NCBI GenBank assembly: GCA_032718475.1
Contig: JAUCBJ010000323.1
Coordinates: forward strand, 1 to 50,568
Direction of reading: 5' to 3'
Length of the DNA: 50,568 nt
Origin: Nemertoderma westbladi
Lineage: Eukaryota > Animalia > Xenacoelomorpha
Below are positions 1 through 50,568 of this stretch, one piece after another (positions within the stretch are counted from its first letter, which is position 1; each line of letters opens with the position of its first letter). The notes below the pieces were generated by a model. It was not told the DNA's origin, did not search any database, and saw only the letters and a list, made by a program, of their open reading frames with translations. The position numbers and the translations under genes were made by a program.

Positions 1-816
1 GTTATGTTCCCATTTTTCGCCATAACACCGGCTTTTTGGGAAGAACTCTAGTAAACTGCTTAAATTATCGAAAGTATAAACTGTTACCTTAACTAACTCA
101 CTTAATTTAACTGCATTAATCATATTGTTTGTACTGTTATTTTACTGTCAGTTATTAATTGTATCTATTTGTTGATGGAAATATTGCTCTTTGGAGAATA
201 CGGATAAATCACCCAAAATTCCCAATTTTCTTGATACACTACAGGTTAGAGAGACGGGCTATATATAACAATTGCGATTTATATTAATGTGGTGTGTATT
301 GAATCTAATGTTATTTAGTAGACCCTACATGAGTCAATTACTGCTCTCTTTATGTGTGATCAAATATACTGATGGTCGGCAGAATAGTGTGTATGATTGT
401 GATTGGTAACAAAGTATTTCCTAAAGAATACGCTTTATACTTTAATCATAAGCGGTATCGTTGCGTTTTAGTATAAGTCTTAGTTCTGTTTAAATAGATA
501 GAGCGCCACGTCCTAAAGGAACTGTTAATATTTCCCGAAAGCCAATAATATCTGTCAGGAATTAATTATTAACGATCTGTCGAATAATACAGTAAGTTTA
601 CGCTGCAACCTTACACTGCAATAATAAAATTTAAGCATCCGAATTCAGCCTCCCGGGTGTAGATCCATCGGGTGAATGATCGCGCATGGGCTGACTTCGG
701 CTAATGTTTTGCGTATTAGCATAAAATATTGTCGTATGCTAAAGGTGTTTTAATTAACTAAAAGACATATAAATTTTGGCAGGTTAAACTGCTAAAGGTC
801 TTCAAAAGCGCGAACA
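1..816 (+). mobile_element. 3' part of an LTR of the B/C Bel/Pao family (element D; 3' LTR or solo LTR) inserted into the LINE RT
   Basis: Collinear with the LTRs at 21128-21859 and ~46120-46893 (e.g. gccacgtcctaaaggaactg; ttggcaggttaaactgctaaaggtc). Ends ...gcgcgaACA at 816, exactly where LINE RT homology stops. Expected TSD is taatc (817-821). Confidence 0.85.
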
Positions 817-3343
817 TAATCTCTTGTACAGTAGACAGCGATTTGCTAATGACTACAGTTTGACCTCTGTCTGACAGGTAGGACTTGAACCAGTCTATAG
901 AACCTACACCCATCAGGCCTAACTTACCAAGCAGAATTTCGTGATCTACAGTATCGAAAGCCTTTTGTAGGTCCAACATTACCATACCAGTATATAAACC
1001 CTTTGCGTTATTACATCTAATTGTATCAGTTAAGTTAATAAGGCAGGTGTCTGTAGAATATGATTTACGAAAACCGGACTGAAGTTCATAGATCAGATTT
1101 AGCCTACTAAGATGTGCCTCCAGCTGTAGAAAAACAGAACGTTCTAGAATTTTAGATACAATACTTAAGATACTAACAGGTCTGTAATTACAGGGTTCTA
1201 CTTTACTATTCTTTTTATACAGAGGAACAACCTTAGCTAATTTCAGTTCGTCTGGTACTACATTATCTACGATAGAGTAATTAATAATAAAAGTAATAGG
1301 CACTTTAAGTACTTCAGCACCATCCTTAAGAAAACGGGCAGGTATTAGATCTAGACCGGTACTTTTTGAGGCTGATAGGCTAAGTAGATTTTTAAAAACG
1401 AAATCCTCAGAAACGGGTTTTAAAAATAACTTTTCTGAATTTTGTAACTTTTCTAAATAAAAATTATTTAGAGTTTCGGACCCTATACTATATTTATTAC
1501 TTGATAACGGTAATTTCTTAACTAAATTAGAGGCAACATTAGTAAAATAATTATTAAATAAATTACTAACTAGAGTATGATCATGAATCAGCTCACCGTT
1601 ATCTTGCAGAACAATATTCGATTTAGATTTAAGGTTTTTATAACCTAAAGATTTTAGGGTAGACCATAGACTTTTTGGATTATCTTTATTCTCACTTATT
1701 TTGTTGTACAAATATTCAGATTTAGCTTTTTTTATTTCCCGTTGGACAAGGTTTCTATATTTGCAGTAATTATTATAATCAGCTAAAACACGGTATTTCC
1801 TAAATTTATACAAATAGTTATCTCTTTCTCTGATATTACTAAGAATACCCGAGGTCATCCAGGGCTCAGTGCGTTGTTTAAGACTAATTTCTTTAATTGG
1901 TGCTACAGTATTAAGTGCCTTTAAAAATATATCTTTAAAAACAGTGTACGCAAGGTTAATGTCAGCGGCCTTAAAACAGGGTTCCCAGTCAGAATTAACT
2001 AACAAACTTAAAAAGCGTTCCTTGCTGTAATTTTTCATAGACCTAACTGTTACTGTTTTATGATCCCCGAAAAAAGATTTGTGTGTCTTTCTTGTGCAAA
2101 AAACTATAAAATGATCGCTTAGACCTATAGGTAAAACCCCAGATTGAGAAATAATATTGGTATTATTACAAAGGATGTGGTCTAGTAAAGTAGAAGTTTT
2201 ACTAGTAATTCTGGTAGAATCTCGAATAATTTGTTTTAAACCAAACAAATTTAAAATACTTTGGTACTGTTTACAGATGGGGGATGCTTTGTGATGGTAA
2301 CAGATATTAAAATCACCTAAGAAATATATTTCACAGTTTGACCTAAGATTACATAAAATTGTATTTTCAAAATTTTGCAAAAAATCTGATTGTTTAGGGG
2401 GCCGATATAAAGTACCGATTAAAATAGGTTTAGTTTTAGGAAGTAAAAGTTCCACCAGTAAAACTTCGTCACAAGTCTCTAAATCTTCCCTACGATTAAA
2501 CGCCAAATCACATCGAATGTAAGTACAGACACCACCACCGTGTCTGTCCCTATCCTTACGTAAAACTACGTAATTATCAATATAAATTTCTCCATCAGAA
2601 ACACTATCATCGAGCCAAGTTTCAGAGATTGTTAAAACTGCTGGGTTGGATTTATTGATTAAAATACGAATTTCGGAAAGTTTTGGAAGCAGAGATCGTG
2701 CGTTTAAGTGCAAAAAATGCAGACCTTTTTTCTTAAAAAAATTAAAAGTTTCACTCTCAGCATCACTTGGAGTTTGCAGAGGCGATGTGAGAAATGAATC
2801 GTCGGTTTCTGATTCTAAAATTGTATCATGAAAGGGAAGTTCGGTAAAAATACAGCTATTGCAGAGAAAACTTGGTTCAAGATTGTTTCTGGTGGAGAAT
2901 AAATTACTGCGTTTCCTACGGTAACATTTTAAATGTACAAATGTGTCACAACTCTCGCATTGGACGATCTTACTCCGAGAGTTTGTTCCTCGTTGACAGA
3001 CGGGACAGTTGATCTTCGGGGCCCGCGTCCTGCTGGGTCCTGGGTTGGTCTCAATATCCCCAGCCAGAGACAGTAGACAGAGTTTAGCGATTAGGCCTCT
3101 AGATCGTGGAGAGGTGACCCAAGATCTTCTTCCCCGACGAGAGCAGTAGAGGCTAAATCCACTCGTCGACCACATATCCGTCGATTCGGCGCGGCAGTTC
3201 GAAACGGTAGCGACAGGGTGTTCCGCAAACCAGTCCAATACGGGTATTGGGTGGGTTGCAGGGTTACCCCGCGGATCGGATGGTTCTGCCACAACGAAAC
3301 GACCCAGAACGATGAAAACTGTGGAGATTAAGAGCGGGGACAT
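817..3343 (-). CDS. LINE polyprotein: ~100-aa leader, 2A-like peptide, PHD finger, APE endonuclease, N-terminal half of RT (interrupted)
   Basis: 2A: [17 protein letters not shown]: CPVC..QCESC..H..C..CNSC. APE: HLNARSL, ISETWL, YRPP, GDFN, LDHI, SDH. RT: [33 protein letters not shown]. Stops just before the expected GVPQGS motif; the last ~19 aa of the ORF-track protein are read from the inserted LTR. Confidence 0.9.
3035..3100 (-). other. 2A-like ribosomal skipping (StopGo) peptide
   Basis: Encodes ..[17 protein letters not shown], matching the D(V/I)ExNPGP consensus with a Leu-rich upstream segment. Confidence 0.9.
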
Positions 3344-3485
3344 TGTGCTGTCTGGCTGTAGTCTGACTCAGGGATAAAAACTGTATAGGCCTAGTACCGG
3401 TATCTTTCTTGGTCTTATTGTCGGCAGGCCTACAGCTCTACATACTCTGCATATCTCTATCATTATTATATCGACATATCTCGTC

Positions 3486-3738
3486 ATTATTTGTCAGGAG
3501 TGATTTTACTTTCTCTATGCAACGTGTGCGGCCTGGGGTTGTGTTGCTGTTACGTATGGCGCGTTGTAAAGCAGCTTTGGCTGTGTTAGTAATCATATTG
3601 CGGTTGCGGGGGTGATGGCTGCGATAGTTTAGTATAATACCCACATTGCTGGGTTTAACATACAGTTCGAAATCGATATGGCCGTGGTCATTGACCGTTG
3701 TTAAAACGTCTAAAAGGGGAGACTAGAGTAAGACTTCT
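3486..3738 (-). pseudogene. Fragment of a Penelope-like element RT C-terminal (thumb) region
   Basis: Minus-strand translation PLLDVLTTVNDHGHIDFELYVKPSNVGIILNYRSHHP...RAIRNS...KSLLTNN resembles the PLE pattern LPFLDV...YRKPT...L.Y.S.HP...RA...L..NGY. Confidence 0.7.
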
Positions 3739-4148
3739 TGTAAAGGCTTTTGCGGATCTAGCTAGTTATTTTCCCCGCAAAGTACTCTGTAGGTGTTTTA
3801 ACGGACATAAAAAGCCGTTTCCTTACTGTACCGGTGTTTTAGTGGACATAAAAAGCCATTTCTTCTGTATGTGTACTTTAGCGGACATAACTAGCGATCT
3901 TATGTCGCAATAATCCAAAATCCTCTTGATACAGTGTAGTTACCATGACGACATCTAACAGCTGATATGTACACGTGTAACTTTTTCTTTGTTCTTTGTT
4001 CGTTCTTTGTTCGGTCGACCAATCAGAGCGTTTTTTGACTCTGTGTTGGAGATTGTATACAGAAACTCATGCAATTCAGTCAGTATGTGTATTTTGTCCA
4101 CAGCCAGAAGACCGGCTTTGGAATTTCTGTGTTTCAGGCTTTAGCCAA
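3739..4148 (+). repeat. Element B 5' LTR, first part
   Basis: Near-identical to 44651-45060. Confidence 0.9.
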
Positions 4149-4277
4149 TATAGAATTATATTCCCTAAATGCCGTGGATTTTCAAAATTTTATTTTATTC
4201 GAATCAACTTTGCTAAAAGATTACATTGAGTCCTCATTTGTATTTGCTATTCCTATTTGAACGGTGATTAGTCAAGT

Positions 4278-4362
4278 GGTTCAGTAGCTCAGTCGGTAGA
4301 GCGTTGGAAATTATATGTAGTGTGTATTGAGTTCGAATCCTAGTAGGTGCGAATTATTTTTT
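4278..4362 (+). ncRNA. tRNA-derived Pol III-type unit in the A LTR (A box, B box, T-run); second copy at 19358-19442
   Basis: TAGCTCAGTCGGTAGAGC (A box with intact D-arm) at 4285, GTTCGAATCC (B box) at 4331, TTTTTT at 4357-4362. Acceptor and anticodon stems do not pair, so it is not a functional tRNA. Confidence 0.65.
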
Positions 4363-4429
4363 GTGCAGAATTTCAACTCATTTAAATTGACCGCTACAAA
4401 TTAATTGCATTTGCTCGAAGTAAGATTAA

Positions 4430-4580
4430 CCAATGAGACTGTAGTTATTAGATTGTAACCAATGTCGTACAAGTTATATATTTGCTGGACCAATAGCTAT
4501 CTTTAAAAACCTGTTAGAACCTATAGAACAATCGAGAATTTTCTCGATTGATTGCAGCACAAATTTGCTATATAAAGGTG
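4430..4580 (+). promoter_or_regulatory. Putative Pol II promoter in the A LTR: three CCAAT boxes ~30 bp apart plus a TATA box
   Basis: ccaat at ~4430, ~4459 and ~4490; tatataaa at 4569. Confidence 0.45.
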
Positions 4581-6043
4581 CGATTTCGTTCATTAGTTAT
4601 ATATTCTTATATCTCAGTTATCTATCGTATACATCACTATTACTTCTATTCTGTTTATTGTATAATAGTCATTGTTTGATTTTGTAATAAAAGTTAGAAA
4701 TACTTGTCACATCTGCCCTTTTCTATCTGTTTTATCATGCTTCACCACGGTGAACTCAATTGAGGGACAGGATGGCTGGCTAGACATTGGGCCACAGCAA
4801 TGAACGGGAACATCAACTGAATGTAGACAGGAGACAACCCGCAATATCACTCTTAGTTATTCGCCCATCGCCTGAAAGGTTAGACAGCGTTCGATGCCTT
4901 GCTACCTAAGTATAAGACCAAAGATCGAAGGTAGAAGTAGTGACACGCTGTACGCCTAAAATTACATCTAGGGACTGTACTGTTTTAATTCAGGAAAAAA
5001 CCGCAGTAGACCTTCATATTCCTACGGGGGGAGAGCAGGCAGAGATACTAGTACGCAGATAGGACGTAGGCACACCGGTACAAAGCATACACATTGGTAG
5101 GGTGCAGCAAACTGTACGCCTAACTCTTGCTAAGTACAGGTGCGTCTGCGACTATTTGTAGTACAACGGTGTCCATTGCATTAGAACTTGTAGGCTAGGA
5201 GGGTTACTGTGTTTCACCTGAATTAGGATTGTACCGTTCAGGCGGTAGGGCAGTTTATGACTGGGCGCAAATAAATTGAGGCTATTTTGGGATACTAACA
5301 TCTACCGTGTCCCCGCCGACATCCTGATAGGAAGTTACCAGCCCACCTAGGTAACCAAAATTCTAGATAGGACGCCAGGCTAGCTATTAGTAACCGTACG
5401 GCTACTGTAGTAAACTAACACATTTCTTCTTAGTATTAGGGACCTGGTAAAATAAAATTGCCGAATTCTGGGCGTAGCATTAACCTTATGCCTGAATTTG
5501 AGTCCTGGAAATACGCAAGAGGGGAAGGAGCCTTATCATTCATGAGTATTGGACCTACAAGTTACAAAATTAGAATATTCGTAAAATGCACACCGTACCC
5601 AGTAATTATATATATGAAGGAGCAAAACTGATCTTGACGGTTCAGAATTAACACACGCGCGTTAGAAATTATTTACACCTCAAAATATATAAAAATTAAC
5701 TTTTGTCCGTACTGCGCTTTGCCCGCTAGTTAGACATCTCCAAATCTCTGCACCTAGCTAGCGTCTCTTTCGCCCAACCATATAAATCACACCGCGGCAA
5801 AGTATACGAGCCCCTTAGTCCGTCAGTGAGTCAGCCTGATTTTAGGATTCGCTGCGCGGGATTTGTTTTATCGAAGTTTGTCTGCTCGTAGACTGTTTTC
5901 TGCCTCACCGGTTATAAGGGACCAATACTGCAATATATTCGCTTACTTGGAGTTTACTGTTTTGGTGAGAAGGTCGGATTTATGATTTGATTCACAAACT
6001 TTACAGTAAGATATTGCAGGTATTGTTACTGTCTCTTCAAATA

Positions 6044-6054
6044 GTAGGAATATG
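6044..6054 (+). promoter_or_regulatory. Element A primer-binding site, non-tRNA type, complementary to LTR 5015-5025
   Basis: gtaggaatatg abuts the LTR end; its reverse complement catattcctac is at 5015-5025. No TGG. Confidence 0.75.
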
Positions 6055-8681
6055 TTTTACTGAACTACGGTTCGGTAGGACTAAAGTTATTTGAAAATTT
6101 TGTATTTTGAGGTAAAAATTTATATTTGATTAGCTAAGTGCTAATTTTTTGAAATAAAATTTGATTTGAACCGCGTGTAAAATATTTTGGAATTGAATAC
6201 CAGTGTTTAAAAAGGGTTTAAATACCATATTGTACCGGTACAAAATTTTCGTAAAAGTAAAACCTAACTCTTTTGTTTTTTCAGGATTCAGAGCTCATTT
6301 CTAGACTGTAACGGGAGCAAGACCGTGTTTAGCAAGTTTGGGAGATAGATAACTCAACAACTTTGGTTGGGATAATCGCACTTCGTCCGCAACGCTGGAA
6401 ATGGAAAAGTTCACGTCCGGTTTGTATCTGGGAATCTGTTTTTCTGGAGAATTATTGGAGTGGGTGAGTTCGAAAAGTTGCATAAATAAGTTAGGCATTA
6501 CCGTATTAGTTAAAATTTATTGTGGGTTCCACTGTCTCAAGTATTTATGCATTCCGTACGATTTCTTTGTTCATTGCTGAATTAGTCCGTATTATTGTAT
6601 TTAATTTACCTTTTGATAACGCATATCGTTATCCGATTTATTTGTTATAAAATTGGCCGCTAGACTAATTTTATTATATACTTATTCCGTGACATTTATT
6701 TGCTGTAAAATTGGCCGTTTAGGCTAATTTTATCCATCTGCTATAAAATCGGCTGGTAGGCTAATTTTATATGACTGTAATTAATACCGTTTTGATATAA
6801 ATACGGTAAATTTGATACTTTGGCACTCACTTTACTTGACTTACAACTACCGAAATGAGTGACAAACAAGACTATACGAAGAATACACCTACCGACTATG
6901 ACTCATGTGACGGAGATAAGTCAGCAGCGGAAGAACTACAGGGGAATACTCGCGAGCCTACCGAACCTACACCGTGTGCGTCACCAGTACATCCAACGGG
7001 AGTACCGGATGCCGTAGTACGAGGCGACGGCAGGACCGAGGACTTTCTAACTGTTCCGCAACCTAGATACAGGGAAACGGACATGGTAAGTTCAGTAGGA
7101 AGCCAGGAGAGTGTGGTTAGAAGCGTCGGAGGATACATGGCGCATATTACCAGGAGTATTGGGGAAGGCCAACGCATATTAGACGAGTTAACCGCTCCGA
7201 TGTCTCGATTCGAGTTCTACACCCTCCAGGTTAGAGTACAAAGTAGAGTACATAAGTCCGTAGATAACCTTATCAGTCTACAAGATCTAGCTAGACAGAG
7301 ACAGGATATGGACACTCAGCTTAGAATCCTCGAGAAGTTAACGATCGTCAGGGAGAAACTAATTCAGTTTAAGTCGACGATTAGGCAGATACAACAGGAA
7401 CAAGCGGACCAGTTGTTAGGTGAGTCAGTTTCGGACGAATTATTGCAACCCAAGGAAGAACAGGAACTGTATAGGCTAGATGGACAATTGAAACACCTGA
7501 CGGATCACTTACGCATGTGCGGTGAGGACGTCGGAGATTGGGAAACCGTGCCGGAGGCTACGAGGGAAACTTCACTCGCACAAATCGAACTGGCACCGGG
7601 GACACTAGATCAATCACTGGTGAGTATTCGCAGCGAAATTGGCGAGGTGAGTATGGCTACGTCAGAAATTGCTCGACAACAGCAGCTCTACAGACAACAA
7701 CAGGAGATGGAGGAACAAACTCAACTGCTAATGGCACAAGCAGCCGTACAAGAAGAGAAACTACGCGTTGCGAATGTTGCAAGAATCTCTCATCTGCAAG
7801 AACAAGCCGAGTTGGAAGCAGCCGAGATGGAAAGGTTAGAGTTGGACATTGCGCAACAAACGGCGGCAGCGGCAGCGGCTGAGTTAGAGCGACAAGCGGC
7901 GGCGGCAGCGGCAGCGGCAGCGGCTGAGTTAGAGCGACAAGCGGTAGTGGCTGAGTTAGAGCGACAAGCGGCGGCGGCAGTGGCAGCGGCTGAGTTAGAG
8001 CGACAAGCGGTAGTTTCAGAAGCGAGAGCCGAGATGAAAAAACGGCAAATAAAGGCTCAATCAGCTATACGACAAGCGGAGTTCGAGGCGCAACAACAAC
8101 AGACGGAACAACGCGAGAAAGAACTTAAACTTCATTTCGAACTCGAGAAGAAGGCGAGAGAATTAGCCAACGCGAAGGAAGATCTAGATCTACAAGCCCG
8201 TGATCGATCGATGAGATCTCGAGACGGACACGATTTAGACCGGTTAGAGGTAAGACACCGCCAAATTCAGGAACGAATGAAGGAAGGTTCGATAGGAGCA
8301 CCTGGGCGGGAACGACAATTAGTTAAAGACTTATGTCAAAGATTCCCTCAGGTAACTCCTATGTTTGCACCGATTACGACTAAGGAACCTGTTTCAATTG
8401 CTGGTAGTAGTAACATTTCTCCTATTCATGGTGCGACGGAACACAGGTTTGTTATTCCGGACAAGTTTACACCGCCAAGAGCAACGTCATCGCCTATTCC
8501 GAAAGTCAAGGTAAGTAACCCACCGATTACAGATCGTAGTAGTTTGTTGACTGGACCTGCACTACTGACGACTAAACAGGTGAGTCAACCTTCGACACCT
8601 AAACCTGTTACACACTACGCTTACCCAATGACGTTTAGGCCTACAAGGCCTTTAGATCCAAACGCTGTCATTCGACCACCG

Positions 8682-9088
8682 AACCAGTTTACATCGCAAT
8701 CTACGACTTCGAGGAAGACTTGTGAGCCTACCGAACAACGGAGACCAGTGGATACGCGACCGTTCAACCAGTTTACATCGCAATCTACGACTTCGAGGAA
8801 GACTTGTGAGCCTACCGAACAACGGAGACCAGTGGATACGCGACCGTTCAACCAGTTTACATCGCAATCTACGACTTCGAGGAAGACTTGTGAGCCTACC
8901 GAACAATGGAGACCAGTGGATACGTGACCGTTCAACCAGTTTACATCGCAATCTACGACTTCGAGGAAGACTTGTGAGCCTACCGAACAACGGAGACCAG
9001 TGGATACGCGACCGTTCAACCAGTTTACATCGCAATCTACGACTTCGAGGAAGACTTGTGAGCCTACCGAACAACGGAAACCAGTAGA
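8682..9088 (+). repeat. 84-bp tandem repeat (~5 copies) in A gag
   Basis: Unit encodes NQFTSQSTTSRKTCEPTEQRRPVDTRPF; ggaagact recurs at 8713, 8797, 8881, 8965 and 9049. Confidence 0.95.
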
Positions 9089-12005
9089 CGATGTTCCGAA
9101 ACGGAATGTTAGAATTCGAACGACACAACGGACGCGAGCACGTCGACCACCGTATACTGGTGACAGTAGTACTTCAAGCGAGTCGGATTACCCGAAACGC
9201 GAGGTATTTAGAACAGGAGCGGCCGACGAATATAAACGTGAGCATTCAGATAACTCCTTTATCGATAATCCTCCACAAAATACACCAACACAGAAAGCGT
9301 TACAACCAACGGACGCAATTAGTACGCAACAACTCGCCGAAATAATGCGCCCAGTTGTCAACAAGATGGCCCAGATAGAGGAACGTTTAGAAGAAACTCA
9401 AACCGATAGTTCGCGAGGTAACGAGTTCGAACACTCTAGACACCCGAAGCAGCAAAGAAAACAACCCTCGAGAAACACTTCGTATCAAGGAAAAGCGCCA
9501 AGACGAGAGAACATCAACTCGATTGCCAACCAAGGACGCGAAACTTTGAACGTGGCCGAGGAGATAGCGAAATTCGCAGCGAGACAAGGTTTACCGGTAC
9601 AACAACCACCGAAGTTTTCAGGTAACTCGAAACATTGGCACACCTTTGTAGACTACATCGAGACACAAATAGCAGCGTGCGCCTTTACATCGAGGGAGAA
9701 ATTCAACTACCTGCTACAAACACTGCACTGACGGGAGAACCGAAATGTCTAGCGGAAACCTTTGTCGGTGTACCAGATGCCTTCGAACTAGCGTATGATC
9801 GCTTAACTTCGATTTACGGAGGCACGGTGAGTATGGCTAAGTCAGTGATAGAAGAACTCTGTAAGGGGGGGGCTATAACAAAACCCGTTGACTTACTAAA
9901 ATTAGCTGACGAGATTAAGAACGCCATTACTACACTACACTCGATTGGACAACTTGACTACGCGAACACTCCGACAGTTCTATTAAAAATAATAGGAAGA
10001 TTACACCATCGACTTCGTCGGGAGTGGCGAAAGATAGAATATCAGCGAGAAGAGAGAGGCGGATTCTTGAAGTTGGAAGACGTCTACTTACTGATATCCA
10101 GAGAGGCAGTCGTTGAGACGCGTTCGAACTATACGGACCAACATATCGTGGTGGAGGGAATAACATTACCATCCTCGAACCGACAAAAACCCCAAACAAC
10201 ATCCACCAAGATGGTTACTTACGCCACATCGACCGACACCCGACAATTTTCGGACAATAATAAGGTATCCGCACCAATCGGAACCAAACAGATCCGACAG
10301 CAACTGACCACAGACTTTAGCGGGTGCCAATATTGCGAACGACTAGGTAAACGACATACTGGCCATAAACTGAGAGGTTGTCGACTATTCCGCGAATTGA
10401 ACTCGGAGGAACGACGATTACAAATACGACCATTGGACTCTTGTTGGCGGTGTACGCTACATGGACATGTCCGTAAGGACTGCCCAAATACGGACACCTG
10501 TCCTTCTTGTGGACGCAACCACGACGGCTTGCTACATACCGACAGTCATACGCCGACCAAACGCTTCACCAGGGAACACCCGGAAGCTGCAGCAAGATGC
10601 AACACAGCATACAAGGGTCGAGAGTCGAAAACAACACCGACATTCGTGACGCACATTAGAGATTGTTTCTCGGAACAATCAGGATCGTCAGACGAAGAGT
10701 CGGAAGACGACGACGTTTACTTTGATACTGGAGACGAACAACCATCGATTGCGCTTCTGACGCCTGATCAATTAAAGGGGTTTAGTATAATTCCTGTCAA
10801 GATTACTGGCACAAAAGGGAGCAAGAGGATCTACGCTATCCTGGATTCAGCCTCATCTCATAGCTACGTGGATGAGAAAGTAGCTGACGTTGTGACGGAT
10901 CTCCGACAAGGTAAGAATGTCAGTTACACCGTAAGTAGTATGCATGGACAACGTGCAATACCAGTGACACGAGTTAAGTTGAACTTAGACACTCTTCTTC
11001 CGAAATCGCAACATAGCGAAAAGGAGAGGTCTTTGTTACCCTTTAAGGATTTAACCTTTGCGGCCACAAAGGACTTTAGTAACCTACTAGGTCCTGTCCC
11101 AGAACAATCCTTGGAGGACCGTAAGTACTTCAGACACCTTGGTGTACCTGAATGTCCTGTCAATTATAGATCGGTAGCAATGCTGATCGGGACAGATCAA
11201 TTCAACCTACATCAAGTGTGGGAAACCAGACCATCGGCAGTCGTAGCGGGAAACGCATACGCCTGTAGAACGCCGATAGGGTGGTATACTCGAGCGCCTG
11301 TGCGCACACTGGATATAAGTGACGAGGAAGACGATATACAAAGTACATGTAGTTTATTAACTACAACTTCGACTCATTCCTTTTCACACGACGTAGACTA
11401 TACTACACTACAGTCAAGTTCGACAAAACATGACACGACATGTGTAGCTAGTATGATAAGTCACAAGGAGCAGCTAACCCACCAGGTGAGTTTAGAACTT
11501 GAGGAGAAGACGAGTCAGCCAGAGATTCCATCGACGACAGATCATAACGCCGGAAGGCTTGCGAGTCTACCTACACCAATAACCTCAACAATGCCCGTCG
11601 ATATCGATGACGACGCGTTAAGAAATCATCAAGTGGAACAAGCTGCATTGGACAAAGAATTAACGGAGAAGACTATCAGGTGGTTAGAACAAGATACAGC
11701 TGAACCTGGTAGCTACGAACCATGTATGTCAGAACAAGAGAAACAATCTTTGAAGATCATGGAAGATACTATCCGCCAGACGAAAGACGGACATTATGAG
11801 GTAGGGATGCTATGGTGTAACCAACGTCCTAAACTTATAAATAACTATCCGCTAGCCTTAAGACGTTTACACTCAATACGACAACGTCTATTAAAGGACG
11901 AGAAAGCCCATCTGCAGTATAATACTCAGATGGAGACGTATTTGACCAAAGGATACGCTATCCGAATGACTAACCCAGAGATAGTGACTGACCAGAAAAT
12001 ACTAC

Positions 12006-14288
12006 TTGCCAGATCACTACGTGAGACACCCCGACAAACCAGACAAAGTACGTGTAGTCAATGACTGCGCGGCTCTGTTTGAGGGAATGTCCCTCAATAG
12101 TGAGTTAATGGATGGACCAAACATGAATAATTATCTTATGGGGGTGATTATGCGCTTCCGTCAGCGTCAAGTAGCCTTTACTTGTGACGTCGAAGCTATG
12201 TTTCACCAAGTGAGAGCGTTAGAGCAAGACAGAGACAGTTTAAGGTTCCTCTGGTACCCGGAAGGAGACTTAAGTCTACCACCGGTGACTTACCAAATGC
12301 AAGTTCGCGTTTTCGGTGCCAGGGACAGCCCAAACTGTACGATGTACGCCCTAAAGCAAGCCGCTAGGGATCAGAAACATATATATGACCCAGAGATAAT
12401 TAAGATCGTAGAACGTGACTTTTATGTAGACGATGGTTTACAGAGTTGTGACACAGTAGAACGTGCTATTACAGTAGCACATCAATTACGAGACTGCTTA
12501 GCGGGCGGAGGTTTTAACTTCACCAAATTCGCCTCAAACAGTGCCGAATTGGTAGACTCATTCGGAACGACTGAGCGTGGAGGTGGTGACATTGACCTAG
12601 AGTTCGAACCACTACCGACGACCAAGGTGTTGGGGCTCTTTTGGGACCCAAACACGGACAACTTTCGAGTGAAGGTGAGACTGGACACTCAAGAAAACAC
12701 TCTGACAAAGAGATCCTGCTTGTCAAAATTGAGTCGATTGTTCAATCCATTAGGATTCATCAGTCCAATAATACTGCAAGCCAGAATTTATATGCGCAGT
12801 ATTTGGAAGGATGGACTGACATGGGACGAGCCGATCTCATCAGAACAAGTGGACTTATGGAAAACCTGGGAGGCAGAATTATCTTCGCTAGAGGATTATT
12901 CCATACCCAGAGTCTACTTTCCATTACAAACGACGTTTCCTGACAACTTGGAATTACATTGTTTTTCCGACGCCAGTGACAACGGCTTTGGTGTGGCAGC
13001 GTACTTGCGCAGACAAGTAGACTCAGAAGAGTTCGATGTTTCGCTCATTACTTCTAAGGCTAAGACCATGCCTACTAAGTATATGACGACACCACGAGCT
13101 GAGTTACAAGCCGCAACCCTGTCAACCACAATCGTGAACCTTATACAGACGGAACTACAGTCAAGTTTACAGATATTTTATTGGACTGACGCGACGTTGG
13201 TTTTATTTTACATAAACAACGACACACTTGAATTCAAGACATTCGTAGCTAACCGTCGCGCAGAAATTCTAGACCGTTCAATAAAGGAAGATTGGCGACA
13301 TTGTCCCGGACCACAAAACCCAGCCGATATTGCGTCAAGAGGAATGATGCCTGAGGAATTCTGTAAACCGGAGAACAAAGAATTTTGGCAGCACGGACCA
13401 CAATTCTTGCAAAGATCAACACTACATTGGCCGCCACTATACGACAACAAGTCTAACACTATCCCTAAAGACGCGGAAATTAAAAAACCAAAGAAAGGGA
13501 AAGCAAAGAAAAGGACGACGGCAAAACTCAAGAAAAAACCGATGGCGAAATGCAATGATATAACTTCAAAGGTCAAGAACGGAAGACTTGCGAGCCTTTC
13601 TACACCAGACATATCGCCAGATGGTCAACCAGACGCGTTACTAGACGGTCAACCAGACACTTTGCCAGACATAGCACAAAATGTTCTACCAGACACTAGT
13701 AACATATTGACAAATAGTAAAGCCGCAGTTTCTCTATTGGAGCGGCCTTCTATTGACAAACAACCAGACGCGTTACTAGACGATCAACCAGACGTTTTGC
13801 TAGACACGTCACTAGATATTTCGCCGGATGTTCCGCGAAACATTTTACCAGACATGTCACAAAATGTTCTACCAGAAACTAGTAACATATTGACAAATAG
13901 TAAAGCCGCAGTTTCCCTATTGGAGCGGCCTTGTATCGACAAACTACCAAATTTGACACACTTGAGCAACAATAAGCACAGTGAAACCTCATGTATTACA
14001 GATGTGGGTAGTACCTACGCTAATGTAAATACAGGTGTTACTTTGCGCTCAAGAGACATACCAAACTTGCAACCTATGGTGAGACCCGGGATTAATATCG
14101 GCAGAAAAATAAGTTTACCGAAACCCAGTGACCCCATAGAGTTCAAACCACCATTAACGATCGACTTACAAAGTACTGACAACCAAGGTAAGAAAACAAA
14201 GAAGGACAAATTACTTGTAGACCCGGACGGATCAACAGTCAACAAGGGAATACCTACCGGCGGACCCGTGGGCCCTTTTAGTAAATAA
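12006..14288 (+). CDS. RT-RNase H segment of A pol
   Basis: YVDD catalytic motif, Pao-type RNase H motifs, then a low-complexity linker with an ~183-bp duplication. Confidence 0.9.
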   Translation: MPDHYVRHPDKPDKVRVVNDCAALFEGMSLNSELMDGPNMNNYLMGVIMRFRQRQVAFTCDVEAMFHQVRALEQDRDSLRFLWYPEGDLSLPPVTYQMQVRVFGARDSPNCTMYALKQAARDQKHIYDPEIIKIVERDFYVDDGLQSCDTVERAITVAHQLRDCLAGGGFNFTKFASNSAELVDSFGTTERGGGDIDLEFEPLPTTKVLGLFWDPNTDNFRVKVRLDTQENTLTKRSCLSKLSRLFNPLGFISPIILQARIYMRSIWKDGLTWDEPISSEQVDLWKTWEAELSSLEDYSIPRVYFPLQTTFPDNLELHCFSDASDNGFGVAAYLRRQVDSEEFDVSLITSKAKTMPTKYMTTPRAELQAATLSTTIVNLIQTELQSSLQIFYWTDATLVLFYINNDTLEFKTFVANRRAEILDRSIKEDWRHCPGPQNPADIASRGMMPEEFCKPENKEFWQHGPQFLQRSTLHWPPLYDNKSNTIPKDAEIKKPKKGKAKKRTTAKLKKKPMAKCNDITSKVKNGRLASLSTPDISPDGQPDALLDGQPDTLPDIAQNVLPDTSNILTNSKAAVSLLERPSIDKQPDALLDDQPDVLLDTSLDISPDVPRNILPDMSQNVLPETSNILTNSKAAVSLLERPCIDKLPNLTHLSNNKHSETSCITDVGSTYANVNTGVTLRSRDIPNLQPMVRPGINIGRKISLPKPSDPIEFKPPLTIDLQSTDNQGKKTKKDKLLVDPDGSTVNKGIPTGGPVGPFSK

Positions 14289-14456
14289 AAACCTTCCAAA
14301 TTCTCCATTGACTTACCTGATGACGTCACAAATACTTACGTCGACCGTATTGTAAACTTAACAGATTCTTGGACAAACGCTTGCCGAAAATTAGCGTGGA
14401 TTGTACGTTTTGTACAATACGTTAAAGGCAAACGCGACTTTACACGTCGACTTACA

Positions 14457-15848
14457 TTGACTGAGATTGACAGGTGTGAAATTAAATTAATTCGCCATTA
14501 CCAACTGCGATATTTCGCACGCGAATTCACATCTATAAATCAAGGTCAACCAATCAAGTCGTCACCAATATTGAGTTGGAGTCCGATAATTTATAATGGC
14601 TTAATTTGTCATAAATCTCGGCTTCAAAATATTGACTTTAATACTGACTTTAGGTACCCAATAATAATACCGCAACATCACGAGTTACAACGTGCAATGA
14701 TACTGGACGCACATTTACATCTGAAACACGCTGGAAGACACCACTGTCTTTCCTACTTACGTACAAGATTTGTATTAAGTAGACCCAGTAAAGCGTTAAG
14801 TTCAGTGACACGTACGTGTATTATTTGTAAAAAGGTACACTCTAGAATAGGTACCCAAGAAATGAGTGAACTTCCACAAGCACGACTTCAAGCATTCAGA
14901 CCACCTTTCACAGAGACTGGAATTGATTGCTTTGGTCCCATACATACGAAACGTGGACATATACTAGTAAAACGCTGGGGACTGATTTTCACATGTATGT
15001 CCAGTAGGGCAGTTCATATTGAACGTGTGATGGATCTTTCCACCAACGCGTTTATACTAGCATTGCGGCGATTTATCGCCAGACGCGGACTAGTGAAATG
15101 CTTGTACTCAGACCAAGGGACAAACTTTGTTGGTGCTCGAAATGAGATTGCTAGAGCCTTTAAGAAATTAGATCATGATCAAATCTCAAACGAACTACGT
15201 CCTTACAAGATTGTTTGGAAGTTTAATCCTCCAGATAGTCCATGGAGAGGCGGAGTCTGGGAGAGATTGATCAGATCTATCAAAACGGCAATGGCAAAGG
15301 TCATTCCAGTAAACCACATATTGACAGACGACCAACTGACAACACTGTTTGTTGAAATCGAGGCAATACTAAATACTAGACCAATAGTATTAGTACCCGA
15401 TGACAAACAATCCCAGTTTGCTTTAACACCAGCACACCTGCTTATGCAGGCACCGACTACTTTGACGCCTATTTCTTTTCCAATAGAAGGCGATAGCTAC
15501 GGTAGAAAAGCGTGGAAAATCACGCAACTACTAGCTAACAAATTCTGGGAAATATGGCAAAACCATTATTTGCCCTCTATTTCTGCCAGAACAACATGGT
15601 ACAATAACACCCGCGCATTAAAGCCGGGAGATCACGTGCTGTTAGCGGAAGTGAATCTAAAAAGACGCTTCTGGATAACAGGTGTAATTTTAGCCACACA
15701 TCCATCTATGGATGGAGTGACAAGAACTGTGACGGTACGGACAATTGACGGTCGTACAGTAGACAGACCGACTCAACGTCTCGTACTTCTTGAAGAGACT
15801 CGTAACGAGTCTGGAGACTACAAATCTCCAACAAATGTTAGTAAATAA
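14457..15848 (+). CDS. DDE integrase segment of A pol
   Basis: HHCC zinc motif; D (GIDCFGP), D (SDQGTNF), E (WERL); Pao-type C-terminus RPTQRLVLLE. Confidence 0.92.
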   Translation: MTEIDRCEIKLIRHYQLRYFAREFTSINQGQPIKSSPILSWSPIIYNGLICHKSRLQNIDFNTDFRYPIIIPQHHELQRAMILDAHLHLKHAGRHHCLSYLRTRFVLSRPSKALSSVTRTCIICKKVHSRIGTQEMSELPQARLQAFRPPFTETGIDCFGPIHTKRGHILVKRWGLIFTCMSSRAVHIERVMDLSTNAFILALRRFIARRGLVKCLYSDQGTNFVGARNEIARAFKKLDHDQISNELRPYKIVWKFNPPDSPWRGGVWERLIRSIKTAMAKVIPVNHILTDDQLTTLFVEIEAILNTRPIVLVPDDKQSQFALTPAHLLMQAPTTLTPISFPIEGDSYGRKAWKITQLLANKFWEIWQNHYLPSISARTTWYNNTRALKPGDHVLLAEVNLKRRFWITGVILATHPSMDGVTRTVTVRTIDGRTVDRPTQRLVLLEETRNESGDYKSPTNVSK

Positions 15849-16407
15849 TTAGGAGTTTACAAATAGATTTCCACATACCTGTACACCATAGTAAGGACAG
15901 CGGTAGAATTCCATTGTCTTTATATGTGAACATTGAGGGTAGTACCCTTATGTGTCACATAGGAGCGGGATTTGTAGGTATAAGAAATGGAATTCTACTT
16001 GGAACTCACAATATTGAGACATTTTCGAAATTTTAGACAATCCATTTGGATTCGAAAATTTTTAAAATTTTCTCCAGTGAATAGATTTCAGGGTACACTG
16101 TACAGTCGGGTGGAACTTAAAATTAGAGAAACAAGAGAGGAAGACTTGCGAGCCTTTCTTAAAATTTTAATTAAATTTTACACGGTCTTGTTTCAATAAG
16201 TTACGTCAAAATAGACTTCCCTATATTTATTACTAACTCTTGACTGCTTATTTTCTGATAATAGTTTGGGATCAAAAAGTGAGTATTTTAGACTCACAGC
16301 CAGTTTAGCCCAAATTCGTTTTTTATTTCGGCAAAAAATTTTAGATAAGAAACAGTGTGTCATTAAAGAAACCCTAGATCTTAGGCTATGGGTAGGAGGT
16401 TAGAGCG

Positions 16408-18376
16408 TTGTCGAGCCAAAAGGGCAGACGAAAACTCTCACGTCTCCTCACAACTAACTACAAACTCTGTTGTATTCCCTCTAGTAGTAATGATTATGTA
16501 ACTACACCTCAAATTATGGAGAAGGAGATACATGGAGAGCCGAGATGGGGATATGATATCCAAGAGGAAGCAGCAGCGCCATTCGAAAGATTTGGAGCCA
16601 AAGACTACACTATATTTGGTATAAAAGAATTATCAGAAAGTACTGCGAAACTCGCGAGAACTAAATATGACTCGAATGTATTAAAAAGAAGGCAAAACGC
16701 ATTAAATGAAAGAATCGAAAGTTTGCGCAAAACCTTCAATGAACTTTACCCGTACGACGCTTTGTGTGATACGGGAGACATTAGCGAAGACCCCGATACT
16801 GAAATTAGTCGTTTGTATCATACCATGCAATACCTAAAGGCGCACGAACCTATGCCCGCGGTACGCGATGAATTCGATGGAATGCACCTTTACAGACGAA
16901 CTCGAGGGGACGATAGAGAAACCAAGGAAGCATTTTCAGTTTATAAACTTTATTATCAATGCGGTTCTTGTATGCGCGAACAACGAAATGCGATTCCAAT
17001 GCGTTTGAATAAGGAAAATCCCGAACCGATATTGGCGAGGTGTTCGAACCATCAACAACTACGCTACCAGGAAGGAGGGTATCCTTTATCAAATCCATAT
17101 CATTCGTTTGCTATCACCGGACCAAAGGCGGGAGAAACTGTCGTTTACCCACCCAAGGTTGTTGAACCCGATGCATTTGAACTTACGCTGGACGAGGCGA
17201 ATCAGTCAACCCGCGAAAAGAAAGAAGCTCTTAGCCTATACAGAGCCTACAAGGTTTTCGAGAAAGGTGAGATGGAAGAATGGGGCGGAAGACTCGCGAG
17301 CCTACCTTACCATTGGACGTCACACGATCAAACTTCAGCTAAGGAGATGACACCGGAAATTTTCGAAAGTATAAACTTTGCCCAAAATGTTCAATCGTAT
17401 CACATATGGTGAATTTGACCGTTTTCGAACTGAAAAGCGGAATAAGGGAGCTTGGTTAACCGTCGCATGGGCATACCGAGCCGCGTTTTACCACAAACGT
17501 ATACGAGCGAGCGTATTCGAGGAAGAGGAGATCCTAGAGGCGACAAATATACCAGCCACTCCGGTTGCGCCGTCTGCACGTCACCCTCGGGAGGACGGAC
17601 AGGGTAGGATCATAAGGGCCGACTAAGTTATTAGTTTATTAATTATTTACTATTTATACTGTAATTACGTTTTATAATAAATTGTTCTGTACATTACATC
17701 TTTATCGTTGAGTCGGGCATTGTCACGCTCTCGGTAAAGTTGTACATGTACATAGTGTAATTACGTTTTATATTGGTTTTAGGTTAGCGTAGTGTAATAT
17801 TGTATTTGTAACCAAGTAACATAAAGGACCCCCTTGGAAATAAGCTGCAAAGCTTTAGGGGTAATCCTATATGTTATGTTGGACAATACCTCTATACCGG
17901 TACATTGTTTGGTGTATTTGTTATTGTTTTTACATAATGTATAAATAAATCTATCTATCTATAGGGTCCAGAAAGTGAGCCAACAATTAAAGAAGTCTAT
18001 TAATATAGAAGAACGCAAGGGAGTTGAGCCGACTATTCGAATTACTCGGGATACGGTATCGCTTCCTAGAGAACCAACAGGAGGATCGGGACATACACCA
18101 GCTGATCAAAAGGGGGCGCAAGCTACTCTTGGGTCTGCGTCGTCCGCTTCTCGCGCGTTCCCAGACGTTTTACCAACTGTAGTGACAACTGATCGGTCAC
18201 GAGGAATCGGTCGAGGTTTTGGGATGCCAAATAGACGAATTTGCGAGGAAATAGTCGCACCGTCTCTCAACGTCCAAACGAAACCAGTGACTCGCCCCAC
18301 GAGTCCCATATCGCGAGCAAAGTCACCTGTGCGCAGTTTTCGAGGACGTGGCAGGGCTCGATCAACTAAGCGATAA
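16408..18376 (+). CDS. Element A accessory ORF(s) downstream of integrase, function unknown; possibly spliced or frameshifted (16408-17412, 17378-17626, 17975-18376)
   Basis: 334-aa ORF with YYQCGSC...RCSNH. An AT-rich intron-like gap (~17605-17964) ends in tctatag. The last segment is basic and Ser/Pro/Arg-rich. Confidence 0.6.
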
Positions 18377-18481
18377 AAGGGAGGGCAAGGGTGGACGGAA
18401 GACTCGTGAGCCTTTCTTGTGAATTTTATGATTTATTTGAGTTATATATTTAATTAGTAAGTTTTGTATTCTGGAAGAACT

Positions 18482-18600
18482 CATATTTAGTAAGATTCAT
18501 ATTTAGTAAGATTTATATTTAGTAAGATTTATATTTAGTAAGATTTATATTTAGTAAGAATTTGTATTCAGTAAGAATTTGTATTTTGCAAGATTTATAT
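18482..18600 (+). repeat. 16-bp AT-rich minisatellite in the A 3' untranslated region
   Basis: atatttagtaagattt-type units in tandem. Confidence 0.8.
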
Positions 18601-19220
18601 TTTATATTTGTGTTTATTCCGAACTTATGCAATTTATATTGTTCCGAATATTATGCAATTTATATCTTATAAGCAGTATTTGTATTTACAGTGAAATAGA
18701 AAGTAAGAGTAGATGGAAGACTCGTGGGCCTTTCTTATAGTTTCATTTGTAAAGTGTTATATTTTGTATTTAGAAAGTTTTATAGTTAGAAAGTTTTGTA
18801 CTTAGAAAGACTCATATTTGTAATTATTCCGAACTTATGCAATCTACATTTAGGCACGAAAGTATTTGTAATTATTTGAATTTATGCAATATTTGAGATG
18901 CAATAGTAGATGGAAGACTCGCGAGCCTTTCTTATGATTTTCATTTATTTGTATTTGTAATTGTTTGAATTTATGCAATATTGAGATGCAATAGATTTAT
19001 ATTGGTGAATTTAATTTAGATTTATATTGTACTTACTTAGTAAAGCCTTAAATATGTAAAGTTTGAATTTGTAATTATTTTGTATCGAATCATTATGTAG
19101 AAAGGAAGTATTGTTTGAAATTTAATTTGTAATATATGTAAGTACGCCCTAAGTATTCTATAATTTGATTGATTATTGGTGAAAACCGTATATTTTATGC
19201 ACGATAATATCCTGTTTTCA

Positions 19221-19228
19221 TGGAGCGG
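19221..19228 (+). promoter_or_regulatory. Element A polypurine tract
   Basis: tggagcgg immediately before the 3' LTR; same core as the B PPT. Confidence 0.75.
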
Positions 19229-21122
19229 TATAGAATTATATTCCCTAAATGCCGTGGATTTTCAAAATTTTATTTTATTCGAATCAACTTTGCTAAAAGA
19301 TTACATTGAGTCCTCATTTGTATTTGCTATTCCTATTTGAACGATGATTATTCAAGTGGTTCAGTAGCTCAGTCGGTAGAGCGTTGGAAATTATATGTAG
19401 TGTGTATTGAGTTCGAATCCTAGTAGGTGCGAATTATTTTTTGTGCAGAATTTCAACTCATTTAAATTGACCGCTACAAATTAATTGCATTTGCTCGAAG
19501 TAAGATTAACCAATGAGACTGTAGTTATTAGATTGTAACCAATGTCGTACAAGTTATATATTTGCTGGACCAATAGCTATCTTTAAAAACCTGTTAGAAC
19601 CTATAGAACAATCGAGAATTTTCTCGATTGATTGCAGCACAAATTTGCTATATAAAGGTGCGATTTCGTTCATTAGTTATATATTCTTATATCTCAGTTA
19701 TCTATCGTATACATCACTATTACTTCTATTCTGTTTATTGTATAATAGTCATTGTTTGATTTTGTAATAAAAGTTAGAAATACTTGTCACATCTGCCCTT
19801 TTCTATCTGTTTTATCATGCTTCACCACGGTGAACTCAATTGAGGGACAGGATGGCTGGCTAGACATCGGGCCACAGCAATGAACGGGAACATCAAAGGA
19901 ATGTAGACAGGAGACAACCCGCAATATCACTCTTAGTTATTCGCCCATCGCCTGAAAGGTTAGACAGCGTTCGATGCCTTGCTACCTAAGTATAAGACCA
20001 AAGATCGAAGGTAGAAGTAGTGACACGCTGTACGCCTAAAATTACATCTAGGGACTGTACTGTTTTAATTCAGGAAAAAACCGCAGTAGTCCTTCATATT
20101 CCTACGGGTGGAGAGCAGGCAGAGATACTAGTACGCAGATAGGACGTAGGCACACCGGTACAAAGCATACACATTGGTAGGGTGCAGCAAACTGTACGCC
20201 TAACTCTTGCTAAGTACAGGTGCGTCTGCGACTATTTGTAGTACAACGGTGTCCATTGCATTAGAACTTGTAGGCTAGGAGGGTTACTGTGTTTCACCTG
20301 AATTAGGATTGTACCGTTCAGGCGGTAGGGCAGTTTACGACTAGGCGCAAATAAATTGAGGCTATTTCGGGATACTAACATCTACCGTGTCCCCGCCGAC
20401 ATCCTGATAGGAAGTTACCAGCCCACCTAGGTAACCAAAATTCTAGATAGGACGCCAGGCTAGCTATTAGTAACCGTACGCCTACTGTAGTAAACTAACA
20501 CATTTCTTCTTAGTATTAGGGACCTGGTAAAATAAAATTGCCGAATTCTGGGCGTAGCATTAACCTTATGCCTGAATTTGAGTCCTGGAAATACGCAAGA
20601 GGGGAAGGAGCCTTATCATTCGTGAGTATTGGACCTACAAGTTACAAAATTAGAATATTCGTAAAATGCACACCGTACCCAGTAATTATATATATGAAGG
20701 AGCAAAACTGATCTTGACGGTTCAGAATTAACACACGCGCGTTAGAAATTATTTACACCTCAAAATATATAAAATTAACTTTTGTCCGTACTGCGCTTTG
20801 CCCGCTAGTTAGACATCTCCAAATCTCTGCACCTAGCTAGCGTCTCTTTCGCCCAACCATATAAATCACACCGCGGCAAAGTATACGAGCCCCTTAGTCC
20901 GTCAGTGAGTCAGCCTGATTCTAGGATTCGCTGCGCGGGATTTGTTTTATCGAAGTTTGTCTGCTCGTAGACTGTTTTCTGCCTCACCGGTTATAAGGGA
21001 CCAATACTGCAATATATTCGCTTACTTGGAGTTTACTGTTTTGGTGAGAAGGTCGGATTTATGATTTGATTCACAAACTTTACAGTAAAATATTGCAGGT
21101 ATTGTTACTGTCTCTTCAAATA
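19229..21122 (+). repeat. Element A 3' LTR
   Basis: Direct repeat of 4149-6043, followed by TSD gccaa. Confidence 0.95.
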
Positions 21123-21127
21123 GCCAA

Positions 21128-21859
21128 ACATTAGTAGGCTTAGGTCATAGAAACGTATAACTGTTATCAAACCATAAACACCTCATTTTTACTGCTATTT
21201 ACTGTCGGTTATTAATTATATCAGTTGATGGAATATTATTATATTGGATAATATCGATAAATAATTATAAAACCCCAAATCTTCTTGATATACTGAAGGT
21301 AAGAGACCGGTTACATATAACAATTGCGACTTACATTATATTGGTTTTGGAGTGAATCTAATGCTATTTCATAGGCACTACATGTGTCGGTTGTTGTTCT
21401 CTTTATATGTGACTAAAATTAGTGAAGGTCGGCAGATCAGTGTGCAGTATTGTGCGGTAGTGTGCATGATTGTGACTGATAACAAAGCATCTCCTAAAGA
21501 ATGCGCTTTATACGTGAATCAATAGCCATCCCGTTGTGTCTAGTGTAAGTCATAACTCTGTTTACATATTTAGAGTGCCACGTCCTAAAGGAACTGTTAA
21601 TATTTCCCGAAAGTGAATAATATTTGTCAGAAATTATATATTAACGATCAGTCGAATAATACAGTAGGCCTACACCGCAATAAGGTCAAAGCTTCCGAAT
21701 TCAGTCTCCCGGGTATATCCAGCGGGTGAATGGTCGCGCATAGACTGGCTTCGGCTAATGTAGTGTATCAAATACTCGTCATAGGCTAAAGTCGATTTAT
21801 AATCTAGAAGACATCTAAATTTGGCAGGTTAAACTGCTAAAGGTCTGAAAGCGCAAACA
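21128..21859 (+). repeat. Element B 5' LTR, second part
   Basis: Continues the LTR after A; matches 45061-45718; ends ...gcgcaaACA, like 816 and 46893. Confidence 0.88.
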
Positions 21860-21870
21860 ATAACAGTTAT
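21860..21870 (+). promoter_or_regulatory. Element B primer-binding site, non-tRNA type, complementary to LTR 21157-21167
   Basis: ataacagttat abuts the LTR end; ataactgttat is at 21157-21167. Confidence 0.7.
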
Positions 21871-22276
21871 TAAGTTCTGATTGCAGTGTAGGCATTAAAT
21901 ATAGTTGTCTATTGTTCTGGTAGGAACAATAACAGTTATAATATTCTGATTGCAGTGTAGGCAATAAATACAGTTTAATATTGTTCTGGTAAGAACAATA
22001 ACAGTTATTGCTTCTGTATTGCAGTAGGCAATAAAGCTGAAGTACCGGTCAACCGGTACCCAGTAGGCCTAACTACCTAACCACCCGAACCGGTACTTAC
22101 AGCAGTACAGGTACAGCAGTATTATTTCGATTGTGATATATTGTATATTGTAGGCTGTTAGGGGATTAGTGATTGATCACCCCTTATTCCTTTGTATGGT
22201 TTACTTATTTCTGTCAGTTTTATTTATTTGTAGGCTAATATTGAGCAGAAGACGTGTAAGCCTGCTAGGATTGTAC

Positions 22277-22856
22277 AGATAATTTGTAGGCTGGACTGTT
22301 GTCTGACTGTTGTTAAGTCTGAAGAGATTGTAGTGTGTGTAGAGTGTATGTCCGATAAAGTACTAGTTAGGAACATAGGGGCTTCCAGTGCTGTGAGGTA
22401 AATCCCCTCGAAAGAATAAGTCGTACTACTAGGTTAGAACGCATACTAACTAACCATTTCGGAGTCTGCATATACTGTAGTTTGTTTAGGCTTGATAGTA
22501 GTCTGCCAGCGTTTGGTCTGTATTTTGTATGTGTAGTCTGTACGGGTAGCGTAATATTTCTTATTTAGATAATTTGTAGGCTGGATTGTTGTCTGGCTGT
22601 TGTTAGGTCTGAAGAGATTGCGGTGTGTGTAGAGTGTATGTCCGATAAAGTACTAGTTAGGAACGTAGGGGCTTCCAGTGCTGTGAGGTAAATCCCCCTG
22701 AAAGAATAAGTCGTACTACTCGGTTAGAATGCATACTAACTAACCATTTCGGAGTCTGCATATACTGTAGTTTGTTTGGGCTTGATAGTAGTCTGCCAGC
22801 GTTTGGTCTGTATTTTGTTTGAGTAGTCTGTACGCGTAGCGTAATATTTATTATTC
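22277..22856 (+). repeat. ~290-bp tandem duplication in the B leader; also present in C at ~47185-47750
   Basis: agataatttgtaggctgg occurs at 22277 and 22567. Confidence 0.85.
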
Positions 22857-23802
22857 AGAGTTTATGCGATTATTCGCAACATTCATATCCCCAAGTTTAT
22901 TCCTACAGTAATTGAGCTTGTTGTACATACCGTTATAGTTAAATTAACCCCGGTACTACATCAGGGCTGCTTGGCGTAGGTAAAGACTGGTGATTTTGTG
23001 CCCCGGTCACTCCAGCAGATACCATGGTTCTCTTAGCTGTACAAGTATTTCTAACTGCTGATTATTTGTTGTATAAGTACTTGTACCTAATTTAGGGTTT
23101 AGTGTACAGTGCTTTCCGAAGGTAATTAGTGTGTAGGCAGTATATTTGTGTTGTAAAGTGGTTAATAGGCACGTTGGTTCTGGTAGACCGCGGTAATTAA
23201 CTTCTAGGTAGGAACACTCCGTGATACATAACGTAGTACTTATAGCGATGCGGCTATAAGTTGTCAGACGGTGGTATTTTCCTATCTGGACAACGCAGTA
23301 TATTTACTACTGCTTTGTTATTTTCAAATACCGTAGAATCCTGTCTGTTTGTAATAGCCATATTCTAACCCTTTGTTAGGCTGGTTTGTAGACTTCTTGT
23401 AAAATTACCCTAAAAATTCGTACGTGTAATTTTTTGTGTTTATTTAGAGATTGTAATCTCACCCCGAATTGTATGTAATTTGTAGTATTAAGTAACTTAG
23501 GTAAATTAGAATTATTTGTTTTAGTGTCCAACAAGTAGCACTTCACTGAGAGCGCACAGCTTCTGTGTAGTGACTCCTTCCCAGAAATAATAACATTTAT
23601 TTCAAATATTGACAAAACCCATTAAACGGGTACACATATATTATAAATCAACTCAAACCGATTTATAAAATAGTAGGCCTGTCATACATCAATTAGGTCT
23701 TAATGTCAGTTGGACTACTGCTTAAATAACGGTAATCAAGTAAAGTAAAGTAAACAAGTAACCCCTAAAATTCAGAAATTCAATTATTTTAAAATAATTG
23801 AC

Positions 23803-24172
23803 ATACCGGTATTTGCGATAGGCCTATTATATATTTCTATATATTTGTGCTGAAATTATATACCGGTATTCTGTAATTAATTCTAGTCTATAATTATACT
23901 TATATACTATAAGTGTAAGCTGTATACCGGTATTCACGATAGGCCTATTATATATTTCTATATATTTGTGCTGAAATTATATACCAGTATTCTGTAATTA
24001 ATTCTAGTCCATAAATATACTTATATATACTATAAGTGTAAGCTGTATACCGGTATTCATGATAGGCTTATTATATATTTATATATTTGTGCTGAAATTA
24101 TATACCGGTATTCTGTGACAAACCTAGTCTGTAATAATACTTATATACATACTATAATTGTATACCGGTATT
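23803..24172 (+). repeat. ~121-bp tandem repeat (3 copies) rich in TACCGGTA, upstream of B gag
   Basis: ataccggtatt...gataggc.tattatat at ~23803, ~23924 and ~24047. Confidence 0.8.
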
Positions 24173-24307
24173 CCAATATATTGTATATATATCACGTTAC
24201 ATAGAGTAACGATATCGGTAATTAATTACTAGGCTAACGGTGATACTGAATTACTAGACTTGCTTAAACTGTAATATAGCAGTAGGCATTCAACTGTACA
24301 AACAAAC

Positions 24308-27300
24308 ATGTCTGACACAAAGCAAAACCTGTCAGACAGTCTCCTAGATACAACCATCTGTGACCCAGACAGGAGTGTGGAACGTGTGAGACCGAAGTTC
24401 AACTCACCTCCTACTGTAAGAAAGATCATCCCTCCAGTAGTAGTATCAGACCCTAGGCTAGTCCAACACCATAGGTCTATCATAGGCACTTGAGCTCAGG
24501 TCAAGTGGGACCAAGAAGCAGCGGAACAGCAGCAACACTCGAGCCGAGAACTTATTTCTCAGCGGCCCGACAGCTCCAGTAGTAGTGCGGATACTGTAGA
24601 GCTGACACCCGAGTGCGGAGCAAAGATGGCAGATGCGGTTTATTCGGATCCCCTTCTCATCCTTCCTGCAGCCGTACTCACTAGGGTATTGATTGCGGTG
24701 GAGGAACACCAGATTGATTGGGCGACAGCCCAGTAAGCGATCGACCAAGGATAGTTATGAGGGATATACAAGGGAAGAACTGAAGTCTATTGTCGAGTCG
24801 CAATGGAACTTCCCCGGACCCGGACTCCCGTTTGACTTATCGGAAGCTGCCTGGGAAGACATACACAGGATGGGAGTGACAAAAGAAACCAGCGATCCAG
24901 CTGTGTGGAAGAGGTCAGCAGCAGGATACGTACAGGGATTCTTCAGCTCTATGGAGCGATTAGAGGAACAACTGTTTCGACAACCACAAGGACCTCAAGA
25001 GCAGGGAGAGCTGCTTTATCAAGTTAGAGAAAGAATTCTAAGAATCAGACTAATCTTATCGGCCTTTGAGGAGGCTTCGAAAAGAAGACAAGACACGTCG
25101 TTGCAAGTTGCCGTAAAGACTTGGTTTCAGCGGGTGAGTCTCAAAGTTCAAAGAACTGCCCCGTGGAAATCTCAGTTGGCTGAGCGCTCAACCCATGGAG
25201 AATCAACAGACGCTACCTTTTCCCAAGTGGAAAGTGAAGTGACAGCAGAAAAACCGCATAAGAGGGATGCTATTGACATCTATCTGTCAGACTATCAACG
25301 ATTTGTAGGTGACGAAGAGTTGAGGAGACGGCTGTCTGGACTTAGCCCTAATAGTGAAGGAGCCAAGCTTGTGTTGGACGCAATCGATGCGGATATGATA
25401 GCTGCGAACCAAGCTAAATTTGATGAAAGGCTCCGCATCGCTAGGGTCCAAGAAGAACAAGTCAAGAAAAAACGTATAGAAGACAGAAAGACAGCAGCAG
25501 CGGCAGTGGCAGCGGCAGAAGCAGAAAGAAAAGTGGCAGAAGTGGAAAGAAAAGCGGCAGATGCAGCGGCAGAGGCAAAAGTGGCAGCGGCAGAAGCGGA
25601 AAGAAAAGCGGCAGAGGCAGCGGCAGAGGCAAAAGCGGCAGCGGCAGAAGCGGAAAGAAAAGCGGCAGAAGCGGAAAGAAAGCGAGCAGTGGCAGAAGCA
25701 GAATGAAGAGCATCTGAAGAGACCACCCAACTAGAGTTGGAAAATATTCAAGAGAATCAAGACTGCATAAATAAACAGTTAACAGCTAGTCAAATGCAGA
25801 TGATGAGTCGATCTACTCCCAAAAGACAGGGATTTACATCCTCTGATGAAGGCGATACCACCGATCCTGAAGGTGGAGGAAATAGATCTCGTTTAAGTAG
25901 GCGTAGAAGAATGTCCCACCGTCAGAAATTGCCTGATTTGCCCCCAGCTGTTAGAAGGCAACTAACTAACACAGACTTAGGTAGTATAGAACCCACAGAC
26001 CAAATAATTAAAATAGAAAGACTCCCTACTATAGTAGATGAGCCTGAAATAATTAGGCCTGTTCTCGAAGCCACCCCTTCGGTGATAGAGACACCTGTAC
26101 TCCCAGAACCTACCTCTAAATTCCCTTTGCACAGTACTAAACTACCTGTGCCCAGTAGGACTGTTCCCGAGTCCGAACCCGTCCTGGACGCCGAGCAAGA
26201 CATCAAGAATTTATCGCCCGTCGTCTCTCGTCTGCCCGCTACTACGTTGGCGGCTCCCGCTTCGGCGGTCGAGTGGGTGGATGAGGGGCGGCGAGGGATG
26301 AATCTCCTGCTCAGGCAGATGCAGGAGACTGTTCATCAGTTTAAGGGAGCAGTAAGGGAAAGTAGGTTAGAGTTGCAAGAAGTGCAGCAAAGTATCGCGT
26401 TAGAACGCGATAAATTAGTAAATATACAAAGGGGTATACCACCAACCCCGGTAACAATGTGTCAACCTGTTAGGTCTGAAGTAATTCATGCGCAAGGTGT
26501 GGAGCCTACACGCATCTATACTGCTAGTGAAGTAGAAACTCCTATAGTAAACCCTATTAAGGGTAATTATAAACCTGTTGACAATGATATTCCATATAGA
26601 CCTGATAATAATCCGAGAAATTTATATACCGATAACTCGATATTAAATAATACGATGGCCCAAGAAAGTTTTACGCGTCAAATGGCTAGAACCGAAGCCC
26701 GTCAAGCGGTAAAGGTGGGAGAGATCGTCAAGTTCAATGGAGATGAGATGAAATGGTTACCTTTTAATGAATATTACAAAGATAACATACAGAACTCTGT
26801 GCTATCTAATGGAGAGAAACTTAGATTCCTCATCGAGTGCTTGGAAGGATCTCCCAAGTTAATGGCGTTAAAGTTTATTGGACATCCAGATGGATTAAGA
26901 CAAGTTTGGGATACACTGAACATCAGGTATGGTAATAGGACTAACATAGCTAGATATTTATATGCGAAATTAATGGCGCCCCGAAAGTTTCTTAGCAGCG
27001 GGATTATAGAGTTTTCCGACGAGATTCAGGAGATCTGTAGACAACTAGATTGGTTAGGTAAGTCTCATGAATACCAGAATTCTATGGTTGTAGGAGTCTT
27101 AGCATCTACTTTGCCCAAGGGTGGAGTAGGTACACGCTGGGACAAGAAAGTGTTATATATGATGGAACAACAACGAAGAGAGCCTACCATGGCTGATCTC
27201 ATGTCATTCTTAGATGGAGAGGTAAAATTACAGCTCCTAAGGCAGTCCAGAGAGAAGACACCGGAAAATAAGGTAAGTGAGAAACCCGTTTCTAGGAGAA

Positions 27301-29303
27301 AGTTAATACCAGTGTGTTATACAGACGACGGCGAAAGCCAGGCTTCTCAAGAGGAAGACAGCGGGAAAGACACTGAAAGATCTTACTATGACAACAAAGC
27401 GCCTAAGGACGTAAGTAAATTCAAGTCTCGAACCAATGACAGGAGAGAACAGGTAAGAAAAACTCCTCCTACGTCTCCTAAGAGAATTCATGTAAGAAAG
27501 CCCGAGGAAAGAACGAGTGTGCACAACGTTACCCAAAGTAAGGTAAGTAACATCAAACCAAAATGTGTGCTGTGCGACGGGCCCCACCGTTTAAGTGCGT
27601 GTGATGAATTCATGAGGAAATCATTAAAGGATAGACGGGAAGTCATGTGGGATAAGCGGTTGTGTTATAATTGCCTCAGACAAGGACACCAACGGCGAAC
27701 CTGTTACTCCGACGCAAGGTGTGCGAAGTGCGGCGCAAAACATCATATCTTGTTGCACACTGAATTCGAACGAAACAGCCCGAGTCAGGTAAGTGAGTCC
27801 GAACTACATGTCCAATTCAGTGATGTGAACGACACTGACCAAAGTTCTGAGATGGAAGGATTCTATACGGACGAATTCTCCGACGAGAACGAATCCTGTT
27901 ACCAGATAAATACCGCAGTGTATCGAGCACTTACGTATGAAAAGGACACCGACAGCGAGCTCCCCCTAACTACTTCTGACCGACAACCATCTTGGAAAGC
28001 ACCAACTTCCAATGTAGGAATCCGAGAATTTCCCATAGTGCAGTTGAGGGTCCACGGACCTGAAAGGAGTTATATAGTGAACGCCCTCCTTGACTCCGGT
28101 AGCACAGGAACATTCATCGACAAAGAACTAGCCGAAGACATCTTTGCTGGACAACCCAAGTTCCGAACTAAGTTAAACATGTCAGGAATTATGCAGGTTT
28201 GGAAATCTACAGTAATAGCGGATTATTATGTAGGTGCGTTGTCCACCCCCCAGGATGAACTAGGAGAACACAGCATAAGGTCAGTAAAAATGGTGGCGAT
28301 AAAGAACTTCGCTACCAGCCAAGTAGAACCTTATAACTGGGATGAGGACGATTCCACCCAGCAGCTTAATATACCTAGATTCAACACAGACTACCCTGGA
28401 GTGCAAATACTCATCGGCCAAAATGCGCATGAGGCGCTTGAGACATTGGAGAAACGGCCTGCTCAACCGCAACCACTACAAGCCTATGCGGGAAGAACTA
28501 GAGTAGGTTGGTACTTTACTGGCCCTTCCCGTAGAACTCTCATAGAAAGGTTACCAAAAGAACGGGTATACCAAGTAAGTGAATGGGAAGCGGAGAGCAG
28601 TGAGGTGGACGACCCAACTGAGGGAACACCATACTCCTCAGATAATGACGATATTAACTCCAATGTAGATCAATGGAGACATTGCCCCGAGACGATTAAT
28701 CTAGCCGACATCGCTTCCAGAGGAGCAACTCCTCAAGAACTGACAGATACTCCAGACTGGTTAGGTGGACCCGACTTCCTAAGTAAAGAAGATGAATGGC
28801 CTCCCCATCTTACCACGGCTGAGATTAGACAAGCCAAGGGAGCGGAGAAAGTCAAACCTAAAACCCGGACGAGTAAATCAAGGTTATTTAAACCCGTGAT
28901 AGATCTGTCTGTACTACACATTGCCAGGGACGACGCTGTGGATCTAAACTCCCCCACCGCGAACCGATCTGTTGTGGAGATCAGAGAGAGAGACTGGAGA
29001 TCTGGAACACCAGACGTCTCGCCGGGACTCTCACCTCTCCTGCCGGGAGCGATGGACCACTATAGATCCTGGAATCGGCTTTGTAAGGCCGTCGTGTATT
29101 TGAAGCGATGTTTCTATCGTCACTATTCCAGGACGAAGAGGAAACCTGGAATTGTCTTCGAGACACAGCAGCTCAATCGCCCAGTTGGTCGTTTATGTTT
29201 ACTGGAACGAGACCGAGAACTGTCCGGAAACTATGGAAGGCAAGATACTCTTCCCACGACCACCTCCCTAATCCAACAAACATCTAGGGACTCCCCAACG
29301 TAA
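24308..29303 (+). pseudogene. Element B gag-protease with in-frame remnants of RNase H and integrase; RT and the IN core are deleted
   Basis: Gag: KFNGDEMKW; knuckles CVLCDGPHRLSAC, CYNCLRQGHQRRTC, CAKCGAKHHILLH. PR: LLDSGS. Then WRHCPETINLADIASRG, SWNRL and RPVGRLCLLE with no YVDD or DDE. Stops at 24491 and 25704 plus a frameshift. Confidence 0.88.
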
Positions 29304-30108
29304 CAGCGTCTGGAGTGGGTGTGTGACCATATTATTTTATATTTGTTTTTATTATTTTATATTTATGTATGTATTATTATGTAATTTTATTATAATCATT
29401 TTCTTTAATTTTATTTAGTAGAATGTTATTTTAGCGATTATTTAGTAGATTAGTGCAATATATATTAGTGTTTATTACTTAATTACTTATATATTATATA
29501 TATACTGCGACAGCGAGAAATAATTATTTTTCTCTTTCCTTACTGTCCGTATTACATTATAAATACGTGACTACAGTAAGATGAAATGTCCGTACTTATT
29601 AAAGTACAATAAAGCTCCTACTATATTCAAGTATTATTGGTAAAGTAGAGTATTAGGAATGCAAAATTCAGATCCTCGTGTCTCGGCTAAACCAAGCTCT
29701 GGGTAGACCTTGGAAACGACTTGCCTCTTCTCACTGACATTGCTTCGTGCGATATTGCTCTCATACCGTATATTAAATAATACATATAGTAGCGTGATGT
29801 CCCTTTAACAGTAGCGTAAAACGCAAAATAAATCTGTTAAACCCTTTGACAATCTGTAATTCTAGTCGATTAAGATATCGCGGCACCCACCGATATACTT
29901 AAAAGACAATAATTCTAGAATCAGTGGTTAACGTCCCCAGACATGTTCTGGAATAAACCGGTGCCCATCTTAAATATTAACTATTAATATTTATAAAATC
30001 TGTCAAACAGATACAATAGAGTAACTACTTACAACTCTAGAAAATTAACTCTAGAAAATATATAAATTAAAATCTGTCAAAATTTAGATCCTTTAAAATT
30101 CTAGTCAA

Positions 30109-33100
30109 CTAGAAAGCTTGTGGCCCTTCGGGCCACAGCTTTCTAGTGCACGTGCAGATGATATATGAATATGTGTGGGAGATTTGTGAACTGCATACGG
30201 AACAGACACCATCATTAAATAAAACACCATCCCCCTAAGAGATAACTGTCAAGTTTCATCTTTAGGCAGATTGTAAATAACAAAATTTCCAGAAAATGAT
30301 CACTTTCAGACCCACCCTCTACCTGCGGACTGGTGAAATGCAGACGGCGCTGCAGTTTGGTAAAGATGGGGTTTATGGTGAAGTAAAATGCCTGCCTTTC
30401 AAGTTTCAGCTTAAACAGATTGTAAATAACAAAATTGGTGTAGATGTTCACATTCAGACATTTCACCCTCTAGCGGTAGACTGAAGAACTGTAGACGACT
30501 CTGGGACTCCGTAAAGATACAGAATATGCTGTAGTAGATTCCTGCCAAGTTACAGCTCAATAGGATTAAAAAGAACCAAATGGGATGAGGTGTTCACTAT
30601 CAGATATTTCGCCCTCTAGCGGCAGATGGGGGGACTGTATACAACTCTGCAACTCCGTAAAGATACAGCCTATGATGTAGTAGATACCTGCCAAGTTTCA
30701 GCTCAAAATGATTAAAAAGAACCAAATGGGATGAGGTTTTCACTATCAGATATATCGCCCTCTAGCGGCTGACTGTGGAACTGTAGACGACTCTACTACT
30801 CTGCAAAGATATAGCCTATGGTATAGTAGATGCATACCAAGTTTCAGTCTAAAAGGATTGTAAATAACAAAGTTGGAGGAGATGTTAACTTTCATACATT
30901 TCGCCCTCTAGCGGCAGACGCGGGTAATGTAGACAACTCTGCACGACTCAGTAAATATATAGCCTATGCTGTAGTAGATGCCTACCAAGTTCAGTCTAAA
31001 TGGATTATAAATAACAACGTTTGAGAAGATGTTAACTTTCAAACATTTCGCCCTCTAGCGGTAGAGTGGGGAATTGTAGACGATTCTGCGACTCAGTAAA
31101 GATACAGTCTATGTTGTAGTAGATGCCTACCAAGTTTCAGTCTAAACGGATTGTAAATAACAAAGTTGGAGAAGATGTTAACTCGCAGACATTTAGCCCT
31201 CTAACGGTAGACTGGGGAACTGTAGACAACTCAGTGACTCCGGAAATATACAGCCTATGCTGCAGTATATAGCTACCAAGTTTCAACTTAAAAGCATTAA
31301 AAACAACCCAATGAGATCAGGTTTTCACTATCGGACAATTTGCCCTCTAGCGGCAGATGGGGGAACTTCAGACGGCTCTGAGTATTACGTTGCAACGAGT
31401 TAGGGCGAGACCTATCTAACGAGCTATAGTAAGCGAGATTTCATCGAGATTAGATGTATAATATTAGATAAAATAATAATACAGTAAGTACAGGCCTACA
31501 GAAATAATTATTTTACTTTTAATATTCATAACAGTAAAACAAAAATGTTATAAACCTCTCCTTCCATGCAGCCAATGATTGAGAAAGCAGAATTACTCTT
31601 GAGCAATTCGCAACAGACAACCCAAACCCACCCCAATCAACACTCCAGCCTGCTTGCTCCTTATCTGTGCCCAGCCAGCTAGCTGCGAGTTCAATAATTA
31701 CCTTAACGTTGCTATGATACAGAAAACAATCCTTCCCTATTCAATAACAATAGGCCAATTCGATCGTGCTTGGCGAATATGACATATTTATACACTATTT
31801 GATTTTTAATCAATAAATAATCATACATATTTATATTAAACACTCGAATAAAATAAAAACTTTGTGAGAATGGGACACGGCGAATCTACCCATGTTAATT
31901 TTATACCAGGTGGGATAAATGTTAGCCCTCCCCGAAACCGAAATAATTCGATGAATTTCGCCCGAAAATCACGAAAATCGCCCTCTAGCGGCAGATGGGC
32001 GAACTTCAGACGGCTCTGAGTATTACGTTGCAACTAGTTAGGGCGAGACCTTTCTAACGAGCTATAGCAAGCGAGATTTCATCGAGATGGGTTCGATTGT
32101 ATAGCCGATGACAAACACACAGACAGACTGACTGACAGACAATCGATATTTATATATATTAGACTAGAAAGCTTGTGGCCCTTCGGGCCACAGCTTTCTA
32201 GTGCACGTCAGATGATATATGAATATGTGTGGGAGATTTGTGAACTGCATACGGAACAGACACCATCATTAAATAAAACACCATCCCCCTAACAGATAAC
32301 TGTCAAGTTTCATCTTTAGGCAGATTGTAAATAACAAAATTTCCAGAAAATGATCACTTTCAGACCCACCCTCTACCTGCGGACTGGTGAAATGCAGACG
32401 GCGCTGCAGTTTGGTAAAGATGGGGTTTATGGTGAAGTAAAATGCCTGCCTTTCAAGTTTCAGCTTAAACAGATTGTAAATAACAAAATTGGTGTAGATG
32501 TTCACATTCAGACATTTCACCCTCTAGCGGTAGACTGAAGAATTGTAGACGACTCTGGGACTCCGTAAAGATACAGAATATGCTGTAGTAGATTCCTGCC
32601 AAGTTACAGCTCAATAGGATTAAAAAGAACCAAATGGGATGAGGTGTTCACTATCAGATATTTCGCCCTCTAGCGGCAGATGGGGGGACTGTATACAACT
32701 CTGCGACTCCGTAAAGGTACAGCCTATGCTGTAGTAGATGCCTACCAAGTTTCTGGGGAAGTGTATAGGACTCTGCAACTCCGTACAGATACAGCCTATG
32801 ATGTAGTAGATACCTGCCAAGTTTCAGCTCAAAATGATTAAAAAGAACCAAATGGGATGAGGTTTTCACTATCAGATATATCGCCCTCTAGCGGCTGACT
32901 GTGGAACTGTAGACGACTCTACTACTCTGCAAAGATATAGCCTATGGTATAGTAGATGCATACCAAGTTTCAGTCTAAAAGAATTGTAAATAACAAAGTT
33001 GGAGGAGATGTTAACTTTCATACATTTCGCCCTCTAGCGGCAGACGCGGGTAATGTAGACAACTCTGCACGACTCAGTAAATATATAGCCTATGCTGTAG

Positions 33101-36100
33101 TAGATGCCTACCAAGTTCAGTCTAAATGGATTATAAATAACAAAGTTTGAGAAGATGTTAACTTTCAAACATTTCGCCCTCTAGCGGTAGAGTGGGGAAT
33201 TGTAGACGATTCTGCGACTCAGTAAAGATACAGCCTATGTTGTAGTAGATGCCTACCAAGTTTCAGTCTAAACGGATTGTAAATAACAAAGTTGGAGAAG
33301 ATGTTAACTCGCAGACATTTAGCCCTCTAACGGTAGACTGGGGAACTGTAGACAACTCAGTGACTCCGGAAATATACAGCCTATGCTGCAGTATATAGCT
33401 ACCAAGTTTCAACTCAAAAGCATTAAAAACAACCCAATGAGATCAGGTTTTCACTATCGGACAATTCGCCCCCTAGCGGCAGATGGGGGAACTTCAGACG
33501 GCTCTGAGTATTACGATGCAACGAGTTAGGGCGAGACCTATCTAACGAGCTATAGTAAGCGAGATTTCATCGAGATTAGATGTATAATATTAGATAAAAT
33601 AATAATACATTAAGTATAGGCCTACAGAAATAATTATTTACTTTTAATATTCATAACAGTAAAACAAAAATGTTATAAACCTCTCCTTCCATGCAGCCAA
33701 TGATTGAGAAAGCAGAATTACTCTGAGCAATTCGCAACAGACAACCCAAACCCACCCCAATCAACACTCCAGCCTGCTTGCTCCTTATCTGTGCCAGCTA
33801 GCTGCGAGTTCAATAATTACCTTAACGTTGCTATGATACAGAAAACAATCCTTCCCAATTCAATAACAATAGGCCAATTCGATCGTGCTTGGCGAATATG
33901 ACATATTTATACACTATTTGATTTTTAATCAATAAATAATCATACATATTTATATTAAACACTCGAATAAAATAAAAACTTTGTGAGAATGGGACACGGC
34001 GAATCTACCCATGTTAATTTTATACCAGGTGGGATAAATGTTAGCCCTCTAAATCATTAATTACCGATAGATGAACCGAAATAATTCGATAAATTTCGCC
34101 CGAAAATGACGAAAATCGCCCTCTAGCGGCAGACGGACGAACTTCAGACGGCTCTGAGTATTATGTTGCAACGAGTTAGGGCGAGACCTTTCTAACGAGC
34201 TATAGCAAGCGAGATTTCATCGAGATGGGTTCGATTGTATAGCCGATGACAAACACACAGACAGACAGACTGACTGACAGACAATCGATATTTATATATA
34301 TTAGACTAGAAAGCCTGTGGCCCTTCGGGCCACAGCTTTCTAGTGCACGTGCAGATGATATATGAATATGTGTGGGAGATTGGAGAACTGCATACGGAAC
34401 AGACACCATCATTAAATAAAACACCACCCCCATAAGAGATAACTGTCAAGTTTCAACTTTAGTCAGATTGTAAATAACAAAATTTCCAGAAAATGATCAC
34501 TTTCAGATCCACCCTCTACCTGCGGACTGGTGAAATGCAGACGGCGCTGCAGTTTGGTAAAGGTGGGGTTTATGGTGAAGTAAAATGCCTGCCTTTCAAG
34601 TTTCAGCTTAAACAGATTGTAAATAACAAAATTGGTGTAGATGTTCACATTCAGACTTCTAGCGGTAGACTGAAGAACTGTAGACGACTCTGGGACTCCG
34701 TAAAGATACAGAATATGCTGCAGTAGATTCCTGCCAAGTTTCAGCTCAAAGGGATTAAAGAGAACCAATTGGGATGAGGTGTTCACTATCAGACAATTCG
34801 CCCTCTAGCGGCAGATAGGGGAACTGTATACAACTCTGCGACTCCGTAAAGGTAGAGCCTATGCTGTAGTAGATGCCTACCAAGTTTCAGTCTAAACCGT
34901 TTGTAAATAACAAAGTTGGAGAAGATGTTAATTTTCAGACATTTCACCCTCTAGCGGTAGACTGGGGAAGTGTATAGGACTCTGCAACTCCGTAAAGATA
35001 GAGCCTAGGATGTAGTAGATACCTGCCAAGTTTCAGCTCAAAAGGATTAAAAAGAACCAAATGGGATGAGGTTTTCACTATCAGACAATTCGCCCTCTTG
35101 CGTCTGACTGTGGAACTGTAGACGACTCTACTACTCCGCAAAGATATAGCCTATGCTATAGTAGATGCCTACCAAGTTTCAGTCTAAAAGGATTGTAAAT
35201 AACAAAGTTGGAGAAGATGTTAACTTTCATACATTTCGCCCTCTAGCGGCAGACGCGGGTACTGTAGACAACTCTGCGCGACTCAGTAAAGATATAGCCT
35301 ATGCTGTAGTAGATGCCTACCAAGTTCAGTCTAAATGGATTATAAATAACAAAGTTGGAGAAGATGTTAACTTGCAGACATTTCGCCCTCTAGCGGTAGA
35401 CTGGGAAATTGTAGACGACTCTGCGACTCAGTAAAGATTCAGCCTATGCTGTAGTAGATGCCTACCAAGTTTCAGTCAAAACGGATTGTAAATAATAAAG
35501 TTGGAGAAGATGTTATCTCTCAGACATTTAGCACTCTAACGGTAGACTGGGGAACTGTAGACCACCCAGTGACTCCGGAAATATACAGCCTATGCTGCAG
35601 TATATAGCTACCAAGTTTCAGCTCAAAAGCATTAAAAACAACCCAATAAGATCAGGTTTTCACTATCGGATAATTCGCCCTCTAGCGGCAGACGGGGGAA
35701 CTTCAGACGGCTCTGAGTATTACGTTGCAACGAGTTAGGGCGAGACCTATCTAACGAGCTATAGTAAGCGAGATTTCATCGAGATTAGATGTATAATATT
35801 AGATAACATAATAATACAGTAAGTATAGGCCTATAGAAATAATTATTTTTACTTTTAATATTCATAACAGTAAAACAAAAATGTTATAAACCTCTCCTTC
35901 CATGCAGCCAATGATTGAGAAAGCAGAATTACTACAACCCAAACCCACCCCAATCAACACTCCAGCCTGCTTGCTCCTTATCTGTGCCCAGCCAGCTAGC
36001 TGCGAGTTCAATAATTACCTTAAGGTTGCTACAGAAAACAATCCTTCCCTATTCAATAACAATAGGCCAATTCGATCGTGCTTGGCGAATATGACATATT

Positions 36101-39100
36101 TATACACTATTTGTTTTTTAATCAATAAATAATCATACATATTTATATTAAACACTCGAATAAAATAAATACTTTGTGAGAATGGGACACGGCGAATCTA
36201 CCCATGTTAATTTTATACCAGGTGGGATAAATGTTAGCCCTCTAAATCATTAATTACCGATAGAAGAACCGAAATAATTCGATAAATTTCGCCCGAAAAT
36301 CACGAAAATCGCCCTCTAGCGGCAGACGGGCGAACTTCAGACGACTCTGAGTATTACGTTGCAACGAGTTAGGGCGAGACCTTTCTAACGAGCTATAGCA
36401 AGCGAGATTTCATCGAGATGGGTTCGATTGTATAGCCGATGACAAACACACAGACAGACTGACTGACTGACAGACAATCGATATTTATATATATTAGACT
36501 AGAAAGCCTGTGGCCCTTCGGGCCACAGCTTTCTAGTGCACGTGCAGATGATATATGAATATGTGTGGGAGATTGGAGAACTGCATACGGAACAGACACC
36601 ATCATTAAATAAAACACCACCCCCATAAGAGATAACTGTCAAGTTTCAACTTTAGTCAGATTGTAAATAACAAAATTTCCAGAAAATGATCACTTTCAGA
36701 TCCACCCTCTACCTGCGGACTGGTGAATGCAGACGGCGCTGCAGTTTGGTAAAGATGGGGTTTATGGTGAAGTAAAATGCCTGCCTTTCAAGTTTCAGCT
36801 TAAACAGATTGTAAATAACAAAATTGGTGTAGATGTTCACATTCAGACTTCTAGCGGTAGAGTGAAGAACTGTAGACGACTCTGGGACTCCGTAAAGATA
36901 CAGAATATGCTGTAGTAGATTCCTGCCAAGTTTCAGCTCAAAGGGATTAAAAAGAACCAATTGGGATGAGGTGTTCACTATCAGACAATTCGCCCTCTAG
37001 CGGCAGATAGGGGAACTGTATACAACTCTGCGACTCCGTAAAGGTAGAGCCTATGCTGTAGTAGATGCCTACCAAGTTTCAGTCTAAACCGTGTGTAAAT
37101 AACAAAGTTGGAGAAGATGTTAACTTTCAGACATTTCACCCTCTAGCGGTAGACTGGGGAAGTGTATAGGACTCTGCAACTCCGTAAAGATAGAGCCTAG
37201 GATGTAGTAGATACCTGCCAAGTTTCAGCTCAAAAGGATTAAAAAGAACCAAATGGGATGAGGTTTTCACTATCAGACAATTCGCCCTCTAGCGGATGAC
37301 TGTGGAACTGTAAACGACTCTACTACTCCGCAAAGATATAGCCTATGCTATAGTATAGGCCTAAGTTTCAGTCTAAAAGGATTGTAAATAACAAAGTTGG
37401 ATGAGATGTTAACTTTCATACATTTCGCCCTCTAGCGGCAGACGCGGGTAATGTAGACAACTCTGCGCGACTCAGTAAAGATATAGCCTATGCTGTAGTA
37501 GATGCCTACCAAGTTCAGTCTAAATGGATTATAAATAACAAAGTTGGAGAAGATGTTAACTTTCAGACATTTCGCCCTCTAGCGGTAGACTGGGGAATTG
37601 TAGACGACTCTGCGACTCAGTAAAGATACAGCCTTTGCTGTAGTAGATGCCTACCAAGTTTCAGTCTAAACGGATTGTAAATAACAAAGTTGGAGAAGAT
37701 GTTAACTCTCAGACATTTAGCCCTCTAACGGTAGACTGGGGAACTGTGGACAACTCAGTGACTCCGGAATTATAAAGCCTATGCTGCTGCTGCAGTATAT
37801 AGCAACCAAGTTTCAGCTCAAAAGCATTAAAAACAACCCAATGAGATCAGGTTTTCAGTATCGGACAATTCGCCCTCTAGCGGCAGACGGGGGAACTTCA
37901 GACGGCTCTGAGTATTACGTTGCAACGAGTTAGGGCGAGACCTATCTAACGAGCTATAGTAAGCGAGATTTCATCGAGATTAGATGTATAATATTAGATA
38001 AAATAATAATACAGTAAGTACATGCGTAGAGAAATAATTATTTTACTTTTAATATTCATAACAGTAAAACAAAAATGTTATAAACCTCTCCTTCCATGCA
38101 GCCAATGATTGAGAAAGCAGAATTACTCTGAGCAATTCGCAATAGACAACCCAAACCCACCCCAATCAACACTCCAGCCTGCTTGCTCCTTATCTGTGCC
38201 CAGCCAGCTAGCTGCGAGTTCAATAATTACCTTAACGTTGCTATGATACAGAAAACAATCCTTCCTTATTCAATACCAATAGGCCAATTCGATCGTGCTT
38301 GGCGAATATGACATATTTATACACTATTTGGTTTTTAATCAATAAATAATCATACATATTTATATTAAACACTCGAATAAAATAAAAACTTTGTGAGAAT
38401 GGGACACGGCGAATCTACTCATGTTAATTTTATACCAGGTGGGATAAATGTTAGCCCTCTAAATAATTAATTACCGATAGAAGAACCGAAATAATTCGAT
38501 AAATTTCGCCCGAAAATCACGAAAATCGCCCTCTAGCGGCAGACGGGTGAACTTCAGACGACTCTGAGTATTACGTTGCAACGAGTTAGAGCGAGACCTT
38601 TCTAACGAGCTATAGCAAGCGAGATTTCATCGAGATGGGTTCGATTGTATAGCTGATGACAAACAGACAGACAGACAGACAGACAATGCATATTTATATA
38701 TATTAGACTAGAAAGCCTGTGGCCCTTCGGGCCACAGCTTTCTAGTGCACGTGCAGATGATATATGAATATGTGTGGGAGATTTGAGAACTGCATACGGA
38801 ATAGACACCATCATTAAATAAAACACCACCCCCATAAGAGATAACTGTCAAGTTTCAACTTTAGTCAGATTGTAAATAACAAAATTTCCAGAAAATGATC
38901 ACTTTCAGATCCACCCTCTACCTGCGGACTGGTGAAATGCAGACGGCGCTGCAGTTTGGTAAAGGTGGGGTTTATGGTGAAGTAAAATGCCTGCCTTTCA
39001 AGTTTCAGCTTAAACAGATTGTAAATAACAAAATTGGTGTAGATGTTCACATTCAGACTTCTAGCGGTAGACTGAAGAACTGTAGACGACTCTGGGACTC

Positions 39101-40900
39101 CGTAAAGATACAGAATATGCTGCAGTAGATTCCTGCCAAGTTTCAGCTCAAAGGGATTAAAGAGAACCAATTGGGATGAGGTGTTCACTATCAGACAATT
39201 CGCCCTCTAGCGGCAGATAGGGGAACTGTATACAACTCTGCGACTCCGTAAAGGTAGAGCCTATGCTGTAGTAGATGCCTACCAAGTTTCAGTCTAAACC
39301 GTTTGTAAATAACAAAGTTGGAGAAGATGTTAATTTTCAGACATTTCACCCTCTAGCGGTAGACTGGGGAAGTGTATAGGACTCTGCAACTCCGTAAAGA
39401 TAGAGCCTAGGATGTAGTAGATACCTGCCAAGTTTCAGCTCAAAAGGATTAAAAAGAACCAAATGGGATGAGGTTTTCACTATCAGACAATTCGCCCTCT
39501 TGCGTCTGACTGTGGAACTGTAGACGACTCTACTACTCCGCAAAGATATAGCCTATGCTATAGTAGATGCCTACCAAGTTTCAGTCTAAAAGGATTGTAA
39601 ATAACAAAGTTGGAGAAGATGTTAACTTTCATACATTTCGCCCTCTAGCGGCAGACGCGGGTACTGTAGACAACTCTGCGCGACTCAGTAAAGATATAGC
39701 CTATGCTGTAGTAGATGCCTACCAAGTTCAGTCTAAATGGATTATAAATAACAAAGTTGGAGAAGATGTTAACTTGCAGACATTTCGCCCTCTAGCGGTA
39801 GACTGGGAAATTGTAGACGACTCTGCGACTCAGTAAAGATTCAGCCTATGCTGTAGTAGATGCCTACCAAGTTTCAGTCAAAACGGATTGTAAATAATAA
39901 AGTTGGAGAAGATGTTATCTCTCAGACATTTAGCACTCTAACGGTAGACTGGGGAACTGTAGACCACCCAGTGACTCCGGAAATATACAGCCTATGCTGC
40001 AGTATATAGCTACCAAGTTTCAGCTCAAAAGCATTAAAAACAACCCAATAAGATCAGGTTTTCACTATCGGATAATTCGCCCTCTAGCGGCAGACGGGGG
40101 AACTTCAGACGGCTCTGAGTATTACGTTGCAACGAGTTAGGGCGAGACCTATCTAACGAGCTATAGTAAGCGAGATTTCATCGAGATTAGATGTATAATA
40201 TTAGATAACATAATAATACAGTAAGTATAGGCCTATAGAAATAATTATTTTTACTTTTAATATTCATAACAGTAAAACAAAAATGTTATAAACCTCTCCT
40301 TCCATGCAGCCAATGATTGAGAAAGCAGAATTACTACAACCCAAACCCACCCCAATCAACACTCCAGCCTGCTTGCTCCTTATCTGTGCCCAGCCAGCTA
40401 GCTGCGAGTTCAATAATTACCTTAAGGTTGCTACAGAAAACAATCCTTCCCTATTCAATAACAATAGGCCAATTCGATCGTGCTTGGCGAATATGACATA
40501 TTTATACACTATTTGTTTTTTAATCAATAAATAATCATACATATTTATATTAAACACTCGAATAAAATAAATACTTTGTGAGAATGGGACACGGCGAATC
40601 TACCCATGTTAATTTTATACCAGGTGGGATAAATGTTAGCCCTCTAAATCATTAATTACCGATAGAAGAACCGAAATAATTCGATAAATTTCGCCCGAAA
40701 ATCACGAAAATCGCCCTCTAGCGGCAGACGGACGAACTTCAGACGACTCTGAGTATTACGTTGCAACGAGTTAGGGCGAGACCTTTCTAACGAGCTATAG
40801 CAAGCGAGATTTCATCGAGATGGGTTCGATTGTATAGCCGATGACAAACACACAGACAGACTGACTGACTGACAGACAATCGATATTTATATATATTAGA
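30109..40900 (-). mobile_element. Head-to-tail array of five non-autonomous Helitrons (30109-32163, 32164-34305, 34306-36498, 36499-38707, 38708-40900)
   Basis: On the minus strand each unit starts 5'-TCTAATATATA plus a (TCTG/TCAG)n microsatellite and ends with the hairpin GTGGCCC-GAA-GGGCCAC then CTAG-3'. Inserted between host A and T with no TSD: the rejoined site ctagtcaa|ttaagatatc matches the paralogous ctagtcgattaagatatc at ~29862. Confidence 0.9.
30380..31370. repeat. ~146-bp internal satellite of the Helitron unit (about 7-8 copies per unit; unit 1 shown)
   Basis: cgccctctagcgg or close variants at 30464, 30610, 30756, 30902, 31049, 31195 and 31341. Confidence 0.9.
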
Positions 40901-41889
40901 TTAAGATATCGTAGCACTTGCCGATACTCTTAAAAGGACAAATTTCCTAGAATCAAGGATCCCAGTCCCCCCAGATATGTTCTGGAATAAAATTGTGTCT
41001 ATTTTAATATTAAATAATAAAATTTACGGGAAAAAATTTAAATTCATATCTTTTAATGAATTTGATAAATTGTCATTTTTATACAATTTATAACATTCCC
41101 AAAATTCCATTAATTAATAGATCATGGGAGCGGAGATTCACTCTATTAAGTATATTAGTGTGCGAGAATCTCCAATATAGTCAATAGCCGATAAAATTCA
41201 TAAAATCATGTATAAAGAGGAATATTGACAATTAAAGAATTACTATTAAATAGCATCCCAGATCTGTATGCATGAGAATTACCCTAATTCTACCGCTAGC
41301 TTTCCATAATGTCACCATAGCAACAACCACGCTAGAATTAGAAGTGAGTTAAAAGAACAATAGAAAGCTTGCCCCATTGAATAGCATAAGGAATAAAATA
41401 GCACACTGCTAGTATCCCAGGATACCCAATAATAACGTGGCATTCTGGAAGGCACTGACTAACGGACAAATGGCCCGAATGTGTGCGATTTGTGACAGTT
41501 GTGTGGAATTTGTGCGTTTAATAGGTGAATGTTACTACTAAAGTGTGTTTACAGTAGCGAGTCGCAATTGTGAAAGTAACCCTAACTCTCCAGTAAGAAC
41601 CTGAAGTAAATCTAAGCCTTTGGGACGGACGGTGGAGTGACTCGCGCTGGTTGTTGTGGTCGTTGTGCAGCTACTACGTTGGCGATAGGCACATCGGCGA
41701 AAGTACACCAGCGCTGAGGATCTTGCGCTGTCCGGGGGCCGAGAGGGGTAGGCAGCGACGCCCGCTACCCTAATTATAAACTCATTATGATATTGATAAA
41801 CTCATATAGCAGCTATGACTGAGTTGATAGAAGATGATCTTGGTATCAGGGAGTGATATACTCTACCTTTACAAGCGTTTGTCGATAGC

Positions 41890-44572
41890 TTGATACGCGG
41901 CGATGCTAGTCCAACTACTACGGAGGACGATGGTCATTATATCGAACCGCCAATGTCCCAGGAGCCACTTACGCGTGAATTGGACTATAGAAAATTCACC
42001 GCTCGCTATACGCATCGTAATGGTACGTATATGGACTTCTTAACTACTGGCCATCCTATCGATTTACACGATACGGATGATGTAGACACCGAAAGGGAAA
42101 TGGTTTTATTTAAATATCATACCCAGCGGAGTCGGAACGATAAACCGAGAATCGAATGCGAAAATTCTATTCAAAATCGAATCGAAAGAGAAGACGTTAA
42201 AGAACCGGATAAACGCGGTAACTCCAACGTATATTTGGAATTCTTGAGAGAAACATTGTAAAACCGAATAAATATCACCCACGTTTCCCCTACAAGACGT
42301 GCGTCTTTGGTATTATTGCGATGAATGCCCAAGACCCAACCAACAAATGGAAAGACATAAACATCCGTAGAGACGTTGCTTTAAACATGGTTTTACTCGA
42401 TATATTTACGGGAGTTTTGAGCGAAACTTGTTCGATGTATCACCTACACTCATTCGATTCAAACGATCCTTAAATAAACCTATGATCAGACCTCCTCATT
42501 CCCTAGATAGACTTCAGACTCTTGATCCTAATAGTATCACGGATCATCCCGAACTGTACTCACTGTTCAATGATCTAGTGTTACCCGAACAATTAGTCGG
42601 TGGCACTCCGGTTGTGGGCTTCCTAAATATTCACCCATCTTACCTAGCCGGATTGGGACGTGGACATCTAATATCGTCATTCAACCGTATCATCGGTTAT
42701 ATTGAAATATATCGAGACATGAAAAATATCGAGAGTAAAAATAACGCGAGTAAAAACATCGAGTGTTGAAAAATAACGATAATATCGAGAGTTCAATAAA
42801 TATCGAGAGTAAAAATATCGAGGGTAAAAATATCGAGAGTAAAAATACCGAGTGTTGAAAAATATCGAGAGTAAAAATATCGAGAGTAAAAATATCGAGT
42901 GTTGAAAAATATCGAGAGTAAAAATATCGAGTGTTGAAAAATATCGAGAGTAAAAATATCGAGTGTTGAAAAATATCGAGAGTAAAAATATCAGTGTTGA
43001 AAAATATTGAGAGTAAAAATATCGAGTGTTGAAAAATATCGAGAGTAAAAATATCGAGTGTTGAAAAATATCGAGAGTAAAAATATCGAGTGTTGAAAAA
43101 TATCGAGTGTTGAAAAGTATCGAGTGTTGAAAAATATCGAGTGTTGAAAAACAGCGAGAGTTGAAAAATATCAAGAGTAAAAATATCGAGTGTTGAAAAA
43201 TATATAGAATGTTGAAAAATATCGAGAGTAAAAATATCGAGTGTTGAAAAATATAGAATGTTGAAAAATATCGAGAGTAAAAATATCGATAGTAACAATT
43301 TTTTTAAATAAGGGTTGTATGATAATTTTTTTACTAAAAATGTTCTAGAACAACAAGATTTATCAACATTTGGTAGCTTATAAGGTACGTTTTCTAATAT
43401 CACTCGATATTTTTCAACACTCGATATTTTTCAACACTCGATATTTTTACTCTCGATATTTTTACTCTCGATATTTTTCAACACTCGATATTTTTACTCT
43501 CGATATTTTTCAACACTCGATATTTTTACTCTCAATATTTTTCAACACTCGATATTTTTACTCTCGATATTTTTCAACACTCGATATTTTTACTCTCGAT
43601 ATTTTTCAACACTCGATATTTTTACTCTCGATATTTTTCAACACTCGATATTTTTACTCTCGATATTTTTCAACACTCGATATTTTTACTCTCGATATTT
43701 TTCAACACTCGATATTTTTACTCTCGATATTTTTCAACACTCGATATTTTTCAACACTCGTTATTTTCGATATTTTTCATCTCGCGTTATTTTTACTCTC
43801 GATATTTTTTAATCACGTTAATTTTCAACACTCGTTATATTTACTGTCGATATTTTTACTCTCGTTATTTTTACTCTCGATATTATTCAAGTCTCGATAT
43901 TTTTCACCATTACCGTATCATCATCCCGGTTTAACCCGATACAACCTGTCACCAAGGCGGAGGAGAGAGTTGTACGAAACGTGTTGGACACTATTCTTCA
44001 AAAGATCGGAAAAGGAACCTACAATTGTTTAGAGAAACGTAAATTGCAGCAACAAGTCCAAGCGGTAAACGAATTAGCTTTATCTCAGTTCGATCAGGAA
44101 ATCCAGAATCTCTAAGAAGATATCGAACTTGGACGGCTCTACTTTCTGCAAGAGTTTGGACAAATGTTTTCAACGACAAGCGGAGGAAAATCAGCTCGAG
44201 GAGAAGCATATCGATTCCGATAGAGCCCGAGAACGCGAGTTGGAAAGAATCATCAAACCGAGGAAATTTCTCACTATACACGGTCCACCTACCGCTATCG
44301 TTCAGACGACCCGTCAGGGACCAGTAAGAGCTGCTGTCTCAAAACGCGCTCTCAAGGTTGTTCGACCTCGTTCCACTGAGGTTGATACCGATCAACCGGG
44401 TACCTCGACTGGCGGATACACTGACCGTAACCCTAAACCTTCTGATGCAATTGTATTGCACCCTTCACCCAAGGGTTATAGCCCTCCTAGTAAAGTGGCT
44501 CGCCCCAAAGAGAAAAGGACTCTTGCTAGCCTCAAAAAACTGCGTAAACGCCGTCCGCGCAAGAAAAACTAA
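41890..44572 (+). pseudogene. Element B accessory ORF, degraded and split by the foldback insertion; homologous to the A accessory ORF
   Basis: The frame of ORF 42428 extended upstream reads VRLWYYCDEC...P*RRCFKHGFTRY, versus VYKLYYQCGSC...ARCSNHQQLRY in A. Ends in a basic segment (44129-44572). Confidence 0.55.
42695..43914. mobile_element. Non-autonomous foldback DNA transposon whose long TIRs are built from 15/17-bp tandem units; 8-bp TSD gtatcatc
   Basis: Left arm of aaaaatatcgagagt / aaaaatatcgagtgttg units to ~43290, ~110-bp spacer, then an inverted right arm. Termini GGT...ACC. gtatcatc at 42687-42694 and 43915-43922. Confidence 0.85.
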
Positions 44573-44641
44573 CATTTTAGAGTATTTAAATATTTTAGAA
44601 ACTGTGATTTTTTATATTTTATAGAATTAAATCCCATTTTC

Positions 44642-44650
44642 TGGGAGCGG
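44642..44650 (+). promoter_or_regulatory. Element B polypurine tract
   Basis: tgggagcgg immediately before the TGT of the 3' LTR. Confidence 0.75.
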
Positions 44651-45718
44651 TGTAAAGGCTTTTGCGGATCTAGCTAGTTATTTTCCCCGCAAAGTACTCT
44701 GTAGGTGTTTTAACGGACATAAAAAGCCGTTTCCTTACTGTACCGGTGTTTTAGTGGACATAAAAAGCCATTTCTTCTGTATGTGTACTTTAGCGGACAT
44801 AACTAGCGATCTTATGTCGCAATAAGCCAAAATCCTCTTGATACAGTGTAGTTACCATGACGACATCTAACAGGTGATATGTACACTTGTAACTTTTTCT
44901 TTGTTCTTTGTTCGTTCTTTGTTCGGTCGACCAATCAGAGCGTTTTTTGACTCTGTGTTGGAGATTGTATACAGAAACTCATGCAATTCAGTCAGTATGT
45001 GTATTTTGTCCACAGCCAGAAGACCGGCTTTGGAATTTCTGTGTTTCAGGCTTTAGCCAAACATTAGTAGGCTTTGGTCATAGAAACGTATAACTGTTAT
45101 CAAACCATACCAACTCAACACACTGCATATCTCACCTAATCATATCAACTCATGCAAGTCAGTGTGTCAAATCATATTGTCAACTACAACCACCGCATTT
45201 TTACTGCTATTTACTGTCGGTTATTAATTATATCAGTTGATGGAATATTATTATATTGGATAATATCGATAAATAATTATAAAACCCCCAATCTTCTTGA
45301 TATACTGAAGGTAAGAGACCGGTTACATATAACAATTGCGACTTACATTATATTGGTTTTGGAGTGAATCTAATGCTATTTCATAGGCACTACATGTGTC
45401 GGTTGTTGTTCTCTTTATATGTGACTAAAATTAGTGAAGGTCGGCAGATCGGTGTGCAGTATTGTGCGGTAGTGTGCATGATTGTGACTGATAACAAAGC
45501 ATCTCCTAAAGAATGCGCTTTATACGTGAATCAATAGCCATCCCGTTGTGTCTAGTGTAAGTCATAACTCTGTTTACATATTTAGAGCGCCACGTCCTAA
45601 AGGAACTGTTAATATTTCCCGAAAGTGAATAATATTTGTCAGAATTTATATATTAACGATCAGTCGAATAATACAGTAGGCCTACACCGCAATAAGGTCA
45701 AAGCTTCCGAATCCAGTC
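44651..45718 (+). repeat. Element B 3' LTR, interrupted at 45718 by element C
   Basis: Matches 3739-4148 plus 21128-21706; the match breaks after cagtc, where a new TGT-starting LTR begins. Confidence 0.9.
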
Positions 45719-48700
45719 TGTAAAAGATTTTGTGGGATAACTGATTCGTTTGCCTTGCTAACCAGTTCCCCCCAGGCGCTGGAATACTCTAAAAAGGTAT
45801 CTATAACTAGAATAGTGCAAGCTACCGGCTGATTGGCTGATTTGCTGTGCGAAGGGATCTGGGCTACGTTTGATCGTCCAACCAGCTTGGGAAGGTTGCC
45901 CCACAGCCCTGCTTTCTGTATCTGCCAATAGGATTTGAGTTGGTTTTTGATTTCGACCTATCACAGATCTACTGAACTGAATTTTCCTATCTGTATGCTC
46001 ATTCTCTGTGGTGGGTGGAAGCCTTTGTAAATAAGGTTATTCTTATCAGTTTTCAGTGTGGATGGTGATTCTAAGCCAGGAAGAACGGCTCCGGAATCGC
46101 TTGTTTTCAGACTTTATAAGAAACATTAGTAGGCTTAAGATTATAGAGCGTATAACTGTTATCAGTGCATATCACTTATCTTAACATATCGTATCACATA
46201 TCGGTCCAATACATTATTATACTGCTATTTACTGTTGTTTGGTTGAATATTATTTGGAGAACATATATAAAGAACCCAAATTTCCCAATTTTCTTGATAC
46301 ACTACAGGTGAGAGAGGCAGTTTACATATAACGATTGCGACTTATATTATAGTGGTTTGTAGTGAATATAATGCTATTTGGTAGCCACTACTTGAGTCAA
46401 TTGCTATTCTCTTTATACGTGATCAAAGTCAGTGACTGTCGGCAAACCAGTGAGCAGTATTGTGCGGTACCGGTAGTGTGTATGATTGTGATTGAGACTG
46501 ATAACTAAGCATCTCCTAAAGAATGCGTCTCATACGTGAATTCTAAGCCATATCGTTGTGTTTGGTGTAAGTCATAACTTTGTTTACATAGATAGAGCGC
46601 CACGTCCTAAAGGAACTGCTAATATTTCCCGAAAGTGAATAATATTTGCCAGAGATTATTACATTAGTGATCAATCGAATAATACAAGTAGGCTTCACTG
46701 CAATAAATCTAAGCCCTCAGAATCCAGCCCCCCGGGTATATCCAGCGGGTGAATGGACGCGCACTAGGCTGGCTTCGGCTAATGTTGTGTTTATTTTGTA
46801 TTAAATCTTGTCATCTTATAAAGTCAATTTACCAACTAAAGACATATAAATTTTGGCAGGTTAAACTGCTAAAGGTCTTCAAAAGCGCGTACAATAACAG
46901 TTATTGATCTTATTGCAGTAAGCAATAAGGTTGCTAAGTACCGGTCTATCGGTAAACCTGAACCGGTACTTCTGTAGGTCACTAGGCCCAACTGTCATAA
47001 CCAGTACTGTTGTATAAGTACATTAGTATTATTCGATTTTGATTATAGTATACCGGTAGGTCTTAGTACTGAATCGGGGACTGCAGCCCTGATTTTTTAT
47101 TGAGATTCTACTTATTTCTGTCGGTTTTATTTCCTAGTAAGTTAATATTGAGCTGAAGACGTGTAAGTCTGCTCAGATTGTTCAGATCATTGTAGGCTGG
47201 ACTGTTGTCTGACTGTTGTTAGGCTTGAAGATTACAGCGTGTGTAGAGTAAGTCTGATAAAGTGCCAGTTAGTAAGTTGGGGCAACTCGTAGTTGTAAGG
47301 TCAACCCCCTCTTAAAGAATAAGTCGTACTACCGTATTAGCACGCATACTAACTAACAATCTCGGAATCTGCATATACTGTGGTTTATTTAGGCTTGATA
47401 GTAGTCCGTCAGCGTTTATCCTGTATTGTTTGTATAGTCTGTTCAGGTACCGTAATATTATTCAGATATTTTGTAGGCTGGATTGTTGTCTGGCTGTTGT
47501 TGGGTCTGAAGGAATTGCTGCGTGTGTAGAGTAAGTCTGATAAAGTGCCGGTTAGTAAGTTGGGGCAACTCGTAGTTGTAAGGTCAACCCCCTGCTAAAG
47601 AATAAGTCGTACTACCGTGTTAGCACGCATACTAACTAACAATTTTGGAATCTGCACATACTGTAGTTTGTTTAGGCTTGATAGTAGTCTGCCAGCATTT
47701 AGTTTGTATTTTATTTGAGTATTCTGTACGGGTAGCGTAATATTTATTATTCAGAGTTTATGCGATTACTCGCAACATTCATGTCCCCAAGTTTATTCCT
47801 ACAGTAATTGTGTTTGTTATACATACCGCTATAGTTAAATTAACCCCGGTACTACACGGGCTGCTTGGCGTAGGTAAAGACTGGTGACTTTGTGCCCCGG
47901 TCACTCCAGCAGATGCTGTGGTTCTTTTAACTGTTCAAGTATATTTAACTGCAAGTTATCTGTTTTACAAGTACTTGTACCTAATTTAGGGTTTAGTGTA
48001 TAGTGCTTTCCGAAAGTAATTAGTGTAGGCATTATATTTGTGTTGTAAAGTGGTTGATAGGCACGTTCGTTCTATTAACCTCTAGGTAGGAACACTCCGT
48101 GATACATAACGTAGTACCTATAGCGATACGGCTGTAGGTCGTCAGGCGGTGGTATTTTCCTATCTGGACAACGCAGTATATTTACTTCTGCTTATTATTT
48201 TCAAATACCGTAGTATCCTATCCGTTGTAATAACCAGAAGTCCTAACCCTTTGTTAGACTGGTTTGTAGTTTCCCTGTTAAATTGCCCTAAAAATTTCGT
48301 ACGTATAGTTTTTTCGTGTGTTTATTAGAGATTGTAATCTCAACAATATTGTAAGTAATTAATAGATAAGTAACGTAGGCCAGTAGAATTATTCGTTTTA
48401 GTGTCCCATCAGTAGCACTTCACTGAGAGCGCACAGCTTCTGTGTAGTGCTTATTCCCAGAAATAGCAACATCTATTTCAGTATTGTAACAAAACCCCTT
48501 ATCAGGATATATATATATTATAAATCAACTTAAAAGATTTATAAACTAGTAGGCCTGTCATACAACAATTAGGTCTTAATATCAGTTGGACTACTGCTTA
48601 AATAACGGTAACAAAGTAAGTTAAAGTAACCAAGTAACCCTAAAATATTCAGAAATTCAATTATTCTAAAATAATTGACATACCGGTATTTACGATAGGC

Positions 48701-50568
48701 TTATTATATTTATTTCTATAAATTTGAGCTGAAATCATACCGGTACTCTGTAATTAATTCTAGTCCATAATTATACTTATATATACTATCAGTGTAAACT
48801 GTATACCGGTATTCACGATAGGCCTATTATATATTTATATATATTTGTGCTAAATTTGTATACCGGTACTTTGTGACAAAACTAGTTTACAATACTTATA
48901 TATTATAAGTGTATACCGGTATTCTAATATATTGTAATTAATTACTGGTACTAGGCCAACAGTCCTACTGAATTACTGGACTTGCTTTAACTGTAACTAT
49001 AGCAGTAGGCATTCAACTGTATAACTAAATATGTCTGACACACAACAAAACCTGTCAGATAGTCTACTCGATGTCACCATCTGTGACAAAGATAGGAGTG
49101 TGGAACGATTAAGAAAAGAGTTTAGTTCACCTCCTACTAAAAGGAAGGTCATCCCTCCCGTAGTATCAGACCCTAGGCTAATCCACCATAGGTCTATCAT
49201 AGGCACTCGGGCCCAGGTCAAACGGAACCAAGAGGCCGCTGTCCTATCGCAGCAACATCTTGGTCAAAAACCTAGTTCCCAGCGACCCGATAGCTCCAGT
49301 GGTTCAGATACTGTAGAGCTGACCCCCGAACGCGGAGTGAAGATGGTGGGTACAGCTTACTCGGATCCCCTTCTTACTCTTCCAGCCGCGGTACTAGCTA
49401 CGATCTTGATTGCGGTGGAGGAACACCAAGGCGATTGGGCGAGAAATAAGCGATCGACCCAGGATAGTTATGCGGGCTACGCAAGGGAAGAATTGATGTC
49501 TATTGTCGAGTCACAATGGAATTTTCCCGGACTCGGATTCCCGTTAGATTTGTCAGAAGCTACTTGGGAAGACATATACCGGATGGGAGTGACTAAAGAT
49601 CCTATGGATCCAGCTGTTTGGAAGAGGTCGGCAGCAGGATATGTGCAGGGATTCTTCGGCTCTTTAGAGAGACTAGAAGAACAACTGTTTCGACAACCAA
49701 AAGGACCTCAAGAGCAGGAAGAGCTGCTTTATCAAGTACGTGAAAGAACCCTACGCATTAGACTGATCCTATCGGCCTTTGAGGAAACTTCCAAAAGAAG
49801 GCAGGACACGTCTCTGCAAGTTGCTGTCAAGACTTGGTTCCAGCGGGTAGGACTCAAAGTTCAAGAAACAGCCCGGTGGAAATCCCGGTTGGCTGAGTGA
49901 CCAACCTACGAAGAATCAACCGATGCCACCTTTTCTCAAGTGGAAAGTGAAGTGACAGCGGAGAGACCGCGACCGAGAGACGACATTGATATCTATCTGT
50001 CAGACTATCAGAGATTCCTAGGAGACGAGGAGTTGAGAAGAAGGCTGGCTGGACTTTCCCCTAATAGTGAAGGAACCAAGCATGTGTTGGACGCAATTGA
50101 TACTGAAATGTTAGCTGCAAACCAAGCTAAATTTGATGAACAACTCCGCATCGCTAGAGCCCAGGAAGAACAAGTCCAGAAAAGACGAATAGAGGACAAA
50201 AAGGCCACAGCAATAGCAGCGGCAATGGCAACAGCAGAAGCGGACAGAAAAGCAGCAGAAGCCAAAGCAACGGCCGAAGCAGACAGAAGAGCGGCAGAAG
50301 CAGCAGCCGAAGCAGACAGAAAAGCGGCAGTAGCAGCGGCAGCGGCCGAAGCAGAAAGAAAAGCGGCGGATGCATTGGCAGAAGCAGAAAGGAGAGCGTC
50401 TGACGAGATTGCTCAGCTAGCGTTGGAAAATATTCAGGAAAGTCAAGATAGTATAAATAAACGGTTAACGGATAGTAGAATGCAGATGATGAGTCGATCT
50501 ACTTCCAAACGCCAAGGTTATACATCATCGGAGGAAGGAGACACCACCGACCCTGAAGGTGGAGGAAA
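45719..50568 (+). mobile_element. Element C: Bel/Pao element of a B-related subfamily (5' part); candidate TSD cagtc (45714-45718)
   Basis: LTR TGTaaaaga (45719)...gcgcgtACA (46893), with a divergent first ~400 bp then B-like sequence. PBS ataacagttat at 46894-46904. Leader and gag are collinear with B. Confidence 0.88.
49031..50568 (+). pseudogene. Element C gag N-terminal region, in-frame stop at 49898, runs off the window
   Basis: MSDTQQNLSDSLLD... is homologous to B from 24308 onward; Ala/Glu-rich coiled repeat at ~50210-50390. Confidence 0.85.

Follow-up and report, generated by a model that had tools for sequence, protein, structure and literature searches.

The window, by which we mean the whole stretch of 50,568 nucleotides of Nemertoderma westbladi DNA that was analysed, contains element A (4149-21122; Table 1), which is a young Bel/Pao retrotransposon, and several other elements. 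Self-comparison of the window gave 15 differences between the two LTRs of A (99.2% identity). Element A was inserted in the 5' LTR of element B, and the empty site is preserved in the 3' LTR of B, which fixes both the GCCAA duplication and the TAT...ATA termini of A. TA replaces CA at both LTR ends of A (4149-4151, 6041-6043), and the right LTR end is TA, not CA, also in several relatives (L011, L040, L054). The gag-pol region of A is interrupted by stops near 8927 and 14288 and by frame changes near 9626-9731 and 11988-12064, and its gag carries 84-nt tandem repeats (8589-9092 of the window). Pfam recognized Peptidase_A17, DUF5641 and Integrase_H2C2, the integrase lies after RT-RH, and the YVDD and FSDAS motifs are present in pol. 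The LTRs, polypurine tract and target-site duplication are all as in Bel/Pao elements.

Table 1. Positions of features of element A in the window
Feature	Position	Strand	Remarks
Left target-site duplication GCCAA	4144..4148	.	identical to 21123-21127 and to the empty site, which ends at 45060
5' LTR	4149..6043	+	1895 nt; termini TAT...ATA; from self-comparison of the window
Promoter-like cluster, upstream	4430..4600	+	three CCAAT (4430, 4459, 4490) and TATATAAA at 4569
Weaker rival complement of the PBS	4599..4610	+	12 pairs including 3 G-U
AATAAA before the primer	4686..4691	+	the 3' LTR copy would need read-through; also in a contig of organism B
Candidate GT..AG intron	4879..6284	+	excises primer and PBS; possible mRNA for translation; weak
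Candidate self-primer CATATTCCTAC	5015..5025	+	overlaps initiator-like TCATATT
AATAAA pair (5270, 5451), downstream of the primer	5270..5456	+	candidate end of R
Putative primer-binding site GTAGGAATATG	6044..6054	+	abuts the 5' LTR; TGG absent
gag-pol region	6855..15848	+	five ORF pieces
Additional open frame of 338 codons	16396..17412	+	no Pfam match
Polypurine tract GGAGCGG	19222..19228	+	abuts the 3' LTR; the 3' LTR of B is preceded by the same motif
3' LTR	19229..21122	+	holds a second copy of the 11-mer at 20095-20105
Right target-site duplication GCCAA	21123..21127	.	5 bp

In the rest of the window, the 3' LTR of B adjoins the start of the 5' LTR of element C (45719-45720), and B has no clear target-site duplication. 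The pol region of B is apparently replaced by five units of ~2.2 kb, each with 146-nt tandem repeats (30000-41500), and a single short RT-RH-like match was found in this element (28668-28805). Partial element D adjoins a non-LTR retrotransposon ORF on the minus strand (758-3367), which encodes a PHD finger, an endonuclease and a partial RT. B, C and D have neither TGG nor a Watson-Crick complement of 10 nt, spliced or unspliced, at their LTR ends, and the matches with G-U pairs in C and D are mutually inconsistent. These three elements share a conserved post-LTR sequence starting with CCCGGG (21700-21760, 46722-46780 and 645-705), and a stem is predicted across their LTR end, with one compensatory pair among the three sequences. 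The post-LTR sequence may resemble antisense 7SL RNA, a likeness for which Rfam gave no support. An HDV-like ribozyme behind the LTR end of B, C and D was considered and dropped, because no loop fitted and Rfam was blank.

The initial annotation had proposed that no TGG-type primer-binding site (PBS) follows the 5' LTR of A and that the abutting 11 nt are instead the perfect reverse complement of a stretch inside the LTR. LTR mapping confirmed that TGG is absent directly 3' of the 5' LTR, and GTAGGAATATG, which occurs only once in the window, is the exact reverse complement of CATATTCCTAC. ARAGORN detected no tRNA in the whole window, and Rfam gave no credible match at 3700-7000 or 600-780. 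Of 740 positions in the leader, 4 had an unbroken complement of at least 11 nt in the LTR of A, as had 6 of 12,400 in the internal region, corresponding to a chance of 0.05-0.5% per position. When spliced junctions were also permitted, 6 of 60 six-offset windows reached 11 because the LTR of A is long, and no spliced junction in this LTR was better than the unbroken 11-mer. Given these chance-level counts, the match in A alone is suggestive and not decisive. Another stretch, TATTCCTATTTGAA in U3 of A (4248-4261), is complementary to the LTR end plus the PBS with a 3-nt gap (9 nt computed, the remainder read by eye).

The RT-RH piece of A has 1242 protein relatives with the same domains, the best of them 44% identical, and the named ones are from molluscs, cnidarians, echinoderms, a hemichordate and fish. 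A 37-sequence alignment led to 78 metagenome loci (from the best 80 of 475 confirmed stretches), and no locus was found in the viral contigs scanned. About 44 of the 78 fetched loci lacked the LTR end or the interior and were not fully testable; the curated set drawn from the same best 80 stretches consists of 30 loci in 25 families with a readable LTR end. The LTR ends of 7 loci were fixed by divergence between the 5' and 3' LTRs, and the other 23 were picked by eye at ACA or ATA after the pattern was known. TGG follows the LTR in none of the 30 curated loci, and no tRNA-type PBS was seen in the subset of the remaining loci that was inspected.

The initial scan for unbroken complements was noisy with few matches, and it led to a junction pattern that was spotted by eye. 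In 23 of the 25 families, the PBS pairs over 10-15 nt (mode 11) with the LTR of the same element. All seven loci with divergence-fixed LTR ends show such pairing of 10-15 nt, six spliced and one unbroken. At least 10 pairs at offsets 0-5 were found in 28 of the 30 curated loci, compared with 22 of 1860 control starts downstream. Covariation of PBS and LTR across Bel/Pao families, which had been suggested as a check, is borne out by the comparison of this 23/25 with 19 of 858 when a PBS was matched to the LTRs of other families, several of these 19 being between relatives with similar PBS. Without the hand-set ends, 22 of 60 loci reached at least 11 against 26 of 300 control windows; lenient blind scans had a high background. 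A strict blind scan for spliced complements of at least 10 nt gave 20 of 58 loci against 4 of 58 in the control, and 15 of these 20 lay at the curated ends and 5 elsewhere. The two families that missed (L043 and L063) reached 7 nt, and the gap in L043 is 37 nt, which is below our 50-nt limit.

In 22 of the 25 families, the complement is present only across a GT..AG intron in the LTR, and two families found later make 24. Read along the LTR, the PBS complement begins directly behind the 3' splice site and resumes before an upstream GT donor. The junction pairing of these 24 families amounts to 10-15 pairs (exactly 11 in 13 families), of which 3-8 nt come from exon 2 and 4-10 nt from exon 1, and it starts at an offset of 0, 2, 3 or 4 nt from the LTR end in 12, 3, 6 and 3 families, respectively. 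The donor is GTAAGT in 13 of the 24, the introns are 67-426 nt long, and the primer ends in AC in 17 families, as in A, and in AT in 6. There are 20 distinct PBS 10-mers among them. A[AT]TAAA is located within 110 nt downstream in 18 of the 24; two others have it inside the intron, and one has it upstream at a distance of up to 150 nt. In 8 of the 24 (L007, L010, L015, L016, L020, L026, L027, L057), the paired block is immediately preceded by GGAC, GGAT or AGAC, and this motif may be inherited or may be a start-site element.

Further matches were found after the pattern was known. L005 and L014 are the nearest testable relatives of A, and the PBS of L005 matches the LTR of its sibling L014 over 14 nt across a 141-nt intron; L005 is also the one locus with a TGG start, which continues as this 14-nt junction match. 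L041 has 11 nt and L056 has 11 nt unbroken. Half-matches were seen by eye in L023, L032 and L044, whose contigs carry only one of the splice sites, and the match of L066, also read by eye, is confined to the exon-2 side.

An unbroken complement like that of A is found in L040, L056 and the 3' LTR of L035. L040 differs from L010 by the precise absence of the GT..AG intron, so that the same family occurs with and without it; splicing and subsequent reverse transcription are the best explanation. The contig of L035 combines an acceptor-bearing part of a 5' LTR (1-326) with an intron-less 3' LTR (6694-7103), by recombination or as an assembly chimera. In a FastTree tree of 94 rows (L073 left out, and built without named Bel/Pao reference elements), junction families fall on either side of the midpoint, and those with an unbroken complement are dispersed. 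A groups with L005, L014, L018, L060 and an Oculina protein on a long branch (1.28) whose place is unsure, so its intron loss is inferred.

The start of transcription in A needs separate consideration. The initial annotation placed it at 5015-5016, with the caveat that the CCAAT/TATA cluster suggests another start near 4600; both this cluster and the initiator-like TCATATT are present in the sequence. Among the 24 junction families, a pyrimidine-purine dinucleotide stands at the 5' limit of the pairing in 21, compared with 45% in the flanks (nominal p 2e-5, post hoc and among related families), and it is also found in L035, L056 and A. Moreover, folding of A RNAs predicted the primer helix with a probability of ~0.97 when they start at 5005-5016, and six RNAs with starts from 4595 to 4990 lacked it, though global folds of RNAs of 1.1-1.5 kb are unreliable and give only a hint. 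These points make a start at 5015 plausible. On the other hand, a start near 4595-4600 behind the upstream cluster is likely, and the TATA boxes in six junction families lie 15-203 nt from the paired block, none of them ~30 nt before it. One contig of run X4 (n=1) joins 4878 to 6285 at GT..AG with a shorter side of 22 letters, in a run whose type we guess to be DNA. If this were a splice joint, it would imply that a second, upstream start is used too; it is a weak sign. U3 of A also holds tRNA-like boxes A (TAGCTCAGTCGG) and B (GAGTTCGAATCC) with a T run behind them (4285-4340), possibly a Pol III promoter or an insulator; ARAGORN and Rfam called no tRNA there.

Other copies of A are represented in five runs (X1, X3, X4 and X5 among them), which cover part of the stretch as contigs and are none of them recorded as RNA. 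Since all of the data are contigs, transcript starts and ends are not visible in them. The only variant listed in the 11-mer at a 1% threshold is 5017 T>C (~20% of the depth in X1, 25% in X3 and 94% in X4), and none is listed at 5018-5025. X5 has no contig across 4940-5100. In X1 and X3, contigs retain the stretch from 6043 onward, which there follows a different U5 end of 26 letters (joint at 5980-6043). There are loose ends at 6052 in an X3 contig and at 4718 in the organism B contig that carries the AATAAA of 4686.

These comparisons establish that PBS and LTR are complementary, that the match is specific to each family, that a GT..AG intron splits it and that exact intron-less variants exist. 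The proposal of the initial annotation that this lineage self-primes is well supported by the 23 of 25 families, the 20 PBS sequences and the lack of TGG, and its pairing was correct, whereas the splitting of the complement by an intron in most relatives had been overlooked. We consider it rather probable that the lineage of A, a broad group of Bel/Pao elements of aquatic animals, is self-primed, with a primer that is put together by splicing in most families and lies ready-made in A after loss of the intron. Transcription would start at the 5' boundary of the paired block, leaving an exon 1 of 3-10 nt. The cap-proximal intron of the capped RNA would be spliced in the 5' LTR and usually retained in the 3' copy, and the retained 3' copy would pass to both new LTRs, so that the progeny inherit the intron. 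The splice junction would anneal to the PBS, and RNase H would cut 3-8 nt into exon 2, at the end of the duplex, in a Tf1-like manner. R would then extend from this cut to the nearby downstream poly(A) signal, and the strong-stop DNA would transfer to R. Occasional splicing of the 3' copy would generate intron-less elements such as A. In A itself, 5015-5016 would be the start of the genomic RNA, and a spliced mRNA devoid of primer and PBS would come from a second promoter farther upstream. It also seems probable that the spliceosome licenses replication through removal of the LTR intron and that intron-less offshoots such as A escaped this control. Some facts stand against this explanation: 23 of the 30 LTR ends were chosen with the pattern already known, L043 and L063 miss, L066 matches on one side only, the TATA boxes are not ~30 nt before the paired block, the 11-mer of A carries a common variant at 5017, AATAAA 4686 lies upstream of its primer, A has a strong upstream promoter, and the neighbouring elements B, C and D lack both TGG and such a complement. 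First exons of 3-10 nt are also unusual.

The same pairing may be read in other ways. The primer might act in trans: a short spliced RNA, made from any of the LTRs (or a second genome copy), would bind an unspliced genomic RNA at its PBS and be trimmed there, and the genomic RNA of A could then start near 4599 and end near 4710. Such a primer explains the inheritance of the intron in 24 families without further assumption, the short RNA would result from the poly(A) signal that closely follows the acceptor in 18 of the 24, and AATAAA 4686 and the upstream promoter of A are consistent with it. It does not predict the sharp length of 11 nt or the initiator-like dinucleotide at the pairing limit, and the Tf1 precedent acts in cis according to the available part of PMC7175516. 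We regard priming in trans as unlikely, though it agrees with the DNA evidence almost as well as the cis model, and DNA alone does not separate the two. It is improbable, in our view, that the pairing is instead a structural switch for packaging, export or splicing control, with priming by a fragment of a host tRNA or by some other RNA of the host. Such priming would suit the ICTV account of the family as tRNA-primed (PMC8742986) and the half-tRNA priming known in Ty1/copia (PMC6317226, as far as the available part goes), and tRNA-type PBS were judged here by the presence of TGG. A switch fits poorly with 20 PBS 10-mers in 24 families that each follow their own LTR, with pairing that begins 0-4 nt from the LTR end, where minus-strand synthesis must start, and with the lack of TGG in all 30 curated loci, the TGG of L005 running on into its junction match.

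Two further possibilities concern A only. A transcript from the TATA promoter might supply the primer with its first 12 nt (4599-4610), and R would then end after AATAAA 4686. This complement lies exactly 30 nt behind TATATAAA and gives 12 pairs when G-U is allowed, its helix is predicted for an RNA starting at 4595, and the resulting poly(A) distance of 76 nt agrees with the relatives. We nevertheless find this very improbable, because three of the pairs are G-U, one of them at the priming end, the duplex reaches -9.6 against -14.3 kcal/mol, 6 of 148 control starts also attain 12 pairs, and 4599-4610 differs in other copies whereas 5018-5025 has no listed variant. That the 11-nt match of A is a mere coincidence seems hardly credible: many windows were scanned at the per-position rate given above and 1 of the 11 positions (5017) is polymorphic, but the length, the offset and the AC at the end of the primer (found in 17 of 24 families) are the same as in the relatives, and there is no alternative PBS.

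If the splice-assembled self-primer is real, the textbook view of tRNA priming in Bel/Pao would be overturned for a large lineage, self-priming would have arisen one more time, and splicing would be tied to reverse transcription in a new way. The host would gain one control point (splicing) and lose another (tRNA fragments). The failure of PBS-based annotation to find anything in these elements would be explained as well. For every family, this explanation also makes exact predictions of the junction, the length of the primer and the cut site. In the open literature (subscription journals, Repbase reports and supplements being outside the scope), we found no report of self-priming or of a splice-made primer in Bel/Pao. 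A term search of the main text of PMC3118150 and PMC554778 found neither tRNA nor priming, and the available parts of PMC3601003, PMC8220671, PMC5443660 and PMC5445492 contain nothing on self-priming of Bel/Pao.

Finally, we compare A with known systems. Cer7 of Caenorhabditis elegans, also a Bel/Pao element, has reportedly been proposed to encode its own primer RNA, which is said to be a tRNA-like RNA in the internal region and not an exon junction of the LTR. According to the ICTV profile of Belpaoviridae (PMC8742986), the PBS spans 18 nt and fits tRNA-Arg or tRNA-Gly, the LTRs measure 0.2-1.2 kb and the genomes 4.2-10 kb; this agrees with the initial annotation that Bel/Pao elements are described as tRNA-primed. 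A resembles this family in the order Gag-PR-RT-RH-IN, Peptidase_A17, DUF5641, the LTRs, the polypurine tract and the 5-bp duplication, and differs from the profile in its LTRs of 1.9 kb, its length of 17 kb and its TA...TA ends. It also lacks, as judged by TGG, the host-tRNA-type PBS of 18 nt, which is part of the ICTV description and not a sequence-level criterion of the taxon. The initial annotation named only the Tf1/sushi group as self-priming and omitted the plant Ty1/copia elements TAR (Houba, Osr-1), for which the available part of PMC6317226 predicts self-priming from complements of at least 10 nt at 0-5 nt from the LTR end. TAR belong to another superfamily and have a contiguous complement according to the same part, and the prediction was a test of the same kind as that applied to A. 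As far as the sources were available, Tf1/Tf2 and Tj1 of fission yeasts self-prime from RNA of ~11 nt derived from their own LTR, without tRNA (PMC7175516, PMC4600332), and the Tf1/sushi and Tcn1 chromoviruses of Ty3/gypsy self-prime as well (PMC6317226). The start site and the RNase H cut were demonstrated for Tf1, whereas A and its relatives are known from sequence alone. Moreover, unlike in Tf1, the loop of A is ~1 kb and the complement in most of its relatives is split by a spliceosomal intron. Like the Tf1/sushi elements, A has a PBS of ~11 nt that abuts the LTR and is complementary to its own LTR. Its Pol is that of Bel/Pao and not of a Ty3/gypsy chromovirus, and thus A would work like the Tf1/sushi elements without being a member of that group.

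Follow-up and report, generated by a model that had tools for sequence, protein, structure and literature searches.

Self-priming among LTR retrotransposons is described for Tf1 and Tf2 of Schizosaccharomyces pombe and Tj1 of S. japonicus, elements of the Tf1/sushi group of Ty3/gypsy (PMC7175516, PMC4600332). In Tf1, the first 11 bases pair with its primer binding site (PBS); RNase H cleavage falls between bases 11 and 12 (PMC7175516). Self-primers have also been predicted, by the criterion of at least 10 bp complementary to the 5′ LTR and starting 0–5 bp after it, in the Tcn1 clade of Ty3/gypsy and in the plant TAR lineage of Ty1/copia (Houba, Osr-1), and self-priming is therefore not confined to one superfamily (PMC6317226). 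For the third superfamily, BEL/Pao, the ICTV profile of the Belpaoviridae (PMC8742986) describes a PBS for tRNA-Arg or tRNA-Gly and tRNA-primed replication, and it quotes a range of 4.2–10 kb for the elements and of 0.2–1.2 kb for their LTRs. The words PBS, tRNA, "primer binding" and "self-prim" are absent from a survey of BEL/Pao (PMC3118150), and a search of the open-access literature and bioRxiv found no report of self-priming in BEL/Pao.

Here, we report that two unrelated BEL/Pao LTR families in one 50-kb window of Nemertoderma westbladi DNA (GCA_032718475.1, JAUCBJ010000323.1:1-50568; the window is the whole stretch of 50,568 nt that was analysed) show the Tf1-type self-primer geometry, a signature that has not been described for BEL/Pao in the open-access and bioRxiv literature searched. 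We consider it likely, on the strength of the sequences, that the elements of one of these families (B, C and D type) are primed in the manner of Tf1 by an 11-nt segment of their own LTR and not by a tRNA.

Self-comparison and direct reading of the sequence resolve the window into a nested set of LTR retrotransposons, here called A to D (Table 1). The insertion of A splits the 5′ LTR of B, which has a total length of ~1142 nt, and A is flanked by a GCCAA target duplication at 4144–4148 and 21123–21127. The 3′ LTR of B is truncated at 45719, where the LTR of C starts, and C runs on to the end of the window. D represents a third subfamily that is 76–78% identical to B and C by self-comparison; the end of its LTR adjoins a LINE-like ORF on the opposite strand, and the window contains no PBS for D. 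This ORF (758–3367, minus strand, 869 aa), which abuts the D LTR end, encodes a PHD finger, an endonuclease/exonuclease/phosphatase domain and the start of an RT domain. At the border between B and C (45691–45726), the B 3′ LTR stops ~23 nt past an AATAAG hexamer, at the position that AATAAA occupies in C and D, and is joined directly to the first base of the C 5′ LTR. We considered this junction as a replication-derived mark of the R/U5 border and set that reading aside, because a plain nested insertion of C explains it; most simply, the junction is such an insertion, the far side of which lies outside the window. The interior of B also holds a satellite-like array (30000–41000) of five units with a period of ~2.1–2.2 kb, made of 146-bp sub-repeats, as well as two opposing arrays of 15/17-nt repeats at 42702–43293 and 43403–43904 (unit TTGAAAAATATCGAGAG and the reverse complement), which form a large inverted structure in B.

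Table 1. Coordinates of the elements, of the proposed primer and primer binding sites and of the PBS variants. Positions are counted from the first letter of the window; X1–X4 are four public DNA runs, for which depth and contig numbers are given in this order.
Feature	Position	Strand	Sequence	Remarks
D LTR fragment (solo or 3′ LTR)	1..816	+	ends ...GCGCGAACA	variant 11-mer at 77-87
B 5′ LTR, left part	3739..4148	+	begins TGTAAAGG	99.3% match to 44651-45060
Element A, nested BEL/Pao	4149..21122	+		LTRs 4149-6043 and 19229-21122
A PBS	6044-6054	+	GTAGGAATATG	complementary to 5015-5025 and 20095-20105 in its own LTRs
B 5′ LTR, right part	21128..21859	+	ends ...AAACA	resumes after GCCAA duplication of A
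B proposed self-primer 11-mer	21157..21167	+	ATAACTGTTAT	exact reverse complement of 21860-21870; LTR position 440
69-bp tandem repeat	21856..22035	+		2.6 copies; unit includes last 4 LTR bases and PBS
B PBS	21860..21870	+	ATAACAGTTAT	starts at first base after 5′ LTR end
B coding remnant	24693..29303	+		gag (DUF1759), zinc knuckle, aspartic protease motif, then post-RNase H segment
B polypurine tract	44643-44650	+	GGGAGCGG	directly before 3′ LTR
B 3′ LTR	44651..45719	+		polypurine tract before it; 11-mer at 45090-45100
C 5′ LTR	45719..46893	+	begins TGTAAAAG, ends ...GTACA	AATAAA at LTR position 984
C proposed self-primer 11-mer	46152..46162	+	ATAACTGTTAT	LTR position 434
C PBS	46894..46904	+	ATAACAGTTAT	offset 0 after LTR
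PBS position 1 variant	46894		A>G	depth 45%, 41%, 55%, 100%; contigs 39, 31, 14, 3
PBS position 10 variant	46903		A>T	depth 32%, 12%, 32%, 100%; contigs 26, 13, 4, 2
PBS position 11 variant	46904		T>A	depth 40%, 22%, 44%, 100%; contigs 30, 19, 6, 2

Judged by their predicted protein domains and closest relatives, A and B are BEL/Pao elements (Belpaoviridae). A matches the Pfam families Peptidase_A17 (1.6e-41), DUF5641 (1.8e-21) and Integrase_H2C2, and its pol has ~44% identity with polyproteins of BEL/Pao elements from mussel, coral, sea urchin, hemichordate and fish; B matches DUF1759 (2.4e-12), and its post-RNase H segment resembles that of A. The gag-PR proteins of the two are only 22% identical. 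The Tf1/sushi group of Ty3/gypsy was also weighed as the family and was rejected, since the Pfam domains are exclusively of the Pao type and the best relatives are BEL/Pao polyproteins. B and C are without RT and integrase and, therefore, unable to prime with enzymes of their own. Searches with A pol, alone and as a 20-sequence alignment, returned no relative in viral contigs, and two exact LTR patterns gave 0 matches, the first in viral, metagenome and genome contigs and the second in metagenome and genome contigs only. Within 6840–17412, A carries long ORFs of 695, 267 and 812 aa that lie upstream of gag-pol and are without a Pfam match, the 812-aa ORF aligning with the gag-PR of B; a coding tandem repeat of 84 bp is found at 8682–9085. 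The polypurine tract together with its lead-in is nearly the same in A (19215–19228, TTTTCATGGAGCGG) and B (44637–44650, TTTTCTGGGAGCGG).

In B and C, the first 11 bases after the 5′ LTR are the reverse complement of an 11-mer within that LTR. On the plus strand of the window, ATAACTGTTAT occurs at 21157–21167, 45090–45100 and 46152–46162, and its reverse complement ATAACAGTTAT at 21860–21870, 46894–46904, 21929–21939 and 21998–22008; these 7 sites compare with 0.10 expected, and 0 of 100 shuffles reach 7. The pairing is exactly 11 bp in both elements, with the neighbouring base unpaired on both sides, and a complement of at least 11 nt starting 0–5 nt after the LTR was obtained in 25 (B) and 15 (C) of 5000 mononucleotide shuffles of the LTR. 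An earlier note on this DNA, made by a model from the sequence alone, had placed the 11-mer and the PBS correctly in both elements, in which the complement starts at offset 0, but its coordinates had implied that the 11-mer lies near the start of the B LTR; because A splits this LTR, the actual position is 440 of ~1142. The split of the B LTR, the two additional PBS copies of B and the BEL/Pao affiliation had escaped the note. The note had also described the first ~400 bp of the C LTR as replaced, with homology to B starting just before the 11-mer. The C and B LTRs are unalignable only over approximately positions 51–350, and homology is back ~90 nt before the 11-mer. The shared motif of B and C, ATAAC-N-GTTAT, is a palindrome except for its centre. 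C has one PBS, whereas B has three (at 21860, 21929 and 21998) by way of the 69-bp tandem repeat, and the extra copies in B may be a by-product of mis-annealing of the near-palindromic PBS during strand transfer.

The surroundings of the two sites have features of their own. From 2–10 nt past the 11-mer on, each of the four LTR copies has a stretch with a sequence and length of its own (21168–21190 versus 45101–45200 in the two B LTRs, 46163–46220 in C and 88–140 in D); the B 5′ and 3′ LTRs, which are 98% identical elsewhere, differ here by a 75-nt indel, and the conserved TACTGCTATTTACTGT returns downstream of the variable stretch. The LTRs of B, C and D also have in common a splice-donor-like motif 142–168 nt after the 11-mer, i.e., AAG|GTAAGA at 21296–21304 in B, CAG|GTGAGA at 46305–46314 in C and CAG|GTTAGA at 242–251 in D. 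Directly after the PBS, C contains a hairpin with an 11-bp stem (46906–46932; core CUUAUUGC...GCAAUAAG), and B contains a weaker one, UUGCAGUGUAGGCAA (21875–21900), which is repeated with the 69-bp tandem unit.

Element A represents an independent case. Its 11-mer lies at position 867 of 1895 in an LTR with a sequence unrelated to those of B and C, and this 11-mer is not palindromic. Despite the unrelated LTR, the pairing is once more exactly 11 bp at offset 0, in agreement with the earlier note, which had pointed to the same length and position of the pairing in A; at least 11 nt of complement was found in 26 of 5000 shuffles of the A LTR. In A, the flanks of the two sites (4998–5054 with 6014–6073) pair further, at −43.6 kcal/mol versus a shuffled mean of −32.5, and 1.7% of the shuffles are as good (0.017); it is the flank upstream of the 11-mer that pairs with the sequence following the PBS. 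In the folding model, this extra flank pairing hints that the RNA of A starts upstream of its 11-mer. In B and C, the flanks outside the 11 bp do not surpass shuffled flanks in pairing (a fraction of 0.52 of the shuffles for B and of 0.77 for C was at least as good), and an extended structure like that of Tf1 is therefore not seen in these two elements; covariation is powerless to address such a structure with only two to three sequences.

The D subfamily made it possible to follow the two sites through sequence change. While the near-palindrome of B and C cannot separate a complement from a repeat with one mismatch, the D motif can: TAAACTGTTAC, at 77–87 of the D LTR, is non-palindromic and differs from the B/C motif at positions 1, 2 and 11. 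From this motif, the earlier note had predicted that a D-type PBS would read GTAACAGTTTA. Contigs of this organism from four public DNA runs (X1–X4, from three studies) were mapped to 46840–46945 with thresholds of at least 80% likeness and a variant share of at least 3%; 946, 607, 319 and 19 contigs, respectively, mapped on the C LTR end and PBS. Variants were seen at seven places in total, i.e., 46871, 46879, 46880 and 46890 in the LTR end and three in the PBS (Table 1; contig depth is not copy number). At 46890, a T>A change converts the ...GTACA end of C into the ...GAACA end of D in 47–55% of the depth. Within the PBS, only positions 1, 10 and 11 vary at a share of at least 3%, and the variant letters give GTAACAGTTTA, i.e., the reverse complement of the D LTR motif. 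Moreover, loose-end lines in X2 and X3 have the D-type LTR end (...GCGCGAACA) running straight into GTAACAGTTTA. The prediction was borne out in the four DNA runs, with the three predicted letters found and no variant at the other PBS positions at this share. By our rough estimate, a match by chance to the correct three of eleven positions and to the correct letters has odds of ~1 in 4,500. On these sequences, three compensatory pairs keep the pairing intact between the B/C type and the D type.

The contigs are 60–90 nt long, and none spans both the LTR 11-mer and the PBS; the link to the D type is the shared LTR end. The sample from which the assembly was made may be among the runs, which are independent of the copies in the window, not of the genome. 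Among contigs mapped on the D LTR, no variant was seen at 77–87 among the 40 of 81 entries listed, and the D motif is therefore typical of its subfamily. When the D-type PBS was sought in the loose ends at 816 of D, the contigs broke at the end of the LTR, a mixed line (agreement 0.57) coming from X4 only. The D-type pairing can also be read as at least 13 bp, with TA before the D motif and TA after the PBS in one contig; thus, 11 bp is not universal. In X1–X3, the G at PBS position 1 is commoner by depth than the variants at positions 10 and 11. This may reflect a third subtype with the PBS GTAACAGTTAT and a predicted LTR motif ending in C, or mismatched copies. The B/C/D family as a whole is represented by thousands of contigs in the reads.

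No TGG is present within 0–5 nt of the 5′ LTR end in A, B and C, and these elements, therefore, have no site for a tRNA 3′ end there. The B leader has its sole TGG 58 nt downstream, and the first 60 nt in C contain none. In the window, no tRNA genes were found and no Rfam family matched. In the predicted RNA fold of C, the 11-mer pairs with the PBS in both the MFE and the centroid structure, with pair probabilities of 0.68–1.0; in A, the helix forms with pair probabilities of 0.23–1.0, and in the predicted fold of B it is absent (pair probability ~0.001). AATAAA occurs at position 984 of the C LTR and at position 623 of the D fragment; from its position in C, R would measure roughly 570 nt and U5 ~165 nt.

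Complementarity between an LTR and its leader could also arise in other ways. A real long-range RNA–RNA contact that serves genome folding, dimerisation, packaging or a translation switch, with priming by another primer, is unlikely in our view, even though covariation shows selection on the pairing and not its use, the near-palindromic motif of B and C would allow two RNAs to pair PBS to PBS, and the fold of B does not favour the intramolecular helix. What such a contact leaves unexplained is that the pairing in A, B, C and the D type has its start precisely on the base that follows the LTR, the place required of a primer 3′ end if U5 is to be defined, and no alternative primer site is seen, given that TGG is missing from the first 0–5 nt. 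We regard it as rather more improbable that the 11-mer is a TATA box in U3, transcribed only at the 3′ end of the RNA, from where it would pair with the 5′ leader in cis or between co-packaged RNAs. The 11-mer overlaps TATAA in B and C (GTATAAC) and TATAAA in D (GTATAAAC), and the ~90-nt block upstream, conserved between B and C, is promoter-like. However, a promoter element has no cause to covary in complement with a PBS, and a primer cut from the 3′ U3 would presumably sever R and block the first transfer in cis. Furthermore, C contains a separate TTTATAAG 32–39 nt upstream of the 11-mer, a motif absent in B and D, which would put the RNA start of C at about the 11-mer.

Two further readings do away with RNA pairing inside the element. 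That a palindromic DNA site, e.g., for a dimeric factor, is present in both LTR and leader, with complementarity as a by-product, would suit the near-palindrome ATAAC-N-GTTAT and its three copies in the B leader, but the D LTR motif and the A 11-mer are both non-palindromic. A repeat of the D motif predicts T, A and C at PBS positions 1, 2 and 11, whereas in the contigs position 2 has no variant and the variant letters are G at position 1, T at position 10 and A at position 11, as expected of a complement and not of a repeat. This makes the palindromic site very improbable, and the same D-type PBS letters rule out the caveat, raised in the earlier note, of a merely repeated near-palindromic TATA-like motif. 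That a host small RNA, be it a tRNA fragment or something else, shares the 11 letters of the LTR by chance and binds the PBS is barely credible: no complement to CCA (TGG) is present, and the two subfamilies would need two matching host RNAs and A a third.

Tf1-like self-priming accounts for a pairing that begins at the very place needed for the 3′ end of a minus-strand primer and for the lack of any other apparent primer site. The geometry proposed in the earlier note is supported by the exact 11-bp pairing at offset 0 and by the D-type covariation. In the proposed mechanism, R would contain the 11-mer, a contiguous primer, with the transcription start at it or a few bases before it. By folding back across ~700 nt of R-U5 in B and C, or ~1000 nt in A, the RNA would bring the 11-mer onto the PBS; RNase H would then cleave behind the 11-mer, and the freed 3′ end would be extended by RT through U5 and R. 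Once the first strand transfer is made, the 11-mer would be restored from the 3′ copy of R, and the primer would be copied back into the PBS in plus-strand strong-stop synthesis. Such copying-back would account for the joint change of LTR motif and PBS. The scheme needs the 11-mer within R but not as its very first base. We speculate that the length-variable stretch after the 11-mer is the mark of the cut and strand-transfer point.

As in Tf1, Tf2 and Tj1, A, B and C are without a tRNA PBS, and the PBS that follows the 5′ LTR complements a segment of their own LTR; the length of the pairing, 11 nt, is that given for Tf1. By contrast with these Ty3/gypsy chromoviruses, the elements described here are BEL/Pao (Peptidase_A17, DUF1759, DUF5641), the loop between primer and PBS is ~700–1000 nt, extended flanking structure is undetectable in B and C, and the elements are known from sequence alone. 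With exactly 11 nt at offset 0, A, B and C all fall within the sequence criterion used to predict self-primers in the Tcn1 clade and the TAR lineage; those are elements of plants and fungi and of other superfamilies, and three compensatory changes are found here besides. With canonical BEL/Pao elements (genus Semotivirus), the elements share gag-PR-RT-RH-IN polyproteins with Pao-type domains, LTR ends of the TG...CA type, a short target duplication and a polypurine tract. They differ from them in that A, B and C have no TGG-type tRNA site and a PBS that pairs with their own LTR. A is also very large for BEL/Pao, at ~17 kb with LTRs of 1.9 kb against the 4.2–10 kb and 0.2–1.2 kb in the ICTV profile.

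We tentatively propose, with slightly more doubt than belief, that self-priming is general in a large part of animal BEL/Pao, each lineage having a private R-region primer/PBS pair that is rewritten in each cycle. Such a system would free the elements from host tRNAs and would let the RT-less B, C and D elements be copied by compatible BEL/Pao enzymes, and the variable stretch would be a scar of RNase H cleavage and transfer. If self-priming in BEL/Pao is true, it occurs in all three LTR-retrotransposon superfamilies, and in animals, and the origin of retroelement priming becomes testable in a third lineage. Annotation pipelines that seek only a tRNA-type PBS would then miss or misjudge such elements, and host defences that use PBS-directed tRNA fragments would not reach them.
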